Origin: an uncultured bacterium
GTDB taxonomy: Bacteria > Fidelibacterota > Marinisomatia > Marinisomatales > UBA1611
Direction: 5' to 3'
Assembly: GCA_964586315.1 (NCBI GenBank)
Contig: CAZPHE010000001.1
Location: 29,125-93,124 of the forward strand
Length of the DNA stretch: 64,000 nt
The translations under genes and the position numbers were made by a program. The notes beneath the pieces are model-generated. The model saw only the letters and a list, made by a program, of their open reading frames with translations, did not search any database and was not told where the DNA came from. Positions 1-64,000 of this stretch are shown piece after piece. Positions within the stretch are counted from its first letter, which is position 1. The number at the start of each line of letters is the position of its first letter.

Positions 1-531
1 AATTTTTTGATTTTCCCTCGTTTCGTAAATACTGTTGATTTTGATGATGTTGATCAAATAATTATTGAAAACATAGATATTCCACAGACACAGCAAATTG
101 ATAATACACCACCTCCAGCAAGGCCTTCAATCCCTGTGCCCTCTGATGATGAAGATATAGCAGACGATTTAACGCTTGATGAATTAGATTTTGATGACTT
201 TTCTAATTTAGATGCACCACCGCCGCCCCCTTCAGGACCAAAAGTTGTTTTTATTCCTTATGATGATCCACCTATTGCAATGACTCCAATACGTCCGAGA
301 TACCCTGAGATTGCACAAGAAGCAGGAATTGAAGGTGTTGTTGTAGTTCAAGCATTTATTGATCAAAAGGGACGCGTTAAAGAAACATTAATATTAAAAG
401 GTGTTCCAAATACAGGATTGGATGAAGCCGCAATGGAGGCAATCCGAAGTACAAGATTTAAACCAGCAAAACAACGAGAGCGAGCTGTTGGGGTTTGGAT
501 TTCTATTCCAGTTAATTTTAAACTAAAATAG
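1..531 (+). CDS. TonB-family energy transducer, C-terminal part (5' end probably off window)
   Basis: The frame is open from nt 1, and the track start at 7 is only a TTG. An acidic/Pro-rich spacer (PPPARPSIPVP, APPPPPSGP) is followed by a TonB_C-like block YPEIAQEAGIEGVVVVQAFIDQKGRV...AMEAIRSTRFKPA...VNFKL. Confidence 0.75.
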   Translation, partial: NFLIFPRFVNTVDFDDVDQIIIENIDIPQTQQIDNTPPPARPSIPVPSDDEDIADDLTLDELDFDDFSNLDAPPPPPSGPKVVFIPYDDPPIAMTPIRPRYPEIAQEAGIEGVVVVQAFIDQKGRVKETLILKGVPNTGLDEAAMEAIRSTRFKPAKQRERAVGVWISIPVNFKLK

Positions 532-553
532 ATAGGATTATTATATAAAAATA

Positions 554-1306
554 TTAACCTTTAATATTGCTCAGATTGTATTCTACATTCATTTTTCTTA
601 TATACTCAACTGATATTTCCTTAGGACACTCCGCTTCACATGCACCTGTATTAGTACAATGCCCAAAACCTTCATTGTCCATTTGAAAAACCATTTTATT
701 TACACGTTCTTTCCCTTCTGTTTGTCCTTGTGGCAACAAAGATAACTGAGAAATTTTTGCGGCAACAAATAAGCTAGCAGAGGCATTTTTACATGAAGCA
801 ACACATGCTCCACAACCAATACAGGCTGCAGCATCGAATGCTTCTTCAGCAATATTTTTGGATATAGGAATAGAGTTACCATCAGGCGCACTACCAGTGT
901 TAACAGATATATATCCACCAGATTGAATCACCCTATCAAAGGATGACCGGTCTACCACTAAATCCTTAATAACTGGAAATGACTTAGCTCTCCATGGTTC
1001 AATAGTTATAGTATCACCATCATTAAAATGTCTCATATGTAATTGACAGGTAGTTGTTCCTTTTAATGGCCCATGCGGACGACCATTTATAACCATGGAA
1101 CACATCCCACATATTCCCTCTCTACAATCATGATCAAAAGCCACAGGTTCTTTATCTTCGTTTATTAATTGTTCATTTAACACATCCATCATTTCTAAAA
1201 AAGACATATGACTATTAAGACTGGTTACATCATATATTTCAAAATGCCCACTATCTGAACTAGATTTTTGACGCCATATTTTAAGTGTAAGATTTAAATC
1301 GGACAT
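554..1306 (-). CDS. sdhB: succinate dehydrogenase/fumarate reductase iron-sulfur subunit
   Basis: Three Cys clusters are present: [20 protein letters not shown] and [12 protein letters not shown]. The ATG at 1306 (MSDLNL...) lies 1 nt after the sdhA stop. The track extension to 1345 would overlap sdhA. Confidence 0.9.
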
Positions 1307-1307
1307 A

Positions 1308-3224
1308 CTACTTATAACTCCTTTGGATAGGAGATACTGTATCAAAGTTTAATTCTTCTTTGTGCAATATAGGTGGTTCATCTAAACCTTGGAACTCCCA
1401 TGTAGAAGCAAAAGAAAAATTTTCATCATCTCTTAATGCTTCTCCTTCCTCTGTCTGATGTTCTTCTCTGAAATGTCCACCACAAGACTCATTTCGTTCC
1501 AAAGCGTCTCTCATCATTAATTCTCCAAGCTCAAAAAAATCAGCAACTCTCCTTGCTTTATCTAATTCAGGGTTATACATCTTATCATTACCTGGAACTT
1601 TAACATCATTCCAAAATTCTTTTCTCAGATTTTTTATGTTTTTAATTGCGATAATTAGGTTTTTCTCATTTCTTGACATACCGCAGTAATTCCAAACTAT
1701 TTTACCAAGATCCCTATGGAAACTTTCTACAGAACGATTACCATTGTTTTGTATAAGTTTTTTATTTGTATCTCTAGCATTATTTTCCGCTTCCTCAAAA
1801 GACTTATGACTAATATCAATTGGATCAGTTCTTATGTCTTCCGATAAATATTTTCCTATTGTATAAGGTAAAACAAAATATCCATCTGCTAAACCCTGCA
1901 TTAAAGCCGAAGCTCCTAATCTATTTGCACCATGGTCAGAAAAGTTACATTCTCCTATTGCATATAGCCCTGGTATGGTAGTCATGAGATCATAGTCTAC
2001 CCATAATCCACCCATAGTGTAATGTACAGCAGGAAATATTCTCATAGGGGTTGAATAAGGATTATCTCCTGTAATTTTATCATACATAGCGAACAAGTTA
2101 CCATATCTTGCTGAAACAATATCTTTACCTAATCTATTTATTGCATCTTCAAAATCTAGGTAAACAGCTAAGCCAGTTTTTCCTACACCATAGCCCTCAT
2201 CGCATCTTTCTTTTGCGGCTCTAGAAGCAACATCTCTAGGAACTAAATTCCCAAATGCAGGATATTTTCTCTCTAGATAATAATCTCTTTCTTCTTCCGG
2301 GATTTGATTTGGGGGACGGTTATCACCCTTTTTCTTAGGAACCCAAATTCGTCCATCATTCCGCAATGATTCAGACATCAAAGTTAATTTGGATTGATAT
2401 TCTCCTGAAACAGGTATACAAGTTGGATGAATTTGCGTAAAACAAGGATTAGAAAAGGCGGCTCCTTTTTTATAAGCTTTCCAAGCTGCCGTAACATTAC
2501 TTCCCATTGCGTTTGTCGATAAATAATAAACATTGCCATACCCTCCTGTTGCAAGTATAACAGCATGACCAAAATGCCTAGTAAATTGGCCTGTCAAAAG
2601 ATTTCTTACTATTACTCCTCGTGCTTTACCGTCAATTTTAACAATATCAATCATCTCATGGCGATTAAACATCTGAACATTGCCTTTGTGAATTTGCCTG
2701 CTCAAGGCACTATATGCCCCTAGTAAGAGCTGTTGACCTGTTTGTCCTCTAGCATAAAAAGTCCTAGATACTTGCACACCACCAAAAGACCTGTTATCTA
2801 ATGTCCCCCCATATTCTCTAGCAAAAGGAACGCCTTGAGCAACGCATTGATCAATAATACTAGAACTTACTTCTGCAAGTCTGTAAACATTTGCTTCTCT
2901 TGATCTATAGTCTCCACCCTTTATAGTATCATAAAACAAGCGATAAACAGAATCCCCATCGTTTTGGTAATTTTTTGCTGCATTGATACCGCCTTGCGCA
3001 GCTATTGAGTGTGCTCTTCTAGGGCTATCCTGAAAACAAAAGGATTTTACCCGGTAACCCATTTCTGCTAAAGAAGCTGCAGCAGAAGCACCTGCCAAAC
3101 CAGTTCCCACTACTATAATTTCCAACCTTCTCTTATTCGCTGGACTAACTAGTGGAACTTTTGATTTATAGTTTGTCCATTTAGTTTCAAGTGGTCCTTC
3201 TGGAATCTTACTGTCAAGTATCAT
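1308..3224 (-). CDS. sdhA: succinate dehydrogenase/fumarate reductase flavoprotein subunit
   Basis: 638 aa with an N-terminal FAD fold ([18 protein letters not shown]). It has [12 protein letters not shown] (covalent-FAD His context), [10 protein letters not shown] and [10 protein letters not shown] motifs. It sits between the anchor and Fe-S subunit genes. Confidence 0.95.
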
Positions 3225-3904
3225 AAGTTCTTAATAAATAAATAAATTGGAATTGAAGCGAAAACTGCAGGAATAATAACTGCAATAAAATTGGCAGAAT
3301 ATCTAAATATTTTTTTATAATTTGGTAATTTCAGACCAATTGTTTGTACAGCTGATTCCACACCATGTTGAAGATGGAATCCTAAAGCAACCATGCTGAA
3401 AACGTAAAAAGCTGTATACAATGGATTTTGAAAAGCGTTAACTGTTATCAAATATAAATCTTTTATTTTTGCACCATCATCTAAGTATTGATATGGAATA
3501 TTACCAAAATGCATCTCATACCAGAAACTTTTCATGTGTATAATGATAAAAAACAAAATTATTATTCCAAGCAATGACATGTTTTTTGACGCCCATCCAC
3601 TATTTGAATCACCGCTCGAAACATCATATGGTATTGGGCGGGCTTTCCTAGATTGGATTCCTAAGTATAAAGTTAATAGGGCATGTAATAGAATTGATAG
3701 ATATGTAAGAATTGACATTGTTTTAATAAATGGATTAGTAGTCATGAATAACGCATATTCATTAAACTGAGTCTGTCCTTTTATGCCTGGAATAAATAGT
3801 TGCAAATTTCCAACTAGATGACCTAATAAAAAAGCGACTAAAAACAAACCAGACATTGCTGTCAAGACTTTTCTAAAAATTGTTGACCTAAAATAGCTTT
3901 TCAT
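3221..3904 (-). CDS. sdhC: succinate dehydrogenase/fumarate reductase cytochrome b membrane anchor (single-subunit, five-helix type)
   Basis: 227 aa with about five hydrophobic helices carrying His residues (GHLVGNL, LLHALL, IIHM, FHLQHG). Its stop overlaps the sdhA start by 4 nt, giving the operon order C-A-B. Confidence 0.75.
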
Positions 3905-3975
3905 TCGGAATATTGTAAATAACTATAAAGTAAAATTAAGGGTATATTGCTATACGCACATAGAATTGATCCAAT

Positions 3976-4425
3976 TTATTCACCCAATTTATTCGAAAAA
4001 TAAAAACTACAAACAAATAATATAGTTAATATATATATTATGGGCAAAAATGGAGATGAGGGTAAAAAGGTGAACACTAAATAATAAACACCAATTAACA
4101 TAATAAACAAAACTACTTGAATAGTGTTTCGAGCCAATTGTGTACCTAATCGTGTTACATAAGTATAAGCAATGATCAATAGTCCGACAGAAATTAACCA
4201 CAATCCAAAAAATTTGTATATAACTCTTAGATAAGATGGCAAGTGTGTATTAATCTTTGCTGAAAATAAATTCTTAAATGCTGTTTTTAATAATTTCTCA
4301 TTCGGAAGCTGGTCTAATAACCAAGGCTCTGGATGTAAATACCAAAATAAACCCATAACCAGAGCTATCAACCCTATTAATACAATTGGAATCCAAATTA
4401 AATTATGAATTAAGCGTTTATCCAT
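3976..4425 (-). CDS. small integral membrane protein, unknown function
   Basis: 149 aa with about four hydrophobic helices. Its start overlaps the upstream gene stop by 8 nt. No recognisable motif. Confidence 0.4.
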   Translation of the reverse strand: MDKRLIHNLIWIPIVLIGLIALVMGLFWYLHPEPWLLDQLPNEKLLKTAFKNLFSAKINTHLPSYLRVIYKFFGLWLISVGLLIIAYTYVTRLGTQLARNTIQVVLFIMLIGVYYLVFTFLPSSPFLPIIYILTILFVCSFYFSNKLGE

Positions 4426-5641
4426 ATTCTTGAACTTGAAGACTAAAAGGACCTTTTTGTATTACAATATCAATAAACCGATCTAATAATTTTTCTTCAT
4501 TTAAATTACGTCTTCTTAATCCATTTAATGCTAAATCGCTAAAGTGCTGAATCCAGTAACCATATGATTTGTTATCCGGACCTGTCTGCGAAATATTCAA
4601 TGTTAGAGCAGAATGATTTAATAATTGTCTGTCATTATTATTCCATTTGCTAACAACTTGTAAAATTTTATCTCTGATTGATTTTTCAATTAATAGGCCC
4701 GTCCAAAATGCAGCAGGTGCTATTTCATATCCCTCCGGTGTGCGATCTGCACCTCTAATTTCTACTAGGTTTTTAATACGTACATTAGTAAAAATTTGAT
4801 GTAATGCAGCATCAATGTCTTGTTTTGTTATACTCCCCGCTTGATGAAGATCTTGCAATCTTTTCCCAATAGTCTGTTTACAATCTGATATTGACCTCGA
4901 TCGATTCAATTGGAATATAGAAGGTACTGTAAGAATATAATTAATATATTGATTAATTAGATCTTTTGATGAAAATATCCCATGATCAAATAAGTTTTTA
5001 CACCGCATGTTATCCGTATTTTCCCAAATTATATTTCTTATATTTTTATTTCCTGTTAATTCTTTATTTTTAAAAGGACTGTTTGCAAATAAATACGAAG
5101 CAATGGGATTGAGGCAATCTGCAACAAAAACCATTTCTTCCATTTCTTCAGCATTTATTACATCAAAATTAACTTGAATACTCGATGTACAACGCATCAT
5201 CCATTTACCCATGGTTCCATTCTCCTCCATGCTTTTATTCATCAATTGATATTTTAGCAAATCAATAAGATCAACTTCATCAGGACCATACAAGGGGTCG
5301 ACCCCATATGTAATCATTTTGAGATTGTTTTTACTAGTAATATCTTTAAGTATATTATGATGTCCGTGAATTGCATCTTGCAAATTATTTAAATCTTTAT
5401 AAGGTTTGCTTGACCATTCTAATTGTCCGCCGGGTTCTAATGTGTATTTTCCATTATCGCCTATTAGGTTATTCATTATGTTTTGCAAGTCTATGGCTGC
5501 AAAATGCTTACCGGGATTTACAGGCATGCGCTTATTTTCTTTGGTATAAAGAATACATTCTATTTCAATCCCAATAGTTCGACTTTCATGCTTTACAAGC
5601 TTTGATAAGATTCTTTCCCGAATTTGTTTATGGATATTCAT
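4418..5641 (-). CDS. glutamate--cysteine ligase family protein (GCS2/plant-type-like)
   Basis: Motifs IGIEIECILY, YTLEPGGQLEWSS, IWENTDNMRC and VEIRGADRTP resemble the carboxylate-amine ligase/GCL family. I prefer the start MNIHKQ at 5641, because the track start at 5701 overlaps the upstream gene. Confidence 0.65.
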   Translation of the reverse strand: MNIHKQIRERILSKLVKHESRTIGIEIECILYTKENKRMPVNPGKHFAAIDLQNIMNNLIGDNGKYTLEPGGQLEWSSKPYKDLNNLQDAIHGHHNILKDITSKNNLKMITYGVDPLYGPDEVDLIDLLKYQLMNKSMEENGTMGKWMMRCTSSIQVNFDVINAEEMEEMVFVADCLNPIASYLFANSPFKNKELTGNKNIRNIIWENTDNMRCKNLFDHGIFSSKDLINQYINYILTVPSIFQLNRSRSISDCKQTIGKRLQDLHQAGSITKQDIDAALHQIFTNVRIKNLVEIRGADRTPEGYEIAPAAFWTGLLIEKSIRDKILQVVSKWNNNDRQLLNHSALTLNISQTGPDNKSYGYWIQHFSDLALNGLRRRNLNEEKLLDRFIDIVIQKGPFSLQVQEYG

Positions 5642-5684
5642 TTCAAAAGAGATCCTAATAAAAAATTTTATTATATAATAATTT

Positions 5685-8060
5685 TTACATTGCCCAGGCA
5701 ATTAATCCAATTAACAGTGAAAACATTGGAAAACTTAGGTTCATTCCCCCGCTAATTTCTCTCCATTTTTTGGGGGTGTCTCCCATATGATTAAATTTAA
5801 GCGATACAGTTTCTAATTTACCAGCTTCCGCATAAACAGTAGTAGATCCATATAGTTCATTATTGTTGATAATAGAATCATAACCAACAAACTGTAATCC
5901 TTTTTTCGATGCTAAGTGAGTATATACAGGTGAAAAACCACTGACCTGGTGCCACCCAGGTTCTACCTGTATGGGTCGTTTCAATGGTGTCTCTCCCACA
6001 TATTTCCCATCTATATATATAGGGATACCATCTATATTTGATTCTACTCTTATTCCCCCTTCATGATAATAACGAAAACCAGGGTCTGAATATCGTGGAG
6101 GAAAAGATTTTGGTCGGGCATTTGACAGTTCTTTTTTCCAAGTATAGTCCAAATTGTCTCGAGAAGAATAATCAAGACTTTCTTTTTCACGTTGCAAAAA
6201 TAAAGGAATTTTATATTCCTCATTAAAATCCCATTTCAATGATTTCTTTATTGAGTCACTTTGTAAAGGGAAAAAACTAAGCCAAGTATTATTTTCTTTT
6301 TTATTTGGTTCAAACTTTTTTTCAATCTCACGTTTTGATCTGTCAAATCGATTTTTACTTTTATATTGAGTTTTAAATCTATTTTCTAAAACAGAAGGGG
6401 ATGTGAATTCAGGGTTTTGTGGTAAAGAGTGGTCCCAAGAGGAATCTGAAGATGGGTTAAAACCTAAATTGTTATTTTCAGAGGGTATATATTGTTGCTG
6501 TAGATGACGAGGATCATACTCATCCGAAATTACACTTTCATCAGTGAACCATGCCTTTACTATATTAGTATCAGGTAACTGGGTTAATGATGTCGTTCGA
6601 TAAGAGGGTCGTAAAGTATCACCAAGAATATTTTGAGCATTTGATGGAATATGTTGTTTCTGTAGATAAGGAGGATCGTACTCATCCGAAATTACACTTT
6701 CATCAGTGAACCATGCCTTTACTATATTAGTATCAGGTAACTGGGTTAATGATGTCGTTCGATAAGAGGGTCGTAAAGTATCACCAAGAATATTTTGAGC
6801 ATCTGATGGAACATATTGTTTTTGCAATTGTTTATAAATATCTGTTTCAAGTGGGGGTAAGTCTGTTAATTGCAATTCCTGAACTTTAGTTGAATCAGAT
6901 AATTGCGTTTGTGATATATTATTAAATTCTTTGTCGGTTAATTTGACATCTATATTTTGTAATTTTGTTGGAACATGCGTTTTTTGAAGTTTTGTAATAT
7001 CCGCTGGTAGGTTAGATATCATAGAGTCTTTTACCAATTTATTAAAATTTTCATTACTCAATATTTCTATGTTGTTTTTTTTGATTCCATCTTGCTTATT
7101 ATTTTGATCAAGACGGGTATTAGAAAAAATTCCAAAAAGTTTTTTCCAGACCTTTTCTTTTTTCTTTTTATTATTGATTGTGTTTTGTGTAATGAACTCT
7201 GTGCTATTGATTAATGATTTTTCATCAACAAATTCTATTGAGTCATTTTTTATAATTTGTTTTGGATATAAAGCTTGTTCTCTTGGCAAATTGTTGGCAA
7301 TCAACGAATCTTCAATTAATTCTGTTAGTATTTCTCCAGAGTTTTTATCAATATATAATTCTTCAAAGTTTTTTTCTGTTATTGTGCTACTGTAAACTTT
7401 AGGTGTATTGTAATTTCCTTCTTTTTTATTTTTTTTAGTATTTCTTTCATTGATCATAAGAATCGATTTGGACTTTGCTTCTTTTTCACCAGGATGGTTT
7501 GTTGTATACAATTTCCCATGGTATTCAAAAATTGCATTCGGACCTAGTTCTTTACGTGCTTGATCAAATGCATTTCTAAAGTTTGTATTAAACTTTGGGA
7601 AACCTGAGGACTTTGCAACGTTGAAAACAGACTTCCCTTCTTTTTCTATGTGTTGTTTAAGGCTGACTACTTCAGATTGTTTCATTTCAGTATGTATGAA
7701 CACAATAGTACTAGGAGACGTTTTAGAGTTTATTATATCATACCCCAAGACAGGTTTGTTAATTAATATTGCAAGTTGAGTTGATTCATCAAAGTCATCT
7801 ATGACTATTTTTCTTACAGCTCCATTAAAATTCTGTTGAGGTATTTTATTTTTTGGAGCACGAACACCTAACAAAGTTAAATAAACCCAACCACGATCAG
7901 ATTTCCACCCTATGATATCATCATCATCAATTGGTTCTACATAATCTAAATTAATCATTATACCATTTTGCTTAATGCTATAACTGACATCTTCAAGGGT
8001 TGTACCCATTAGTAATGAGGCGCAATACACCAATAAATATATTTTGAATCTGTGATTCAA
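5685..8060 (-). CDS. large secreted/anchored protein with PEGA-like domain and an internal 54-aa tandem duplication
   Basis: N-terminal signal-like segment (MNHRFKIYLLVYCASLLMG). PEGA-like block IPIYIDGKYVGETPLKRPIQVEPGWHQV. C-terminal hydrophobic anchor (FPMFSLLIGLIAWAM). Otherwise low-complexity N/K/Q-rich sequence. Confidence 0.5.
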   Translation of the reverse strand: MNHRFKIYLLVYCASLLMGTTLEDVSYSIKQNGIMINLDYVEPIDDDDIIGWKSDRGWVYLTLLGVRAPKNKIPQQNFNGAVRKIVIDDFDESTQLAILINKPVLGYDIINSKTSPSTIVFIHTEMKQSEVVSLKQHIEKEGKSVFNVAKSSGFPKFNTNFRNAFDQARKELGPNAIFEYHGKLYTTNHPGEKEAKSKSILMINERNTKKNKKEGNYNTPKVYSSTITEKNFEELYIDKNSGEILTELIEDSLIANNLPREQALYPKQIIKNDSIEFVDEKSLINSTEFITQNTINNKKKKEKVWKKLFGIFSNTRLDQNNKQDGIKKNNIEILSNENFNKLVKDSMISNLPADITKLQKTHVPTKLQNIDVKLTDKEFNNISQTQLSDSTKVQELQLTDLPPLETDIYKQLQKQYVPSDAQNILGDTLRPSYRTTSLTQLPDTNIVKAWFTDESVISDEYDPPYLQKQHIPSNAQNILGDTLRPSYRTTSLTQLPDTNIVKAWFTDESVISDEYDPRHLQQQYIPSENNNLGFNPSSDSSWDHSLPQNPEFTSPSVLENRFKTQYKSKNRFDRSKREIEKKFEPNKKENNTWLSFFPLQSDSIKKSLKWDFNEEYKIPLFLQREKESLDYSSRDNLDYTWKKELSNARPKSFPPRYSDPGFRYYHEGGIRVESNIDGIPIYIDGKYVGETPLKRPIQVEPGWHQVSGFSPVYTHLASKKGLQFVGYDSIINNNELYGSTTVYAEAGKLETVSLKFNHMGDTPKKWREISGGMNLSFPMFSLLIGLIAWAM
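6499..6822. repeat. two tandem copies of a 162-bp unit inside the 791-aa CDS
   Basis: Copy 1 is 6499-6660 and copy 2 is 6661-6822. The cores 6517-6640 and 6679-6802 are identical (124 nt), with mismatches only at the unit edges. The repeat is in frame and encodes PS[DN]AQNILGDTLRPSYRTTSLTQLPDTNIVKAWFTDESVISDEYDP twice. Confidence 0.95.
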
Positions 8061-8312
8061 GTAGAACTCCGCAAATGTAAGCCAAAATTGACTTCATGAA
8101 TTTTAATCATCAGAGTAGAATTAAAGCAAGAGATAACTAAAAAGGTTTAAGCTCTATTATATAGTAGGTTATTAAGTTTTTATGGTGAGTTTGAAAGGGG
8201 CGTTTATCATATTTCTCATTACATTACATTAAAACCGTGTTGTTTTTAACGCTATTAATTAATTATTCAATTGATCACTTGATATCAATTGTTTAGTAAA
8301 TAAAATTTGATC

Positions 8313-9383
8313 ATGCGGAACAGCTTAGTATGTTTTATTTCGATTGGATGTTTAATGTTTTCAAACGTAACTGGCTCAAAAACCATCACTGTGAAAATTT
8401 TCCATGTGCTTGAAAGCTTTGGAACTAAAACAGAAGAATTAAAAAACTCTATAGTAATGAATTACGACAGTAATGGTGTTCTTATTGATAGCACTATTTA
8501 CAGTCACACAGTGCCTTTAAGTAAAAAATATGTATATGTTGAAGGTGATAATGAAGGTCTTAAGCTAAAGCATAGTTATGATAAAGAAACAATTCTATCT
8601 TATCATTTTGAATATGATAATTTAGGAAGAAGAACTGGCACCACTCTTCATGGTACAAAAGATAGTTTATATTGGAAAGAATTTCAAAAATATGATGATA
8701 ACGGAAACCTTTTTAAACGGATTCGATACAATCCAAAAAAAGCTATTAATCCAGAAATGTTTGGAAACCAAACAGACCCTGGAGAAATAATTTGGGCAGA
8801 AGCATATGAATATAATAATACCGAATCTTCATTTGAACACAAAGAACTATATGACAATTATTGTTTAGTTATTTCAACATATAATTTGGACAGTAATAAA
8901 ACACCAATAAAAACGGCAGAGTACTTTGACCCTTCGGTAATATTCCAAACCATATTTTTTCACAATGAAAAAGGTAAACGCACACATGAAGTTTCTTCTG
9001 GTCGCTTAGGTCAATCTATAGGTTCTAAAACATATGAATACGATAGTCTAGGTAGAAAAATTAAAACTCTTTCTTATAATGAAAATGGTATAATAGAAGA
9101 AATTTTTACTACTGTTTTTGATGATGATAGTTTTATCTCTTATGATTATTATTCGGACTCTCTTGTTACACTTTCATCAGTAAGAGAAACACTTCTAGAT
9201 AATAATGGTAGACCTTATGTTGAAGCAATATTGGATGGAGAAGAACGATTATTAGCTAAAAACGTATATTATTATGATAATAAGGGTCGAATAATAGAAA
9301 TAAAAAAATTTGATATGATAAGAAGAGGTCGCTTGGAAGATAAGGAAATTCCAATTAAGGTTCATACCTATGAATATGAGTAA
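8313..9383 (+). CDS. secreted protein with YD/RHS-like short repeats
   Basis: Signal-like N-terminus (MRNSLVCFISIGCLMFSNV). Recurrent YDxxGxxI motifs: YDSNGVLIDS, YDNLGRRTGT, YDDNGNLFKR, YDSLGRKIKT, YDNKGRIIEI. The first in-frame ATG is at 8313, and the track start at 8307 is a TTG. Confidence 0.45.
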   Translation: MRNSLVCFISIGCLMFSNVTGSKTITVKIFHVLESFGTKTEELKNSIVMNYDSNGVLIDSTIYSHTVPLSKKYVYVEGDNEGLKLKHSYDKETILSYHFEYDNLGRRTGTTLHGTKDSLYWKEFQKYDDNGNLFKRIRYNPKKAINPEMFGNQTDPGEIIWAEAYEYNNTESSFEHKELYDNYCLVISTYNLDSNKTPIKTAEYFDPSVIFQTIFFHNEKGKRTHEVSSGRLGQSIGSKTYEYDSLGRKIKTLSYNENGIIEEIFTTVFDDDSFISYDYYSDSLVTLSSVRETLLDNNGRPYVEAILDGEERLLAKNVYYYDNKGRIIEIKKFDMIRRGRLEDKEIPIKVHTYEYE

Positions 9384-9427
9384 ATTATATAGTGAATTCT
9401 CAGTGACAATAGATTCAGGAGGCAATT

Positions 9428-10249
9428 ATGAAAGTCATTGATCCAAAAAGTGTAATTATTGGTGCGTTGGCCACTCTATTAATTTTTATTTTTTTAGGAT
9501 TAAGACCAAAAACTGATGAACTAGGTCATTTGGTTGTCCGTAGTTTAACTATAGAAGATGATCGTGGTGTTATAATGGGTTATCTTGGCAATGGGTATAT
9601 GCAAACATATAATCAATATGGTGAACCCACATTATTTATTGGCACTGGTAAAGATGGTGGTGGCTACATGAGAGCATATAATGGAAATGGTGATGAATCA
9701 GCATATGTGGGTACAGGGCGAATGGGAGGAGGATATATTAGAACATATAATAATTCTCAAAAAGAAACTTCATATCTTGGCACTGGTTCAGATCATGCCG
9801 GGCAGCTTAGAATTTATAATAAAGATGGTGCAACTTCTTCTTATCTAGGTGAAGGATACTACCAAGCATACAATCAATTTGGTGAAAGAACTCTCTTTTT
9901 AGGAACTGGTATTAGTGGAGGTGGTTATTTAAGAACTTATAATTTTGATGGCCAAGAAACAGTATATCTGGGAACCGGTGCTGACAGCTCAGGTCAATTG
10001 CGTGTATATGATTTTGCAGGAGAAACAGGAACATTTTTAGGTAGCGGTTATTTTAGAACTTATAATCAGTTTGGAAAAATGACAACCTATCTTGGGAATG
10101 GAAGAGATGGAGGTGGTTATTTAAGAACAAATAATAAGTTTGAAACTGAAACTGCTTTTCTTGGTACAAACAATTCAAATGAAGGCCTAATAAATCTTAA
10201 TGACAAATTTGGTCAAAGTTTTTGGATACGTCTAAATAAGGGTGATTGA
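9428..10249 (+). CDS. membrane-anchored Gly/Tyr/Asn-rich repeat protein, unknown family
   Basis: GGAGG Shine-Dalgarno motif 6 nt upstream. N-terminal TM (VIIGALATLLIFIFLGL). About ten degenerate repeats of 20-24 aa of the form GGGY[LMI]R[TA]YN..G.E..YLGTG. Confidence 0.5.
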   Translation: MKVIDPKSVIIGALATLLIFIFLGLRPKTDELGHLVVRSLTIEDDRGVIMGYLGNGYMQTYNQYGEPTLFIGTGKDGGGYMRAYNGNGDESAYVGTGRMGGGYIRTYNNSQKETSYLGTGSDHAGQLRIYNKDGATSSYLGEGYYQAYNQFGERTLFLGTGISGGGYLRTYNFDGQETVYLGTGADSSGQLRVYDFAGETGTFLGSGYFRTYNQFGKMTTYLGNGRDGGGYLRTNNKFETETAFLGTNNSNEGLINLNDKFGQSFWIRLNKGD

Positions 10250-10384
10250 TTTTTTATACAATTTTTTGACTTTAAGCTCTTAATTTATTAACTTTTAGAA
10301 CAAAAGGTATCCGAGAGGGGGATGAAACATGGCTTCATCCGTTAAACCTCATATTTTTCATACTCAGATAAGAAGGACTTGACC

Positions 10385-13300
10385 ATGCGGAAAATATTGG
10401 TTATTCCAACTAGTCTTTTATGGGTTTTGTTTGCTCAGAATGATGGTTTGGTAAAAACATATTATCCCAGCAAAGCGCTGAAAACAGAAGGGAACTATAC
10501 CAACGGTGTTCGAGATGGACTCTGGACATTTTGGTATGAAGGAGAATTATTTCAAGATTACGGTGCAGACCGATTACCTGAAACTAATGACCCTGGAGAA
10601 GGAAATGGGATTTGGGATATAGATACAGCAGCAGGGACATCAGAATTAGTTCTCATAGATTTTGATGGCGATAGTATTTATGATCCTCCAAATAAAAAAA
10701 TGGAGGGTTCTTATTCCGAAGGCAATAAGGAAGGACTATGGACAATCTGGTATTTAAATGCAATGCGTAAGGAAGAATCTAATTATACAGCTGGTCGGCT
10801 TGATGGCGCCATTATCAAATGGTTCGAAAATGGGACAAAATCAGAAGATGGTATTTACCACGCTGGTAAACAAAACGGTAATTGGATTTGGTATTATGAA
10901 ACCGGAATAAAAAAAGAACAAACTTCTTTTTTAGATGGGCAACAGGAAGGTCTTTGGACTCAATGGTTTCCAGATGGAACAAAAAAATCCGAAAGAAATT
11001 TTACCAATGGAGAACGAGACAACATCTGGACATCTTGGTATGAAAACGGAAACAAAAAATTTCAGGCTACATATTCTAATGGAAAATTAAATGGGAGTTG
11101 GACATCCTGGTATGATGGTGGTATAGTAAAAGAAAAAACAGGAGAATACTTTAACAATAAAAAAGATAAAAAATGGACCTTTTGGGAAGAAAATGGTCGT
11201 AAAGCAGAAGAGGTATCATTTGATAAAGGAATTAAAAACGGTCCTTATACATTCTGGAACACTGATAATATCAAGATAATAACGGGTAGTTATCTTGATG
11301 GAAAAAAACACGGTATCTGGATCTTACAATATGATAATGGCACAATAAAAACTGAAGAAAGTTATTCAAATGGCAAAATGGATGGCGCTTGGAAATGGTA
11401 TAGATCTGATGGACTTAAATTCCGTGAAGGAAATTATAAAAATGGTCTCAAACACGGACTCTGGACATCTTGGAATAATGCTGATCATAAAAAAAGTGAA
11501 GAAACATATGTAAATGGTATTCTAGATGGATTAGTAGTAATCTGGCATGAAAACGGAAATAAAGATCGTGAGGGAATCATTCGAGGTAACGAATTAGAAG
11601 GAAATTGGACTTATTATAATGGAGATGGAACTACTGATTTTAAATTTGATTATGGTACAGGATTAGATCGGGTTAGAATTGTAGAGCTTGAAGAGCGGGA
11701 CGGTATTTTTCTTAAAGTAGGTAAAAATAAACCATATACAGGAATAGTTGTTGAATCTGGAGGCATAAAAGATTATTTATTATTAGGAAGATTTCAATCT
11801 GGTAGGCGAGACGGACAATGGGTCCAGTGGTACAGGAATGGAGAAAAAGAAGTTGAAGGAGTGTATTATAAAGGGAAAAAAAATGGAGAATGGACTCTTT
11901 GGTATGAAGATGGAACTTTAAAAGAACAAGGGCAGTTTGATTTGGATGAAATTGATGGAATATATAAGTATTGGTATCCTAATGGACATTTACAAATGGA
12001 ACAAACCTACCAGAAAGGCAAGCCTAATGGTCGTTGGACTTGGTGGTTTGAACATGATCACAACCTAAGTTTTACAGATGGTAAGTGGTCTTATAATGGT
12101 GTGACATATGTTGCAGAAAACAATGATGAGTTATGGAATTGGTGGTGGTATTTAAATGATAATAAAGAAATGGAAGGATATTATATGGATGGTCGGAAAA
12201 ATGGTATTTGGACTTGGTGGTATGATACAGGGGTAAAACAATCCGAAGGTAATTATATAGAAAATGAGCAAGACGGTTTATGGTCTTATTTTGCTCCTGA
12301 TGGCTCTATTGATGAGGAAATAAATTTTTCTGGAGGAAAAAGAGATGGTAGATCAACATTATGGCTTACTCCTGAAGAAAAACAAGAAGAAAAATTTTAT
12401 AGGAATGGTAAATTAGATGGGCCAAGTACATATTGGGAAAATGGCCATCGAAGTACTATGACAACTTATAAAAATGATTCCCCTGGTGGACCTTGGGTAA
12501 TTTGGTATCCAAACAGTGATCAAATTAAAGAACAAGGTTTTCATCAAGATGGTATAAAAGAAGGTTTAACTACCTATTATTACGAAAATGGGACAATGCA
12601 ACGAGAAGGTTTTTTCAAAGAGGGTCTACCCGATGGTATTTGGACATATTGGAATGCCAAAGGGGAAAAAGATTTTGACTTTGATTTTGGTACCGGATTA
12701 GAACATATTGACCTTGAAGATTTAGTTGAACGTGAGTCTTTGTTTTTCAAAATCAATGAAGACACACCCTTTACGGGCATAATAACACAAGAAAATAAAG
12801 ATGCTGATTATCTGTTTTTAGGAAAAACAAATAATGGTAAAAAAGATGGAAATTGGGTCAAATGGTTCCCAAGTGGAAAAGATGTCCCAGAAATTATTAT
12901 TGTTGATGTTCCCACTCCTGAACCAGTTCTTCCATGGAGTGGAGGGAAGCAAGAGCAAGGCGCTTATAAAAATGGAGCAAAACATGGCTTATGGACGGAA
13001 TGGTACGATAATGAACATATTAAATCTCATGGTAATTATAATTCAGGCATAATGAGCGGCCATTGGACTTTCTATTATAAAAACGGAATTAAAGAAAAAG
13101 AGGGAATTCTAAAAGATGGAAATGCTGATGGTCTTTGGGTTTTTTATGATGATGAATCAAACAAATCCCAAGAAGGATCATTCACAAATGGTACCAAAGA
13201 AGGACAATGGACTGCATGGTTTGAAGATGGACGCATGACAGAAGGGTTCTATTCTAATGGTAAAAAAGATGCAACCTGGACGAGTTGGTGGGATCATAAT

Positions 13301-13417
13301 AGAACCAGAAAAGAAATGCAAGGTGCATATAAAAATGGTAAAATGGTTGACAAATGGTTTTTTTATGATAAAAATGGAAACTTAAAAGAGATTAGATATT
13401 TCTCTCCAGATTTTTAG
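10385..13417 (+). CDS. giant MORN/YwqK-type repeat protein
   Basis: About 1010 aa made of dozens of Y.NG...G.WT.WYENG.K..E units typical of MORN-variant (YwqK-like) repeats. Signal-like N-terminus. ATG at 10385, and the track TTG is at 10379. Confidence 0.7.
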   Translation: MRKILVIPTSLLWVLFAQNDGLVKTYYPSKALKTEGNYTNGVRDGLWTFWYEGELFQDYGADRLPETNDPGEGNGIWDIDTAAGTSELVLIDFDGDSIYDPPNKKMEGSYSEGNKEGLWTIWYLNAMRKEESNYTAGRLDGAIIKWFENGTKSEDGIYHAGKQNGNWIWYYETGIKKEQTSFLDGQQEGLWTQWFPDGTKKSERNFTNGERDNIWTSWYENGNKKFQATYSNGKLNGSWTSWYDGGIVKEKTGEYFNNKKDKKWTFWEENGRKAEEVSFDKGIKNGPYTFWNTDNIKIITGSYLDGKKHGIWILQYDNGTIKTEESYSNGKMDGAWKWYRSDGLKFREGNYKNGLKHGLWTSWNNADHKKSEETYVNGILDGLVVIWHENGNKDREGIIRGNELEGNWTYYNGDGTTDFKFDYGTGLDRVRIVELEERDGIFLKVGKNKPYTGIVVESGGIKDYLLLGRFQSGRRDGQWVQWYRNGEKEVEGVYYKGKKNGEWTLWYEDGTLKEQGQFDLDEIDGIYKYWYPNGHLQMEQTYQKGKPNGRWTWWFEHDHNLSFTDGKWSYNGVTYVAENNDELWNWWWYLNDNKEMEGYYMDGRKNGIWTWWYDTGVKQSEGNYIENEQDGLWSYFAPDGSIDEEINFSGGKRDGRSTLWLTPEEKQEEKFYRNGKLDGPSTYWENGHRSTMTTYKNDSPGGPWVIWYPNSDQIKEQGFHQDGIKEGLTTYYYENGTMQREGFFKEGLPDGIWTYWNAKGEKDFDFDFGTGLEHIDLEDLVERESLFFKINEDTPFTGIITQENKDADYLFLGKTNNGKKDGNWVKWFPSGKDVPEIIIVDVPTPEPVLPWSGGKQEQGAYKNGAKHGLWTEWYDNEHIKSHGNYNSGIMSGHWTFYYKNGIKEKEGILKDGNADGLWVFYDDESNKSQEGSFTNGTKEGQWTAWFEDGRMTEGFYSNGKKDATWTSWWDHNRTRKEMQGAYKNGKMVDKWFFYDKNGNLKEIRYFSPDF

Positions 13418-13463
13418 ATAATTTCGCACCTATCATTTTAATATAATATAAAGGAATTAATTC

Positions 13464-16160
13464 GTGAAATACGTATATCTATTTGGCAATGGATCAGCAG
13501 ATGGGACTGCTGAAATGAAAAACACCCTAGGTGGTAAGGGGGCAAATCTTGCAGAAATGAATCACCTTGGCATTCCAGTTCCTCCTGGGTTTACCATAAC
13601 GACAGATGTTTGTAGCCATTATTATGAAAATAAAAAGAATTTTCCTGATTCATTGGACGCTGAGGTTAAATCTGCTCTCACAGAAACTGAAGAAATAATG
13701 GGCTCTAAGTTTGGTGATCCTAAAGATCCACTTTTAGTATCAATACGATCCGGTGCAAGACAATCTATGCCGGGAATGATGGAGACAGTATTAAATGTCG
13801 GGTTGACATCTACAACAATTCCTGGACTAATAAAAAAAACTGGTAATGAGCGATTCGTTTATGATGCTTACAGACGTTTAATTATGATGTTTGCTGATGT
13901 AGTTATGGAAAAAGCAGCTGGAATAGAGCCTGAAAATAATCAAGGAATAAGGCACCAGCTGGAATCTTTAATAGAGGTTCACAAAGAAAAAAACCAATAT
14001 AAAAACGATACTGATCTAACTGCAGATGATTGGAAATTATTATCTGAAAATTTTAAAAGTAAGATTAAACAAAAACTTGGAAAAGAATTTCCCGATGATC
14101 CCATGGAGCAATTATGGGGTGGTGTAAAAGCTGTATTTGAGAGCTGGAATGGATCCCGAGCAATAAATTATAGACGTATTGAAAATATACCCCATGAATG
14201 GGGAACTGCTGTTAATATTCAAACAATGGTCTTTGGAAATATGGGTGAGAGTTCCGCTACTGGTGTTGCTTTTACCCGAAATCCTGCTACTGGAGAAAAT
14301 AAATTTTTTGGAGAATGGCTTGTTAATGCTCAAGGGGAAGATGTAGTCGCTGGGCTTAGAACACCTAATCCTCTTAATGAGGATACAAAAACTGACGATA
14401 CACAAACTCTCCATTCACTTGAATCAAGAATGCCAGAAATTTATTCTCAATTATATAAGATTCGTGATATTTTAGAAAATCATTATTCTGACATGCAAGA
14501 TATCGAATTTACCATTCAAGAAGATAAGCTTTGGATGTTGCAAACCAGAGTGGGAAAACGTAATGGATCAGCGGCAATAAAAATGGCAGTTGAAATGGTA
14601 AAGGAAGGTATGATCAATAAAAAAACAGCATTATTGAGGGTGAAACCAGAACAATTGGATGAGCTACTACATCCAATGCTTAATATAGAATCAGAAAAAA
14701 AAGCCGAATTATTAGGTAAGGGATTACCAGCGGGTCCCGGTGGAGCAACTGGTCGAATTGTGTTTACCGCTGATGATGCAGAAAGATGGCACAATAATGA
14801 GGATAAAATAATTTTAATCAGAGATGAAACATCTCCTGAAGATGTACATGGAATGCATGCAGCAGAGGCTATCTTAACCGCAAAAGGTGGAATGACATCG
14901 CATGCTGCGCTAGTTGCTAGAGGTTGGGGAAAATGTTGTATAGTAGGTTGTAGTGAAATGCAGATCAATGTAGAAAATAAAAAGGTCCAAATTGGTGGAA
15001 GAATACTAAAAGAAGGTGATTGGATTACAATGAATGGAACATCAGGAAAAATATACAATGGTCAGCTTGACCTTATTCCTGCAGATCCCGACACGCATCC
15101 AGAGTATAAAGAATTAATGATCTGGGCAGATGATACAAGAAAAATGAAAATTCGTACTAATGTTGAGAGTCCTGAAGACGCAGCCCAAGCAATACGCTTT
15201 GGGGCTGAAGGAATAGGACTATGTAGAACAGAACATATGTTTTTTGATGAATCACGTATTTTAGCAATGCGAAAAATGATTTTTGCAGATAATGAACATA
15301 ATCGTCGTGAGGCTGTAATGGAGCTACTACCATTTCAAAAAGATGATTTTATCGGTATCCTTGAAGCTATGGAGGATAAACCCGTGACGATCCGGCTTCT
15401 AGACCCTCCACTACATGAATTTATGACTTTGACAGATGAACAAAAACATGACCTGGCCGCCAGTTTAAATGTTAATGTAAGCGTCGTGAAGAATAGAATA
15501 TCCACGCTCCATGAGCTTAATCCTATGCTTGGACATCGAGGTTGCCGATTAGGTATTGCTTATCCAGAAATAACTGAAATGCAATCTACCGCAATTCTAG
15601 AGGCAGCAGCAGAATTAACACAAAAAGGGAAATCCGTTTTCCCTGAAATCATGATTCCACTTGTCGGCACAGTTTCAGAATATAAAGATCAAGAAAGAAT
15701 TATTCGTAATGTGGGACAACAGATAAACGAAAAATATTCTATAGAATTAAAATACCTTGTTGGTACAATGATTGAACTACCAAGAGCGTGCTTAACAGCA
15801 GATGAAATAGCAAAACATGCAGAGTTTTTCAGTTTTGGTACAAATGATCTTACTCAAACTACATTTGGTTTTAGCAGAGATGATATAGGTTCTTTCTTAC
15901 CTGATTATCTTGATAAAAACATATTACCAGAAGATCCATTTCAAAGCCTTGATATAAATGGTGTCGGTAAGTTGGTCTCTATGGCAGTTCAATATGGACG
16001 TAAAATTAATGAAAATATTAAGATTGGAATTTGTGGAGAGCATGGAGGGGATCCAGCTTCAATATTTTTTTGCAAACAAAATGGATTGGATTATGTTAGC
16101 TGCTCTCCTTTTAGGGTGCCTATTGCTCGCCTTGCAGCAGCCCAAGCAGAAATAAAATAG
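13464..16160 (+). CDS. ppdK: pyruvate, phosphate dikinase
   Basis: 898 aa. N-terminal ATP-grasp region (GGKGANLAEM, IPVPPGFTIT). Phospho-His swivel motif GGMTSHAALVARGWGK. C-terminal PEP-utilising domain (GLCRTEHMF, GTNDLTQ, ICGEHGGDP). GTG start. Confidence 0.95.
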   Translation: MKYVYLFGNGSADGTAEMKNTLGGKGANLAEMNHLGIPVPPGFTITTDVCSHYYENKKNFPDSLDAEVKSALTETEEIMGSKFGDPKDPLLVSIRSGARQSMPGMMETVLNVGLTSTTIPGLIKKTGNERFVYDAYRRLIMMFADVVMEKAAGIEPENNQGIRHQLESLIEVHKEKNQYKNDTDLTADDWKLLSENFKSKIKQKLGKEFPDDPMEQLWGGVKAVFESWNGSRAINYRRIENIPHEWGTAVNIQTMVFGNMGESSATGVAFTRNPATGENKFFGEWLVNAQGEDVVAGLRTPNPLNEDTKTDDTQTLHSLESRMPEIYSQLYKIRDILENHYSDMQDIEFTIQEDKLWMLQTRVGKRNGSAAIKMAVEMVKEGMINKKTALLRVKPEQLDELLHPMLNIESEKKAELLGKGLPAGPGGATGRIVFTADDAERWHNNEDKIILIRDETSPEDVHGMHAAEAILTAKGGMTSHAALVARGWGKCCIVGCSEMQINVENKKVQIGGRILKEGDWITMNGTSGKIYNGQLDLIPADPDTHPEYKELMIWADDTRKMKIRTNVESPEDAAQAIRFGAEGIGLCRTEHMFFDESRILAMRKMIFADNEHNRREAVMELLPFQKDDFIGILEAMEDKPVTIRLLDPPLHEFMTLTDEQKHDLAASLNVNVSVVKNRISTLHELNPMLGHRGCRLGIAYPEITEMQSTAILEAAAELTQKGKSVFPEIMIPLVGTVSEYKDQERIIRNVGQQINEKYSIELKYLVGTMIELPRACLTADEIAKHAEFFSFGTNDLTQTTFGFSRDDIGSFLPDYLDKNILPEDPFQSLDINGVGKLVSMAVQYGRKINENIKIGICGEHGGDPASIFFCKQNGLDYVSCSPFRVPIARLAAAQAEIK

Positions 16161-16163
16161 TAT

Positions 16164-16889
16164 TTATTTTACCTTTTCGAAATAATCTCTATAGCTAAAT
16201 ATTTTTGGATTCATTGATAATATCCTATTTAGATCGTTTCCTAAACCCAATTCTAAATCATTTGGATGTATAGAAACCCGTAATGGCGTATTTTTTATTT
16301 TGGAATAAATCCTATTCATTTTATTTAATCCTTTCACTGCTATTATTCTAATTAAGTTATCAGCTTCATAACCCACCAAGGGTAAAGTATGGAATTCCCC
16401 ATTATGATAAACACCTGAAAGGGTTTCATATAATTTATATGGTAACACAGATAAGTCTTCCCAAGTAACGTTACCAAGGGCCCAAGCAGGCGGGATATAA
16501 ACATAGGGTGCGTTCAGATCATTCTCGTCAAACCATTTTGCACATTTAAACATCAATTGTATAATTTCTTTTGATGATAAGCTCAAGTGTTCTGCTACAT
16601 TTCTAGACATTATTAAACTATGAAAATAATGATATGCATTCTTTTTAGAACGAGCTCTATGATTCCATCCGTGCCCGGCTAAATCAAAACCACAATTCTG
16701 AAGATAATGCAATTGTTCTATTTGTTTTTTATTCCAGGAACGACCAGGGACTATAAGACAAGTTGCTGAAACAATTTTTTTATTAGCCAACAAATCTATT
16801 AATTTGATAACATCATCAAGAGTATCTGGCATAATATCATGAATGGATAGAATAATTGAATGATTTGACTTATTCATTACTAAGCGCAC
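16164..16889 (-). CDS. polysaccharide-deacetylase-like protein (DUF2334-type)
   Basis: IILSIHDIMPDTL...LIVPGRSWN...GFDLAGHGWNH resembles the predicted-deacetylase fold with a metal-binding Asp/His pattern. It overlaps the upstream GT gene stop. Confidence 0.5.
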   Translation of the reverse strand: MRLVMNKSNHSIILSIHDIMPDTLDDVIKLIDLLANKKIVSATCLIVPGRSWNKKQIEQLHYLQNCGFDLAGHGWNHRARSKKNAYHYFHSLIMSRNVAEHLSLSSKEIIQLMFKCAKWFDENDLNAPYVYIPPAWALGNVTWEDLSVLPYKLYETLSGVYHNGEFHTLPLVGYEADNLIRIIAVKGLNKMNRIYSKIKNTPLRVSIHPNDLELGLGNDLNRILSMNPKIFSYRDYFEKVK

Positions 16890-17997
16890 TTTGAAAAGTT
16901 TTTTTAGAAAGTTCTTTTAATATATCTATCCAAGTTGCAATGTTTTCTTTATTAAGTGTATGGGCTGAAAAATATGCTTTTTTGACTATAGTGTCACGTT
17001 CTTTTTCAGACATATTCATTACAAAGTCTATAGATTCTGATAGAGAATCAAAATCATCCATATTAATTAAATTTTTTGCTAAAAGGGGCCATTTGTTTAT
17101 GCCAGATTGACCCGACACTATAACGATACGTCCACGAGCCATGCCTTCGAAAGCTGCTGTTCCAAATGTTTCTATGAATGAAGGTAATACGAATATTTGA
17201 CTCTGATCGATTACATCAATTAATTCACTTCTAGAGAGCCATCCAAGATAGGAAATATTGTTCAACTGATAAGTATAATCAATTATTGTTGATTTCAGTG
17301 GCCCTTCACCAGCAAAAATAAATTCTACATTCTTATGATCTTTAGCAGCATTTATAATTTTATCAACACCCTTCTCTGGAGCTAATCGCCCTGCAAATAA
17401 TATTTTATTTATTTTTTTATTTATAGGAGATAAAGGACGATCAGAGAATATTTTAGCAAGAGGTGTTCCAATAATTTCCACTTTTTTACTGCCCAATTTT
17501 TTAGCTATGTTTTCCATATCTTTATTTACAATTAAAGATATAGGTGAAGATTTAAAAAAGAATTTATTTACAAAGGTTCCAATATTATTCACTAGGTAAG
17601 CTTTCACACCTTTCCAATACAATTTTGCCATTTCGTCATAATCATTATGCAATACTGGACAAATTGAAATATTTAATTTTTTAGCTTTTCCTAATGCTAC
17701 TAAACCATAAAATCCCGGAGTAGGAAAAATAATTACATCAGGAGATTTTTCTTTAATTATATTGGCCAACTTAAACATTTTTGGAAAATATAAACGCTGG
17801 GTAGCATCTCCAGGCATAGATATGGAAAAAAAGGTATATGAATCGTCTAAACGCTTTGGTCCAATAATTTCGATATGGCTTATATAATCTTTTAAATGCT
17901 CACATAAGTCTCGATAAAAACTTCCTACTCCATTGCGCTCTGAAAGGACATCTAAAATTATTAGAACGTTTAATTTGATTTTTTTGGTTTTTATCAT
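16870..17997 (-). CDS. glycosyltransferase, GT4 family (GT-B fold)
   Basis: N-terminal NGVGSFYRDL, and a C-terminal Glycos_transf_1 pattern ...FAGRLAPEKGV...FAGEGP...LPSFIETFGTAAFEGMARG (E-x7-E region). Confidence 0.8.
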   Translation of the reverse strand: MIKTKKIKLNVLIILDVLSERNGVGSFYRDLCEHLKDYISHIEIIGPKRLDDSYTFFSISMPGDATQRLYFPKMFKLANIIKEKSPDVIIFPTPGFYGLVALGKAKKLNISICPVLHNDYDEMAKLYWKGVKAYLVNNIGTFVNKFFFKSSPISLIVNKDMENIAKKLGSKKVEIIGTPLAKIFSDRPLSPINKKINKILFAGRLAPEKGVDKIINAAKDHKNVEFIFAGEGPLKSTIIDYTYQLNNISYLGWLSRSELIDVIDQSQIFVLPSFIETFGTAAFEGMARGRIVIVSGQSGINKWPLLAKNLINMDDFDSLSESIDFVMNMSEKERDTIVKKAYFSAHTLNKENIATWIDILKELSKKTFQSALSNE

Positions 17998-18027
17998 TTG
18001 TGGAATGATTTGTTAAAATATAAAATT

Positions 18028-19176
18028 TTATTTTTCTGAATCTAAAAATAAATAAATATTTTTTAATCGGTTCATTATATTCTGTGTTTTTAAATCGAAT
18101 TCATTTTTATTGTAACGATGTTTACTTTTGTATTTTCGTGAGTAAACAGCTGAATCATTAACGCTCTTTTCGTAATCTCTACTGGTCCTTAAAGAAAATT
18201 TATTATAAATCAATTTTATAGTATTTTCTAATTCATCTTGAATATCCGGCATAGAAAAAACAATCCAATGTGTTTTTTCTTTAGAAAAATGATATTTCGA
18301 AATACAATTATAATAATAATCCATCATATCAATTATTTTTTTTCTTGTATATTCAATACCTAAATCATTATTGAAAGATAACCAACCTTTTCTCATAACG
18401 CTTAATATTGATGGTACAGCTTTCTCAGGTTTTCTAATACAACAAACAAGATTCAAATCAGGGAACGTTTTTTTCAGATCATTTATCCAACCTGAGAAAG
18501 ACGCGTTTTTTGATAAATATCTTCGATTATATCCATAAACATACATATGTCTTTGGATTAATTTTTTATATATTATCATTATTTCTCTTCTTTTTACCAT
18601 ATTAAACTCTTGATCAAAAAATGCAAGATCCCAAATTTCTTTGTACGGAAAAGGGAAAATCAAAAGAAAACAAGCCATATAAGGCATTAAAAGGATAAAA
18701 TCTTCTTCTGGAGATTCTAAACCCGTTTTATGTGTCTCATGTAACATACTTAAAACACCTGACTCAATTGATTGAAATAATTTTTTTATAGGATATCCAA
18801 TTGCACGATCAATAAAAAAAAAATATTTTAAGATAATTTTTTGTGTAATTGCAGGTGCAAATATCATTTCTCCTAATGTACATGTAGTAAAGTTTGTTTT
18901 GTCTTGTGATAAAATTGAATGAAGAAAAGTTGTACCACTCCGAGGTACCCCAACAATAAAGAGCGGTTTGATTATGTTTATTTTTTTAAAAGATGGAAAA
19001 AATAAATTATCTAACAAAAGAAATAGACGATTAACTATTTGGAGTATTCCAAAAAAAAGAATAAAAATCATTATTTTCAAAGAACGAATTACAGAAAATT
19101 TCATTTGATTATTAACGAATGGATTAAAGATTCGAAAAAAATATTTTATTAATAGTTTAAGACCTATATAATTCAT
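18028..19176 (-). CDS. membrane-anchored sulfotransferase
   Basis: Hydrophobic N-terminal helix followed by the PAPS 5'-phosphosulfate-binding loop GVPRSGTTFLHSIL. The start is uncertain, either MNYIG at 19176 or an internal MKFSV. Confidence 0.7.
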   Translation of the reverse strand: MNYIGLKLLIKYFFRIFNPFVNNQMKFSVIRSLKIMIFILFFGILQIVNRLFLLLDNLFFPSFKKINIIKPLFIVGVPRSGTTFLHSILSQDKTNFTTCTLGEMIFAPAITQKIILKYFFFIDRAIGYPIKKLFQSIESGVLSMLHETHKTGLESPEEDFILLMPYMACFLLIFPFPYKEIWDLAFFDQEFNMVKRREIMIIYKKLIQRHMYVYGYNRRYLSKNASFSGWINDLKKTFPDLNLVCCIRKPEKAVPSILSVMRKGWLSFNNDLGIEYTRKKIIDMMDYYYNCISKYHFSKEKTHWIVFSMPDIQDELENTIKLIYNKFSLRTSRDYEKSVNDSAVYSRKYKSKHRYNKNEFDLKTQNIMNRLKNIYLFLDSEK

Positions 19177-19244
19177 TGATATAATTAATTTAATTAATGA
19201 TTAAAAACCTATGTTATTGTTTTAATAATGGTCTGTTATAAATT

Positions 19245-19270
19245 AAAATGCCTCCACAAGGAGGCATTTT
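19245..19270 (-). terminator. rho-independent terminator hairpin closing the motor-like operon
   Basis: AAAATGCCTCC-acaa-GGAGGCATTTT forms a perfect 11-bp stem with a 4-nt loop and ends in a T run on both strands. It lies 27 nt downstream of the FliG-like stop. Confidence 0.75.
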
Positions 19271-19296
19271 AAATGAAAAAGTTTTTTAATAAAACG

Positions 19297-20232
19297 TTAT
19301 TCTACCATTTCCCCACCAGAAAGAATATCCTCTAAATTAAATTCACCATCCTTTTCCATTTTTTTTGCTGCATCAACAATTTTTTTCCGAGCATTATCTA
19401 CTTCTTTCTTTGAAACAGCACCTTCAACTGGTTCGTACATAGCTTGACGCTTTTGAGGTTGCCCTGCAATAATTTCATCTACAATTTCTTGGTCCAATCC
19501 TTTTACAGCATAAGCTAAATCTGTCAGATCAGTTTGAACAAACAATCCTCTCTTTAAATTCTCTGGAAATTTTTCTATAATATCATCAAAGGTAAGAAAA
19601 TACATTTTTACGCTAGCATAGAGTTCTGGATTTTCATTTTGGAGAGTCTGCATATATCTTTCTTGATCATTAGAATCCATACCACTAAGTGCATCAGCGA
19701 TGTCCTTTGCGCCTCCCCTTGAAAACTCTGTTGTACGAGGAAGATATGTGGACTTTTCTTTTAACCTCGCACCAACTTCTATTACTCCCTCTAATGGAAC
19801 ATCATCTAAAGATCCTAATTCTATTAGGACTTCTCCTTTTAATGCCGGGTCTAACTTATTAAGAACAAACATTTTTTTCTCTGGATCAAGTTGAGCCAAG
19901 GTCATAGCAATAACAGGAGTGTCTTCTTTGTCAACCAATGCAAATAATTGTTCGTCAGTTAATTCATTTAAAAACTCGAATGGTTGAATTGGTTTCCCAT
20001 TTTTATCATCACCACCAAATTCTTCACTCAAAAACCCAAAATAGAACTCTTCCATAACGCGTTTCTTTACAGAAAAAGATACAGAATCCATTCCACGTAA
20101 TGTTGAACGGATTTTTCTTACTTCAGTTTTTGATAGGCCTTTAATCAAAGACATTGCTAGGCCTTCTCCAACTACTGAGAAAAGCACTGCTACTTTTTGA
20201 AGACCTGAAAGCCTATTATAATCATTAATCAT
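19297..20232 (-). CDS. fliG: FliG-like rotor protein (three-domain FliG architecture, divergent)
   Basis: N domain LSGLQKVAVLFSVVGEGLAMSLIKGLSKTEVRKI. Middle domain FEFLNELTDEQLFALVDKEDTPVIAMTLAQLDPEK. Linker and C domain FSRGGAKDIADALSGMDSNDQERYMQTLQNENPELYASVKMYFLTFDDI...LAYAVKGLDQEI...GEF. These are colinear with canonical FliG blocks (GxxKAAILL..LGEE, EHPQ region, GG linker, DPELA..I...MFxFEDL, ALKGA). GAGGT Shine-Dalgarno motif upstream. Confidence 0.8.
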   Translation of the reverse strand: MINDYNRLSGLQKVAVLFSVVGEGLAMSLIKGLSKTEVRKIRSTLRGMDSVSFSVKKRVMEEFYFGFLSEEFGGDDKNGKPIQPFEFLNELTDEQLFALVDKEDTPVIAMTLAQLDPEKKMFVLNKLDPALKGEVLIELGSLDDVPLEGVIEVGARLKEKSTYLPRTTEFSRGGAKDIADALSGMDSNDQERYMQTLQNENPELYASVKMYFLTFDDIIEKFPENLKRGLFVQTDLTDLAYAVKGLDQEIVDEIIAGQPQKRQAMYEPVEGAVSKKEVDNARKKIVDAAKKMEKDGEFNLEDILSGGEMVE

Positions 20233-20250
20233 AATTCTTTACCTCGCCTT

Positions 20251-22038
20251 TTATTCATCGCCGCTTTCTTCTTCATCGCTATCACTAGCATCAGATTTTT
20301 CTTCTGAAGGAGTCGCAATCTCTGGGGCGGGTTGCTCTAGCCACTCTTTAACAATTGTAGACGTTTTCATCGGCTGTCCCACGCTCATTGAAACAATAGA
20401 TTTTCGAATATCATCAATTTCACTTTTTAAGACATTTGGATCTATATCTGGACTTGTACTATCTAATTCATTATTACCATTAGGTGATGCAGCTTGAGCT
20501 TCCATTGCTGCTATCTGCGCAGCAGTTGGTTCACCAGGAGATTTTTCATCGGTTAGTTTACTTTCCCCTTTTTTTTCTTCTTTTTTTTCAGTTTTTCTTT
20601 TTCTTTTCCTTCGTCTTGGTGGCGGATAAGGATATGGTGGCATCGGCGGTGGATACTGCTGTTGTGTATTTTTACCTTTTTGCAAGAATACCATGAGCAA
20701 CAAACCTACACTTACGACTCCTAAAGCTATTATCATTATCATCTTAGTATCAAAACCTTGGGTCGCTTCGGCTTCTAAAGCAGCAAGGTCTGCCTGAACT
20801 GCATCAAGTGCCGCTATTTTTTCAGCAATAATTGAGTCCCTAGAAGCTTTTTCTTTTTCACGTGATGTCAGTTCTTCCTGAATTTTTGCCTGTGCCTTCT
20901 GTTGAGCCTCAAGTGAATCTTGTAAAATTGCTTCTAACAACATTGTTCTTAAACTCTGCATTTCGTTATCAAGCATGGCAAACCGTGTTGAATCAAGTCT
21001 CTTCTCTTTGACTTCGTCTTCGGATTCATTCATAGACAGCATATCTTTTAAAGCTTGAATTTCTGCTTCTAGTTTTGAATTTCTAACAGAATCTTTTCTC
21101 GCTAATTCTTTCTTCTCATACTCTGCGGCTGCTTCTAATCGCGCTTTTTCTAAATTTGAAAGTTGCTCTTCAAAGCTTTCCAAATTTTCAATTCGTTGAG
21201 CATCAGCTTCTTTTTTATAATTAGCAATGTCATCTCTCCAATTACTTGATTCGTTTAATCTCTTTTGTTCCATCATGTCTATTTTTTCAGCTATGTTTTT
21301 TAACATTACTTGTTCAGCAGTGCGCTGATCGCGCCTTTCTTTAAAACTTGCTGTCATAATTGTTAATTTATCACCTCTTTCTCGATCAAATTTTGCAGCA
21401 GCCATTGTCAATTGACGAATATTTTCAATCAATTCTGGCGCTGCTCCTTCTTGGAGAATAAGAGACAACTCCATTCGCTTCACAACAGTTTTTGATGGGC
21501 GTTTTGTTGAAAGAACTTTATCAACAATTTCTTTTTGAACTTCGGACCCATCCCTATCTATATCAACGGTTGATTCAAGTGTCTTAGGTGAAATGGGCAT
21601 TGATTTTGTTAAAGGACCAGGGTCGCTGGATTTAGGTGTCGTCACATCAACTTCAAATCCAGGTATAGGCAATCCAATAGAATAACTGTTATTTTTATTC
21701 TGTTCGTTTTCATTAACCATTTTTTCTTGTATTTTAACCAATGCATCTGCTGTTTTTTCGGCTGGCGAAAGGGTATTATTTTGTTTTTTTTCTAATGCTC
21801 TTGGTGCATAATAAGTAAACTGTTCATTCACTTCATTTAGTACTTCTAATTCCACATCAACATTGATAACATATTTATGCGACTCAATAAGTTTTGATAA
21901 GGCATCTTTTATTCGCTCACGAATATTGTTTTCCACCATTAATTTTTGGGAAAGATACCCACCTCCCTGCGCAACAAGCAATGTGATTACCATCGCGGCA
22001 CTAATGATGGGTATTAAAAAATTTTTACCCTGTTTCAT
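20251..22038 (-). CDS. FliF-like two-TM ring protein with long periplasmic coiled coil and basic/Pro-rich cytoplasmic linker
   Basis: TM1 at aa ~7-23 and TM2 at aa ~433-452. FliF/YscJ-like ring-building blocks IRERIKDALSKLIESHKYVINVDVELEV and VKRMELSLILQEG..IENIRQLTMAAAKFDRERGDKLTIMTASF. About 195 aa of coiled coil. PPPMPPYPYPPPRRRKRKRK linker. C-terminal IVSMSVGQPMKTSTIVKEWL resembles the FliG-binding end of FliF. AAGGAG Shine-Dalgarno motif 6 nt before the ATG. Confidence 0.5.
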   Translation of the reverse strand: MKQGKNFLIPIISAAMVITLLVAQGGGYLSQKLMVENNIRERIKDALSKLIESHKYVINVDVELEVLNEVNEQFTYYAPRALEKKQNNTLSPAEKTADALVKIQEKMVNENEQNKNNSYSIGLPIPGFEVDVTTPKSSDPGPLTKSMPISPKTLESTVDIDRDGSEVQKEIVDKVLSTKRPSKTVVKRMELSLILQEGAAPELIENIRQLTMAAAKFDRERGDKLTIMTASFKERRDQRTAEQVMLKNIAEKIDMMEQKRLNESSNWRDDIANYKKEADAQRIENLESFEEQLSNLEKARLEAAAEYEKKELARKDSVRNSKLEAEIQALKDMLSMNESEDEVKEKRLDSTRFAMLDNEMQSLRTMLLEAILQDSLEAQQKAQAKIQEELTSREKEKASRDSIIAEKIAALDAVQADLAALEAEATQGFDTKMIMIIALGVVSVGLLLMVFLQKGKNTQQQYPPPMPPYPYPPPRRRKRKRKTEKKEEKKGESKLTDEKSPGEPTAAQIAAMEAQAASPNGNNELDSTSPDIDPNVLKSEIDDIRKSIVSMSVGQPMKTSTIVKEWLEQPAPEIATPSEEKSDASDSDEEESGDE

Positions 22039-22079
22039 TTGGAACTCCTTGGTATGTGTTTAAAACTCCGCATTTTAAA

Positions 22080-22961
22080 TTAACTTTCCTCCTCTTGGTA
22101 TGATGTCCCTGATCGCCCTTTACCATGATGTGGAGGATTAATAAAAGTAATTTGAATTCTTCTATTGCCCGATTTTTGTTTTTTTGTCTTATTAAGTTCC
22201 AAAACGGTAGGAATAGGATTGCCTTTTGAATCTGTAGATATGCCTTTATCACCCCAAGTTAAGGTTAGTGGATTATACATTGGGTTAACACTCTTTATAC
22301 TATCAATACCCCTTGGATACCAATCCCCATAACCTGCTGCTAGTAATCTTGGGGCCGGTACGCCTTTATCAATCATATATCGCACACACGTTGCACCTCT
22401 TGCAGCTGAAAGTTCCCAATTACTTTTGTAAAATTTTTGCCACTTTTTAGGCATAGGGTCACTGTCTGAATGCCCTGCTACTTCTACTTGAAATGGACTT
22501 GCCAAAATTCTAGGTATAATTTCTTCATCTAACAACTTTTTAAGTTCACCTTTCATATCTGCTTTACCTGAAGGAAAAGCAAAATCACCCTTTATATTTA
22601 CGATCAAACCTTTCGAACTAGTTTGAACAGCGGGATTTTCTTTTTTCATTTCTTCAATAGCTTCTTTCATCTCTTTTTTCATCTGAGCTAAATTTTCTAT
22701 CGGTTCAAACTCACCTTCTTCTTCAGCTTTTCCCTCAGCCTTAATTTTACTACCAAGTGATTTACCTTGAGAATTTGCCATCTCTTGAAGCTTAACAGGG
22801 TCCATTGTGGAGATTGCTGCTAATAGAACAAAAAAGGCGAAAAGTAGTGTCATCATATCAGCAAAAGTACCAAACCATCCTGGAAGACCCTCCTCAATAG
22901 AATTAGCGCCTTCTTCAAAACCCTTGTTAAAGGCTTTTTTTTCGCCAGGTGTCATCGCCAT
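22080..22961 (-). CDS. motB: MotB-type stator subunit with OmpA-like peptidoglycan-binding domain
   Basis: Single TM carrying the conserved channel Asp (WFGTFADMMTLLFAFFVLL). C-terminal OmpA-like motifs VEVAGHSDSDP, SNWELSAARGATCVRYM, AAGYGDWYP, NRRIQITF. It follows motA after 5 nt. Confidence 0.85.
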   Translation of the reverse strand: MAMTPGEKKAFNKGFEEGANSIEEGLPGWFGTFADMMTLLFAFFVLLAAISTMDPVKLQEMANSQGKSLGSKIKAEGKAEEEGEFEPIENLAQMKKEMKEAIEEMKKENPAVQTSSKGLIVNIKGDFAFPSGKADMKGELKKLLDEEIIPRILASPFQVEVAGHSDSDPMPKKWQKFYKSNWELSAARGATCVRYMIDKGVPAPRLLAAGYGDWYPRGIDSIKSVNPMYNPLTLTWGDKGISTDSKGNPIPTVLELNKTKKQKSGNRRIQITFINPPHHGKGRSGTSYQEEES

Positions 22962-22966
22962 TTAAT

Positions 22967-23752
22967 TTAATCCCGTTTCCATTCTGCTGGAGGTATAAAT
23001 GAGTTGAGTTTTTCTCTAACAATAATTGGATGTTTCTTTTGATGAATTAGGCGAGAAGCCTCTACAAGTAAATTAGCAGACATAGATGTCTGTGTAGTTT
23101 TATTTCCCATTTTTTGAGCCATGGGTAGAAAAAACAAATTTGCGAATACTGCACCATAAAGGGTTGTGATCAAAGCAGCGGCCATACCTCCTCCAAGATT
23201 ATCAGCTCCACCTTCACCACCAAAACCCGCTAACATAAGAACGAGACCAATCAAAGTCCCAACCATACCCCAAGCGGGCGATAAATCACCCATGGATTTT
23301 AACATATCTGTTTGAACCTTTTCACGCTTCTCTCTATATTCAATTCTTGTTTCTAAAATTTCTGTTACTTCCTCAAGAGAGTATCCATCAGCCACCATTT
23401 GGACGCCATCTCTGAAGAAAAAATTTTGAATCCCGCCGGCTGTATTTTCTAAATCTGTTGGCGCCTTCCTATATGCCTCCGCAGTATCCACTGCCATATC
23501 TACCAAAGGACCCATTTTATCATCTGCTGGTTTTAAAACAGCACCTATAGCCTTTCCTAAGGCCGCAACATGATACATTGGGAACGCTACCATAACAGAT
23601 GCAAGCATGCCCCCAAACACAATTCCAAAACTTGGAATCGAAATGAAGTTGCCAAATCCACCGGCTGCACCTTCAACAAATAAAGCGTAGGCAATACTAC
23701 CTACCATAAATGCCATTCCTAAAACAACACCAATAATTAGAGCAATATCCAT
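22967..23752 (-). CDS. motA: MotA-type stator subunit (4-TM MotA/PomA layout)
   Basis: 261 aa with two N-terminal TM helices, a ~100-aa charged cytoplasmic loop (DGYSLEEVTEILETRIEYREKRE), then TM3/TM4 with conserved Pro contexts (SPAWGMVGTLIGL and LFFLPMAQKM). The GAGGAG Shine-Dalgarno motif is formed by the last codons of the upstream gene. Confidence 0.85.
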   Translation of the reverse strand: MDIALIIGVVLGMAFMVGSIAYALFVEGAAGGFGNFISIPSFGIVFGGMLASVMVAFPMYHVAALGKAIGAVLKPADDKMGPLVDMAVDTAEAYRKAPTDLENTAGGIQNFFFRDGVQMVADGYSLEEVTEILETRIEYREKREKVQTDMLKSMGDLSPAWGMVGTLIGLVLMLAGFGGEGGADNLGGGMAAALITTLYGAVFANLFFLPMAQKMGNKTTQTSMSANLLVEASRLIHQKKHPIIVREKLNSFIPPAEWKRD

Positions 23753-23756
23753 AAGG

Positions 23757-25196
23757 TCACTCCTCGATCAAATTTGCAGATTGTAATTTATTTTCATTAA
23801 GAGCTTTAAGAATATTTCTTACATCAGTATACTCAGGATCCAAACGTAAAGCAAGATTCCAGTTTATTGTAGCTCTTTGCACATCACCTAATTTATAATA
23901 GATAGAACCTCTTCTGGCATAAGCTAATGCTAAATTAGGATTTAATTCTAAGGATAGATCAACTTCTTTCAAAGCTTCTCGATAATCACCGGCATAAAAA
24001 TACCTTAGTGAGCGGGAAAGATGTCTCATAGCCTCATTCATATTCTTTTCAGATACATTGGTTTCAAGCTTTAAAGAACTCAACGAATCAGATAGGAATC
24101 TACTATTCTGCTCCATAGCATTTAGACGCACTAAAAGATTGCGCATTTCATTATTCATTAATGCCATTGAATCCCTTAACGTCTCTACTGCTACATTAGC
24201 CATTACAATTGTAGAATCTCTATGCAAAGAAATTGTTTCTGGGTAGTCAGTTCCATCATCAGAAGGTCCATAAATATTTGTGGGGCTGGATGGGCCACTA
24301 CGTATTCTACGTAAAGGATCTCTTGGTACCATCATAGTCAAACCCAACGAAAGACCAGGGTGCCCTGCCCAATATCGATTTTTCCATCCTGGAAGTTGAT
24401 CTAAGTGGGTGAACCCTAAGTTCAGGCGGTAATCCGAGGTAAGGGGGATGCGGAGTCCCACATTGACACCTGTCCCATCGAATTCACCCACAATATCCAT
24501 TCCACCCCATTGTCCAAAAAATGGGGTTTTCAATAAAAAACCAACAAATACTCCAGAGCTTGTTTCAGTATTTGATCTTAATGAATCTGAAACAAATCGT
24601 GCTGTATCAGGATGCGCAAGACCGCCACCTATCTCTGGAACTAATGCAGGAGGAGCTAATCCTCCTGTTCCGAAACCCATAAAAGTATTCATTTTATATT
24701 CGCCTAAATCTTTTTCACTGCCAAGCACAGTAAAGAAAGATAAAAGAGAAGTATTCAGACTGAGTATCTGATCTGAGGTCTGTTCACTCTCGAACACAAC
24801 ATCTTGTAAGCCGACCGATAGAGAAATATCATTATAAGTGTAAACTCGTTGTTGAAAATGAAACCCGAACTCAACGGGTGGGTTATATGTAGAGTTTTCC
24901 AATGAATAACCACTTTGCCATGGGTTTATACGTGTTGTATCGCCAGGTATAACAGCAGAAAAACCAAAACTAAAACCCCTGCTTATTTCCATATCAAAAA
25001 AAAGACCCCCTGCAGTATTAAAAGGATTAAGATTATGAATCTCAGTCCCAAATCCAGTACGAAATAAATAGGGTGATACTGTATTACTTGATGTTGGGAT
25101 GCGCATCATCATTCCAGGTCTAGAATATGCAACGCGCGTACCTGATAATGCGGTAGACGTAATGAAAAAAACAGTTATTAGAAATTTAATTTTCAT
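23757..25196 (-). CDS. secreted envelope protein: Gly/aromatic-rich beta-type N-domain, coiled coil, C-terminal TPR
   Basis: Signal peptide (MKIKFLITVFFITSTALSG). About 300 aa of alternating Gly/aromatic sequence (GFSFGFSAV, GFHFQQRVY, GVNVGLRIPL, LNLGFTHL). Coiled segment (LRDSMALMNNEMRNLLVRLNAMEQ). TPR-like YYAGDYREALKEVDLSLELNPNLALAYARRGSIYYKLGDVQRATINWNLALRLDPEY. Confidence 0.5.
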   Translation of the reverse strand: MKIKFLITVFFITSTALSGTRVAYSRPGMMMRIPTSSNTVSPYLFRTGFGTEIHNLNPFNTAGGLFFDMEISRGFSFGFSAVIPGDTTRINPWQSGYSLENSTYNPPVEFGFHFQQRVYTYNDISLSVGLQDVVFESEQTSDQILSLNTSLLSFFTVLGSEKDLGEYKMNTFMGFGTGGLAPPALVPEIGGGLAHPDTARFVSDSLRSNTETSSGVFVGFLLKTPFFGQWGGMDIVGEFDGTGVNVGLRIPLTSDYRLNLGFTHLDQLPGWKNRYWAGHPGLSLGLTMMVPRDPLRRIRSGPSSPTNIYGPSDDGTDYPETISLHRDSTIVMANVAVETLRDSMALMNNEMRNLLVRLNAMEQNSRFLSDSLSSLKLETNVSEKNMNEAMRHLSRSLRYFYAGDYREALKEVDLSLELNPNLALAYARRGSIYYKLGDVQRATINWNLALRLDPEYTDVRNILKALNENKLQSANLIEE

Positions 25197-25225
25197 GAAA
25201 TATTTAAATTAACCATAAAATTAAC

Positions 25226-26413
25226 TTACTGATATTCTTCCCAATCAATGACATAAGAATAACCAATAAACGTACCAAAGTCTTGGGGAACATAAAGATC
25301 AAATTTCCCATTAGCGCCAGGAAGCAAACTGGCATCAGAAACAATTCCTGTGTCAAATGTATTGTATGAACCTTTAACAAAAGTTGTTAAAGTTCTGGTT
25401 TCCCCACTCCAGTTTTTTCGAAAAACAAAATCTACTTTTACAAAGTCAGCTCTACGACCACCAATATTTTTAATTTCTCCATCAAAAATTATATTCCCTT
25501 GACTGTCTTTTTTCTCCGCTATATTTCCAACCAATACACAATTAGCAGATAGTTTAGCGCTGGCGAGCCTTGCAGAATTATTTGATGATGTATATCTCGG
25601 TTGCGCTAACTTAGGCATTGGCGGAGGAGTATAGCTCTCACGAATCTGTTCAGGAACATATTCCTGAGTATCTTCAGTTATGACATTATCAACAATCCGA
25701 ACAACCTGTGTCCGATCAACGATTAAATAGCCCACTAAGGTTTCTACTTTAAGTGATTTGTCATCTTGATAAATAATTTTACCAAAAACAGTACTGCCAT
25801 TTTTCAAAATAATTTCTTTGGAATAAATAGTAAGCGGGTTTACCCACATTTTACTTAAAGCTTTTAGATCATCTAGATCTTGCGTTAAATGTTTTAGTTC
25901 AGCGTTAAGTTTTTTTATTTCAAAATTTAGTTCATTTATAATAAAATCTTTACTCGGGGCACCCATTGCCTCCATCGTTTGAGGTACTGATATTGATACA
26001 TTTTTAGGTTGCTTGTCTTGATTAGGTTTAGATTCCTCATCTCCAATTTGTTGATCAGAAACAATTGCGCTAGGGTTTTCAGTTGATAACACAAGATCAC
26101 CTAAATCTTTATCATCAGTTAAAGTTATAATTTGTTCTATTGAACCTAAATCATCATGGGTCACCTTCAACATATATTCACCTTCTTCAAGTTTTTTAAA
26201 CTCAAAGGTTCCCTTCCGTCCTGTTTTTTCATCTGCAACTTCATCAGTTCCAGAAAGAAGAGTAACCGTGGCCTTCTTAACTTTCTCTCCATCTGAATCA
26301 ATAATTCTACCTGATAATTTAATTTTCCCTTTCGCAAATATGAGACTTCCCATAAGCGTAAAGGCAATAGTAGCGAATATATATCGCTTCTGCATGCTTT
26401 TTGATAGTGTCAT
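25226..26413 (-). CDS. secreted protein with carboxypeptidase-regulatory-like (CarboxypepD_reg) domain, coiled coil and C-terminal beta-sandwich-like domain
   Basis: Signal peptide. LSGRIIDSDGEKVKKATVTLLSGTDEVADEKTGRKGTFEFKKLEEGEYMLKV is a typical CarboxypepD_reg block. Short coiled coil (FEIKKLNAELKHLTQDLDDLKAL). GAGGT Shine-Dalgarno motif 5 nt upstream of the ATG. Confidence 0.5.
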   Translation of the reverse strand: MTLSKSMQKRYIFATIAFTLMGSLIFAKGKIKLSGRIIDSDGEKVKKATVTLLSGTDEVADEKTGRKGTFEFKKLEEGEYMLKVTHDDLGSIEQIITLTDDKDLGDLVLSTENPSAIVSDQQIGDEESKPNQDKQPKNVSISVPQTMEAMGAPSKDFIINELNFEIKKLNAELKHLTQDLDDLKALSKMWVNPLTIYSKEIILKNGSTVFGKIIYQDDKSLKVETLVGYLIVDRTQVVRIVDNVITEDTQEYVPEQIRESYTPPPMPKLAQPRYTSSNNSARLASAKLSANCVLVGNIAEKKDSQGNIIFDGEIKNIGGRRADFVKVDFVFRKNWSGETRTLTTFVKGSYNTFDTGIVSDASLLPGANGKFDLYVPQDFGTFIGYSYVIDWEEYQ

Positions 26414-26467
26414 GTTTTACCTCGGATTATGAACACTTTTAGCAACTAAATGCGCTAAAGCTAAAAG

Positions 26468-26496
26468 ATTTTAATGCAAATTGGGCAATGTGTCAA
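26468..26496 (-). promoter_or_regulatory. sigma70-like promoter for the six-gene motor-like operon
   Basis: On the minus strand: TTGACA (26496-26491), a 17-nt spacer, then TAAAAT (26473-26468). It lies 54 nt upstream of the 395-aa gene ATG, in the 129-nt gap after the TPR gene. Chance matches are possible in AT-rich DNA. Confidence 0.4.
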
Positions 26497-26542
26497 GAAA
26501 TTATAGAATTATATAAAAAGATAATATTTTGCAAATAAAATG

Positions 26543-27127
26543 TCATTTCCAAAATTCTTTCAATTGTTTTTCTCTTTTCATAATTAGAGAATATTCTGCT
26601 TCAGTGGCCTTTCTTAAATGGCTGGGCAGAACTAACTCCAGCGCCATTTCGTACGATTCACTAATAAGATCAAAATCGGTATCACCTATTTTTTGATAGC
26701 ACTGACCTATATAATAATGTGGCTCTCCTAATTGAGGTTGTAGTTGAGATGCTTTATAATATTTCAGTATTGCTTCCCACAAACCATCTTTATTACCCTT
26801 ATCAAGTAACGCATGACCTTGAGCAATAAAAAGATTATATAGAGACAATGTGTCTTCTCCACATAGCTCTACCGCGCGCGAAAAATGGCCTATGGCTTTT
26901 TTATAATCATGATCGTTCAGTGCAAATTTCCCAATTGTATTGTGTGATGTTATCAATGCATTTTTAATTTTTTTCGTGGGGTTGTTATTTAATAATGAAT
27001 CTTCCATTATTATCAGAGCATCTGGATTTTCTTCCGCAATAATTTGGTATTTTACATTGGAGCATCTCCAATTACTTATCATAATAATTGATAAAAAACT
27101 AAACCAAAATATTACATTATCCTTCAT
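26543..27127 (-). CDS. TPR repeat protein with N-terminal hydrophobic segment
   Basis: TPR-like helices (YKKAIGHFSRAVELCGEDTLSLYNLFIAQGHALL; WEAILKYYKASQLQPQLGEPHYYIGQCYQKIGD). I prefer the start MKDNVIFWFSFLSIIMI at 27127, which overlaps the upstream stop by 11 nt. The track start is 27184. Confidence 0.55.
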   Translation of the reverse strand: MKDNVIFWFSFLSIIMISNWRCSNVKYQIIAEENPDALIIMEDSLLNNNPTKKIKNALITSHNTIGKFALNDHDYKKAIGHFSRAVELCGEDTLSLYNLFIAQGHALLDKGNKDGLWEAILKYYKASQLQPQLGEPHYYIGQCYQKIGDTDFDLISESYEMALELVLPSHLRKATEAEYSLIMKREKQLKEFWK

Positions 27128-28049
27128 ACCAAAACAGATCCTCACGATCTTTAAAAGATTGATACAGGAGATCCATTGATTCAATCACATAATAACGATC
27201 TTGTATATCGCTATAATCAAAACAGGTCATTACGATTTCTTCGATATCAAAATTTTTAAATTTAGATCGATGTGATAATCCCTTTGCGCAATTGATAACA
27301 TTATTTACTTCATCGTATGAAGAAATAATACCGGCACCATATATTTCATAATCTATATCATTAGCTACTCTTCGTAATTGATCTGCTGTGCTGTTGTTTT
27401 TAAGCAATCCATATTCATATGTCCACCATGCAAAATTTTGTAATCGTTTTAAATTATGCGATACGAGATCTTTTCCCAATCCTCGATCATCTTTAAGAAT
27501 TTTATTTCCTAAAACACCAATTTCCCACATGAATTGCGCATAATCTTTATTCATTAAAAAGGGTACATGCGCTTGAACATCATGAAAAATATCTGGCTCA
27601 GGCGTATATCCTGAATCGTTTTGGATGTCTACATCCGAATATTTTTCTGCAAACCTTGGTGATTTCCTAATTATATCCGTTACAGGAAATTGCCGCTTTG
27701 TGTTGATTTCAAAAAATAACTCCTCATCTAAAAAGCCCGCCACAGGTAACAAAGTCCAACCTGTTGAATTTTCTATTAACGGTGAAATAGCTTCAAATTC
27801 CGGGAACATATTATTGGGGATCGGTAAGGTGCGCAAACCCATTAAATACTCTTTTGATGCATATTGATCTAAATAAAACTCCAGTTTTTGGAATAGCTCT
27901 GCCCAGATTTTATTTTCTAAATTGGTGATCTCATCATATCTCTGCCTTTTAATATATGAGTCATTTATTCCAAATATTTTAATCCCATCTATACTATTAG
28001 GTATTATATTCTTAAAAAGGTGATTGTATTTTGTCGATTTAGAAACCAT
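27117..28049 (-). CDS. phhA: aromatic amino acid hydroxylase family protein (phenylalanine-4-hydroxylase-like)
   Basis: Iron-ligand motif EPDIFHDVQAHVPFL (H-x4-H). WWTYEYGLL matches the YWFTVEFGL Glu-ligand block. IYGAGIISSYDE and the TGW..LPVAGF substrate-region pattern are present. Confidence 0.8.
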   Translation of the reverse strand: MVSKSTKYNHLFKNIIPNSIDGIKIFGINDSYIKRQRYDEITNLENKIWAELFQKLEFYLDQYASKEYLMGLRTLPIPNNMFPEFEAISPLIENSTGWTLLPVAGFLDEELFFEINTKRQFPVTDIIRKSPRFAEKYSDVDIQNDSGYTPEPDIFHDVQAHVPFLMNKDYAQFMWEIGVLGNKILKDDRGLGKDLVSHNLKRLQNFAWWTYEYGLLKNNSTADQLRRVANDIDYEIYGAGIISSYDEVNNVINCAKGLSHRSKFKNFDIEEIVMTCFDYSDIQDRYYVIESMDLLYQSFKDREDLFWYEG

Positions 28050-28097
28050 TAAGTATCTGTTTATATCATAAAATTAATAGTTTTTACATATATGATC

Positions 28098-28433
28098 CTA
28101 CCGAAGCCATATATAGGTCACGGCGGAATTATTTTGACCAAAATCAGGGTCGAATTCGATAACACATTCTGATCTCATATCGGAAGCTTTGATATTGAAC
28201 ATGTGATAATTTTCTCCATATATAACATCCTGGAAACGGCCCTCCTGTTCTTTGCACCATCGGCGGACAGCTTCTCTCAGTTTTCCAGTTCCGTGTCCAG
28301 TGATAACTTTAATCACTTTAACGGTTCCATCAAAGGCGAATTTGCTCACAGTTGTTTCCAATACTAAAATAGCTTTTTCTAAACTTAAATTAGAATGTCC
28401 AATATCTATAATTTTTATTTTTTCTTTGCTCAT
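28098..28433 (-). CDS. Smr-domain-like small protein
   Basis: 111 aa. IIDIGHSNLSLEKA...VIKVITGHGTGKLREAVRRW resembles the Smr pattern (DLHG...A....iIhGkGtG.Lr.av..wL). The first motif is divergent. Confidence 0.5.
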   Translation of the reverse strand: MSKEKIKIIDIGHSNLSLEKAILVLETTVSKFAFDGTVKVIKVITGHGTGKLREAVRRWCKEQEGRFQDVIYGENYHMFNIKASDMRSECVIEFDPDFGQNNSAVTYIWLR

Positions 28434-28494
28434 ATTATCTCATGAAATTACCTGTCTTTTTAATAATTTTATAATCTGATAAAAAAGGAACAAG

Positions 28495-29460
28495 ATGAGA
28501 AAAATTGTTTTAGGAAGAACCAATGCCTCCATATCAGCTATTAGTTTAGGTACCTGGGCATTTGGCGGAGCTAACATGAGCGGGAAAATCCCAGTTGGGT
28601 GGAGTGGACAAAATGATTGGGATTCCAAAGACGCTCTAATTAGAGCCTGGGAATTAGATATCAATCATTGGGACACTGCAGATGTTTATGGCGAAGGAAA
28701 TTCTGAAAAAATTATTGGAGGCATGTGGAATATAATACCACGAGATAAAATTTTTCTAGCAACTAAAGTGGGTTGGGATAAAGGGCCTTACGATCATTGG
28801 TATAACCCCAAACAAATGAAAATTAACATGGAACGTTCTTTGATTAATTTAAAAAGTGATTATATAGACGTAATCTATTTACACCACTGTAACTTTGGTA
28901 AAGATGATCAATATTTTGATGATGCATTAGAAACCTTAAAACGATTTCAAAAAGAAGGCAAGACACGCTTTATCGGCTTATCAGACTGGTCTTCTGATAG
29001 AATAATGCAATTTATTGGTAGGTGCAAACCTGATATAATACAAGTATATAGAAATATAATGGATGATGATTATGAATCATCAGGTTTAAAAGGTGTTATA
29101 GATCAAAAAAACTTAGGAGTTTGTTTTTTTTCCCCTCTTAAGCATGGACTCCTTACAGGTAAATATCAAAAACCTGCCACGTTTGATATTGGAGACCATC
29201 GGTCTCGAGTTAAAGCATTTTCAGATAAAGGTGTTATAAAAAAACTAAAAATTAATCGGATAAAATTAGAAAAAAAATTTTCTAATCACCCAAATCCAAC
29301 AATATATGGTGTCATAAATGCGTTATTTTATGATGCTCCTACCGGATGTGTTTTAATTGGTCAGAGAAATATTTATCAAGTAGAGACAGCAGCATCCTTA
29401 GGCGAACTACTTTCTGAAGATGATAGTAGGTGGGTCAAATCAATATATAAAAACCTTTAG
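28495..29460 (+). CDS. aldo/keto reductase
   Basis: LGTWAFGG, WDTADVYGEGNSEKIIG, IDVIYLHHCN and GLSDWS motifs of the AKR superfamily (catalytic D/Y/K/H context). Confidence 0.85.
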   Translation: MRKIVLGRTNASISAISLGTWAFGGANMSGKIPVGWSGQNDWDSKDALIRAWELDINHWDTADVYGEGNSEKIIGGMWNIIPRDKIFLATKVGWDKGPYDHWYNPKQMKINMERSLINLKSDYIDVIYLHHCNFGKDDQYFDDALETLKRFQKEGKTRFIGLSDWSSDRIMQFIGRCKPDIIQVYRNIMDDDYESSGLKGVIDQKNLGVCFFSPLKHGLLTGKYQKPATFDIGDHRSRVKAFSDKGVIKKLKINRIKLEKKFSNHPNPTIYGVINALFYDAPTGCVLIGQRNIYQVETAASLGELLSEDDSRWVKSIYKNL

Positions 29461-29468
29461 TCTGTTTT

Positions 29469-30260
29469 ATGTCTCCTCCTTATAACCAAAATCACAAACA
29501 GCTTTCAAACATTGGATTCTGCTTTTTACCTAAAATTTTTTCCCAAAAAAGAGCGTTAATTGCTCGTGATGCACTTTGGGAAATAATTAATGGCAATTAT
29601 TCCACTGGAAGAACACCTGAAAGAAGGTTTTGGAACTTAGGAGATGATCCTGCAGCAATAATAAAAATTGACAAACCTCATTTATGTAATAAATATGTTT
29701 GGAATTTGGTTACTAATCGTGAGTTCGGAAAAGCATTGGCAAAAGCAACTAATGCAAAAAAAATCCAAGTGTGGCATTCGCAAGTGGTTTGGAAACCCAA
29801 AAGTGTAAAAAACAAGGGGAATGCGGGTTGGCATAGAGACGCACAATACTGGCCCTTTTGGAGCTTGAATGGATTGTACACAGCCTGGATAGCCCTATCC
29901 AACGTATGTTTAAAATCTGGACCAGTAAGGTTTATTGCGGGATCCAACCATTGGGATGAGATAAAAGGCATGGATTTTTTTGATCAAAACCTAAACTACC
30001 AAAACCGTATTTTAGATCAATACCATAAAAACAGAAAAATAGTTGATGCAATATTAAAAATTGGTGAAGTTAGCATACATTCATCTCTCACCTATCATTC
30101 ATCAATGGCAAACAAACTTCAAAAACCACGAGTTGGAATGGTTGTTCATTTTTGCACTAATGAAGCAAAAAGAATTGAAATGGATGGGAAAAATGAAAAG
30201 TATTTAAATCAAATCAATGATCCAGCTATCGCTCCTGTAATCTATCAAAGCAAACATTGA
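29469..30260 (+). CDS. phytanoyl-CoA dioxygenase (PhyH) family Fe(II)/2-oxoglutarate oxygenase
   Basis: GWHRDAQYWP (H-x-D) and a distal His in VSIHSSLTYHSS. The size and layout are typical of PhyH-family proteins. Confidence 0.7.
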   Translation: MSPPYNQNHKQLSNIGFCFLPKIFSQKRALIARDALWEIINGNYSTGRTPERRFWNLGDDPAAIIKIDKPHLCNKYVWNLVTNREFGKALAKATNAKKIQVWHSQVVWKPKSVKNKGNAGWHRDAQYWPFWSLNGLYTAWIALSNVCLKSGPVRFIAGSNHWDEIKGMDFFDQNLNYQNRILDQYHKNRKIVDAILKIGEVSIHSSLTYHSSMANKLQKPRVGMVVHFCTNEAKRIEMDGKNEKYLNQINDPAIAPVIYQSKH

Positions 30261-31033
30261 TGAAAAATCCTAAAAAGCAATTTAAGAATAATGGTTATTT
30301 TTTAGCTAAAAATTTATTTACAATAGAAAAAATTAAAAGATTAGAAAAAGAATTTGATAAAATAATAAAACAATTAAATAATAGCAGAGAAAATATTAAT
30401 GCACATTGGAATAGTGTTTTAACAAAAAACATTGATCATGTTAATGCAAAAGTTGTTCACTCACACAATGTTCAAAGTTATTCTTCAATTATGCTTGATA
30501 TGATTCAAAATAAAAAATTGCTAGATCTTGCGGAATTGTTTATTGGACCCGATATTGTTTTACATCACACTAAATTATTTTTAAAACCACCTATAATAGG
30601 GAGCGCATTCCCCTTGCATCAAGATTGGTCATATTTCCCAACGAAAAACAACTCAATGATAGCTGTGGTTATCCATTTATCTGATTCTACAGAAAAAATG
30701 GGCTGTATCAGGCTAATTCCCGGTTCAAATAAATTAGGAAAAATAAACAAATCAGATGGGCATAGTTATATTAATGATATACATGGAAAATATTCATTGA
30801 ATAAGTCAACTCCAATTATAGCAAAAAAAAGTGATGTGTTGTTTTTTCATTGTTGCACTTTTCATGGTTCTATGCCAAACAAATCACAATCTCCAAGAAA
30901 AACCATTCTTATACAATTATATTCAGGAAATGATAAAATACTGAGCGAAAGCAAACACACAAATATTCAACTTGTATTACGTGGTTGGAATTACAATGCT
31001 ACAAGAGAAAGCGTTGGAAGTATTAAGACTTAA
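30257..31033 (+). CDS. phytanoyl-CoA dioxygenase (PhyH) family Fe(II)/2-oxoglutarate oxygenase (second paralogue)
   Basis: FPLHQDWSYFP (H-x-D), a distal FHCCTFHGSMPNKS and a following R. There is a 4-nt overlap with the preceding PhyH gene. Confidence 0.75.
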   Translation: MMKNPKKQFKNNGYFLAKNLFTIEKIKRLEKEFDKIIKQLNNSRENINAHWNSVLTKNIDHVNAKVVHSHNVQSYSSIMLDMIQNKKLLDLAELFIGPDIVLHHTKLFLKPPIIGSAFPLHQDWSYFPTKNNSMIAVVIHLSDSTEKMGCIRLIPGSNKLGKINKSDGHSYINDIHGKYSLNKSTPIIAKKSDVLFFHCCTFHGSMPNKSQSPRKTILIQLYSGNDKILSESKHTNIQLVLRGWNYNATRESVGSIKT

Positions 31034-32505
31034 TTATTTAGATATTTACTAAATATCCAACCCATAAACATGGCGATTACAACAGATGGTAGCATAACAT
31101 CAATCTTATCAAAATATGGTCCAATATAATTGATATTTGGTGCCATAAATTTAAAAAACGGGACACAGAAAAATCCTGAAACCATTGATACAATTGCACC
31201 TTTTTCTGTAAAATTTTTCCAAAAAATTGAAAGAATAATTGCTGGGCAAAATGTAGCAGCAATACCAGACCATCCAAAAATAACAAACCAAAAAACTGTT
31301 CTTGTAGGTGATAAAACAGATACAACCAATGCAACAGATAATGCCAAAACAGCAAGCACCAAAGTGGTGATCTTAGAAAGCAACACCAATAAAGGTTCGC
31401 TTGCACTAGGGTTGATTAATTTTTGATAAAAATCTCTAGTTACTGCACTAGATGCCACTACTAATAATGAATCAACTGTTGACATAACTGCAGATAAAAC
31501 AGCAGCAATATAAACCCCTACAACAACTATCGGCATAACTTGACCAATTAACAATGCCAAAACATCTTCACCTCCATTTCCTAGAATTACTTCTGGGTTA
31601 TATCCAGACTTTGTAAACATAAATCTTCCTAAAATCCCAATAATTACTGCTGATGAATCAGTTAATAGCGTATATCCAATTGCAACCCACTTCCCTTTTT
31701 CTATTTCATTTTCATTTTTGATTGCTATAAAACGCACATAAACCTGTGGAGAGCCCATAAACCCAATACCAATTGATAAAAGTCCTAAAATTGTAGCTAG
31801 ATTTATTAGAGTAAAGCCATCTGTGCCCCATATATTTAATAAGCTTGGATCAATTAATATTAAACCATGAATAATAGATTCATAGTTTTCGAGACTTAAA
31901 TAAGTAACCAGTGGTAAAATCACAAGCCCAACAAACATTAATATGCCTTGAAAAAAATCCGACCACGCTACAGCAACAAAACCTCCAAATACAATATATA
32001 ACACTACGATACCAAAACCCAGACTGATTCCAGTATAATAGTTTAAGCCCAAAAAAGATTCAAATGTTTTCCCCGTTATATCTATTTGGGCACTCACATA
32101 AACTATAACAAATAATGACAGTGCTGTTGCTGAAACTAGTCGTAAATGGTTGTTTTCTGATTTAAAATGACTAACAAGAAAATCTGTTATTGTTATGGAA
32201 TTATACTCGTCAGTCATTCGTTTAAATTTTTTTGCCATAAATTGCCAAGATATCCAAACTCCTAAAACTTCACCGGCAACCACCCAAAAAGCACTAACGC
32301 CCATTAATGCCCCCATACCAGTAACGCCAATCAATAACCAACCTGATTCACCTGTGGCTCGAGCAGATAATGCCGCGATCCAATAACCTAGTTTTTTACC
32401 ACCAACATAATAATCAGAAATATTTGTTACTTTTCGAGAAGCAAAATATCCTATACTAATAAGTATTGAAAAATAAACGAACAATACAAATAGTTTTATT
32501 GTCAT
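31030..32505 (-). CDS. sodium:solute symporter family transporter
   Basis: 491 aa with about 13 hydrophobic helices. The N-terminal YYVGGKKLGYWIAALSARATGESGWLLIG is characteristic of SSF (PutP/PanF-like) carriers. Confidence 0.85.
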   Translation of the reverse strand: MTIKLFVLFVYFSILISIGYFASRKVTNISDYYVGGKKLGYWIAALSARATGESGWLLIGVTGMGALMGVSAFWVVAGEVLGVWISWQFMAKKFKRMTDEYNSITITDFLVSHFKSENNHLRLVSATALSLFVIVYVSAQIDITGKTFESFLGLNYYTGISLGFGIVVLYIVFGGFVAVAWSDFFQGILMFVGLVILPLVTYLSLENYESIIHGLILIDPSLLNIWGTDGFTLINLATILGLLSIGIGFMGSPQVYVRFIAIKNENEIEKGKWVAIGYTLLTDSSAVIIGILGRFMFTKSGYNPEVILGNGGEDVLALLIGQVMPIVVVGVYIAAVLSAVMSTVDSLLVVASSAVTRDFYQKLINPSASEPLLVLLSKITTLVLAVLALSVALVVSVLSPTRTVFWFVIFGWSGIAATFCPAIILSIFWKNFTEKGAIVSMVSGFFCVPFFKFMAPNINYIGPYFDKIDVMLPSVVIAMFMGWIFSKYLNN

Positions 32506-32540
32506 AATTTTAAATATCGTATGACATTGAAGAGACGCCT

Positions 32541-33590
32541 CTATTTCTGAGGAAGCAACACTTCCATTGTAGGATAAGGGATTGTGATTTGATGTTGGGA
32601 AAACTGTTTATATATTTCTGTATTAACTGCATCAACTGTTCTACCTCGCTTTTCTGGTTTTTGAATCCAAAAAAGCAACTGCAGACGTAACCCATGATCG
32701 GCAAATTCCCTAAAACGAACTCTGGGCTCTGGGTCAGATAAAACATTTTCATTGTTTTTAGCAATGTCAATTAATACTCTTTTTGCATCATCAATATTGG
32801 AATTATAGGAAATTAGAAGAGTTATTCGCACGCGTTCAATTTCTTCAGGGCCTCCACTTTCATTTACTATTTTAGATGTGGCTATAACTGAATTTGGAAT
32901 TGTTATTTCAATGTCATCTCGGGTCATGAAGCGCGTTGACCTTATTCCCATTTGTTTAACATATCCTCTTTCTCCTGTCTCTAATAAAATATAATCACCC
33001 TCTTTAAAAGGAGCATCTGCCATTAAAAAAACTCCAGCAAAAAAATTGGAAACAGTATCCTTCGCTGCTAAACCCAACACAACTCCCAACACACCCGCTG
33101 AAGCTAGTATTCCATTAATATTTATATCCCAACTTAGAAAAACAAAATAAACACCAAATAAACCAATGGCTATTTTTCCTAGATTATTAAAAAGCGGAAG
33201 AGTATTCTTCTTTAAAAATGATGTGGCTTTTTGCCTAGATGCCCATTCCATGGATAAAACTAATATTTTTGACACCACAAAAAGCCAAATAATAATAGTA
33301 ATGGTTTTAAAAACGCCTACAAAGGCAAACTCAATATATGCTGGGAGCTTTGCCGTTTTAATTGAAATAATAAAACCAATAAATAGTATTGAATAAAAAA
33401 TCGGCCTATGAAGCAGTTGGAGAATCCGGTCATCTAAAGATGTTTTTGTTTTATCAACTACCCGTTTAAAAATTATTGTAAATACAACGTCTATTAATTT
33501 AGCAGATATAATGGAAATCAAAATTAATGCAACGCCTTTCAACGCAGGATTAGAAAAGACTATATTATAATATTTGCTAAGTTCAGTCAT
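32541..33590 (-). CDS. mechanosensitive ion channel (MscS family)
   Basis: N-terminal TM helices followed by the pore and beta-domain pattern GVLGVVLGLAAKDTVSNFFAGVFLMADAPFKEGDYI. Confidence 0.85.
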   Translation of the reverse strand: MTELSKYYNIVFSNPALKGVALILISIISAKLIDVVFTIIFKRVVDKTKTSLDDRILQLLHRPIFYSILFIGFIISIKTAKLPAYIEFAFVGVFKTITIIIWLFVVSKILVLSMEWASRQKATSFLKKNTLPLFNNLGKIAIGLFGVYFVFLSWDININGILASAGVLGVVLGLAAKDTVSNFFAGVFLMADAPFKEGDYILLETGERGYVKQMGIRSTRFMTRDDIEITIPNSVIATSKIVNESGGPEEIERVRITLLISYNSNIDDAKRVLIDIAKNNENVLSDPEPRVRFREFADHGLRLQLLFWIQKPEKRGRTVDAVNTEIYKQFSQHQITIPYPTMEVLLPQK

Positions 33591-33672
33591 ATGACTCCTA
33601 ATTATAAATAATTAATGTTTGCTTTTTAAGTAAAAATTAATTTTACAAAGCAAAAATTGTTGATCCTTGGTT

Positions 33673-34479
33673 TTATTTTTTATATGCTTGGAACAATTGA
33701 GGGTTTTCTTTAAATGCTTTGATTGGTGTGCTTACACCCGCAATACCAGATTTCCTAAGATATCTAACCCGTTCAAAATCAATAACGGCTGTTTGCATAT
33801 ACGCTCCTTCTCCGCTTTCCTGTAGTACAAATCCTTCTGGATCAATAATCATAGAACCTCCTACTCCTCCAAATCCTACTCCATTACATGAAACGATATA
33901 ACACTGTTGTGTAATTGCAGCTGCCCTTGCTATTACCTGCTCTTGATATCTGTCTCCTGTTGTTGTCATTGTTGGAACTACTATCAGTTCAGCCCCAATG
34001 CTGGTTAAATCTCTAGCAACTTCAGGAAACCACAAATCATAACAAATCATAATCCCAATGGCACCAACACCTTCAATAGAAAAAACAAATGGTTCTTTAC
34101 CTGGTTTTGTTTGTTCATAAGGACACCAGGGATATCTTTTACGATATTTCCCCACTAAATCTCCTTGAGGTGAAAAAACAGGAGTGGTGTTAAAAATATC
34201 ATCTCCTGACCTTTCATAAATACTACCTGGGATTAACCACACGCCATAACGTTTAGCTAATGTTGAAAATGACATTGTTAAGTTTCCAGGTATTTCTTCA
34301 GCTTGCTCATGCATATCCAGAGTCAAATCAATAAGTGACAGCTCTGGAAAAACAACCATATTAATTTGTGGAAATAATTTATTAATATGAATCAATTGTT
34401 TCTCAGCTTCTAATAAATTTTTCTTTTGTTCTTTATGAACAAACATCTGAAGCGAGGCAATAGTAATAGGGTTGTTCAT
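33673..34479 (-). CDS. carbon-nitrogen hydrolase (nitrilase superfamily)
   Basis: E-K-C triad contexts: VVFPELS, YRKRYPW and GIMICYDLWFPE. Confidence 0.8.
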   Translation of the reverse strand: MNNPITIASLQMFVHKEQKKNLLEAEKQLIHINKLFPQINMVVFPELSLIDLTLDMHEQAEEIPGNLTMSFSTLAKRYGVWLIPGSIYERSGDDIFNTTPVFSPQGDLVGKYRKRYPWCPYEQTKPGKEPFVFSIEGVGAIGIMICYDLWFPEVARDLTSIGAELIVVPTMTTTGDRYQEQVIARAAAITQQCYIVSCNGVGFGGVGGSMIIDPEGFVLQESGEGAYMQTAVIDFERVRYLRKSGIAGVSTPIKAFKENPQLFQAYKK

Positions 34480-34497
34480 TTGAAATTTCCTCCAAAA

Positions 34498-36060
34498 TTA
34501 TATATCATTTTTATGGGCCATCCACGCGTTAGAATCTATTAATTTTTTTGTATAATCGTGCGATGGGTTAAATAATACATCATCTTTATCTCCCAACTCA
34601 ATAATTTTTCCTTTATATAGTACTGCAATACGATCAGATATTTCTGAAACTACTTCCAAATCATGGGATATGAAAATATATGATATCTGGTTTTGGATTT
34701 GAATTGCTTTTAACAGTTCCAATATCTTGTCTTGAGTATGTATATCAAGCGCTGATGTGGGTTCATCTAATATTAATATTGATGGGTTTAGCATTAAAGC
34801 TCTAGCGATAGAAACCCGTTGTCGTTGTCCTCCTGATGTTTGATATGGAAATAACTGTAGTAGATTATGATCCAAATGAATTTTATTAAGCATATCCATT
34901 ATTTTAGTTTTCATACTTTTCGGTTCTTTAAGTCCACTTAAAATTAATGGTTCTGCTAATATATCATAGATAGTCATTCGGGGGTTTAAAGACCCAAAGC
35001 TATCTTGAAACACTGCTCCAATTATTTTATCTGACCTAGTTGTACTATCTTCATTTTGGTGTTCAGAGAAAATCACATCTCCAGAATCTCGCTCTATTAT
35101 ATTTAATATTGCTTTTACTAATGTTGTTTTTCCGCTTCCAGATTCTCCTATTATACCCAATGTTTCCCCTTTATAAATTTCAAATGTTACACCGTTTAAC
35201 GCTGAAACTGTTTTTATGTTTTTGCCATACGTTTTACTTAGGTTTTTTAAATGTAATATCGGCTCTGAACGGTTTTGATATTTTGGTTTTGATATTTTAT
35301 CTGGAATCTTTTTAAGATTTTTTATATATATATCACTAGACTTACCAACTGTTTTTCTATCATCTATATCTACTATTCTTCCTGATTGTAAAACTGCAAT
35401 TCTATCACAATATTTTTGGACACTAATTAAATCATGCGAAATAATCAGCACTGCAACCTGAAGATCTTTTTGGAGAGTGAATAATAGATTCAAAATCTCT
35501 ATTTTGATATTAGTATCTAAGCCTGTTGTTATCTCATCAGCAATAATAAAATCAGGATCAACCGACATAGCTAAAGCAATCATAATTCTTTGCATTTGGC
35601 CACCTGATAGTTGATGCGGATACCGGTCTAATATACCCGAGACATCATGAAGGCGCACCTTTTGAATCCATTCTAGAATATGTTTTTTTGCTTCAGTTTT
35701 ATCATAGCCAAATCTTTTGATAAGAATGATAGAGAACTGTGTTGCGATTGTTTGTAAAGGATTCAATGATTGCATTGGATCCTGGGGTATCATTGTTACT
35801 TTTATTCCTCGCAGTCTTGAAAGACTTGTAAATGAATCAAAAAAATGTGCAATGTGTCCACCAGAAATCAAGCATCCCTTTGGTACCAAGTCAATCAAGG
35901 CAAAACCAAGCATGCTTTTTCCACTTCCAGTCTGACCGACAAGGCCCAGTTTTTCACCTTTTTTAATATTTAGGTTTATTTTATCCAGTATGACTATCGG
36001 CTTAATTTTGGAAAGTGATTTAATTTCCAAATCTCTAATCTCATAAAGATTATTATTCAT
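34498..36060 (-). CDS. peptide/nickel-type ABC transporter, fused double ATPase
   Basis: Two Walker A sites (GQTGSGKS and GESGSGKT). Two signature motifs (LSGGQMQR and TSGGQRQR). Two Walker B sites (FIIADE and ILILDE). Confidence 0.9.
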   Translation of the reverse strand: MNNNLYEIRDLEIKSLSKIKPIVILDKINLNIKKGEKLGLVGQTGSGKSMLGFALIDLVPKGCLISGGHIAHFFDSFTSLSRLRGIKVTMIPQDPMQSLNPLQTIATQFSIILIKRFGYDKTEAKKHILEWIQKVRLHDVSGILDRYPHQLSGGQMQRIMIALAMSVDPDFIIADEITTGLDTNIKIEILNLLFTLQKDLQVAVLIISHDLISVQKYCDRIAVLQSGRIVDIDDRKTVGKSSDIYIKNLKKIPDKISKPKYQNRSEPILHLKNLSKTYGKNIKTVSALNGVTFEIYKGETLGIIGESGSGKTTLVKAILNIIERDSGDVIFSEHQNEDSTTRSDKIIGAVFQDSFGSLNPRMTIYDILAEPLILSGLKEPKSMKTKIMDMLNKIHLDHNLLQLFPYQTSGGQRQRVSIARALMLNPSILILDEPTSALDIHTQDKILELLKAIQIQNQISYIFISHDLEVVSEISDRIAVLYKGKIIELGDKDDVLFNPSHDYTKKLIDSNAWMAHKNDI

Positions 36061-36931
36061 TGTTTAAATTCTTTTCGTTAGAAGTAGCACGTAATTCATC
36101 GCCTATAATGTTAAATGAGGTAACTGTTAATACTATGAAAATTCCCGGGAAAAACACTTCCCACCAATGATTTATAAATTGTGCACGTGACTGTGTAATC
36201 AGCAACCCCCATTCCACATCTGGATGTTGTGCTCCTAAACCTATAAAAGAAAGTCCCGCTACAGTTAATATTGCATAGCCCGCATCAATAGTGGCTTGTG
36301 TTAAAATTGAGCTAAAACTGTTTGGTATTATGTGGGTTTTAATAATATGAAACTTGCCCGCACCCATGCTTCTGGATATAGAAACATAGTCCAAAGAAGA
36401 AATAATTAAAGCCTGAGATCGTGCTATTCTAACGTACCATGGGAACCAAGAAATTGAGATTCCAAGTATAACGCTATTTAATGATGGACCAAGTGCAGCG
36501 GCTATAGCAAGCGGCATTATTAAAGGAGGAAATGCTAGAAAACCATCGGTGATTCTCATTATTGCTTCATCAATTCGAGCGCCGGAAATCCCAGAAAACA
36601 TTCCAATAGGAACCCCTATCAAAATAGAAAAAAAAACAACCCCAAATGCTACTTTCAAGGAATAAAATCCGGCACGAATAGTAATGGTAAAGATGTCTCT
36701 ACCCGCTGTATCGGTACCAAACCAGTGAGAAAAAGATGGTGGTTGCCCTGCAATATCAAAATGGACAGCTCCATATATATCTTGTTCATATGGTGAGATA
36801 AATGGAATCAATACTGATAAGAAGAACAGACTACCCAGGAAGACGAGGGCAGGCACCACTGATTTTCTTAAAATTAAATTTTTTATAAATATTTTCATTT
36901 TATTTGTGTATTCTGGGATCAACAATTCCAT
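36053..36931 (-). CDS. ABC transporter permease (DppC/OppC-like)
   Basis: Six-helix BPD_transp_1-type permease with the EAA-like loop SISRSMGAGKFHIIKTHIIPN. It overlaps its neighbours. Confidence 0.85.
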   Translation of the reverse strand: MELLIPEYTNKMKIFIKNLILRKSVVPALVFLGSLFFLSVLIPFISPYEQDIYGAVHFDIAGQPPSFSHWFGTDTAGRDIFTITIRAGFYSLKVAFGVVFFSILIGVPIGMFSGISGARIDEAIMRITDGFLAFPPLIMPLAIAAALGPSLNSVILGISISWFPWYVRIARSQALIISSLDYVSISRSMGAGKFHIIKTHIIPNSFSSILTQATIDAGYAILTVAGLSFIGLGAQHPDVEWGLLITQSRAQFINHWWEVFFPGIFIVLTVTSFNIIGDELRATSNEKNLNNE

Positions 36932-37913
36932 AAAAAATATCTATTAAAAAATTTATGATTATATATGTTGCCGTATAAAGAAGCGTGACTCCTATAATGG
37001 CAGGAAAATCATTTGTTAAAACCGAAAGAACGCTAAACTGACCAAGGCCTGGCCAATCAAAAATTGATTCTACAAGAAAAGTACCACCAAGCATAAGACC
37101 AACGCTCAACCCCGCTACAGTAGAGACAGGAACCAGTGTGTTCTTATACGCAGTTTTTCTGATGACTTCACTATTATTGAAGCCATAAGAAATAAAAGTT
37201 TTAAAAAATGGTTCCTCCATTGTTTCAATCATTGCAGCGCGAGTATTGCGCAATATAACCCCCAACACACCACACGCCATGGTCAAACTAGGGAGGATCA
37301 TGTGCTGTAATCCATCAAGGAACAAGTTCCATTGTCCAGAAAGCAAACTATCCATCAATAAAAACCCACTGTTATAGATTAATTGAGAGTCCAAAGAAGA
37401 AAAACCCGCATAACGTCCATGAAGAGGAAGCCAATGTAAAATCCCAAAAAAGATTAACTGTAAAATCATACCAAGCCAGAAAATGGGTATAGACAAGCCA
37501 AGATATCCAAAGCCCCTGGCAAAATAATCAAATAATGTGTTTGATTTAAATGCCGACACTAAACCCATTGGAAACCCAAGTATAATTGCTATTAACATTG
37601 AAATTAAAACAAGTTCGAAAGTTGCAGAAAAACGATTTTTCAGCTCTACAATTACAGGTTGTCTTGTTCGCAATGAAACACCAAGATCCAGCGTTCCAAC
37701 ATCTTTTAAAAATGATATATACTGCTTATGAACAGGTTGATTTAAACCTAGGTTTTCTCTAGCAATTTCAAGTTGATCTTTAGTGGGATGCTCTCCAACC
37801 CATAAGGACACTGGGTCTCCAGGAAGCAAACGAATAATAAAAAAAATTACACTACTGACAATAAGCATAATTAAAGCCATGGAAAACAACCTGTGAATAC
37901 AGTATCTATACAT
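36900..37913 (-). CDS. ABC transporter permease (DppB/OppB-like)
   Basis: N-terminal RLLPGDPV motif and internal permease helices. It lies in an operon with the SBP, a second permease and the ATPase. Confidence 0.85.
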   Translation of the reverse strand: MYRYCIHRLFSMALIMLIVSSVIFFIIRLLPGDPVSLWVGEHPTKDQLEIARENLGLNQPVHKQYISFLKDVGTLDLGVSLRTRQPVIVELKNRFSATFELVLISMLIAIILGFPMGLVSAFKSNTLFDYFARGFGYLGLSIPIFWLGMILQLIFFGILHWLPLHGRYAGFSSLDSQLIYNSGFLLMDSLLSGQWNLFLDGLQHMILPSLTMACGVLGVILRNTRAAMIETMEEPFFKTFISYGFNNSEVIRKTAYKNTLVPVSTVAGLSVGLMLGGTFLVESIFDWPGLGQFSVLSVLTNDFPAIIGVTLLYTATYIIINFLIDIFYGIVDPRIHK

Positions 37914-39505
37914 CAGCTTTTGATTAAACTATAAATAAACACAGTGGAATAGGCGGGATTATTTTTAAAGCCCTTTATGTTGCTCTTGCGCACTGATGGA
38001 ACCTTTATGTCTACTGCAGGAATAACAACACAATCATTTATAAGTATATCTTGCAATTTTTTATATATTTTTTTAGAAGCTTCAGGGTCATTAGATTCTA
38101 GTTTCCATGCTTTTCTTGTTAGAGAATCCACAAGGGTGTTACTATAATAAGAAAGATTAAATAGTGGGTTTTGTTGACTATAGTATAATGAAAAAAACCA
38201 GTCTGATGGAGATGAAACTGTTGGCCACCAAGCCATAGAGATAATATTAGGCGCTGTTTCTAAATTTTTTGCTTTATCCCAATTCGTGGACCACAATCCC
38301 GGTTTCAAATCAAGAGACACTCCTATTTTTCTAAGATTATCTAATAACATAAAAGCAGTTAATCGATATTCTTCATAGGTAGAGACAAAAGAAAAATTGG
38401 TTTTTGTATTATCTGGGTTTATTTTCGATTTTTTTAGATAATGCCTAGCCATGTCTAAATCGAATTTTACAAGACTATCTGGCTGCTGAAACAACGGTAT
38501 GTTTTGAGGTATCAATCCCCTTGGTTCAACTGCAGCATTTTTATATATATGCTTCACAAGCGTCTCTCGATCAAGAGAAGACGCTATCGCTCTTCGAAAC
38601 CAAATGTTGTCTGTGGGGTGTTTTTTGGTATTTAATAGATAGAACTCATTGGTCCAGGAATTAATATAAGATACGGAAACATTTGGATTTTTATCTAATG
38701 TTTTTAATAATTGTGGAGGAATTAAAATAGCATAGTCGGCTAGTCCGTTTTCAATCATTTGTAATCGAGTGGAAGCTTCAGATGCTACTTGAATTAAAAC
38801 CGAATTGTAATGATTAGATCTCTCCCATCCTTTCCAATAGTTATCAAATTTTTCTAATAGTATGTATTTGTTTCTAACCCATTTTTTAAGGAAATATGGC
38901 CCAGTACCAGCACTAAACCCATTACGAAGAGAATCTTTAGAAATATTATCAATAGAAGGTGAGTAAATCCACGCACCATATTGAGAACTAACAATTTTAT
39001 CCAAAGGTACAGATGAAGAAAGGGTAAACGTAATCTTATGTGGAGAATCTATTAGTATTTGATCTACAGCAGACCATATATAGCTCGCGCCTCCATTCAA
39101 TTTTTTATTTCGCTCTACAACATACTTTACAGCTTTAGCATTAAAATCTGTACCGTCATGAAACGACACATTTTTTCTTAAATTAAACTGCCATGTTAGA
39201 CCATCGCTGGATTTTGAATAAGAAGTCGCAAGTCCAGGTAAAAATTTTCCATGCCCACTTTCTCCATCGTACCACAAAAGAGGCTCGTACATATTAGACA
39301 ACGGCAAAATTTCCAGAGAGAATGCAGTTGCCGGATCCCAGTCTTTCACATCATCATAAGTTACAATTACAAACGTATCATTATCCTTCGATGGCGTTTG
39401 GGTACAAGAAAGTTGTATTAAAACCAATAAAATTGATAAAACATAAAAACAAACTAAGTCTAACTTATTTTTTGATATCTTAAACATGAACAAACAATTA
39501 TCCAT
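37913..39505 (-). CDS. ABC transporter substrate-binding protein, family 5 (peptide/oligosaccharide type), lipoprotein
   Basis: Lipobox-like LIQLSCTQ and an SBP_bac_5-type length and pattern (WDPATAF..., FHDGTDFNAKAVKY). It is the first gene of the transporter operon. The start codon is uncertain. Confidence 0.8.
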   Translation of the reverse strand: MDNCLFMFKISKNKLDLVCFYVLSILLVLIQLSCTQTPSKDNDTFVIVTYDDVKDWDPATAFSLEILPLSNMYEPLLWYDGESGHGKFLPGLATSYSKSSDGLTWQFNLRKNVSFHDGTDFNAKAVKYVVERNKKLNGGASYIWSAVDQILIDSPHKITFTLSSSVPLDKIVSSQYGAWIYSPSIDNISKDSLRNGFSAGTGPYFLKKWVRNKYILLEKFDNYWKGWERSNHYNSVLIQVASEASTRLQMIENGLADYAILIPPQLLKTLDKNPNVSVSYINSWTNEFYLLNTKKHPTDNIWFRRAIASSLDRETLVKHIYKNAAVEPRGLIPQNIPLFQQPDSLVKFDLDMARHYLKKSKINPDNTKTNFSFVSTYEEYRLTAFMLLDNLRKIGVSLDLKPGLWSTNWDKAKNLETAPNIISMAWWPTVSSPSDWFFSLYYSQQNPLFNLSYYSNTLVDSLTRKAWKLESNDPEASKKIYKKLQDILINDCVVIPAVDIKVPSVRKSNIKGFKNNPAYSTVFIYSLIKS

Positions 39506-39540
39506 TTAAAAAACATTATACAGGAGATGAATATATAATT

Positions 39541-41223
39541 TTATTTGCTAAGTATCATTTTTCTTGTTTGTGTTATCGGCCCTGATTTTAATTGACAAAA
39601 ATAAACGCCGCTAGAAACCAATTGATTTTTATTATTGACTCCTTTCCATGACACATTATGGAATCCAGCATTTTGAATACCTTCATAAGCTATATAGACT
39701 AATTTCCCAGATAAATCATATATTTTTAATGAAATATATTCTGCGCTATTTAAACTATAAGTGATTTTTGTATCTGGGTTAAAGGGATTTGGGAAATTTT
39801 GAAAGATGGAAATAGAATTTGGTGGTGTTGTTTCTTTATTTTTTATATTAAGCGTACCATCATATTCGATCATAAATAAATGTGGTTTGTCAGGAGCAAA
39901 ACTGGCAGATGAAAAAACAATATCATTTTTATCATCATTATCAATATCCCCAGTAAAGAGCTTTGCAACTCGTAATTTTCCTTGGTCATTGCCCGGAATA
40001 TAGTTGTCTGTTGTATCATCCATAAAAATAATCCGCTCTGAATAATTTTCGATTAATAATGGATTCCCTCCATTATATTCCCAATCATACAAAGACTCAT
40101 TATAATGTCCCGCTAAATAAAGATTGGGATTTCCATCGCTATCAGCATCTCCAATTATTATTTGACGCAATCCTCCACTATAACTAGCAAAATAATTAAA
40201 ATCAGCGAAAGAAAGAGTGCTTACGTCATCTATGTTTCCTGCTACATAGAACCTTCCTGGTTCTAAAAGAGTTCCAGTTAAAGTATTGGTTCCAGACGTT
40301 AAAATAAACAGTTCATTGGATCCATCATTATTGATATCATGTACAAGCAGCCCCTGATTTGCTCTTTCATAAAATTGTGAGCTCCCATAAAAATCAGTCT
40401 GGTATTCATACTGGTCTTGTCCAGTATTTTCATATACTATGATATGATAATATTCATAACCAACATTATAGATTTCTTTGAGCCCATCACCATCAAGATC
40501 GCCTACCGATATATTATAACCGCTCCAATTTGTCCATCCATTATCTTCAAACTCTATATTAAAAACTGCAGAATCATTTATAAGAGTATCTAATTCAAAT
40601 ATCATTAATCTACTGCTCCCACCAGTGGTGTGATCTTCCCATGGTCCATCCATTACCGACACAATAATTTCTTGCTTACTGTCACCATCAATATCTTCTA
40701 CAAATAGCTGCCCAGCCTCCCAGACACTATCTAGCCCCATATCCCATGTGTATGTTGGTGCAGATGGAAAAGTAATAGAATCTGGGTTCCATTCAAAAAT
40801 TTGCAAACCATTTTGTCCAGAAACACCGGGGCTGGTATCCACGAGCGATAAAATCTCTGGGTTATTATCTCCATCTATGTCGCCCACAGCGACACTTGAA
40901 TAAGCATCATAGGCACAGCTTAAATCGTAAAATGTATATACCCATTGCACAGCAATAGAATCATTATTTATTGCTTCATAATGATATACGCCATTACAAT
41001 ACTGACCTGCGTATGCACTCGCCACCACAAAATCACCAAAACCGTCATTATCAAAATCATAGGGCCCGACCATACTCCAGGGTGGTCCCGCTGGGATTAA
41101 ACCACCTTCACCCCAGGTACTATCATGCCATTGTAAAACAAAACTGCTGTCTATTTCTGTAGCAACAATACTGGTTAGGCTCAGAGTAAAAAAAAACAAA
41201 ACCGATAGAAAGACTTTTCTCAT
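39541..41223 (-). CDS. FG-GAP/VCBS-repeat protein with T9SS C-terminal sorting domain
   Basis: Signal peptide. Repeated GD[IL]DGD..xE Ca-binding-like FG-GAP motifs (DFDNDGFGD, GDIDGDNNPE, EDIDGDSKQE, GDLDGDGLKE, GDADSDGNPN, GDIDNDDKND). C-terminus FQNFPNPFNPDTKITYSL...SGVYFCQLKSG...KMILSK. Confidence 0.7.
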   Translation of the reverse strand: MRKVFLSVLFFFTLSLTSIVATEIDSSFVLQWHDSTWGEGGLIPAGPPWSMVGPYDFDNDGFGDFVVASAYAGQYCNGVYHYEAINNDSIAVQWVYTFYDLSCAYDAYSSVAVGDIDGDNNPEILSLVDTSPGVSGQNGLQIFEWNPDSITFPSAPTYTWDMGLDSVWEAGQLFVEDIDGDSKQEIIVSVMDGPWEDHTTGGSSRLMIFELDTLINDSAVFNIEFEDNGWTNWSGYNISVGDLDGDGLKEIYNVGYEYYHIIVYENTGQDQYEYQTDFYGSSQFYERANQGLLVHDINNDGSNELFILTSGTNTLTGTLLEPGRFYVAGNIDDVSTLSFADFNYFASYSGGLRQIIIGDADSDGNPNLYLAGHYNESLYDWEYNGGNPLLIENYSERIIFMDDTTDNYIPGNDQGKLRVAKLFTGDIDNDDKNDIVFSSASFAPDKPHLFMIEYDGTLNIKNKETTPPNSISIFQNFPNPFNPDTKITYSLNSAEYISLKIYDLSGKLVYIAYEGIQNAGFHNVSWKGVNNKNQLVSSGVYFCQLKSGPITQTRKMILSK

Positions 41224-41293
41224 TATAAATTCCTTTAATAATATTCAATTACTGAATATGATAATAGTATATTTCAATAGAAGTTAGAGTACT

Positions 41294-42730
41294 ATGAAAA
41301 AAGTATCCATTATATCATATAAAAACTTGGTCCTTATTCAATTATATTCTCAACTATTGTCTAATGAACCATTTCTAGAAATACGCCCCTATGTTGTGCC
41401 AAGCTTTGAGCAATATCCTGCTTCTCACAATGTTGATCACCACTATCCGTATACTAATCAAACTGATAATATCTTTTTAAGATTTGATGGAATCGAGTTT
41501 ACAGATAATCTTTTATATCCAGAATGTATATCGGGAATGTCTTGCTATGATGGACATTCTGGAGTTGATTACTATATGCCTTTTTACAATCCAATTTTAG
41601 CACCTGCAGAAGGATATGTTTTGTGGGCATCGTTTTCACCTCCCGCTGATCCATGTCCTGGGGGAATTACACCCAATGGTGATCAGGGAACAATTATCAT
41701 TGCACACGGGAACAGTTATTATAGTGTTTATTTACATATGGCCGATCCATTAAATGTGTCTGTTGGTGATAATGTTGTAACAGGTGACACTCTGGGCTTT
41801 AATGGTAGCACCGGCTGTGCAATAAATGCACATTTACATTTTGAGATTCGCAAGGATAATTGGTTCTTTGATACTAGCGAACCATATACAATAGACCCTT
41901 TCGGGTGGTGGCATGATACTCCCGATCCCGTTGAAGAGTTTCGTGGCAATCGAAGCGAATGGCTATGGGTTTCAGATTTTTTAGTTGATGATGGAGATAA
42001 CGGTTTTCAACGATTTCAAGGACCAGATTGGTCTTATTTAAATTCAGGATTTAATAATGATTGTTGGATTGCCCCAGCAGTAGAGGATCCATCAAACAGT
42101 CGACACTATGCAATTTGGGTCCCATTTCTGGATGATACCACAGAATATAACATAGAAGTATTTATCCCAAGTGGTGTCGATGCATCAACAGAAGCGATCT
42201 ATGAATTAAACATAAAAAATGAAGACGGAACGAGCTCAAAAACAAACATTATATTTAATCAGAATTCAAACCCAAACAATTTTTCTACCATCGGAACAAT
42301 GGAGCTACCATCGGGTTCTAATTGCAGTATAATTCTAAGAGACATTGTTAATACTTCGTCCATTGGATCAAATGTTGTGTTTGATGCAATTCGTTTTACG
42401 TCAGTTGTTAATTCTATTTCTTCAAAAAAACATAAAAATATTATTATTTCAGAAAAAGTTATAATTCAATCTATATTTCCAAACCCTTTTAACTCTTCAA
42501 CAACTATATTCTACAATGTAAAAATGCAAGGAGACATTAACATTTTAATATTTGATTCATTAGGAAAAATTGTCATCAATATATTTCAAAAAAATCAATT
42601 GCCGGGAACTTATCGTTTTAAATGGAATGGTGAAACGCAATCCGGTCTTAGTGTACATTCAGGGATTTACTTTCTTTCTCTTTCAATGAATAATCTTAAT
42701 TCAGTAAGAAAACTGGTCTATTTAAAATAA
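41294..42730 (+). CDS. M23-family metallopeptidase with T9SS C-terminal sorting domain
   Basis: M23 motifs HSGVDYYMP and GCAINAHLHFEI. C-terminus IFPNPFNSSTTIFYNV...SGIYFLSLSMN...KLVYLK. Confidence 0.8.
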   Translation: MKKVSIISYKNLVLIQLYSQLLSNEPFLEIRPYVVPSFEQYPASHNVDHHYPYTNQTDNIFLRFDGIEFTDNLLYPECISGMSCYDGHSGVDYYMPFYNPILAPAEGYVLWASFSPPADPCPGGITPNGDQGTIIIAHGNSYYSVYLHMADPLNVSVGDNVVTGDTLGFNGSTGCAINAHLHFEIRKDNWFFDTSEPYTIDPFGWWHDTPDPVEEFRGNRSEWLWVSDFLVDDGDNGFQRFQGPDWSYLNSGFNNDCWIAPAVEDPSNSRHYAIWVPFLDDTTEYNIEVFIPSGVDASTEAIYELNIKNEDGTSSKTNIIFNQNSNPNNFSTIGTMELPSGSNCSIILRDIVNTSSIGSNVVFDAIRFTSVVNSISSKKHKNIIISEKVIIQSIFPNPFNSSTTIFYNVKMQGDINILIFDSLGKIVINIFQKNQLPGTYRFKWNGETQSGLSVHSGIYFLSLSMNNLNSVRKLVYLK

Positions 42731-42745
42731 TTTGTCCAATTTGAA

Positions 42746-44611
42746 ATGAACAGATTTGTCCCCATTATTGTTTTAACCTTTTTTTTCTATAGTTTATCAG
42801 GACAAACAAAACCAGTAGATACTCCAAAGATTATATTAAACAATGTGTCCTTTGATTTGCAATTTAGTGGTCAGTTTAATCAAGTCAATGATTACACACT
42901 AAAAATTGGAGAACAAACCTTTTATCCAACAAAAAAAAGCAAAGAAAACCTTCTTTTTCAAAGGATAAAAGTCTATAAAAATGGTCCTGCAACAATAACT
43001 CTCTCTAAAGACACTTCGCCCATTATACAGTTTCAAAAACCAGTCATCTCCGGCTGGGTTTCGGTTCTTCCTCCACTTATTGCCATTTTACTGGCTTTTA
43101 TTTCAAGGTCTGTTATACCATCGTTGTTTGCAGCAGTCTGGTTTGGGGCATGGTCATTGACTAATTTTAATATCAGGGGAATAATTTCATCGCTCCTTGA
43201 TTCTTTTCATTTCTACATTTTAAATACTATGATTGATCGGGACCATGCTATTATTACTTTATTTACTTTAATGCTTGGTGGGATGGTTGGAATTGTTTAT
43301 CGCAATGGAGGAATGCATGGAATTATAAAACATCTGATTAAAAAAGCCGATACACCCAAAAAAGGGCAATTAGCTATTTGGCTTTTTGGAATTTTTGTTT
43401 TTTTTGATGATTATTCAAACACGCTCATTGTTGGGAACACATCTCGCCTACTTTGTGATAAACTAAAAATTTCTAGGCAGAAACTTGCATATTTAGTGGA
43501 TTCAACATCTGCTCCTGTTGCAACAATTGCAATTATGACAACATGGATAGGATTTCAGGTTGGGATTATTTCCGATGCATTACCAAGCCTAGATGGCCTC
43601 AATGAATCTGCATATATGCTTTTTATTCATTCAATACCATACAGTTTTTATCCTTTTTTGGCAATTGCAATGGTTGGCATTGTCGTTTTATCTGGAAAGG
43701 ACTTTGGTCCAATGTTAGTTGCAGAAAAACAAGCGCGTATGGATATTCAATACAGGCCCGATCTACAAAACTCTGAAAACAATTCAGATTTAGATAGGGA
43801 TGATCTATTTGTAAAAAAAGATATCCCAAAAAGGGCTTTAAATGCTATCATTCCAATTGGAGTTTTAATTCTTTCTATGTTCTATTTCATTTTTACATCT
43901 GGTGAAGGGAGCACACTGCAAGACATATTAGGTAGTGCAGACACCTATGGTGCGCTTATGCACTCAACCTTGTTAAGCGCCATAACTGCTGCAGGTCTAT
44001 CCGTTAGCCAAAAAATTTTAAATTTAAATGAAACTCTCAATGCTTGGTTCAGCGGTGTAAAATTCATGATGATGGGGATATTAGTTTTAATATTAGCATG
44101 GGCATTAGCAGATATTTCCAAAGATCTCCGAACTGCAGATTATATTGTTTCTTCTCTTGGAGATAAAATGCCAATGTCTTTTTTGCCAACTATAGTTTTT
44201 TTAATTGCGGCAGCAACAGCGTTTGGTACAGGTTCCAGCTGGGGTGTTATGGCAATATTAATGCCGTTAGTTATTCCGTTGACCTGGGCTGTAATGATTA
44301 ATAATAATGCAGCAACACCAGAAAATTATCATATTTTATATTCATCTATAGCTTGTGTCTTAACTGGCGCTGTTTGGGCAGATCACTGTTCGCCTATATC
44401 GGACACAACCATATTAACATCTATGGCATCTGGTTGTGAACTAATGGACCATGTTTGGACACAAATGCCCTATGCTTTATCTACTGGAATCGCGGCATTA
44501 TTATTAGGAACTCTACCGGCTAGTTTTGGTGTTCCCTGGTGGATTTTGCTATTATTAGGCTTATCTTCTCAGATAGTAGTAATGAAATATTTAGGAAAAA
44601 GTTCAGATTAA
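42746..44611 (+). CDS. Na+/H+ antiporter NhaC-family membrane protein with N-terminal extracytoplasmic extension
   Basis: About 100-aa N-terminal soluble segment followed by about 12 helices. FFDDYSNTLIVG and the C-terminal ADHCSPISDTT block are typical of the NhaC family. Confidence 0.75.
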   Translation: MNRFVPIIVLTFFFYSLSGQTKPVDTPKIILNNVSFDLQFSGQFNQVNDYTLKIGEQTFYPTKKSKENLLFQRIKVYKNGPATITLSKDTSPIIQFQKPVISGWVSVLPPLIAILLAFISRSVIPSLFAAVWFGAWSLTNFNIRGIISSLLDSFHFYILNTMIDRDHAIITLFTLMLGGMVGIVYRNGGMHGIIKHLIKKADTPKKGQLAIWLFGIFVFFDDYSNTLIVGNTSRLLCDKLKISRQKLAYLVDSTSAPVATIAIMTTWIGFQVGIISDALPSLDGLNESAYMLFIHSIPYSFYPFLAIAMVGIVVLSGKDFGPMLVAEKQARMDIQYRPDLQNSENNSDLDRDDLFVKKDIPKRALNAIIPIGVLILSMFYFIFTSGEGSTLQDILGSADTYGALMHSTLLSAITAAGLSVSQKILNLNETLNAWFSGVKFMMMGILVLILAWALADISKDLRTADYIVSSLGDKMPMSFLPTIVFLIAAATAFGTGSSWGVMAILMPLVIPLTWAVMINNNAATPENYHILYSSIACVLTGAVWADHCSPISDTTILTSMASGCELMDHVWTQMPYALSTGIAALLLGTLPASFGVPWWILLLLGLSSQIVVMKYLGKSSD

Positions 44612-44619
44612 AAAAATTA

Positions 44620-45573
44620 ATGAAAAAAAAATATAAACCTTTAAACGCAATGAAATACCCTAGGTTTGAGGGTATTCGTACATTTATGAGGCTACCACAT
44701 GTAGAACACCTAAATGATATAGATTTTTTAATTGCAGGTGTCCCTTTTGATACGGGTGGAACATTTCGTGTCGGTGCTCGTTTCGGGCCATCGGGGATAA
44801 GAGAAAATTCTCTGCTACTTCGGCCATATAATCCGGCACAAGGAATAGATATATTTAAATATTGTAATGGTGTAGACTTTGGTGACCTGCCGATTGTCCC
44901 AGGTTATCTACCAGAGTCACATAAATTAATAGAAAATGGTGCCAAAAACATTTATCAATCAAAAGCAACGCCCATATTTATAGGCGGGGACCACTCTATT
45001 TCTTTACCTCTGCTTCGTTCTGTTAAAGAAAAATTTGGTCCTGTCGCATTAATTCACTTCGATGCCCATAGTGATTTATGGCATGGTTATTTCGATAACA
45101 AAGACACACATGGAACACCATTTCGAAGAGCTGTAGAAGAAAATTTAATTGATCCAAGCCTATCAAGCCAGATTGGTTTAAGAGGGTCGCTTTACGACAA
45201 AAATGATTTTGAAATGTCTAATAAAGTTGGTCTTCTAGCCATTACTGGTCCAGAACTGCACAATCTAGGAATAGAGAAAGCATTAGATATAGTAAAAAAT
45301 CGCGTTGGAAAGGGACCTGCATATTTAACATTCGATATCGATTTTATAGATCCTGCATTTGCTCCCGGGACGGGAACACCAGAGGCGGGAGGGTTTACTG
45401 GATATGATGCAATTTCATTTATCAGAGGCTTGACAGATATCGACTTTGTGGGTTTCGATTTAGTTGAAGTAATGCCGGATTATGACCCAACACAGATGAC
45501 CAGTCTGCTAGCTGCAAACATTATATATGAATTCATATCTCTTATCGCTCTTAAAAAAAGAAACAAGTTATAA
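44620..45573 (+). CDS. speB: agmatinase/ureohydrolase family enzyme
   Basis: Mn-binding motifs IGGDHSISLP, IHFDAHSDLW and LTFDIDFIDPAFAPGTGTPE. The start MKKKYKP at 44620 avoids a 73-nt overlap with nhaC. The track start is 44539. Confidence 0.85.
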   Translation: MKKKYKPLNAMKYPRFEGIRTFMRLPHVEHLNDIDFLIAGVPFDTGGTFRVGARFGPSGIRENSLLLRPYNPAQGIDIFKYCNGVDFGDLPIVPGYLPESHKLIENGAKNIYQSKATPIFIGGDHSISLPLLRSVKEKFGPVALIHFDAHSDLWHGYFDNKDTHGTPFRRAVEENLIDPSLSSQIGLRGSLYDKNDFEMSNKVGLLAITGPELHNLGIEKALDIVKNRVGKGPAYLTFDIDFIDPAFAPGTGTPEAGGFTGYDAISFIRGLTDIDFVGFDLVEVMPDYDPTQMTSLLAANIIYEFISLIALKKRNKL

Positions 45574-47947
45574 AATTGTTTTGTTTAACAACTTAGATAA
45601 AAAAGCCCAAACATTATCTCTTTATATTTTATTCTTATTTTTAACCACATGTTCCAACCAAAAAAACATACTTTTGGGCAAAAGCACTATTAATATTATC
45701 CCAAAACCCAATTCTATAATTACTGGGGATGGTCCTTTTAAGCTTGAACTAATTAATAAAATTTCTATTGAAAACGGATCTAATTCAGAAAAATCTATAG
45801 CTCATTTATTTCAAAACCATTTAAAACCCATAAAAACATTAAAAATAGAACAACTAAAAGGTGAGACAATTGGGAAAATTATAATTAGCATGAATCCCAA
45901 CCTTAATATTCCAGAAGAGGGTTACCATCTAACAATCGGTAATAATCAATCAATAGAACTGAAAGCATCCTCTTTTGGTGGATTGTTTTATGGCTTCCAA
46001 TCTTTTCGTCAATTATGTGATAAAAACCTTGATGCTAACATTAAACCCGAAAACCTCTCTATTCCAAAATGTGTTATTGAAGACTCCCCTGTTTTTGGAT
46101 ACCGGGGAATGCACCTAGATGTTTCTAGGCACTTTTTTGATGTTGAGTTCATCAAGACCTATCTAGACATGATTGCACTACATAAAATGAATGTTTTTCA
46201 CTGGCACCTTACAGACGACAATGGCTGGAGGATTGAAATAAAAAAATATCCTTTATTAACAAAAAAATCTGCATGGCGAATTGACAGAACAAATGAACCG
46301 TGGAAAGAACAATCTCCTGCAAAAGAAAACGAAAAGCCTACATATGGAGGGTTTTATACCCAAAATGAAATCCGTGAGGTAATTCAATACGCTGCAGATC
46401 GAAATATTATGGTAATACCTGAGATTGAAATGCCTGGTCATACATCTGAAGTTTTTGCAGCATATCCAGAGCTGTCTTGCAAAGGAGAATTTATAGACGT
46501 AAACCCGGGATCATACTGGCCAAATGTTGATATTTTTTGCGCTGGAAATGATAATGTGTTTGTGTTTCTTGAAAATGTTTTAGATGAAGTTTCAGAACTT
46601 TTCCCGGGGCCATATATACATATTGGTGGTGATGAAGCAGATAAATTAAACTGGGCAAATTGCACCAAATGTCAAAATCGCATAAAAACCGAAGAACTAA
46701 AAAATGAACATGAACTTCAAAGTTGGTTTATTAAAAAAATAGAAAAATTCATTTTGAAAAAAAATAAAAAACTAGTTGGTTGGGATGAAATACTAGAAGG
46801 TGGATTGGCAAAAACAGCAACCGTGATGAGCTGGCGAGGAATGCAGGGTGGAATCGAATCTGCAAAATCAGGACACGAAGTAATAATGTGCCCCACTTCT
46901 CACTGTTACTTTGATTATTATCAGGCCAACCCAGAAACATCTCCCGAAGCAATTGGAGGGTTCACAACTTTAAAAAAGGTATATTCATTTAATCCGATAC
47001 CTAACGAATTATTGGAAAACGAAAAACATCTTGTTTTAGGAGCTCAGGGCAATCTTTGGACTGAATATGTTCAAACACCAGAACGTGCACAATATCGTGT
47101 TTTGCCTAGAATGACCGCGTTATCCGAAATTCTTTGGTCAGGACCGGGTAATAATACCTATGAAGATTTTTATTTTAGACTAAAACACTTACTAAAGCGG
47201 TTTGAAACTCTAAACTGGTCATATGCTCCTGGTTCTTTTGTTGTTTCTATTAACCCCGATCATCAATCTATAGATCAAAAATATAAAGTGAATATATTTT
47301 CTGAAAAACCAGGTGAAAAAATCAGGTACACATTAGATGGAACGGATCCTGCCCAAACATCATTTATCTTTAAAAAACCAATTGTAATTAACAAAAGGAC
47401 TACGATAAAAGCAGCCTTGTTTATTGATAATGTGCGCGCAGGAAAAATATCTGATAAAACTGTTTTTTTTAGTAAAGCAATGGGAAAAAACATATTCTAT
47501 AATAATATCTATAGTGAAAGATACTCTGGAAATGGACCTTTGACTTTAGTAGATGGCATGACAGGAACCATTGCACATAATGATGGCTATTGGCAAGGTT
47601 GGGAAAAATCAAATCTAGACGTGATTATCGATTTGCAACACAACGAGCTAATTTCAATGGTTTCTATTGGTTTTCTTGAATCTCAAAAGTCATGGATATT
47701 TTTCCCAACTCTTATCAAAATTTCTTTTTCTAATGATAGAAAATTATTCAGTGAAGAGTCTCGGATTAGGATTGGTGATGGGTATAAAAATAACACAGCA
47801 AATAGAAAACTATTCAAAAGCAAACAATTAAATATTTCAGCTAGATATATTAAAATACAGGCAATCAACAGAGAGACATGCCCAGATTGGCACCCAGGGT
47901 TCGGGGGGAAAGCCTGGATTTTCTCAGATGAAATAATTGTTGAATAA
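45527..47947 (+). CDS. GH20 beta-N-acetylhexosaminidase with C-terminal discoidin (F5/8 type C)-like domain
   Basis: RGMHLDVSRHF, NVFHWHLTDDNGWRIEI and the catalytic HIGGDEA. The C-terminal ~150 aa resemble a carbohydrate-binding module. Lipobox-like LFLTTCSN. The start is uncertain, either ATG 45527 overlapping speB or TTG 45581. Confidence 0.85.
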   Translation: MNSYLLSLLKKETSYKIVLFNNLDKKAQTLSLYILFLFLTTCSNQKNILLGKSTINIIPKPNSIITGDGPFKLELINKISIENGSNSEKSIAHLFQNHLKPIKTLKIEQLKGETIGKIIISMNPNLNIPEEGYHLTIGNNQSIELKASSFGGLFYGFQSFRQLCDKNLDANIKPENLSIPKCVIEDSPVFGYRGMHLDVSRHFFDVEFIKTYLDMIALHKMNVFHWHLTDDNGWRIEIKKYPLLTKKSAWRIDRTNEPWKEQSPAKENEKPTYGGFYTQNEIREVIQYAADRNIMVIPEIEMPGHTSEVFAAYPELSCKGEFIDVNPGSYWPNVDIFCAGNDNVFVFLENVLDEVSELFPGPYIHIGGDEADKLNWANCTKCQNRIKTEELKNEHELQSWFIKKIEKFILKKNKKLVGWDEILEGGLAKTATVMSWRGMQGGIESAKSGHEVIMCPTSHCYFDYYQANPETSPEAIGGFTTLKKVYSFNPIPNELLENEKHLVLGAQGNLWTEYVQTPERAQYRVLPRMTALSEILWSGPGNNTYEDFYFRLKHLLKRFETLNWSYAPGSFVVSINPDHQSIDQKYKVNIFSEKPGEKIRYTLDGTDPAQTSFIFKKPIVINKRTTIKAALFIDNVRAGKISDKTVFFSKAMGKNIFYNNIYSERYSGNGPLTLVDGMTGTIAHNDGYWQGWEKSNLDVIIDLQHNELISMVSIGFLESQKSWIFFPTLIKISFSNDRKLFSEESRIRIGDGYKNNTANRKLFKSKQLNISARYIKIQAINRETCPDWHPGFGGKAWIFSDEIIVE

Positions 47948-47954
47948 AGAAAAA

Positions 47955-49466
47955 TTATTCACCAAATGCTGCAAATCTAAAACTGGATATTTGAGAAGGA
48001 GTGTGTTCTTTAGTCATTATATGCCTGACTTTGGATAAAATCTGAGGGTGATCCTTCGCAATATTATTTTTTTCTTTTAAATCTTTAGAAAGGTCAAAAA
48101 GTTCTATTTCAAGATTCCCTTTAAATATTCCTTTACGTATTCCTTTATAGTTGTCTATTCTAACAGCTTGTTGACCACCATATTCAGGAATTTCCCAATA
48201 TAAATATTCATGGTTTTTTGTTTGTTTTTTCCCAAGAAGCACATTTAAAAAACTGATGCCATCAGTCTTTGGATTTTCTCCAGCACCGCATAATTCAACA
48301 AATGTTGGTAAAAAATCCTGAAAGGCAGATAGGTGGTCGGTTTTACTTCCTGGTTTTATACGACCAGACCAATTAACAATCATCGGGACTCGGATTCCTC
48401 CTTCCTTTAAAAACCCTTTTCCCCATCCATATGCTGCACTAAATGGTTTCGCGCTATTGAAAAATTTTGTGTCTGCCCCTCCAGTATATGTTGGTCCATT
48501 GTCGCTAGTGAAAACAATAATAGTGTTTTCTAAAAGATTGTTTTTTTTTAATACCGCTATCAAATTCCCAACCTGTTCATCCAACGTAGAAATCATAGCA
48601 GCATAAGTTGCCCTTGGAGTCTGATTGGGAAAGTAGTTTTTACCTATATAAGGAGATTCATTTCCTAATTTGTTTTTATAATAGTTTGTCCATTTATTGG
48701 GTGCCTGCAGTGGAACATGTGGCAAAGGTGAAGCATAGATTAATAAAAACCGTTTGTTGGTGTTTTGTTCTATAAAACCTATGGCTTTTTTATGCATTAC
48801 ATCTGGAGCATATTCTTTTAAAGAAAACTTTGAATAACTTTCCACATCGTATATATCGGATCCTAGATCTAATCCTGAATGCGGAAGTATTGCTTTATTA
48901 TTTAAAATTATTTTTTTATCGTTTTCCCAAAGATGCATAGGGTACAATGTGTGCGCTTGTCTTTGGCAATTATAACCAAAAAAGTAACTAAAACCCTGAT
49001 TGTTTGGGTCACCTTCTGTTCCTGGTCCACCTAATCCCCATTTTCCTATAAAACCAGTTTCATATCCACTACTTTGAATCAATTCCGCAAAAGTCAAAAC
49101 AGAATCAGAAAGAGGTCTTTGGCCTTCTAGTTTTTCATTTTTAAACACTTCAAGATAATTCCACACATTGCCTCGATCTTTCAACTCATCATTCCCTCTA
49201 ATATAGGTGTGACCAGAATGTTTACCTGTTAGCAACACTGAACGAGATGGCGCACAAACAGGAGAACCAGAATAATGTTGGGTAAAAAGTATTCCACTTT
49301 TTGCAAGCGAATCAATATTTGGCGTCTCAATTAATTGTTGACCATATACACCGATTTCTCCATAACCTAGATCATCTGCTAGTATAAAAACAATATTGGG
49401 GTGTTCTTGTTTTTTAGAACAAGACATATAAAATAATATTCCAAAAACTATTATAACTGATTTCAT
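47955..49466 (-). CDS. formylglycine-dependent sulfatase (arylsulfatase A family), lipoprotein
   Basis: FILADDLGYGE followed by the sulfatase signature SPVCAPSRSVLLTGK (C-x-P-x-R). Downstream GKWGLG and FTSDNGP blocks. Signal/lipobox MSCSKK. Confidence 0.9.
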   Translation of the reverse strand: MKSVIIVFGILFYMSCSKKQEHPNIVFILADDLGYGEIGVYGQQLIETPNIDSLAKSGILFTQHYSGSPVCAPSRSVLLTGKHSGHTYIRGNDELKDRGNVWNYLEVFKNEKLEGQRPLSDSVLTFAELIQSSGYETGFIGKWGLGGPGTEGDPNNQGFSYFFGYNCQRQAHTLYPMHLWENDKKIILNNKAILPHSGLDLGSDIYDVESYSKFSLKEYAPDVMHKKAIGFIEQNTNKRFLLIYASPLPHVPLQAPNKWTNYYKNKLGNESPYIGKNYFPNQTPRATYAAMISTLDEQVGNLIAVLKKNNLLENTIIVFTSDNGPTYTGGADTKFFNSAKPFSAAYGWGKGFLKEGGIRVPMIVNWSGRIKPGSKTDHLSAFQDFLPTFVELCGAGENPKTDGISFLNVLLGKKQTKNHEYLYWEIPEYGGQQAVRIDNYKGIRKGIFKGNLEIELFDLSKDLKEKNNIAKDHPQILSKVRHIMTKEHTPSQISSFRFAAFGE

Positions 49467-49467
49467 T

Positions 49468-50118
49468 TTAAAATTTATTAATCATATAAGATTCTATAGT
49501 CTGAATGCCTAGTGGAGCATTCTTTAGGCTCAAAACAATAGCTTTAGCTATAGACCTGGCTTGCGCTGCTCTATATTTTTTTAGTAGACCAATCATCAAT
49601 GGGTTTATTATACTAAAAACAACTTTACCTGCCAATTCTCCGATTCGAATTTCTTTTCTTTTGCCTAAAATCAATGATGGTTTGAAAATTTGAATTATAG
49701 GTATATTTAATTGTTTTATTTTGTTTCCTGTTTCGCCTTTTATTTTATTATAAAAATTTTTTGAATCTGCATTAGCTCCAAGAGAAGTTACAATTGAAAA
49801 TGATTTCGCATTTGTATTTTGAGCACACGTAGCAAATTTTATTGGCAATTGGAAATCTACGTATTTAAACGCTTTCTTTGTTCCAGCCTTTTTTATTGTT
49901 GTTCCCAAGCAACAAAAAACACGATTAACTGGTTTAAGGCTGTTAAAAGAGATTGGATCATTAAAGTCAACGATTAATTCTTTTAATTTCTCTGATGTTG
50001 TGAATTGTTTTTTTCTTACAAGCGCAACTACTGAAATGAAGTTGTTTGAAAACAATAATTCTTTTACAAGACAATGTTCAACCAGTCCTGCACTACCCAC
50101 GACTAAAGCTGAAATCAT
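49468..50118 (-). CDS. NAD(P)-binding Rossmann-fold protein (atypical SDR/NmrA-like)
   Basis: N-terminal VVGSAGLVEHCLVKELL is a degenerate GxxGxxG. The size and pattern resemble HTATIP2/YbjT-like atypical SDRs. Weak assignment. Confidence 0.45.
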   Translation of the reverse strand: MISALVVGSAGLVEHCLVKELLFSNNFISVVALVRKKQFTTSEKLKELIVDFNDPISFNSLKPVNRVFCCLGTTIKKAGTKKAFKYVDFQLPIKFATCAQNTNAKSFSIVTSLGANADSKNFYNKIKGETGNKIKQLNIPIIQIFKPSLILGKRKEIRIGELAGKVVFSIINPLMIGLLKKYRAAQARSIAKAIVLSLKNAPLGIQTIESYMINKF

Positions 50119-50208
50119 ATTAAAAAACTATAAGACATATATAAGTTTGGTCATTTTTGTGTATAAACTTAATGCGTATTAGATTTTAACAAACTTTTAG
50201 GGATTCTA

Positions 50209-50742
50209 ATGAAAACATTGTCTATTCTCTCCTTAATTATTGTTGCTGGGTGTTCGTCTGGAACACCTGTTAATATGGAAGATGTTCTATATGAGCGTAG
50301 TGGTCGTTATATAACCGGTGATAATTATAGTAGTTTGTTTTATAAAAATCAGAAAGTATATAGTGGTCCCGGGTTTAAATTATATCGTACCGGTGAAAAA
50401 ATGGAAGAAGGAATTTTAAAAAATGGATGGAAGTCAGATGTTTGGACAGGGTGGTATAAAGACGGAAAGAAAAAGTTTGTTGGTAAATATAAAAAGGGGA
50501 AGCCCGATGGAGAGTGGTCTGGGTATTATAGAAATGGACAAAAAAAATATGAAGGGAGTTATTATAAGGGTTTTCAAATTGGAACATGGAATTATTTTAG
50601 TAAAAAAGGTGAAAAGAAATTAGAAGAAAGTTACTTTATTTGTACAGATGAGTGTGAAGAAACACACCCGCCCGATCGAAGGGGAACTAAATATATATGT
50701 GAAAACCTCGGGAAAATTATTGAAACAAAAAAAGATTTTTAA
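50209..50742 (+). CDS. lipoprotein with MORN/YwqK-type repeats
   Basis: Lipobox IVAGCSSG. Repeats GWKSDVWTGWYKDGKKKFVGKYKKGKPDGEWSGYYRNGQKKYEGSYYKGFQIGTWNYF. Confidence 0.6.
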   Translation: MKTLSILSLIIVAGCSSGTPVNMEDVLYERSGRYITGDNYSSLFYKNQKVYSGPGFKLYRTGEKMEEGILKNGWKSDVWTGWYKDGKKKFVGKYKKGKPDGEWSGYYRNGQKKYEGSYYKGFQIGTWNYFSKKGEKKLEESYFICTDECEETHPPDRRGTKYICENLGKIIETKKDF

Positions 50743-52142
50743 TCTCTTTTTAGAACCGATAAATAATTTGTTGTTCCAGACACACCAACGGGGATACCAC
50801 CAGTAATTACATATTTTACACCTTTCTCCAGTAACGCGTTATCAGCAAGCGCAGCATTGACTATATCAGGAATTTCATCAGATGAAATATACTCTTTCAC
50901 TAAAATAGGATTTACACCCCATACTATTGCAAGCTGTCTACAAATTGTTTTGAATGGTGTCATGGCGATGATTTTTGCTGAAGGACGGTAACGGGAAATC
51001 ATCCGTGCAGTGCTTCCAGAATGAGTCATTGTAACCAAGGTTTTTATTTCCCGGTCTGCAGCAACCGAACACGCAGCAGAACCGATTGCCTGAGAAGTGT
51101 TTGTATTTACATGATCAATATGATTAAAGAAGTTTTTATAATTAATTGAAGATTCTGTTTCTTTAATAACCCGACCCAATAGTTTTATAACTTTTTGAGG
51201 ATGCTTACCAATAGCTGTTTCACCAGTAACCATTAATGCATCTGCGCCGTCTAATATAGCATTCGCGATATCGCTTACTTCTGCTCTGGTTGGAACAGGA
51301 CGATGTGTCATGGAATCTAAAATTTGTGTGGCAATAACAACGGGTTTGCCGGACCGGTTAGCTTTTTCAACAACATCATTTTGAATTAATGGTACTTTTT
51401 CTAATGGGAGCTCTACGCCTAAATCTCCTCTTGCAACCATGACACCATCAAAAACATCTATTATTTCACTCATTTTATCAACAGCTTCCCATTTTTCTAT
51501 TTTTGCCATAATTGGCACATTATAACCAAAATCATTTATTTTTTTTCTGACAAAATCATAATCTTCTGGAGACCGAACAAATGATAAAGCAATCCAATCT
51601 GCTCCTTTTCTTAATGAAAGTTTGAGGTCTTTTATGTCTTGCTCTGTTAAGGTTGGTAGGTCTAATGCCACGCCGGGGAAGTTGACCCCCTTCTTGTTTT
51701 CAATCAACCCACCTTCAAGAACTTTACATAATAAAGTAGAATTAGAAATATGTTTCACAACCTCTAAAGTGACTCGCCCATCATCTATAAGTATTTTTGC
51801 TCCTTTATTAACTTTTTGAAACCTTACTCCCTTAGATACTTGTATTACGCTGTTGCCAGACATTTCATTACTAATTTGAATATTTTGTCCTTTTTCTATA
51901 TTAAAAGGTTTTTTAAGTTTTTTTACGCGGATTTTGGGTCCTGCTAAATCTGCCAACACAGACGGTTGTAAGCCCGAGGGTAATTTAATAGAGCGTATTC
52001 GTTCAAAATATTTTGCTTTTTCTTCAGGGGTTCCATGGGACAAGTTGACACGAACACAAGAAACCCCCAAATCTACCAATTTTTGAAGCTGTTCACCATC
52101 AGAGCAACTTGGACCTATTGTGCAAATTATTTTTGTTCGCAT
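50739..52142 (-). CDS. pyk: pyruvate kinase
   Basis: MRTKIICTIGPS, RVNLSHG, MVARGDLGVE and TQILDSM motifs across a full-length 467 aa. Confidence 0.95.
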   Translation of the reverse strand: MRTKIICTIGPSCSDGEQLQKLVDLGVSCVRVNLSHGTPEEKAKYFERIRSIKLPSGLQPSVLADLAGPKIRVKKLKKPFNIEKGQNIQISNEMSGNSVIQVSKGVRFQKVNKGAKILIDDGRVTLEVVKHISNSTLLCKVLEGGLIENKKGVNFPGVALDLPTLTEQDIKDLKLSLRKGADWIALSFVRSPEDYDFVRKKINDFGYNVPIMAKIEKWEAVDKMSEIIDVFDGVMVARGDLGVELPLEKVPLIQNDVVEKANRSGKPVVIATQILDSMTHRPVPTRAEVSDIANAILDGADALMVTGETAIGKHPQKVIKLLGRVIKETESSINYKNFFNHIDHVNTNTSQAIGSAACSVAADREIKTLVTMTHSGSTARMISRYRPSAKIIAMTPFKTICRQLAIVWGVNPILVKEYISSDEIPDIVNAALADNALLEKGVKYVITGGIPVGVSGTTNYLSVLKRD

Positions 52143-52247
52143 AAGTTCTTTTAAATATTTAACTGTTTAATAAAATAAAAGTTAATTTAAAACTGTTTTG
52201 TTTGAATATTGTTTGCATCAATCAAAAAGATAAAAACAAAAAAATGA

Positions 52248-52619
52248 TTAATTTAAAACTTGTGGTGCAATCAGTTTAAATTGATCAATTAATACCTCAA
52301 ATTCTTCTCCAAATTCATCTATCATGCGATAACTACCCTCCATAAATCCAACCGGAGTAGGCAGTGGACAAAAGCTCATATATTCAAAAGACTCTCCTGG
52401 CAATATCGTTGGTGTCTTCCCAATTACTCCAGGACCATGAACATCTTCAGAGTTTCCCTGCCCATCTACTATATGCCAATAACGACTTAATAACTTTACT
52501 TTGCTAGTAGAATTATTGGTAATAGTTATATGATAAGAAAAAAAATAATATGATCTAAATGGCTCAGACCGCTCTGGAAGATACGTTGGAGTTGTTATTA
52601 TTTTTATATCAGTATTCAA
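52248..52619 (-). CDS. apaG: ApaG (DUF525) protein
   Basis: 123 aa. YFFSYHITITNNS...VKLLSRYWHIVDGQGNSEDVHGPGVIGKTPTILPGESFEYMSFCPLPTPVGFMEGSY matches the ApaG beta-sandwich consensus. Confidence 0.8.
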   Translation of the reverse strand: MNTDIKIITTPTYLPERSEPFRSYYFFSYHITITNNSTSKVKLLSRYWHIVDGQGNSEDVHGPGVIGKTPTILPGESFEYMSFCPLPTPVGFMEGSYRMIDEFGEEFEVLIDQFKLIAPQVLN

Positions 52620-53072
52620 TTAGCAAAATTACTCTTTTTAGAACCAAACTCCCATTTTTATTACCTAAACATCTATTGATATTTCAATCTTACGTTAAAT
52701 AATAAACAAGTTTATTAACTGTTTGATTTTCCTTTCTTTTGTTTGTTAAACAAGGTTCTACATAGACCAATATCTAAATTACTCACATTTGCCATTTGAA
52801 TGAGAACAGGCCCCAAACACCTTCACATACCAAATAAAATTGATATAATAATCTCTTTCCAATCAGCAACTGTCGATATTCTTTAACATATTACATTGTT
52901 TTTGGACAACAACCATATAAAACAGAAAAAACCTTAGGTGTGTTTTATTAGCATTTCAATTATTTACTCTTAAAGTATAATTAGCGCATTAACCGATTAC
53001 TCTCTGGTGGAAATATATATAATGAAATCGAGGATGTTCCTTTTATTTAATTTCCATAAATTTTAATTCACT

Positions 53073-54869
53073 ATGAACGAAAACAAGAAATCAAATTACA
53101 CTTTCGTATTTTTATTGATACTTGGCTTCTTTCTAATCATAAGTAGAAGCACGGGCCCTTCTTCTGAAATAACACAAGACGAAATTATGGGTCATATTCG
53201 ATATTTATCACACCCAAATAGAGAAGGCAGGTCTCCCGGATCAAGAGGATCAAAAGATGTTATTTCTTATATAATTAAACAATTTAAATCATATGGAGTA
53301 AAACCTGGAGTTGGAAAATCCTTTACTCAACCTTTTGATTTAACAATTGGGGTTGCCCTTGGTGACACAAATATTTTAATAATTAATGATGACTCTCTGA
53401 TCGCGGGGCAAGATTACACCCCTCTTTCTTTTTCAACAAATGGATCGTTTTCTGGTCTTTCTGTTTTCGCAGGATATGGCTTTGACATCAAAGAAAACAA
53501 TTTAAGGTGGAGCGATTATTCAAATATCAATGTGAGTGATAAGTGGGTTATTGTAATGCGTCATAGCCCTGAAAGAGAAAATCAACATTCAATTTATACC
53601 CCCCACTCATCTTTGCATAAAAAAATGATTGTTGCTAAAGATGCTGGCGCAAAAGGAATTATATTTATTTCTCAAATTGAAGATGATGGTCTTTATCCTT
53701 TAGCATATACACGGGGTTATAATAACGCTGGAATTCCTGCCATCCATCTCTCTAATGATAAGGCAGATAAAATCCTTAAAAAATTTGGATGGTCTCGTAA
53801 AACCATTCAACAAAAAATGAATCATTCATTACAACCTTTAACTTTTGAGCTTAAAAATGTCATAATCGAATCACATGTAACTCTAAAACCAGTTAAAACC
53901 AGAGCTGCTAACGTAATTGGCGCTATAAAAAGTGGAAACAGGAAATATAGAGATGAATATGTGATTATCGGTGCACATTTTGATCATTTAGGATGGGGCG
54001 CTCAGGGATCTGGATCAAGAAAACCAAATGAAAAATTAATACACCCCGGTGCAGATGATAACGCATCGGGGGTTGCTGGGCTTTTAGAGCTGTCTCAAAA
54101 ATTATCAGCTCAAAAAAATAAATTAAAACGAAGTATATTATTCATAGCATTTGATGCAGAAGAAAAAGGTCTACTTGGAGCAAAAAACTTTATAGAAAAC
54201 CCAGCTGTTGATCTAAATAAAGTTGTCACCATGATTAATATGGACATGATAGGTAGAATGGAAGATTCTACAGCAACAGTTGGTGGTGTCGGAACCTCTC
54301 CAGCCTTTGAACATATCTTAGATAGCCTCAAAACAAAACATTCATTTCATTTATCAATGAACCAGCCTGGATTCGGACCAAGTGACCATGCCGCATTTTA
54401 TGCAAAAGATATACCCGTATTATTTTTCTTTTCTGGTTTTCACAACGAATATCATACACCAGATGACACGTGGAAACTCATTAATCTCGAAGGGGAAAAA
54501 AATATTTTAGACCTTATATATGATGTTGTTTTCTATTTGGCAAGAACTCCAAAAACACCTGTTTTTTCCAAAGCTGGACCAACAACCGGACCAATGAGTG
54601 CACCAAAAAGATTTAAAGTAACTTTTGGAATTATGCCATCCTATGGCAGCACAAAAAAGGGGCTAGAAGTAGAAAGCGTTTCAAATGTTAATGGTCCGGC
54701 AGCAAAAGCAGGCATTAAAAAAGGTGATATAATTAAGTCTATTAATGGAAAAACCGTCTTAGATATCTATGAATATATGGAAAGGCTTAGTAAGCTTGAT
54801 AAAGGAATGACCGTGCCGGTCATTATTGAAAGAGGTGAAAAAAATATAACCTTAGATGTGGCTTTTTAA
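53073..54869 (+). CDS. M28-family aminopeptidase with PA domain and C-terminal PDZ domain
   Basis: M28 zinc-ligand blocks GAHFDHLG, ADDNASGVAG, FDAEEKGLLGA, NMDMIG and PSDHAAF. An inserted PA-like region is present. C-terminal PDZ (GIKKGDIIKSINGKTV). Confidence 0.8.
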   Translation: MNENKKSNYTFVFLLILGFFLIISRSTGPSSEITQDEIMGHIRYLSHPNREGRSPGSRGSKDVISYIIKQFKSYGVKPGVGKSFTQPFDLTIGVALGDTNILIINDDSLIAGQDYTPLSFSTNGSFSGLSVFAGYGFDIKENNLRWSDYSNINVSDKWVIVMRHSPERENQHSIYTPHSSLHKKMIVAKDAGAKGIIFISQIEDDGLYPLAYTRGYNNAGIPAIHLSNDKADKILKKFGWSRKTIQQKMNHSLQPLTFELKNVIIESHVTLKPVKTRAANVIGAIKSGNRKYRDEYVIIGAHFDHLGWGAQGSGSRKPNEKLIHPGADDNASGVAGLLELSQKLSAQKNKLKRSILFIAFDAEEKGLLGAKNFIENPAVDLNKVVTMINMDMIGRMEDSTATVGGVGTSPAFEHILDSLKTKHSFHLSMNQPGFGPSDHAAFYAKDIPVLFFFSGFHNEYHTPDDTWKLINLEGEKNILDLIYDVVFYLARTPKTPVFSKAGPTTGPMSAPKRFKVTFGIMPSYGSTKKGLEVESVSNVNGPAAKAGIKKGDIIKSINGKTVLDIYEYMERLSKLDKGMTVPVIIERGEKNITLDVAF

Positions 54870-54870
54870 T

Positions 54871-55677
54871 TTACTCACCCAGCAAGACTCTTTCGCGTAT
54901 TTTTTCTGTTAGTTCAAGGACTGCCATCACATAATTATCAGCATGATTATATGCATAAATTGATTTGTAAATGTCGCCAGTTTTTTCATAATTACTACTA
55001 TTTGCTATATAACCGTTCATTCTAAGATAGTTGGCTATGCTGCCTAAAACATCATCCCAATTATAGGGTTCTCGAACACCATTTTCATTAAAATCAACGG
55101 AATAACGAATAAAACTAGATGGTATAAATTGCCCATAACCAAATGCACCCGCGTAAGAACCTCCTATTTCTTGAGGGTCAAGATGATCATTAAAACAATA
55201 CTTTAAAAACTCGGCTAATTCTTTTGTTGCCCATTTAGACCGTTTGGGCATTTCATGAATTTGTGTATATAGTGCATTGAACACTGAGAATTGAGAATGG
55301 TGAACGCCATAATTACTTTCAACACCAGCTATTGTTACAATAATAAAAGGATCAACGCTAAATTTTTTTGCTACTGATAAAATTAATTCCTCATTTTCAT
55401 TATAAAAGGAGACACCAGAAGCAATTCTAGACTTTTTAACAAAAATTTTTCGGTATTCAGGCCACGATTTTTTTTCATAGGGACGCGCAAATCGGCTTGC
55501 TATTTCTTTATGGATTTTTAATTCATCATGAGAAAATGCTTGTCGAACAAATGCGTCTGGTATTGCACCAGAAAGTTTTTCCGTTACCAGCTGATATGCC
55601 AAATCGTCATTGACGTTCTGTGCAGCTACTGAAACTGCTATTAATATTATTATGCTTTTTTTCATTATTGTTTCCAT
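54871..55677 (-). CDS. lytic murein transglycosylase (MltB/SLT_2-like)
   Basis: Catalytic-Glu context IAGVESNYG and downstream GAFGYGQFIPSSF. Signal peptide. Confidence 0.75.
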   Translation of the reverse strand: METIMKKSIIILIAVSVAAQNVNDDLAYQLVTEKLSGAIPDAFVRQAFSHDELKIHKEIASRFARPYEKKSWPEYRKIFVKKSRIASGVSFYNENEELILSVAKKFSVDPFIIVTIAGVESNYGVHHSQFSVFNALYTQIHEMPKRSKWATKELAEFLKYCFNDHLDPQEIGGSYAGAFGYGQFIPSSFIRYSVDFNENGVREPYNWDDVLGSIANYLRMNGYIANSSNYEKTGDIYKSIYAYNHADNYVMAVLELTEKIRERVLLGE

Positions 55678-56720
55678 TTCGCTATAAACAAGTTTGTTTC
55701 TCCTTGCTCTAATTGGTTTCGGTTAGATGCAAAAACAATGTAGTCTCCATCTGGACTAAACATTGGGAAGCCATCAAAGCCATTGAAAAAAGTGATTCTT
55801 TCAAGCTGGGAACCATCAGTGTTTATTGCATAAAGATCAAAATTTCGTCCTTGAGGATCATGTAAATTTGAAGAAAAATTAATTCTATTGCCATTCTGGA
55901 AAAAATATGGACAAAAATTTGCAGAACTATTATTTGTAATTTGTTTTTTTTCTGTTCCATCGGAGTTCATTATCCAAATTTGCAATTCCATTGGACGAAT
56001 AATGTTTTGTGATAAAAGAGAATTATACTCTGCAATTTCTTTTGCAGTTTGGGGGTGGTATGCCCTCCAAACAATTTTTGATCCGTCTATACTAAAAAGG
56101 GGGCCGCCATCATATCCCACTCTGTTTGTTAATTGTGTTTTTCCGGTTCCGTCAATATTCATTGTCCAAATATCTAGATCTCCGCTCATCATGGATGTAT
56201 AAATAATTTTACTACCATCAAAAGCAACGGTGCCTTCAGCATCATAACCAGGCGCATTTGTTAGCCTTTTAAGAAAAGTTTTATTTAGGTCAGAAAGAAA
56301 AATGTCATAATCTTGATATAATTTCCAAACGTAACCCTTACTATAATCTGGTTTTGGAGGGCAGTTTTTGCTTCCTAGGTGGGTTGATGAATAAATAATA
56401 TTTTTGCATTCTGGATAAACAAAGTAACTACAGGTAGTAACGCCATCTCCATTAGACGCCATGGTAATATCTCCAGACTCTAAATTAAGAGTATAAATCC
56501 GATCACAAAATGAACCTCCATCATGACTCTGAAATATTAATCTTTTTCCATCAGATGAAAAATATGCTTCTGCGTTTTCACCAGAAAAGGTAAGTTGTCG
56601 TATGTTTGTAAATTGCTTTTCGTTTTTAAGAATGAGAGTGTTGTCATATATCTGCGTATTATTTATCTTTTTCATATAAAAAAGATTGGAAAAAACAAAT
56701 ACGAAAACAACGGAAAACAT
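55665..56720 (-). CDS. TolB-like (PD40) beta-propeller protein
   Basis: Repeated PD40 motifs FSSDGKRLIFQS, FDGSKIIYTS, FSIDGSKIVWRA and FSPDGDYIVFASNR. N-terminal hydrophobic signal. Confidence 0.7.
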   Translation of the reverse strand: MFSVVFVFVFSNLFYMKKINNTQIYDNTLILKNEKQFTNIRQLTFSGENAEAYFSSDGKRLIFQSHDGGSFCDRIYTLNLESGDITMASNGDGVTTCSYFVYPECKNIIYSSTHLGSKNCPPKPDYSKGYVWKLYQDYDIFLSDLNKTFLKRLTNAPGYDAEGTVAFDGSKIIYTSMMSGDLDIWTMNIDGTGKTQLTNRVGYDGGPLFSIDGSKIVWRAYHPQTAKEIAEYNSLLSQNIIRPMELQIWIMNSDGTEKKQITNNSSANFCPYFFQNGNRINFSSNLHDPQGRNFDLYAINTDGSQLERITFFNGFDGFPMFSPDGDYIVFASNRNQLEQGETNLFIAKWKQ

Positions 56721-57048
56721 TAAAAAAATATAAGTTTTTGATGCATTCTATTCCAAACAATGTTATTGCCTAATGAAGGATCTCTATAAAGTTTTATTTG
56801 ATGTGGTCACTTAATCTTTATTTTTGTAGAATATTCATTATAAGTGAAACCTATTTGTATAAATAAATTAATCAATAAGAACATAGCGATTGCAAATATA
56901 TTTATCACAACTACATGAAAACCAATCTTTTGATTTCAAACACTAACAACATATTTAAATCATTATGGTTCCACAAAACTTTCAATTGATCCTAATGATT
57001 GTTTTTGATTTTATGATATTCTTACAATAGATGTTTTTTATAAAATAA

Positions 57049-58848
57049 ATGTACATGAATTCATATCAAAAATATTCACGTTTTCATACCTTATCTAAAT
57101 TAGCTGTATTTATAATTCTTGTTTTTTTTATTTTTTTAATTTTTTTACCTCATTATGCAATTATTTTATTTTTAAATAGTCTTCGCCCTGGTGTTCCCTA
57201 TCAATTTTTTACAAATAATTATCATTTCTACTTTCAATTGTGTTGCGGTCTAATATCCGCTGGTCTGGTTCTCGTTCTTATTTATTTGAATTATAAAAAG
57301 AAATCTTATATAAACCTGACAGAGCTTTTAGTTCAAGATATTTTTTTTTATTTCAACGCTACACAGCGTAACATTCTCGGTTTTACACAATCGGAGGACA
57401 AACTACATCGTGTTGTTTTTATAATTATAATTTTAATTGGCGTTAGCACCCGATTGTTATATATAGATAGACCTGTTTTTCATGATGAGGCTAAAACCTT
57501 TCATGATTTTATATCTAGAGATTGGATTAATACAATAACCAACTATTATGTACCCAATAATCATGTTTTTCATTCAATTTTATCAAGAATATCTTACCTT
57601 GTTGGCGGAAACCAAGAATGGGTGATTCGCTTGCCTGTTTTTATTTTTGGTGTAATAACAATGTTGTTATCATATGTTTGTTCAAGGATACTATTTAACA
57701 AAAACATAGCCATAATTTCATGTGCATTAATTGCCAACAACATTCCTCTGGTTAGTTATTCAGTAAATGCCCGAGGTTATATTATTATAACCTGTCTCTT
57801 TTTGTTTTTGATTACTATCATTAGACAAAACAAAGATCGTGAAAGTTTGTTTTTTAGATTGTTGTTTGTTGTTGTGTCGTCCATCGGGTTGTGGACTATT
57901 CCTACAATGATAATTCCACTTTTATTTATGCTGTTTTGGTATTGTTTAGAAGGTTCTTCAGAAAGTTTTTCGAGGAGAATATTGAATGCCTTAATTATTG
58001 GACTGGTTACTGCTATCACTTCATTCGTTCTTTATAGCCCTTTGATTTTAAGGTGTGGAATTGACTCCCTAATATCAAATCAATATGTTCAGGCATCTCC
58101 AATATCAACCATTGTTCAAGATCTTCCAAGCTATATTTATAATTATTGGCAGTTTTTTACTGCTGGATATCCAAAGGTTGGCAAAGTTTTTATTTTAATT
58201 TTATTTGCCCTTGGGATACAAAAACACATCTATAACACAGAGCATCGGAATATATTGATTTCTATATTATTAATGTTGTTTACTGTTTTTTTTATAATTA
58301 AACAATTGCCACCAGAAAGATCATTGTTGTTTGTATCTCCAATATTGTGGGCATATGTTTCAGCCGGGGTTTTTTCTTTATCTTTATTTTTTTCTAAAAG
58401 ATTCAATTATAATTTAAAAAGAATGACAAACATAATCTCATTGGTCATTTTTGGTTATTCAACTTTTATCTGCTTAAAAAATAATGGAATAATAGAAAAG
58501 CATAGGAGCCAAACATTTATTAAGGCTGAAGAAATTATAGTTGATTTAAAATCAGAGTTAGGATTAAAAGATAAAATCGAAACATCCTCTCCTCTTGCGG
58601 GACCAATAAGATACTATATGAAAAAAAACAAAATACAAGAAAGCCAACTACATTGGCATAATGCTGGTAAAAACAAAAATGATTTATTTGGTAGTAAAAA
58701 AATATTTGTAATTACAAGAAAGGGAAGGAACAACCTAGAATCATTTGGCTACTCGTCTTTATATTCTTTAGATGGGTTTTCACCCCCAAAAATTTGGAAA
58801 GAATACAATGGAAAAATAAAAGTATATATTATACGAAGTCTCCCTTGA
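57049..58848 (+). CDS. polytopic membrane glycosyltransferase (GT-C fold, ArnT/PMT-like)
   Basis: 599 aa with more than 10 helices. The first extracytoplasmic loop YIDRPVFHDEAKTF carries the Asp/Glu motif typical of GT39/GT83 enzymes. C-terminal soluble domain. Confidence 0.55.
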   Translation: MYMNSYQKYSRFHTLSKLAVFIILVFFIFLIFLPHYAIILFLNSLRPGVPYQFFTNNYHFYFQLCCGLISAGLVLVLIYLNYKKKSYINLTELLVQDIFFYFNATQRNILGFTQSEDKLHRVVFIIIILIGVSTRLLYIDRPVFHDEAKTFHDFISRDWINTITNYYVPNNHVFHSILSRISYLVGGNQEWVIRLPVFIFGVITMLLSYVCSRILFNKNIAIISCALIANNIPLVSYSVNARGYIIITCLFLFLITIIRQNKDRESLFFRLLFVVVSSIGLWTIPTMIIPLLFMLFWYCLEGSSESFSRRILNALIIGLVTAITSFVLYSPLILRCGIDSLISNQYVQASPISTIVQDLPSYIYNYWQFFTAGYPKVGKVFILILFALGIQKHIYNTEHRNILISILLMLFTVFFIIKQLPPERSLLFVSPILWAYVSAGVFSLSLFFSKRFNYNLKRMTNIISLVIFGYSTFICLKNNGIIEKHRSQTFIKAEEIIVDLKSELGLKDKIETSSPLAGPIRYYMKKNKIQESQLHWHNAGKNKNDLFGSKKIFVITRKGRNNLESFGYSSLYSLDGFSPPKIWKEYNGKIKVYIIRSLP

Positions 58849-58905
58849 AGAACTTTTTTCCCGATTCTAATCAGATTACAGAGAACAACGATTGTTATTT
58901 TTATT

Positions 58906-59556
58906 CTATAAAAGATTATTATATAAATTAATAATTAAGTCGTTTCCAAGCGTCAAGCCTTTTTTTATTTGCTTTTTTTGATCTGGGTTATTCCAACTAG
59001 ATTCAATTATTTTAAAAAACCCTTCTGCGTGTTCGGTGTCTAGTTCTTCGTGTAAAAGATAATGCGCTAGGTTGTTCTTGTTGATCCACCTCTTTTCTAA
59101 GACTTGTCTTATTAAATATTCAGAGATTTCGGCATAACGATATTCAATCATTCCTATCATTCCTATCCCTAATGTTTTTGGTCTGTGTGTTGCTGTATGC
59201 ATCAATGTTTCATTAAAAGCCATTGCTGGACCAAACGGTTTTTGGTTTCTTATTTTATCATCTTTAACACCCAATGATAATAAATATGTTCTAAATGTAT
59301 TTCCGTGCGCTCTTTCCAGTTGTCCATTTCCATGTTCATCAAATATGTTTTTTAAAACAATATTTCTATCTATATAAGACTCTAGTCGGCTTGCCAAAAC
59401 CAACATCGGTCTGGAAAAAAATAACACAGCTCCTAAAAAACAAATTTGAGTTTCTTTAAACTTCTTTTTTGACATTGTCCCATTTTTTAAATCCACAAAA
59501 AAAGGTTGTTCCGGTACTGGTGAATTTTTTTTGAGATTTAAAATAAAATTTCTCAA
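58906..59556 (-). CDS. heme-oxygenase-like di-iron enzyme family protein (CADD/Haem_oxygenas_2-like)
   Basis: Helical protein with ligand-like motifs IFDEHGNGQLERAHGNTF, GMIEYRYAEISEYL and LHEELDTEHAEGF (E, E-x-x-H, E, D/E-x-x-H pattern). Confidence 0.5.
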   Translation of the reverse strand: MRNFILNLKKNSPVPEQPFFVDLKNGTMSKKKFKETQICFLGAVLFFSRPMLVLASRLESYIDRNIVLKNIFDEHGNGQLERAHGNTFRTYLLSLGVKDDKIRNQKPFGPAMAFNETLMHTATHRPKTLGIGMIGMIEYRYAEISEYLIRQVLEKRWINKNNLAHYLLHEELDTEHAEGFFKIIESSWNNPDQKKQIKKGLTLGNDLIINLYNNLL

Positions 59557-60453
59557 CTATATTTCCCCTGTTGAAATAAATAAAACATCTGATTTACGAA
59601 TAGGGGGGGAAAATGGAGCAAAAGAAAATATTTTACATCGCGTCTCGGTTTCAATACCATTGCTTTTTAACCAATTTATTTTGAATTGGTCCCGAGAATC
59701 AACCGCAAAACATACAAGACCATTTTTTCGTTTCATAATAACTTTGAGAGCTTTTTTTAATCTTATATTATTCCCACTTTGTAATAAACCCGGATTTAAA
59801 TGACCAAGCTTTAATAATGTATGGGTGTTCGTTGATATTATATTTTTTATTCCATCATTCCACAATACGTCTTCTTTTCTTTTCGGGCTAAGGTTAATAT
59901 GGTTTTTATAATCCTGTTTTAAACAGGTAATATCTTTGCCATATAATAACTCTGCATTTAACATATAAATATTAAACTCTGTATCTAGCCTAGCTAGTTT
60001 ACCTAGGTGTGCTCCGATAAAAGTTGAATCCACCCCCGATCCTAATCTTTGCATAGCGCAAAAATATAAAAAATCCCACCCTTGGAAATCTTGATTAAAG
60101 GGCCACTTAAAAAACAAATACCATAAACAATTTTTTATTATACCCTGTGTTCTGAATTCTTGCCTGAGCTTGAGATCTGCAACATATAGCCCTGTATATG
60201 GTTTTTGATTTATTAAAACAGTTTTCCATATACCCGCAATACTACCAATAACAGTTTTTTTATTCATTATTATTAAAAAGCGCGTTTTATAACCTTGCTG
60301 TGAAAAAAATGGGGTATATTGTGGACCATGATCAATAATAAAGCTTTCAACTCCATTTTGGATAGGGTATTTTATTGCAGCTTCAATGGATCGGAGTTCT
60401 GAAATAAAGGGTTTTAAGCCTTCTATGTCAACGATGTTGTAATTTAGTTTCAT
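59557..60453 (-). CDS. hypothetical protein, possible GNAT-fold acyltransferase
   Basis: Only weak evidence: VIGSIAGIW...GLYVADLKLRQEFRTQGIIKNCLWYLF resembles GNAT beta4-alpha3 (R/Q-x-x-G-x-G/A region). It abuts both neighbours at 0 nt and with a 4-nt overlap. Confidence 0.3.
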   Translation of the reverse strand: MKLNYNIVDIEGLKPFISELRSIEAAIKYPIQNGVESFIIDHGPQYTPFFSQQGYKTRFLIIMNKKTVIGSIAGIWKTVLINQKPYTGLYVADLKLRQEFRTQGIIKNCLWYLFFKWPFNQDFQGWDFLYFCAMQRLGSGVDSTFIGAHLGKLARLDTEFNIYMLNAELLYGKDITCLKQDYKNHINLSPKRKEDVLWNDGIKNIISTNTHTLLKLGHLNPGLLQSGNNIRLKKALKVIMKRKNGLVCFAVDSRDQFKINWLKSNGIETETRCKIFSFAPFSPPIRKSDVLFISTGEI

Positions 60454-61412
60454 TTTTTAATAAAAAGTCTAAATTTATCATAAAACATGCTTCTATCATG
60501 GGTTTTCCAATAGGAGTTAAATGAGGTATCTTCAAAAAAACTCGGTTCAAATTTTTCCGACCAGTCTTTTTTATTATTCAACTGACGCAATAAAACAGCA
60601 GAACCCTTCTTTAGCTGAAATAAATGTTTCGCACACGCAGAAACAAACACATCGTCTCCCCAATCAAAAAGGTTAGAAAGACTAACAAAATCAAAAGATT
60701 CAATGTTTGGAACATCATAAACCGTACCCGTTAAATAATCAATATCAATTTTATTAGAGCTTTTTATATATGGAAAAACAGTGGCTGACATATAATATCC
60801 TAAAAAAATATGTTGCAAGAAGGGGTTTAAACAACTATTTCTCTTTTTTAATTCACCAATGATTTTGTTTTTAAAATAATGAATGTATGTTCCTTTTTTT
60901 GCCTGTTGAGTTGCTCGTTTACTAAATACTTTTTCAATAGCAAGGTCATTGAAAACATCTTTAAAAGGATTTAAAATATTTTTATTTAATATCCATGATT
61001 CTACAATTTTTTTCTTTTTTAAAATAGGGGTCTCGGGGTTGAAAAATGTTTTTATATCATTAATATCAGCAACATTGGAAATAAAGGATTTGCGAAAATT
61101 TTGAAACATTTTTTCAAATTTACCTGATTGGTTTAAACATAAATTATCTTTTTTCCCGACATTTAAAGAATGATAATCAGATTGCGCTACAAGTTTAACT
61201 TTTTTTTTGACATGATCAATTTGGTGGGGATTTATGTCAAATGCTAATATAGATAGTTTTGGAAAAACCATTTTCAGTGATAAAGGAACACACCCCCCTG
61301 AACACACCGTTAAAAGTTTTTTAAAACCATGGGTTTTTATTACCTGCGACTCCACAAGATAGTCTTCTCGGGTCACTGCAAAAAGAACATCATTAAATGG
61401 ATTTTTCGTCAT
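60450..61412 (-). CDS. DUF3419/BtaA-like SAM-dependent transferase family protein
   Basis: LLTVCSGGCVPLSL...ILAFDINPHQIDHVKKK and the C-terminal FVSLSNLFDWGD match the layout of BtaA-type (betaine-lipid synthase-like) proteins. Confidence 0.55.
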   Translation of the reverse strand: MTKNPFNDVLFAVTREDYLVESQVIKTHGFKKLLTVCSGGCVPLSLKMVFPKLSILAFDINPHQIDHVKKKVKLVAQSDYHSLNVGKKDNLCLNQSGKFEKMFQNFRKSFISNVADINDIKTFFNPETPILKKKKIVESWILNKNILNPFKDVFNDLAIEKVFSKRATQQAKKGTYIHYFKNKIIGELKKRNSCLNPFLQHIFLGYYMSATVFPYIKSSNKIDIDYLTGTVYDVPNIESFDFVSLSNLFDWGDDVFVSACAKHLFQLKKGSAVLLRQLNNKKDWSEKFEPSFFEDTSFNSYWKTHDRSMFYDKFRLFIKK

Positions 61413-61891
61413 TTTAGCTGTTCTGAACCATAAAAATTATTATTAGAATTAGTTTTAATTAGCTTTATTAATGGAAAACCAAAAACCGTCAGGTATGTAT
61501 AGTGTTTGTTTTGTATCGGGTTGTTTTTTATTGATGTAATATTAAAAATTCCATTTTTTATTGGAAAATAATTAGATGGCTTTGTTGCTTTTAGCGATGG
61601 ATAATATAAAACGTCAGAGCCCCACAGGTCATTATAGGGGCCTAATAAATAAAACCAATTGATGTTTTTTGGGTTTTCATAATTAAATTTTTGTTTTGCA
61701 CGATGTACAACATCAATATTTAAATCAAATGAAGGGTGATGCAAATAAAAAAACTGGAAGTCTTTTGATTTCACCTTAATAATGTTTGATCTAGCTTGCG
61801 TGTCTTGAAAGTTGATTAATAGATCACTGTTTTTTTGCCCAATAACTAGGCAAAAAAACATTACTAGAATAATTGTTCTTTTTGAAATCAT
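61409..61891 (-). CDS. small secreted hypothetical protein
   Basis: 160 aa with a signal-like N-terminus (TIILVMFFCLVIG). No recognisable motif. It is the first gene of a four-gene minus-strand string with overlapping or abutting junctions. Confidence 0.4.
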   Translation of the reverse strand: MISKRTIILVMFFCLVIGQKNSDLLINFQDTQARSNIIKVKSKDFQFFYLHHPSFDLNIDVVHRAKQKFNYENPKNINWFYLLGPYNDLWGSDVLYYPSLKATKPSNYFPIKNGIFNITSIKNNPIQNKHYTYLTVFGFPLIKLIKTNSNNNFYGSEQLK

Positions 61892-62175
61892 CTATAGATT
61901 ACAACCATAATTTTTTTATATAGCCGTTAATTAAAAATTAATAAAAAATTAATTTTACTAAAGCTTAGTTTAATAAATATCCCACAAAAATAAACGAATA
62001 TTTTTTTATGTTATATTATTTTATTCTGCTTGCCAACCATGTTTGTTATAATTTGTTTTTACTGGAAACCCTTTCCAACTCCTTGTATATTCCTAGGATG
62101 TGCTTATCATTCATATATGGAAAATTGGGCGCAGTACAAAACTTAAAAATATAATTTAACTTAAAATATTTCATA

Positions 62176-63336
62176 ATGAGCGAGGAAACAAACGGGCGCA
62201 ACGTATCAATTCCAAGGGGATATAACCCCGAAGATACAAGCGCAAGAAAAGAATGGGTTAAAAAATTTTCTGGGATTGAGATTGATGATTCCCTAAAAGA
62301 CAAAGAAGGTGACCTGCAAGGAATTATAGAAAACCACGTGGGTTTTATGAAAATTCCAATGGCAATTGTTGGCCCTCTAATTATAGACGGAACTTATGCA
62401 AAAGGTGAGTTTTGCATACCTCTTTGCACTTTAGAGGGAACCTTAGCAATGTCAATGAATCGCGGAATTTATGCGTCTGCTCTATGTGGCGGAACAAAGG
62501 TAAAACATTTCAGACAAGAACTTTCTCGCGCACCCGTTTTTATATTTGACAGCCTTCATGATAGCGCAAAGTTTCAAACATGGATCTCAAAAAACGAGAC
62601 TAAAATAAAAACAGTTGCCGAAAGCACAACCAACCACGGTAAAGTGTTGAGAATTGATCAATATACTGTTCAAAATTACGTTATACTTGATATAGTAATG
62701 GACACCAGTAACGCTGCGGGGCAGAACATGGTTACGCTTGCTGCACAGGTTGCCTGCGAGTTTATCCAAAAAGAAACAAATCACAATTATTTTCTAGAAT
62801 CCAATATTAATAGTGATAAAAAAGCATCTGTTAGAAATATGCTTTTAGGCCGAGGGCATGGAGTAACAGCAGAAACAACTATAAAAAACAATGTGATGGG
62901 TCGAATTCTAAAAATGGATCCCGATATTTTATTTAACTCCTGGGGGTTTTTTCCAATAGTTTCAAGTATGGCAGGAACACATGGAAATGGGTTACATGTT
63001 TCCAATGCTCTCACAGCGATATACTTAGCGACAGGGCAAGACGCTGCGTGTGCCGCAGAAAACAGCATAGCACATGTGGGGCTTGAGAAAAGAGACGACG
63101 CACTAAAATTCAAACTTACTCTTCCCTCTTTGACCGTTGGAACAGTGGGAGGTGGAACTAGATTAAAAATGCAAAAACGGAACCTAGAATTGTTGGGTTG
63201 TACTGAAGGTGAACACTCTTCTCGTAAGCTTGCTGAAATTATAGCTGGAGCAGCTCTTGCATTAGAAATATCCCTTATTTGCGCAATTGCTTCTCACACT
63301 TGGACCGACGCCCATATGAAATATGGTAGAAAATAA
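62176..63336 (+). CDS. class I HMG-CoA reductase-like protein (catalytic domain only, atypical active-site motif)
   Basis: ENHVGFMKIPMAIVGPLIIDG...IPLCTLEGTLAMSMNRG, SDKKASVRNMLLGRGHGV, ALTAIYLATGQDAA, GTVGGGT and the C-terminal DAHM are colinear with class I HMGR. The DAMGMNM motif reads SNAAGQNM here. Confidence 0.75.
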   Translation: MSEETNGRNVSIPRGYNPEDTSARKEWVKKFSGIEIDDSLKDKEGDLQGIIENHVGFMKIPMAIVGPLIIDGTYAKGEFCIPLCTLEGTLAMSMNRGIYASALCGGTKVKHFRQELSRAPVFIFDSLHDSAKFQTWISKNETKIKTVAESTTNHGKVLRIDQYTVQNYVILDIVMDTSNAAGQNMVTLAAQVACEFIQKETNHNYFLESNINSDKKASVRNMLLGRGHGVTAETTIKNNVMGRILKMDPDILFNSWGFFPIVSSMAGTHGNGLHVSNALTAIYLATGQDAACAAENSIAHVGLEKRDDALKFKLTLPSLTVGTVGGGTRLKMQKRNLELLGCTEGEHSSRKLAEIIAGAALALEISLICAIASHTWTDAHMKYGRK

Positions 63337-63344
63337 AAATATTT

Positions 63345-64000
63345 ATGGTGGATGTGCTTCAAAACCCAAAATACTCTTATCTTTTGGGAAAACAGCCGTT
63401 TTATTATAAAGCATTAAAAATATTATTTTATTATTACTGTAAAACTGTTTTTTCCTTTTACACGCCTCTAAAAGTTACTGGTCGACAAAATTTGCCTGAT
63501 TCATCTTTCATTTTTTGTAGTAACCACAATAGCCACATGGATGTAGCTCTATTATCCGCAGCTGCAAAAAAAAGTTTTAATTTTTTTGGAATGCTAGCAG
63601 CAAGAGACTATTGGTTCGATAGTTGGATGAGGCGAGTTGCTATTAATTCTGTTATGAACTTGATTCCTGTTGATAGAAAAGTTGGTGGGGTCCGGAAACT
63701 TCCAATTGAAGACACACTAAAGCTTTGCCGTGCTTTTATGGACTACAACAAAAGAAACCTTGTTTTATTCCCCGAAGGAACCCGTGGAGAACCCGGGACA
63801 ATTTTACCTTTTAAAAAAGGTGCAGCTTCTTTTTCAATAAATCTAAACAAGCCTATTTTACCTGCGGTAATACATGGCTCCCATAAGTCTTGGGCTAAAA
63901 ACAAGTTTTTTATGCGACCAACAAAAATACATGTATACATTCTCAAGCCTATTTATCCCAATGAATTTATTAAAAACCGGCCTTTATCTGAAAAAGAACA
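63345..64000 (+). CDS. 1-acyl-sn-glycerol-3-phosphate acyltransferase family (PlsC/LPLAT) protein, 3' end off window
   Basis: Not in the supplied track because no stop occurs before the window end. My translation from ATG 63345 is MVDVLQNPKYSYLL...FIFCSNHNSHMDVALL (H-x4-D) ...NLVLFPEGTRGEPG...PILPAVIHGS. These are the canonical acyltransferase blocks I, III and IV. Confidence 0.8.
   Translation, partial: MVDVLQNPKYSYLLGKQPFYYKALKILFYYYCKTVFSFYTPLKVTGRQNLPDSSFIFCSNHNSHMDVALLSAAAKKSFNFFGMLAARDYWFDSWMRRVAINSVMNLIPVDRKVGGVRKLPIEDTLKLCRAFMDYNKRNLVLFPEGTRGEPGTILPFKKGAASFSINLNKPILPAVIHGSHKSWAKNKFFMRPTKIHVYILKPIYPNEFIKNRPLSEKE

What the first reader, a model, noticed from the sequence alone, without database searches (positions are those of the whole stretch)
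19245..26496. Self-contained rotor-plus-stator operon (2 secreted proteins, MotA, MotB, FliF-like, FliG-like) with no other flagellar genes in 64 kb
Seen: six co-directional minus-strand CDS are packed with gaps of 29, 4, 5, 41 and 18 nt. They are preceded by TTGACA-17 nt-TAAAAT and closed by a perfect 11-bp hairpin immediately after the FliG-like gene. The products, in order, are: a secreted CarboxypepD_reg-like protein; a secreted beta-rich/coiled-coil/TPR protein; a 4-TM MotA; a MotB with the channel Asp and an OmpA-like domain; a two-TM FliF-like protein; and a three-domain FliG-like protein. Established: in flagellar loci fliF-fliG is normally flanked by fliE and fliH/I/J, and FliG works with FliM/FliN and the type III export gate. 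None of those genes is in this window, nor are flhA/B, fliPQR or rod/hook/filament genes. Both flanks are metabolic (a sulfotransferase cluster and a PhhA-like hydroxylase). Inference: this may be a stripped-down ion-driven rotary module, with an MS-ring-like rotor, a MotAB stator and envelope partners. It might drive something other than a flagellum. This would parallel the way GldLM, ExbBD, TolQR and ZorAB reuse MotAB-type motors, but here a FliF/FliG rotor would be retained.
Basis: partly seen in the sequence, partly recalled or inferred. Interest (0 to 1): 0.9.

Follow-up and report, generated by a model that had tools for sequence, protein, structure and literature searches.

The report
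Flagellum-less rotor-stator motor cassette in SAR406
An abundant group of ocean bacteria (SAR406/Marinimicrobia), whose one cultured member is non-motile, keeps the rotor and ion-driven stator of the flagellar motor in one conserved operon with new envelope proteins, apparently as a rotary machine for a purpose still unknown.

Summary
Six tightly packed minus-strand genes (19297-26413) lie between a near-consensus promoter and an 11-bp hairpin. They encode a secreted transthyretin-like protein and a secreted beta-rich/coiled-coil/TPR protein. They also encode a flagellar-type MotA and MotB, a truncated FliF and a three-domain FliG.

The FliF-like protein keeps only the RBM3 ring domain and the FliG-docking tail, and gains a roughly 190-residue helical hairpin. 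The FliG-like protein has lost the EHPQR FliM-binding motif. MotA keeps the rotor-contact Arg/Glu pair and all three threonines of the PomA sodium site.

The window comes from a marine SAR406 (Marinimicrobia) contig. The cassette is colinear in all 80 species genomes examined, out of 154 that matched, and is under strong purifying selection. About 84 kb around it holds no other flagellar gene. In a published table, 10 Marinisomatota MAGs show fliG in 6, and fliM, fliN and che genes in none. The only cultured member of the phylum is non-motile.

Best reading: a flagellum-derived, probably sodium-driven rotary module without export apparatus, rod or switch. What it drives is unknown. Genome-wide absence of other flagellar genes is supported only indirectly. 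No publication describing it was found.

The parts
26468..26496 (-). Promoter-like site TTGACA-17 nt-TAAAAT upstream of the first cassette gene
   Evidence: 11 of 12 matches, the best in the region. This is a consensus match only, and the promoter type used by this phylum is unknown.
25226..26413 (-). P1: secreted 395-aa protein. It has a signal peptide, a variable N-terminal transthyretin-like (CarboxypepD_reg) domain, a coiled coil, and a highly conserved C-terminal two-thirds of unknown fold.
   Evidence: PF13620, E 5e-11; residues 160-395 are nearly invariant across 36 orthologues; no PDB sequence match beyond the N-terminal Ig-like domain; colinear in 60 of the 60 complete loci.
23757..25196 (-). 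P2: secreted 479-aa protein. It has an N-terminal beta-rich domain of about 300 aa and unknown fold, one long helix (327-375) and a C-terminal TPR domain (383-478).
   Evidence: TPR only; no family or PDB match for the beta-rich domain; 57-80% identity over the phylum, with an almost invariant TPR. AlphaFold model, beta-rich domain pLDDT below 50, TPR 76-88.
22967..23752 (-). MotA/PomA-type stator A subunit (261 aa, 4 TM)
   Evidence: PF01618, 90 bits; best NCBIfam hits are MotP (167 bits) and PomA (149 bits), against TolQ at 14 and ZorA at 16; full-length alignment to C. sporogenes MotA and V. alginolyticus PomA; the Arg/Glu of the cytoplasmic loop, both channel prolines and the three PomA-site threonines are conserved in at least 90% of 75 sequences.
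22080..22961 (-). MotB/PomB-type stator B subunit (293 aa) with the TM Asp, plug helix and OmpA-like peptidoglycan-binding domain
   Evidence: MotB_plug 55.6 bits, OmpA 35.4 bits; aligns to C. sporogenes MotB and PomB; the FADMMTLL Asp is conserved in at least 90% of 75 sequences.
20251..22038 (-). Truncated FliF-like rotor protein (595 aa). In order: N-terminal signal peptide or TM; an RBM3-type ring-building domain (about 30-76 plus 173-230) split by a variable insert carrying an invariant PIPGF motif; a helical hairpin (238-338 and 350-426); a TM (431-457); a Pro/Lys-rich linker; and C-terminal FliG-docking helices (534-568, with W566 invariant).
19297..20232 (-). FliG-like rotor protein (311 aa) with N, M and C domains. 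The Gly-Gly linker is kept. The EHPQR motif is degenerate (EDTP...E). The torque helix is charged but three residues shorter.
19245..19270 (-). Intrinsic-terminator-like hairpin: 11-bp perfect stem, TTGT loop, T-rich tail
   Evidence: read directly from the sequence.
26543..27184 (-). Small TPR protein (194-213 aa) just upstream. It is a possible accessory component and lies outside the promoter-to-terminator unit.
   Evidence: TPR hits; upstream of the cassette in 52 of 60 complete loci, at 25-48% identity.

Best explanation
The locus is a flagellum-derived rotor-plus-stator module that is a fixed core feature of the SAR406/Marinimicrobia phylum (Marinisomatota, Fidelibacterota). It works without a flagellum.

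Stator. MotA5B2-type units are anchored to peptidoglycan by the OmpA-like domain of MotB. They conduct ions past the conserved MotB Asp. The ion is most likely sodium, because all three threonines of the PomA sodium site are kept.

Torque. The conserved Arg/Glu pair of the MotA cytoplasmic loop pushes on the charged helix of the FliG-like C domain.

Rotor. FliG-like sits on the conserved C-terminal tail of the FliF-like protein, and the RBM3 domain of that protein builds a ring. The FliF-like/FliG-like ring turns in the inner membrane. It carries a crown of roughly 15-nm helical hairpins into the periplasm.

Direction. Rotation is probably one-way and unregulated by chemotaxis, because the FliM-binding motif and, on the available data, fliM, fliN and che genes are missing.

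Envelope partners. By analogy with TPR scaffolds of high-torque flagellar motors, P2, the small TPR proteins and possibly P1 form the periplasmic and outer-envelope scaffold that positions the stators, or they are the load.

Shown here: homology, domain loss, conservation of the torque-interface residues, synteny and purifying selection. Inferred: ring formation, rotation, ion type, roles of P1 and P2. Unknown: what the rotation is used for.
For: Homology of the four motor proteins.

Torque-generating residues conserved in at least 90% of 75 species sequences:
- MotB Asp in FADMMTLL.
- MotA RKG..dLE, aligned to the Arg/Glu of the ARREGLLSLE loop of C. sporogenes MotA. I equate these with E. 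coli Arg90 and Glu98, which PMC7564593 (abstract) names as the FliG contacts; the numbering equivalence is from my own knowledge.
- Both MotA channel prolines.
- A charged FliG_C helix, consensus LPqKKQAMyepvega..KReVD.

FliF-FliG docking is retained: an invariant Trp sits in IVKxWL, which aligns weakly with Vibrio FliF VVKNWM.

Sodium coupling: the equivalents of PomA T158, T185 and T186 are all Thr. [quoted passage not shown] Na+-NQR is ancestral in the phylum (PMC6143742).

Loss of flagellum-specific parts:
- No PF01514 (RBM1-2) in any of 26 family members.
- EHPQ is EDTP and the motif Arg is Glu.
- No other flagellar family across the window and 5-7 kb on each side, nor around two relatives.

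Phylum-wide fixation:
- 154 GTDB species genomes matched.
- Among the best 80, 60 are complete and colinear, 20 are cut by contig ends, and none is rearranged.
- dN/dS is about 0.02-0.14 in all six genes.

Independent data:
- 10 Marinisomatota MAGs in PMC10359470 Supplementary Dataset 3 show fliG in 6, and fliM, fliNY and cheA/B/R in none.
- Fidelibacter multiformis, the only isolate of the phylum, is non-motile (PMC11652737).
Against: - I could not scan a whole Marinimicrobia genome for flhA, flhB, fliI, fliPQR or the flg genes. Absence rests on flanking regions, on 10 incomplete MAGs (53-85% complete) screened by others for only three motor genes, and on silence in phylum-level genomics papers.
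- I do not know whether F. multiformis carries the cassette.
- No direct evidence shows ring assembly or rotation.
- The torque helix of FliG-like is three residues shorter than in T. maritima. Its charges do not map one-to-one onto the canonical charged residues.
- The fold of the P2 beta-rich domain is unresolved, so no output path can be drawn.
- Some stators with undetermined ion type, such as C. sporogenes MotA, also carry the three threonines. The sodium assignment is therefore only probable.
Confidence: 0.6

Rival explanations
1. The parts are reused without rotation. The FliF-like/FliG-like assembly is a static inner-membrane platform. The MotAB unit then acts like TolQR or ExbBD, an ion-driven 5:2 motor that pulls or remodels an envelope partner (P1, P2 or the TPR proteins) to maintain the outer membrane or to assist division or transport.
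For: The cassette is a core gene set, present even in streamlined genomes, and sits among housekeeping genes: gyrA, SSB, DivIVA and LptD next to the distant version. Partners include YfiO/BamD-like TPR proteins and an OmpA-like anchor. No axial or surface filament genes were found.
Against: MotA keeps the specific Arg/Glu pair that contacts FliG, and FliG-like keeps a conserved charged C-terminal helix and the FliF-docking domain. These are features of torque transfer onto a ring. RBM3 is a ring-building module. The same genome has a separate ExbB-ExbD-ExbD-TonB set.
Confidence: 0.2
2. This is an ordinary, dispersed flagellar operon. The organism builds a normal flagellum from genes elsewhere, and this locus supplies fliF, fliG and motAB.
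For: All four motor proteins have their closest database and PDB relatives among flagellar proteins. The rest of the genome was not inspected.
Against: - FliF-like lacks RBM1 and RBM2. These belong to the MS-ring that houses the export gate (PMC11739650 abstract). None of 26 members has them.
- The beta-collar region is replaced by a variable disordered insert.
- EHPQR is lost.
- fliM and fliNY are absent from 10 of 10 Marinisomatota MAGs.
- The only isolate of the phylum is non-motile.
- Marinimicrobia genome papers do not mention flagella.
Confidence: 0.07
3. This is a decaying relic of an ancestral flagellum with no present function.
For: The domain losses in FliF and the motif loss in FliG look like degeneration.
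Against: All six ORFs are intact and colinear in every one of the 80 species loci. dN/dS is about 0.02-0.14. P2 and MotA stay 55-91% identical across a phylum-level radiation. Four of the six genes are separated by fewer than 30 nt.
Confidence: 0.03
4. This is an anti-phage or other accessory MotAB-based system of the Zorya type.
For: MotB gives generic ZorB hits of 27-48 bits.
Against: ZorA scores only 14 bits. No ZorC, ZorD or ZorE-like gene and no nuclease or helicase is present. The locus is fixed in position and conserved phylum-wide rather than patchy. MotA lacks the long ZorA tail.
Confidence: 0.02

Closest known systems
Core of the bacterial flagellar motor: FliF MS-ring, FliG, and the MotAB or PomAB stator
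   Same: - Homologous proteins in the same functional set.
- FliG with N, M and C domains and the Gly-Gly linker.
- FliF RBM3 and the C-terminal FliG-binding helices.
- MotA Arg/Glu rotor contacts and channel prolines.
- MotB Asp, plug helix and peptidoglycan-binding domain.
- The PomA-type threonine triad.
   Different: - No RBM1 or RBM2 in FliF.
- The beta-collar is replaced by a variable insert with a PIPGF motif.
- A helical hairpin of about 190 residues is added before the TM.
- The FliG EHPQR motif is lost.
- No FliM or FliN, no export gate or ATPase, and no rod, hook or filament genes in about 84 kb.
- The motor genes are co-operonic with two or three new secreted or TPR proteins.
Periplasmic stator scaffolds of high-torque flagellar motors: Campylobacter PflA/PflB, Vibrio MotX/MotY T-ring, spirochaete collar protein FlcA (from my own knowledge)
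   Same: TPR or Sel1-type periplasmic proteins encoded with, or acting on, MotB/PomB. P2, the small TPR protein and, in other clades, a roughly 300-aa YfiO-like TPR protein accompany the stator genes here.
   Different: No sequence similarity beyond the TPR repeat itself. The beta-rich domain of P2 and the conserved core of P1 match no known family. A scaffold role is an analogy and was not tested.
GldLM/PorLM, the motor of type IX secretion and gliding in the same FCB superphylum
   Same: An ion-driven MotAB-family motor in a non-flagellated lineage that transmits energy across the periplasm. The host has type IX secretion cargo proteins.
   Different: In GldLM the periplasmic shaft is part of the B subunit, and there is no separate rotor ring. 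Here the stator is a true MotAB with plug and OmpA domain, and a FliF/FliG rotor is retained. No GldL or GldM family was hit.
ZorAB (Zorya), ExbBD-TonB, TolQR-Pal and AglRQS
   Same: All are 5:2 MotA/ExbB-family ion-driven units put to non-flagellar uses.
   Different: None of them keeps FliG or FliF. NCBIfam scores for TolQ (14 bits) and ZorA (16 bits) compare with MotP and PomA at 149-167 bits.
SpoIIIAG and injectisome SctJ/SctD ring-building-motif proteins
   Same: Ring-building motifs. SpoIIIAG also has an insert within the motif (from my own knowledge).
   Different: Every significant structural match is to FliF RBM3 and none to SctJ or SpoIIIAG. A FliG partner and a FliG-docking tail are present.

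Membership tests
Bacterial flagellar motor / flagellum | FliG with N, M and C domains | tested here: met
   PF14842 48.7 bits, PF14841 43.2 bits and PF01706 66.1 bits, all above their cutoffs. T. maritima FliG at E 1.4e-20, and Aquifex full-length FliG aligned over residues 4-300. It falls below the TIGR00207 equivalog cutoff (107 against 226.7 bits).
Bacterial flagellar motor / flagellum | FliG EHPQR motif (FliM-binding surface of FliG_M) | tested here: not met
   EHPQ aligns with EDTP, and the motif Arg aligns with Glu; only the first Glu is conserved among 77 sequences.
Bacterial flagellar motor / flagellum | FliF with RBM1, RBM2 and RBM3 plus the beta-collar | tested here: not met
   Only RBM3 is present. 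PF08345 hits 25 of 26 members and PF01514 hits none. In the model the collar region (77-172) is mostly low-confidence, with one predicted helix (92-116), and it is variable in the alignment.
Bacterial flagellar motor / flagellum | FliF C-terminal FliG-binding helices | tested here: inconclusive
   A conserved SMSVGQPxxASxIVKxWL motif with invariant W566. It aligns weakly to Vibrio FliF PELAAQVVKNWM. Two helices are predicted at 534-568. No complex model was run.
Bacterial flagellar motor / flagellum | MotA/MotB stator: TM Asp, plug, peptidoglycan-binding domain, MotA Arg/Glu and channel prolines | tested here: met
   conserved in at least 90% of 75 sequences.
Bacterial flagellar motor / flagellum | Type III export gate and ATPase, FliM/FliN, and rod, hook and filament genes in the genome | tested here: inconclusive
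   None across nearly all of the window and 5-7 kb on each side, nor around L007 and L092. fliM and fliNY are absent from 10 of 10 Marinisomatota MAGs in a published table. Whole genomes could not be scanned with these tools.
Sodium-driven stator (PomAB/MotPS type) | Thr at PomA positions 158, 185 and 186 | tested here: met
   aligned to V. alginolyticus PomA. WGMvGTLIGL and AALITT.YGA are conserved. The criterion comes from PMC10374538. Ion use itself was not tested.
Zorya (ZorAB plus ZorC/D/E) | ZorA with a long cytoplasmic tail, plus effector genes | tested here: not met
   ZorA 14 bits, only generic MotB-type ZorB hits, and no other Zorya protein.
TolQR / ExbBD | TolQ or ExbB with a TolR or ExbD partner that lacks an OmpA domain | tested here: not met
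   TolQ 14 bits. ExbD 13 bits, below its cutoff. The B subunit has MotB_plug plus OmpA. A separate ExbB-ExbD-ExbD-TonB cluster lies just outside the window.
GldLM/PorLM (type IX secretion motor) | GldL and GldM families | tested here: not met
   No GldL or GldM family among the Pfam hits at E up to 1.

The most novel reading that the evidence does not exclude
SAR406 bacteria, among the most abundant cells of the dark ocean, run a previously unrecognised class of rotary nanomachine. It is a rod-less and export-less FliF(RBM3)/FliG ring driven by sodium-type MotAB. Its periplasmic coiled-coil crown and new partners P1 and P2 deliver torque to a non-flagellar process in the outer envelope. This would show that the flagellar rotor-stator pair can exist and be selected as a free-standing module.
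Probability: 0.5. Interest if true: 0.9.

Novelty: new variant of a known kind. Interest (0 to 1): 0.8.

Why it matters
- Rotor-plus-stator without export apparatus or axial structure has, to my knowledge, not been described. Known non-flagellar relatives (Tol, Ton, Gld/Por, Agl, Zorya) keep only the stator. A free-standing FliF/FliG/MotAB module bears on the modular origin and exaptation of the flagellum.
- It offers a minimal natural system for studying torque generation without a switch complex.
- It occurs in a globally abundant, almost uncultured phylum. It is one of that phylum's most conserved gene clusters, yet three of its six proteins have no known family, or none beyond a TPR or Ig-like domain. 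NCBI records call the FliF-like and P2 homologues 'hypothetical protein'.
- Practically, marine trait surveys that use fliG, motA or motB as markers of flagellar motility would mis-score SAR406.

Tried and rejected
- Rfam scan of the window: no matches.
- The search for related loci with the 26-sequence alignment A1 failed because no stretch was conserved enough. It was repeated with the closer set A2.
- A MotB start extended to 22979 was wrong, because it contains a stop codon. The public contig differs from the window by an 18-nt indel in MotB, giving 299 aa against 293 aa.
The run with close homologues only gave pLDDT 51, so the fold of the beta-rich domain is unresolved and no fold search was attempted on it.
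- The AFDB fold library was unavailable.
- PADLOC excluded a Zorya-type system.
- Pfam scans of 38 P2 orthologues, and PDB profile searches with the P1 and P2 alignments, gave only TPR and Ig-like hits.
- Ten literature searches found no paper describing the cassette. Two Marinimicrobia genomics papers and the Fidelibacter description never mention flagella. This covers open-access papers and bioRxiv only.
- I considered and rejected sporulation-type or injectisome-type RBM proteins, because every significant fold match is to FliF.
- The third large homologue search and the metagenome scan were not used. They could not link flagellar genes to these genomes.


Full report
**1. What is in the sequence**

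One search shows six minus-strand ORFs at 25226-26413, 23757-25196, 22967-23752, 22080-22961, 20251-22038 and 19297-20232. The gaps between them are 29, 4, 5, 41 and 18 nt. The best sigma-70-like site of the region, TTGACA-17-TAAAAT at 26496-26468, precedes the first gene. A perfect 11-bp stem with a TTGT loop and a T-rich tail (19270-19245) follows the last gene.

**2. Identity of the proteins**

The Pfam hits are:
- P1: CarboxypepD_reg.
- P2: TPR only.
- Third protein: MotA_ExbB, 90 bits.
- Fourth protein: MotB_plug plus OmpA.
- Fifth protein: YscJ_FliF_C, 28 bits, above its cutoff.
- Sixth protein: FliG_N, FliG_M and FliG_C, all above their cutoffs.

NCBIfam places the stator with the flagellar families: MotP at 167 bits and PomA at 149 bits, against TolQ at 14 and ZorA at 16. 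All scores fall below the equivalog cutoffs, so the proteins are divergent members.

MotA aligns end to end with C. sporogenes MotA and V. alginolyticus PomA. MotB aligns with MotB and PomB, including the TM Asp, the plug and the peptidoglycan-binding domain. FliG-like aligns with T. maritima FliG (E 1.4e-20) and with full-length Aquifex FliG.

**3. The FliF-like protein**

phmmer against 1.84 billion representative proteins finds only 192 relatives. The family is therefore closed, and ordinary FliF lies beyond single-sequence reach. Three other tests establish the homology:
- 25 of 26 diverse members hit PF08345, and none hits PF01514, the RBM1-2 family.
- A family profile ranks FliF RBM3 first among PDB sequences (E 7e-5 to 2e-3). 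That alignment also weakly pairs the family's C-terminal GQP..AS.IVK.WL with Vibrio FliF PELAAQVVKNWM.
- The AlphaFold model has a ring-domain core with pLDDT above 90. Its 18 best Foldseek matches are all FliF MS-ring or RBM3-collar structures (E 1e-7 to 2e-5, TM-score about 0.6 on the target).

The architecture, in order, is:
- A hydrophobic N-terminus followed by a nearly invariant [G/A/S]-Q. This may be a cleaved signal peptide.
- A split RBM3 (about 30-76 and 173-230).
- A variable, mostly low-confidence insert (77-172, with one predicted helix) carrying an invariant PIPGF motif, where FliF has its beta-collar.
- Two long helices (238-338 and 350-426), which I read as a hairpin of about 15 nm.
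- A TM segment (431-457).
- A Pro/Lys-rich linker.
- Two conserved C-terminal helices with an invariant Trp.

RBM1 and RBM2 are absent. In flagella they form the inner part of the MS-ring, which houses the export gate.

**4. Residues that matter for torque**

Across 75-77 orthologues the following are conserved in at least 90% of sequences:
- The MotB Asp in FADMMTLL.
- The MotA loop RKG..dLE. Its Arg and Glu align with the ARREGLLSLE loop of C. sporogenes MotA. I take them to be the equivalents of E. coli Arg90 and Glu98, which contact FliG (PMC7564593 abstract); the numbering equivalence is from my own knowledge.
- Both MotA channel prolines.

The FliG-like C domain keeps a conserved charged helix (consensus LPqKKQAMyepvega..KReVD). 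It is three residues shorter than in T. maritima, so the charges do not map one-to-one. The Gly-Gly linker is kept.

The EHPQR motif of FliG_M is not kept. EHPQ reads EDTP, the Arg is Glu, and only the first Glu is conserved in the phylum.

The three threonines of the PomA sodium site are all present and conserved. [quoted passage not shown] Na+-NQR is ancestral in the phylum (PMC6143742). A sodium-driven stator is therefore likely.

**5. Whose genome, and how widespread**

The exact proteins lie on a 378-kb marine metagenome scaffold and on other marine contigs. Type IX secretion sorting domains in the window point to the FCB superphylum.

A scan of one genome per GTDB species found 154 genomes with a relative. 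The best 80 were fetched. Those whose record title gives a taxon are Candidatus Marinimicrobia/Neomarinimicrobiota, Fidelibacterota or 'FCB group', that is SAR406; the remaining titles are only 'uncultured bacterium' or 'bacterium'. Of those 80 loci:
- 60 hold all six genes in the same order.
- 20 are cut by contig ends.
- None is rearranged.
- 39 of the 60 complete loci carry an extra gene of about 0.9 kb between P1 and P2. In the two loci where I scanned it, it encodes a roughly 300-aa TPR (TPR_6/YfiO-like) protein.
- A small TPR protein lies upstream in 52 of the 60.

A distant version with 24% FliF identity has an unknown 326-aa gene, two TPR genes, a P2-like gene, MotA, MotB, FliF-like and FliG-like. 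It sits between housekeeping genes.

dN/dS against close relatives is about 0.02-0.14 for all six genes. P2 is 57-80% identical across the phylum, with an almost invariant TPR. The C-terminal two-thirds of P1 are likewise nearly invariant. The NCBI records retrieved call the FliF-like and P2 homologues 'hypothetical protein'.

**6. Is there a flagellum elsewhere?**

I could not scan whole genomes. The indirect evidence is as follows:
- No flagellar family occurs across nearly all of the window (about 1 kb at 30.2-31.3 kb falls between the look-ups) plus 5-7 kb on each side, nor around two relatives.
- The protein features argue against a normal basal body: no RBM1 or RBM2, no collar, no EHPQR.
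- Supplementary Dataset 3 of PMC10359470 scored MAGs for fliG, fliM, fliNY and che genes. In the 10 Marinisomatota rows I could read (53-85% complete), fliG is present in 6, and fliM, fliNY and cheA/B/R in none.
- Fidelibacter multiformis, the only cultured member of the phylum, is non-motile (PMC11652737).
- Two phylum-wide genomics papers never mention flagella or motility.

**7. Mechanism proposed**

Peptidoglycan-anchored, probably sodium-driven MotA5B2 units turn a FliG-like ring. That ring is docked on the tails of a FliF-like RBM3 ring. With no FliM, FliN or CheY input, rotation would be one-way. The ring carries a crown of helical hairpins into the periplasm.

P2, the small TPR proteins and P1 are either a stator scaffold or the driven load.

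The invariant PIPGF peptide in a disordered loop and the invariant P2 TPR are an obvious candidate pair, but this is untested. The P2 beta-rich domain has 12-14 predicted strands in which short turns alternate with long loops. That pattern is compatible with an outer-membrane barrel, but the model is unreliable.

**8. Rivals**

- A non-rotary, Tol-like use of the parts: 0.2.
- An ordinary dispersed flagellar operon: 0.07.
- A decaying relic: 0.03, contradicted by selection and synteny.
- A Zorya-like defence system: 0.02, contradicted.

**9. Novelty**

Ten full-text searches and several targeted reads found no description of this cassette. The library covers open-access papers and bioRxiv only.

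Relative to known systems, this is a new variant of the flagellar-motor kind. The rotor and stator are retained, while export, axial and switch parts are gone and new envelope partners are added.

Interest is high because known non-flagellar MotAB relatives keep only the stator. It is also high because the host phylum is globally abundant.

The main open risk is the untested genome-wide absence of other flagellar genes.

Noticed in passing
window 16164-19176 (-): A three-gene islet (Sulfotransfer_3, GT4 glycosyltransferase, DUF2334) with GC down to 0.28 sits between the FliG-like terminator and PPDK. It is present only in this lineage and, at about 55% identity, in L011. It is absent from the other related genomes examined (for example L007 and L012-L036). 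It looks like a strain-variable glycan-modification insertion.
   Followed up: partly
window 39541-41223 (-) and 41294-42730 (+): Two proteins carry the Por_Secre_tail type IX secretion sorting domain. One is an M23 peptidase. Both have weak 'FlgD_ig' Ig-domain hits that are not flagellar. The host therefore has a type IX secretion system.
   Followed up: no
L010 13374-15429 (about 3.4-5.4 kb beyond window position 1): An ExbB-ExbD-ExbD-TonB cluster. It is a second, separate MotA/ExbB-family motor in the same genome.
   Followed up: no
window 22080-22961 compared with L001 7254-8153: MotB is 293 aa in the window but 299 aa on the public scaffold that otherwise carries identical proteins. The difference is an 18-nt indel inside the gene.
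   Followed up: partly
window 21967-22038 (FliF-like residues 1-24): The N-terminal hydrophobic stretch ends in a nearly invariant [G/A/S]-Gln (Q24). This resembles a signal-peptidase I site with Gln at +1, a pattern known from Bacteroidetes (my own knowledge). The protein may be anchored by one TM rather than two.
   Followed up: partly
L011-L090, between the P1 and P2 orthologues (for example L076 6138-7040 and L049 6038-6931): 39 of 60 complete loci have an extra gene of about 0.9 kb between P1 and P2. In the two loci scanned it encodes a roughly 300-aa TPR_6/YfiO-like protein. The window's clade has lost it. The ancestral cassette therefore probably had seven or eight genes.
   Followed up: partly
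window 25694-25831 (P1 residues 195-240): A small beta-rich domain in P1 gives sub-threshold hits to several Leptospira-specific NCBIfam families (Lepto_7_Nterm at E 1e-6, LA_3334, LIC_13076, PTPDL). This suggests a shared, uncharacterised envelope domain.
   Followed up: no
window 8307-13417 (+): Three consecutive proteins (358, 273 and 1012 aa) have no Pfam hit at all. They are conserved next to PPDK in close relatives such as L007.
   Followed up: no
PMC10359470 Supplementary Dataset 3: Marinisomatota MAGs score fliG-positive but fliM- and fliN-negative. Surveys that use fliG, motA or motB alone as motility markers would mis-score SAR406.
   Followed up: partly

Follow-up and report, generated by a model that had tools for sequence, protein, structure and literature searches.

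FliG, FliF and MotAB-type stators are usually regarded as parts of the flagellum. Canonical FliG, represented by the T. maritima (PDB entry 1lkv), A. aeolicus (3hjl) and Salmonella (8umd, 8wiw) structures, comprises N, M and C domains with a Gly-Gly hinge and an MFxF-type block. The EHPQR motif on FliG_M is the docking surface for FliM, while the torque helix carries the charges that face MotA (E. coli K264, R281, D288, D289 and R297). Canonical FliF contains RBM1, RBM2 and RBM3 (PF01514 and PF08345) between two transmembrane segments, and its RBM1/RBM2 part houses the export gate.

Reduced or non-flagellar versions of such machinery are known. The Chlamydiaceae, which are non-flagellated, keep a few flagellar genes (PMC4768692). 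Their FliF-FliG(M) fusion of about 330 residues joins a reduced FliF to a FliG-like sequence in organisms with no flagella; it has a FliG_M-like region only and no MotAB, and it has been proposed to work alongside the injectisome (Bergeron 2016, PMC4768692). A classification of stators places PomAB and MotPS in the FIT/TGI4 class and regards the torque-generating features of the MotA loop as restricted to flagellar motility (PMC12505986). Further removed are GldLM (T9SS/gliding) and Tol-Pal/ExbBD-TonB, ion-driven inner-membrane motors that work on outer-membrane partners via an extended helical protein. Neither a FliG nor a FliF ring is part of these motors, whose A subunits fall in the non-flagellar class.

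The FliG-like gene described here is the last of a conserved operon of six genes (CPD395, TPR479, MotA, MotB, FliF-like, FliG) from a SAR406/Marinimicrobia bacterium, which probably has a motor outside any flagellum, consisting of a rotor and stator core only. No publication describing the cassette was found in the literature. Features are listed in Table 1 with positions in the window, that is, the whole 64 kb stretch of DNA that was analysed.

Table 1. Features of the locus, with nucleotide positions in the window and residue numbers in the respective protein
Feature	Nucleotides	Strand	Residues	Basis or remark
FliG-like rotor protein	19297..20232	-	311 aa	
FliG_N	20023-20211	-	8-70	Pfam, E 1.3e-12, above gathering
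FliG_M	19750-19953	-	94-161	Pfam, E 4.7e-11, above gathering
FliG_C	19333-19647	-	196-300	Pfam, E 4.1e-18, above gathering
EHPQ position of FliG	19915..19926	-	E103-D104-T105-P106	Only Glu kept
Arg position of EHPQR (T. maritima R160)	19819..19821	-	E138	Alignment
Gly-Gly linker between M and C domains	19711..19716	-	G173-G174	Kept
K264 equivalent	19501-19503	-	K244	Alignment
Shortened torque segment KRQAMYEPVEGAVSKK	19405..19452	-	K261-K276	+ + - - + + pattern and P268
FliF-like membrane protein	20251..22038	-	595 aa	Pfam YscJ_FliF_C, 28.3 bits vs 23.8
FliF-like TM1		-	About 4-29	Hydrophobic segment
FliF-like RBM3-type domain	21343-21900	-	47-232	Pfam PF08345; ends in RGDKLTIMTASF
FliF-like periplasmic helical/coiled-coil region		-	~233-427	Roughly 200 residues
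FliF-like TM2		-	428-455	Hydrophobic segment; Pro-rich/basic linker next
FliF-like conserved C-terminal tail DPNVLKSEIDDIRKSIVSMSVGQP..TSTIVKEWLEQP	20329-20442	-	533-570	
MotB-type stator subunit	22080..22961	-	293 aa	Pfam; plug and OmpA-like peptidoglycan-binding domain
MotB channel Asp	22857-22859	-	D35	
MotA/PomA-type stator subunit	22967..23752	-	261 aa	PDB, NCBIfam
MotA cytoplasmic-loop charges	23447-23470	-	R95, K96, E102	Invariant
TPR479, secreted	23757..25196	-	479 aa	Pfam, TPR only (aa 395-470)
CPD395, exported protein	25226..26413	-	395 aa	Pfam; first gene of putative operon
Sigma-70-like site	26496-26468	-		11/12 match, best in region, consensus-level only; just upstream of 26413
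Upstream TPR protein	26543..27184	-	213 aa	Pfam TPR; module membership uncertain

Fold and docking surface of the FliG-like protein

The ORF encodes a real three-domain homologue of FliG, with N, M and C domains in order and a Gly-Gly hinge. Searches of PDB sequences with phmmer returned T. maritima FliG (1lkv, E=1.4e-20) and full-length A. aeolicus FliG (3hjl, 8e-17), and the AlphaFold2 model (pLDDT 92) retrieves full-length FliG structures as its top Foldseek matches. Single domains of the model superpose on those of FliG with TM scores of 0.77-0.87 and RMSD values of 1.5-2.2 Å. Together with the Pfam assignments, these comparisons bear out the colinearity with FliG that had been proposed by eye in an earlier, sequence-only reading, including the MFxF block, which reads FLTFDD, and the Gly-Gly linker. 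G173 and G174 are present in 167/167 Marinimicrobia orthologues, and G174 is invariant across 89 aligned canonical and non-canonical FliGs. The N domain is shorter than that of canonical FliG (311 residues for the protein vs about 335), and with 107 bits against a cut-off of 226.7 the protein fails the TIGR00207 FliG equivalog test. A Pfam match to MgtE_N (34.5 bits) is explained by the known relationship between FliG and MgtE_N; identity as an MgtE Mg2+ channel was rejected, the CBS pairs and transmembrane part being missing.

Judged by alignment, the EHPQR surface for FliM docking is lost. T. maritima SEHPQTIAVVLSYLDP pairs with KEDTPVIAMTLAQLDP, so that E103 is kept and the His, Pro and Gln positions are occupied by D104, T105 and P106. 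The Arg is replaced by E138, with EVLKRIALL in T. maritima aligning to EVLIELGSL (LKRIA vs LIELG), as had been read when the Arg of the LRIA block was set against IELG. The loss is not a shift in a loose alignment: under rigorous alignment only the Glu is left, and the replacement is itself conserved in the orthologues (n=167), with E103 in 167/167, Glu or Asp at 104, Thr or Pro at 105, P106 in 155/167 and Glu at position 138 in 158/167. Only two columns are invariant among the 89 FliGs, and E103 is one of them. EHPQR is missing from all 167 Marinimicrobia orthologues, and equally from related proteins in which FliF and FliG are fused.

Phylogenetic analysis places the Marinimicrobia FliGs and these natural FliF-FliG fusions in one clade, apart from canonical EHPQR FliG (189/200 bootstraps). 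The fusions (e.g. P0161 from Saccharospirillaceae/Pseudomonadales and P0227 from Gammaproteobacteria) are encoded in a homologous operon (a protein of about 350 residues, a TPR protein, the fusion, MotA and MotB) in Gammaproteobacteria and other Pseudomonadota MAGs, for which no description was found in the literature. They resemble the Marinimicrobia proteins in their EHPQR-less FliG, RBM3-type motifs, MotA, MotB and a TPR protein with a homologous C-terminal module. However, FliF and FliG form one polypeptide in the fusions and are separate genes in Marinimicrobia, and the fusions lack the periplasmic coiled coil of the Marinimicrobia FliF-like protein. In the fusions, the Gly-Gly hinge is replaced with DG or NG and the K264 equivalent is lost, but the torque helix retains its acidic pair. 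The separate protein encoded alongside the TPR protein in the fusion operons spans about 350-366 residues.

Neither fliM, fliN nor any other flagellar gene was found in the window or in about 48 related loci (38 genome loci and 10 further contexts). The operon partners across these loci are TPR and secreted proteins and never fliH, fliI, fliM or fliN. The missing fliM and fliN, first remarked on for the operon, extend to the 64 kb window, and neither gene adjoins the orthologous cassettes in these loci. For the window and these loci, the proposal that the rotor would carry no FliM/FliN switch complex is supported, by the gene contexts, by the motif loss in orthologues and fusions and the separation of their clade, and by the FliF-like partner, which is missing the RBM1/RBM2 part.

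Torque segment and stator

As in canonical FliG, the equivalents of K264 and R281 are kept, as is the Glu of EHPQR, and the gene adjoins a FliF-like gene and MotAB. The torque region (Q260, then KRQAMYEPVEGAVSKK, to residue 276) reads in translation as it did in the sequence-only reading. In strict register, two of the five torque charges remain: K264 corresponds to K244, which is kept, and R281 to K261, a conservative change. D288 and D289 meet a gap and P268, and R297 corresponds to S274. Relative to T. maritima FliG the segment is shorter by 3 residues, and the conserved P268 breaks the helix. The AlphaFold2 model is helical only at residues 260-265, followed by a loop (266-274) and a further helix (275-294). 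Basal lineages of the phylum still possess a full-length torque helix, LEDEM...GPQPRR.

The charges of this segment are conserved over the 167 orthologues, with K261 as 162 Lys and 5 Arg, R262 as 98 Arg and 63 Lys, E267 in 154, E270 in 149, K275 as 150 Lys and 17 Arg, and K276 as 107 Arg and 59 Lys. They are therefore better described as re-spaced than as lost. The claim that most torque charges had disappeared was overstated, in view of K244 and K261, which are in register, and of the conserved pattern; the equivalents of D288, D289 and R297 are not in register.

MotA aligns over its full length with C. sporogenes MotA (8ucs, 1.3e-32) and PomA (8brd, 3.6e-30), and its best NCBIfam matches are MotP and PomA. 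Its ARK-G..DLEK motif shows no change across 29 Marinimicrobia loci; to our knowledge, these loop charges are known only for contact with the rotor. MotB matches the Pfam MotB_plug (4e-15) and OmpA (1.4e-8) families and, among NCBIfam models, MotD and the MotB family best; its dN/dS is 0.02-0.04. The pair displays the four TM helices and large charged loop of MotA and the MotB Asp, plug and OmpA-like domain that define flagellar-type stators. Both subunits score below every NCBIfam equivalog cut-off. In comparison with PomAB and MotPS, the stator is alike over its full length, with R/K...E loop charges, plug, channel Asp and OmpA-like anchor, and differs in falling below the equivalog cut-offs and in a context without a flagellum.

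A modified stator interface, as previously suggested, is reasonable for the FliG side, where conserved charges are re-spaced on a truncated helix. The stator side is unmodified, with R95, K96 and E102 of MotA invariant. The proposed check for co-variation of the torque segment of FliG with the loop of MotA had no usable signal because the MotA residues are invariant; short and long variants of the torque helix pair with the same MotA ARK..LEK motif. With the helix cut to about six helical residues in the model, and a conserved Pro, the C domain could be unable to receive torque in the flagellar manner.

FliF-like protein and operon partners

In contrast to canonical FliF, the FliF-like protein has the RBM3 part only. 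PF08345 is its sole Pfam match and is found in 120/120 homologues, whereas no match to PF01514 (RBM1/RBM2) appeared at E<=0.01. Three motifs, LExRL..YLG..FI, LPGLP and RGDxLxI...F, are common to the FliF-like protein and the FliF-FliG fusions. A C-terminal tail (...SVVSMSVGQP..TSTIVKEWLEQP) is strongly conserved, and probably resembles FliF C-termini, which form the FliG_N-binding helix. Comparison with PDB sequences yielded coiled-coil noise only. The AlphaFold2 model, built from a 30-sequence alignment, is poor (pLDDT 60), with the RBM region unfolded and confidence only at the long helices of residues ~201-453; the putative ring-building fold therefore rests on the modest Pfam match and the shared motifs.

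CPD395 consists of a CarboxypepD_reg Ig-like domain, a coiled coil and a C-terminal β-rich domain, and residues 97-395 are 49% identical in the deep-branching loci L041 and L047. TPR479 comprises an N-terminal domain of ~300 residues without a recognised fold, a coiled coil and a C-terminal TPR module. It is kept phylum-wide, with 35-43% identity to the L041 and L047 proteins over its full length, and its C-terminal coil and TPR are 35-39% identical to the small TPR proteins beside proteobacterial FliF-FliG fusions. An origin of TPR479 by fusion of the proteobacterial ~350-residue protein with the small TPR protein was rejected, as homology is confined to the TPR part; alignment of the N-terminal family with the 352-residue proteobacterial family gave an hhalign probability of 0.5%. 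The upstream 213-residue TPR protein is syntenic in most relatives' loci (37-48% identity). Promoter and terminator scans of the region returned nothing above chance level.

Gene order across the six genes is the same in 38 species-level genomes and among deep-branching members of the phylum. Almost every genome has the cassette at one fixed core-genome position, beside the gene for pyruvate phosphate dikinase. The cassette evolves under strong purifying selection (pN 0.05-0.2 vs saturated pS of about 0.7; dN/dS <= 0.1). The host also carries many genes for T9SS-type surface proteins (cargo).

Proposed function of the rotor and stator core

The best explanation, and one that is held with moderate confidence, is that the FliG-like protein makes up the cytoplasmic rotor ring of a motor module that either descends from the flagellar motor or is its sister, without switch, export apparatus, rod, hook or filament. 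The FliF-like protein would form a membrane ring, the C-terminal tail of which would hold a ring of FliG-like subunits via their N domains. Peptidoglycan-anchored MotA5B2 units would turn with ion flow, possibly of Na+, and R95, K96 and E102 of MotA would push the FliG C domain via K261, R262, E267, E270, K275 and K276. Lacking input from FliM, FliN or CheY, the motor would turn in one direction only or be controlled by other means. The FliF-like protein would use its helical extension of ~200 residues to pass work on within the periplasm, with the secreted partners TPR479 and CPD395 as likely recipients, and candidate outputs include the energisation of surface proteins or secretion and envelope maintenance. 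The resemblance to GldLM and Tol-Pal/ExbBD-TonB is a functional analogy only; the search found no homologue of the periplasmic parts of those motors among the cassette proteins. In contrast to the chlamydial fusion, the Marinimicrobia module combines a full FliG with stators.

A truncated torque helix, broken by Pro in the AlphaFold2 model, would also suit a FliF-FliG platform or sensor that does not rotate but recruits MotAB-type channels, for instance linking a periplasmic TPR complex to ion flux or to envelope stress, as with the linear partner of Tol-Pal or ExbBD. The partner with a coiled coil and TPR module resembles CpoB of Tol-Pal in its architecture, and some fusion-type relatives lack an adjacent motAB (L043, L044 and L051). 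A static platform is nevertheless unlikely, given that the MotA loop charges are invariant and the matching FliG charges conserved, that FliG still has its Gly-Gly hinge and ring-forming N-M-C architecture, and that MotB has a plug and a peptidoglycan anchor, as torque-generating stators typically do.

It is less probable again, and would be surprising, that the protein serves as FliG in an ordinary flagellum, the remaining genes of which would be found in other parts of the genome; FliM would then use another docking surface, and EHPQR would have been lost by lineage-specific drift. Every part is homologous to a flagellar part, the stator being closest to MotP/PomA; the gene search covered the window and about 48 loci; and flagellar genes have been reported from neighbouring FCB-group phyla. 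However, a coiled coil of 200 residues stands in place of the RBM1/RBM2 export-gate region of FliF, and FliG falls short of the TIGR00207 cut-off and groups with the fusions in their separate clade. The TPR and secreted operon partners point the same way, and two comparative-genomics studies of the phylum make no mention of flagella, motility or chemotaxis.

A functionless, decaying relic of a lost flagellum might be suspected from the missing motifs that flagella need, and from the few flagellar genes retained by non-flagellated Chlamydiaceae (PMC4768692), but is effectively refuted by intact ORFs throughout, a gene order conserved phylum-wide and in Proteobacteria, low dN/dS at saturated synonymous sites and replacement residues that are themselves conserved. 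Anti-phage defence of the MotAB-based Zorya kind is likewise very improbable: the weak ZorB matches of MotB (48 bits) and the 14-bit ZorA2 match of MotA reflect generic MotB/OmpA similarity, MotA aligns along its full length with flagellar MotA/PomA and has no long ZorA tail, and the core-genome position is fixed. Zorya and other known defence systems were rejected, as PADLOC recovered neither ZorC nor ZorD nor any further effector, and the FliG, FliF and TPR proteins gave no match.

A module built around a rotor ring protein, as favoured here, would keep only the torque-generating core. The cassette has shed the switch, the export gate and every axial component, and is under selection in a highly abundant uncultured ocean phylum. 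If it rotates, the flagellar motor core would have been put to a new use, and nature would provide a minimal system, free of FliM and FliN, in which to study rotor-stator coupling, with a handle on how the flagellar motor and the secretion system came to be joined. SAR406 would also gain an unrecognised envelope machine, possibly tied to its T9SS-type surface proteins. It is tempting to speculate further, though this is tentative and open to doubt, that FliF(RBM3), FliG, MotAB and TPR proteins constitute an autonomous rotary machine that never needed type III export, either an early sister of the flagellar core or a very old spin-off, and that it drives an envelope process via a periplasmic coiled-coil shaft in SAR406 and some Proteobacteria. 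Were this true, it would be a living "rotor plus stator without flagellum", and flagellar-type stators and FliG would not be exclusive to flagella.

FliG fold and FliM-docking site

The FliG-like protein is encoded by the final gene in a closely packed minus-strand series of a Marinimicrobia/Neomarinimicrobiota (SAR406) genome with 34% GC. Its significant phmmer matches among PDB sequences are to FliG only (T. maritima 1lkv, 1.4e-20; full-length A. aeolicus 3hjl, 8e-17; also the H. pylori and Salmonella structures). An AF2 model, calculated from an input alignment of 89 sequences, has a mean pLDDT of 92. Top Foldseek matches of this model are full-length FliG structures (E ~1e-10), and individual domains fit the crystal structures of FliG_M and FliG_C with TM scores of 0.77–0.87 and rmsd of 1.5–2.2 Å. 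Agreement between these results and the Pfam domain assignments confirms the FliG fold proposed in the sequence-only reading. Despite this fold, the protein scores 107 bits against an equivalog cut-off of 226.7 and fails on FliM docking, and for these two reasons it is best filed as a member of a FliG-family paralogue lineage, rather than as "the" flagellar switch protein.

Features of the minus-strand gene series and domains of the FliG-like protein
Feature	Position	Strand	Description
CPD395	25226-26413	minus	395 aa; CarboxypepD_reg domain and coiled coil; heads the series
TPR479	23757-25196	minus	479 aa; N-terminal domain of no known family, coiled coil and TPR
MotA	22967-23752	minus	full-length alignment to flagellar MotA and PomA structures
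FliF-like protein	20251-22038	minus	between MotB and FliG
FliG-like ORF	19297-20232	minus	311 aa
FliG_N	aa 8-70		Pfam 1.3e-12, above gathering score
FliG_M	aa 94-161		Pfam 4.7e-11, above gathering score
FliG_C	aa 196-300		Pfam 4.1e-18, above gathering score

The HMMER alignment places T. maritima FliG SEHPQTIAVVLSYLDP opposite KEDTPVIAMTLAQLDP, and 'EVLKRIALL' opposite 'EVLIELGSL'. The register of the EHPQR region is identical in a MAFFT alignment of 96 full-length relatives, so EHPQ corresponds to E103-D104-T105-P106 and T. maritima R160 to E138. The suspected loss of the EHPQR motif is therefore borne out, with only the Glu (E103) kept. In 167 distinct orthologues from Marinimicrobia, the replaced positions are maintained: all 167 have E103, position 104 is E/D, position 105 is T/P, and P106 and E138 are found in 155 and 158 sequences, respectively. 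The replacement is thus not drift in a single genome. E103 and G174 are the sole invariant columns in 89 canonical and non-canonical FliGs.

Torque region and stator

The torque-region string first quoted by eye is correct and corresponds to K261-G271, but the accompanying claim that most torque-helix charges are lost was overstated. In strict register, E. coli FliG K264 and R281 correspond to K244 and K261, while D288/D289 lie opposite a gap and P268, and R297 lies opposite S274. Compared with FliG, three residues are missing from the segment, and AF2 predicts a helix at 260-265 only, followed by a loop (266-274). Charges around this short helix are nevertheless strongly conserved in the 167 orthologues: residue 261 is Lys in 162 and Arg in five, residue 262 is Arg in 98 and Lys in 63, E267, P268, and E270 occur in 154, 152, and 149, and residues 275 and 276 are Lys/Arg in all and in 166, respectively. 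The resulting + + - - + + pattern retains the canonical order with new spacing. The shortening is derived within the phylum, because the deep-branching homologues P0124, P0129, and P0132 retain a full-length IILEDEMQLLEGPQPRR torque helix. The phylum thus has two length variants, the shortened one reading 'AMYEPxEG..[KR][KR]' (P0124, P0129, P0132 vs. window; L047:8094-9026), and the same invariant MotA motif, 'ARK..LEK', accompanies both.

PDB matches of the window MotA include C. sporogenes 8ucs (1.3e-32) and PomA (3.6e-30), and KARREGLLSLED aligns opposite EAYRKAPTDLEN of the flagellar MotA/PomA structures. R95, K96, and E102 do not vary among 29 Marinimicrobia loci, a set that covers both torque-helix variants; this conserved-charge segment lies at 23447-23470 of the window. 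MotB has a plug, a TM-helix Asp (D35) and an OmpA-like domain. The stator side is conventional. The best NCBIfam models for MotA are MotP and PomA, with scores under their cut-offs. Since these closest curated families are Na+-type, and threonines in 'GTLIG' (aa 165) and 'LITTLYG' (aa 194) presumably occupy the PomA Na+-binding positions, Na+ coupling is plausible in this marine host.

Cassette architecture and distribution

The gene order CPD395 - TPR479 - MotA - MotB - FliF-like - FliG is found in 38 species-level genomes and is unchanged at L041, L047, and L048, which come from early-diverging lineages of the phylum. All four core genes have dN/dS ≤ 0.1 (pN 0.05–0.2; pS ~0.7, synonymous sites being saturated). 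A Pfam scan of all sizeable ORFs in the 64 kb window found no other flagellar gene. The proposal that the rotor carries no FliM/FliN switch is supported. In the FliF-like protein, which spans the membrane with two TM segments, the only Pfam family is the RBM3-type PF08345, common to all 120 homologues. The domains that accommodate the flagellar export gate, RBM1 and RBM2, were not detected by the Pfam scan. Approximately 200 residues of long helices separate the RBM from TM2, and the C-terminal part comprises a Pro-rich/basic linker and a tail of very high conservation.

Several loci vary around the cassette. A block at 16164-19176 (minus; DUF2334, GT4 glycosyltransferase, sulfotransferase) lies between FliG and a convergent pyruvate phosphate dikinase gene in the window and L002 only; in other genomes the dikinase gene directly follows FliG. 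A ~900 bp gap between CPD395 and TPR479 orthologues in L028-L032 and L036 (about 4150-5046), absent from the window and most other loci, may hold an extra cassette gene. Short contigs assigned to unrelated taxa (L033, SAR86 cluster bacterium; P0305, Woesearchaeota archaeon) carry cassette genes at least 62% identical to those of Marinimicrobia, most likely through binning errors.

Among 1.84 billion representatives searched exhaustively with HMMER, proteins of 600-770 aa scored on par with canonical FliGs. These are natural FliF-FliG fusions from Gammaproteobacteria, Pseudomonadales, other Pseudomonadota, and 'Deltaproteobacteria' MAGs, comprising a periplasmic N-terminal half with motifs of the window FliF-like protein (LExRL..YLG..FI..V, LPGLP, RGDxLxI...F), a TM helix and the FliG region. 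In place of EHPQR they have 'EE[DE]xR[IV]KALVLSQL', with E/A at the Arg position. Six fusion loci (L040, L046, L049, L050, L052, L053) form operons with MotA, MotB, and a small TPR protein 35–39% identical to the TPR479 C-terminal module, usually with a ~350-366 aa protein; in three others motAB is not adjacent. In a neighbour-joining tree of FliG M+C columns, the 46 proteins that lack EHPQ, both fusions and those of Marinimicrobia type, all split from 48 canonical FliGs in 189/200 bootstraps. P0171 (996 aa), with EHPQ and Arg in a canonical FliG region (~residues 599-812), clusters with the latter, away from the fusions. Fusion-operon neighbours include CheR (L046:6180-7001), an ammonium-transporter-MCP fusion (L050:12568-14814), a PilZ protein (L044:8456-8797) and a MoxR-DUF58-VWA block (L052:11496-14573), which could hint at regulation, or be coincidence.

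A putative rotor-stator module

The first observation is largely confirmed, and the best reading of the cassette is a rotor-stator module without filament or switch. A reduced FliF ring would bear a FliG ring, the conserved FliF-like tail would contact FliG_N, and PomA/MotP-like stators would drive this rotor. Output would pass to the periplasm via the coiled coil of the FliF-like protein and the secreted TPR proteins that are conserved as its partners. A static platform built from the same proteins is possible. An ordinary flagellum with its remaining genes elsewhere in the genome is disfavoured by the FliF-like architecture, the separate FliG clade, and the constantly non-flagellar operon partners at the loci compared. 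A relic of a lost flagellum was rejected, as was a defence system, PADLOC similarity being generic ZorB-like only.

A SAR406 study reports numerous T9SS sorting-domain proteins (PMC5596340). Divergent window genes at 39541-41223 (minus) and 41294-42730 (plus) encode T9SS C-terminal sorting domains (Por_Secre_tail above gathering), one with FG-GAP repeats, the other with Peptidase_M23 and Golvesin_C; judging by these two proteins, type IX secretion is probable in the host. A motor-T9SS link is a speculative idea. Three successive genes at 8307-13417 (plus) encode repeat-rich secreted proteins of 358 aa (weak RHS-repeat match), 273 aa (Gly/Tyr-rich repeats, no family matched) and 1012 aa ('GxWxxWYxNG'-type repeats, MORN/YwqK-like by eye).

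Full-text searches found no description of the cassette, and the comparative-genomics literature examined on the phylum does not mention flagella, motility or chemotaxis. The closest published precedent (PMC4768692) is a FliF-FliG(M) fusion from non-flagellate chlamydiae; it is far smaller and lacks a stator. There is a substantial chance that the cassette represents an autonomous, so far undescribed class of FliG/MotAB machine. A 2025 stator survey considered the MotA torque-generating loop a flagellar speciality (PMC12505986), a restriction that the window cassette would contradict.
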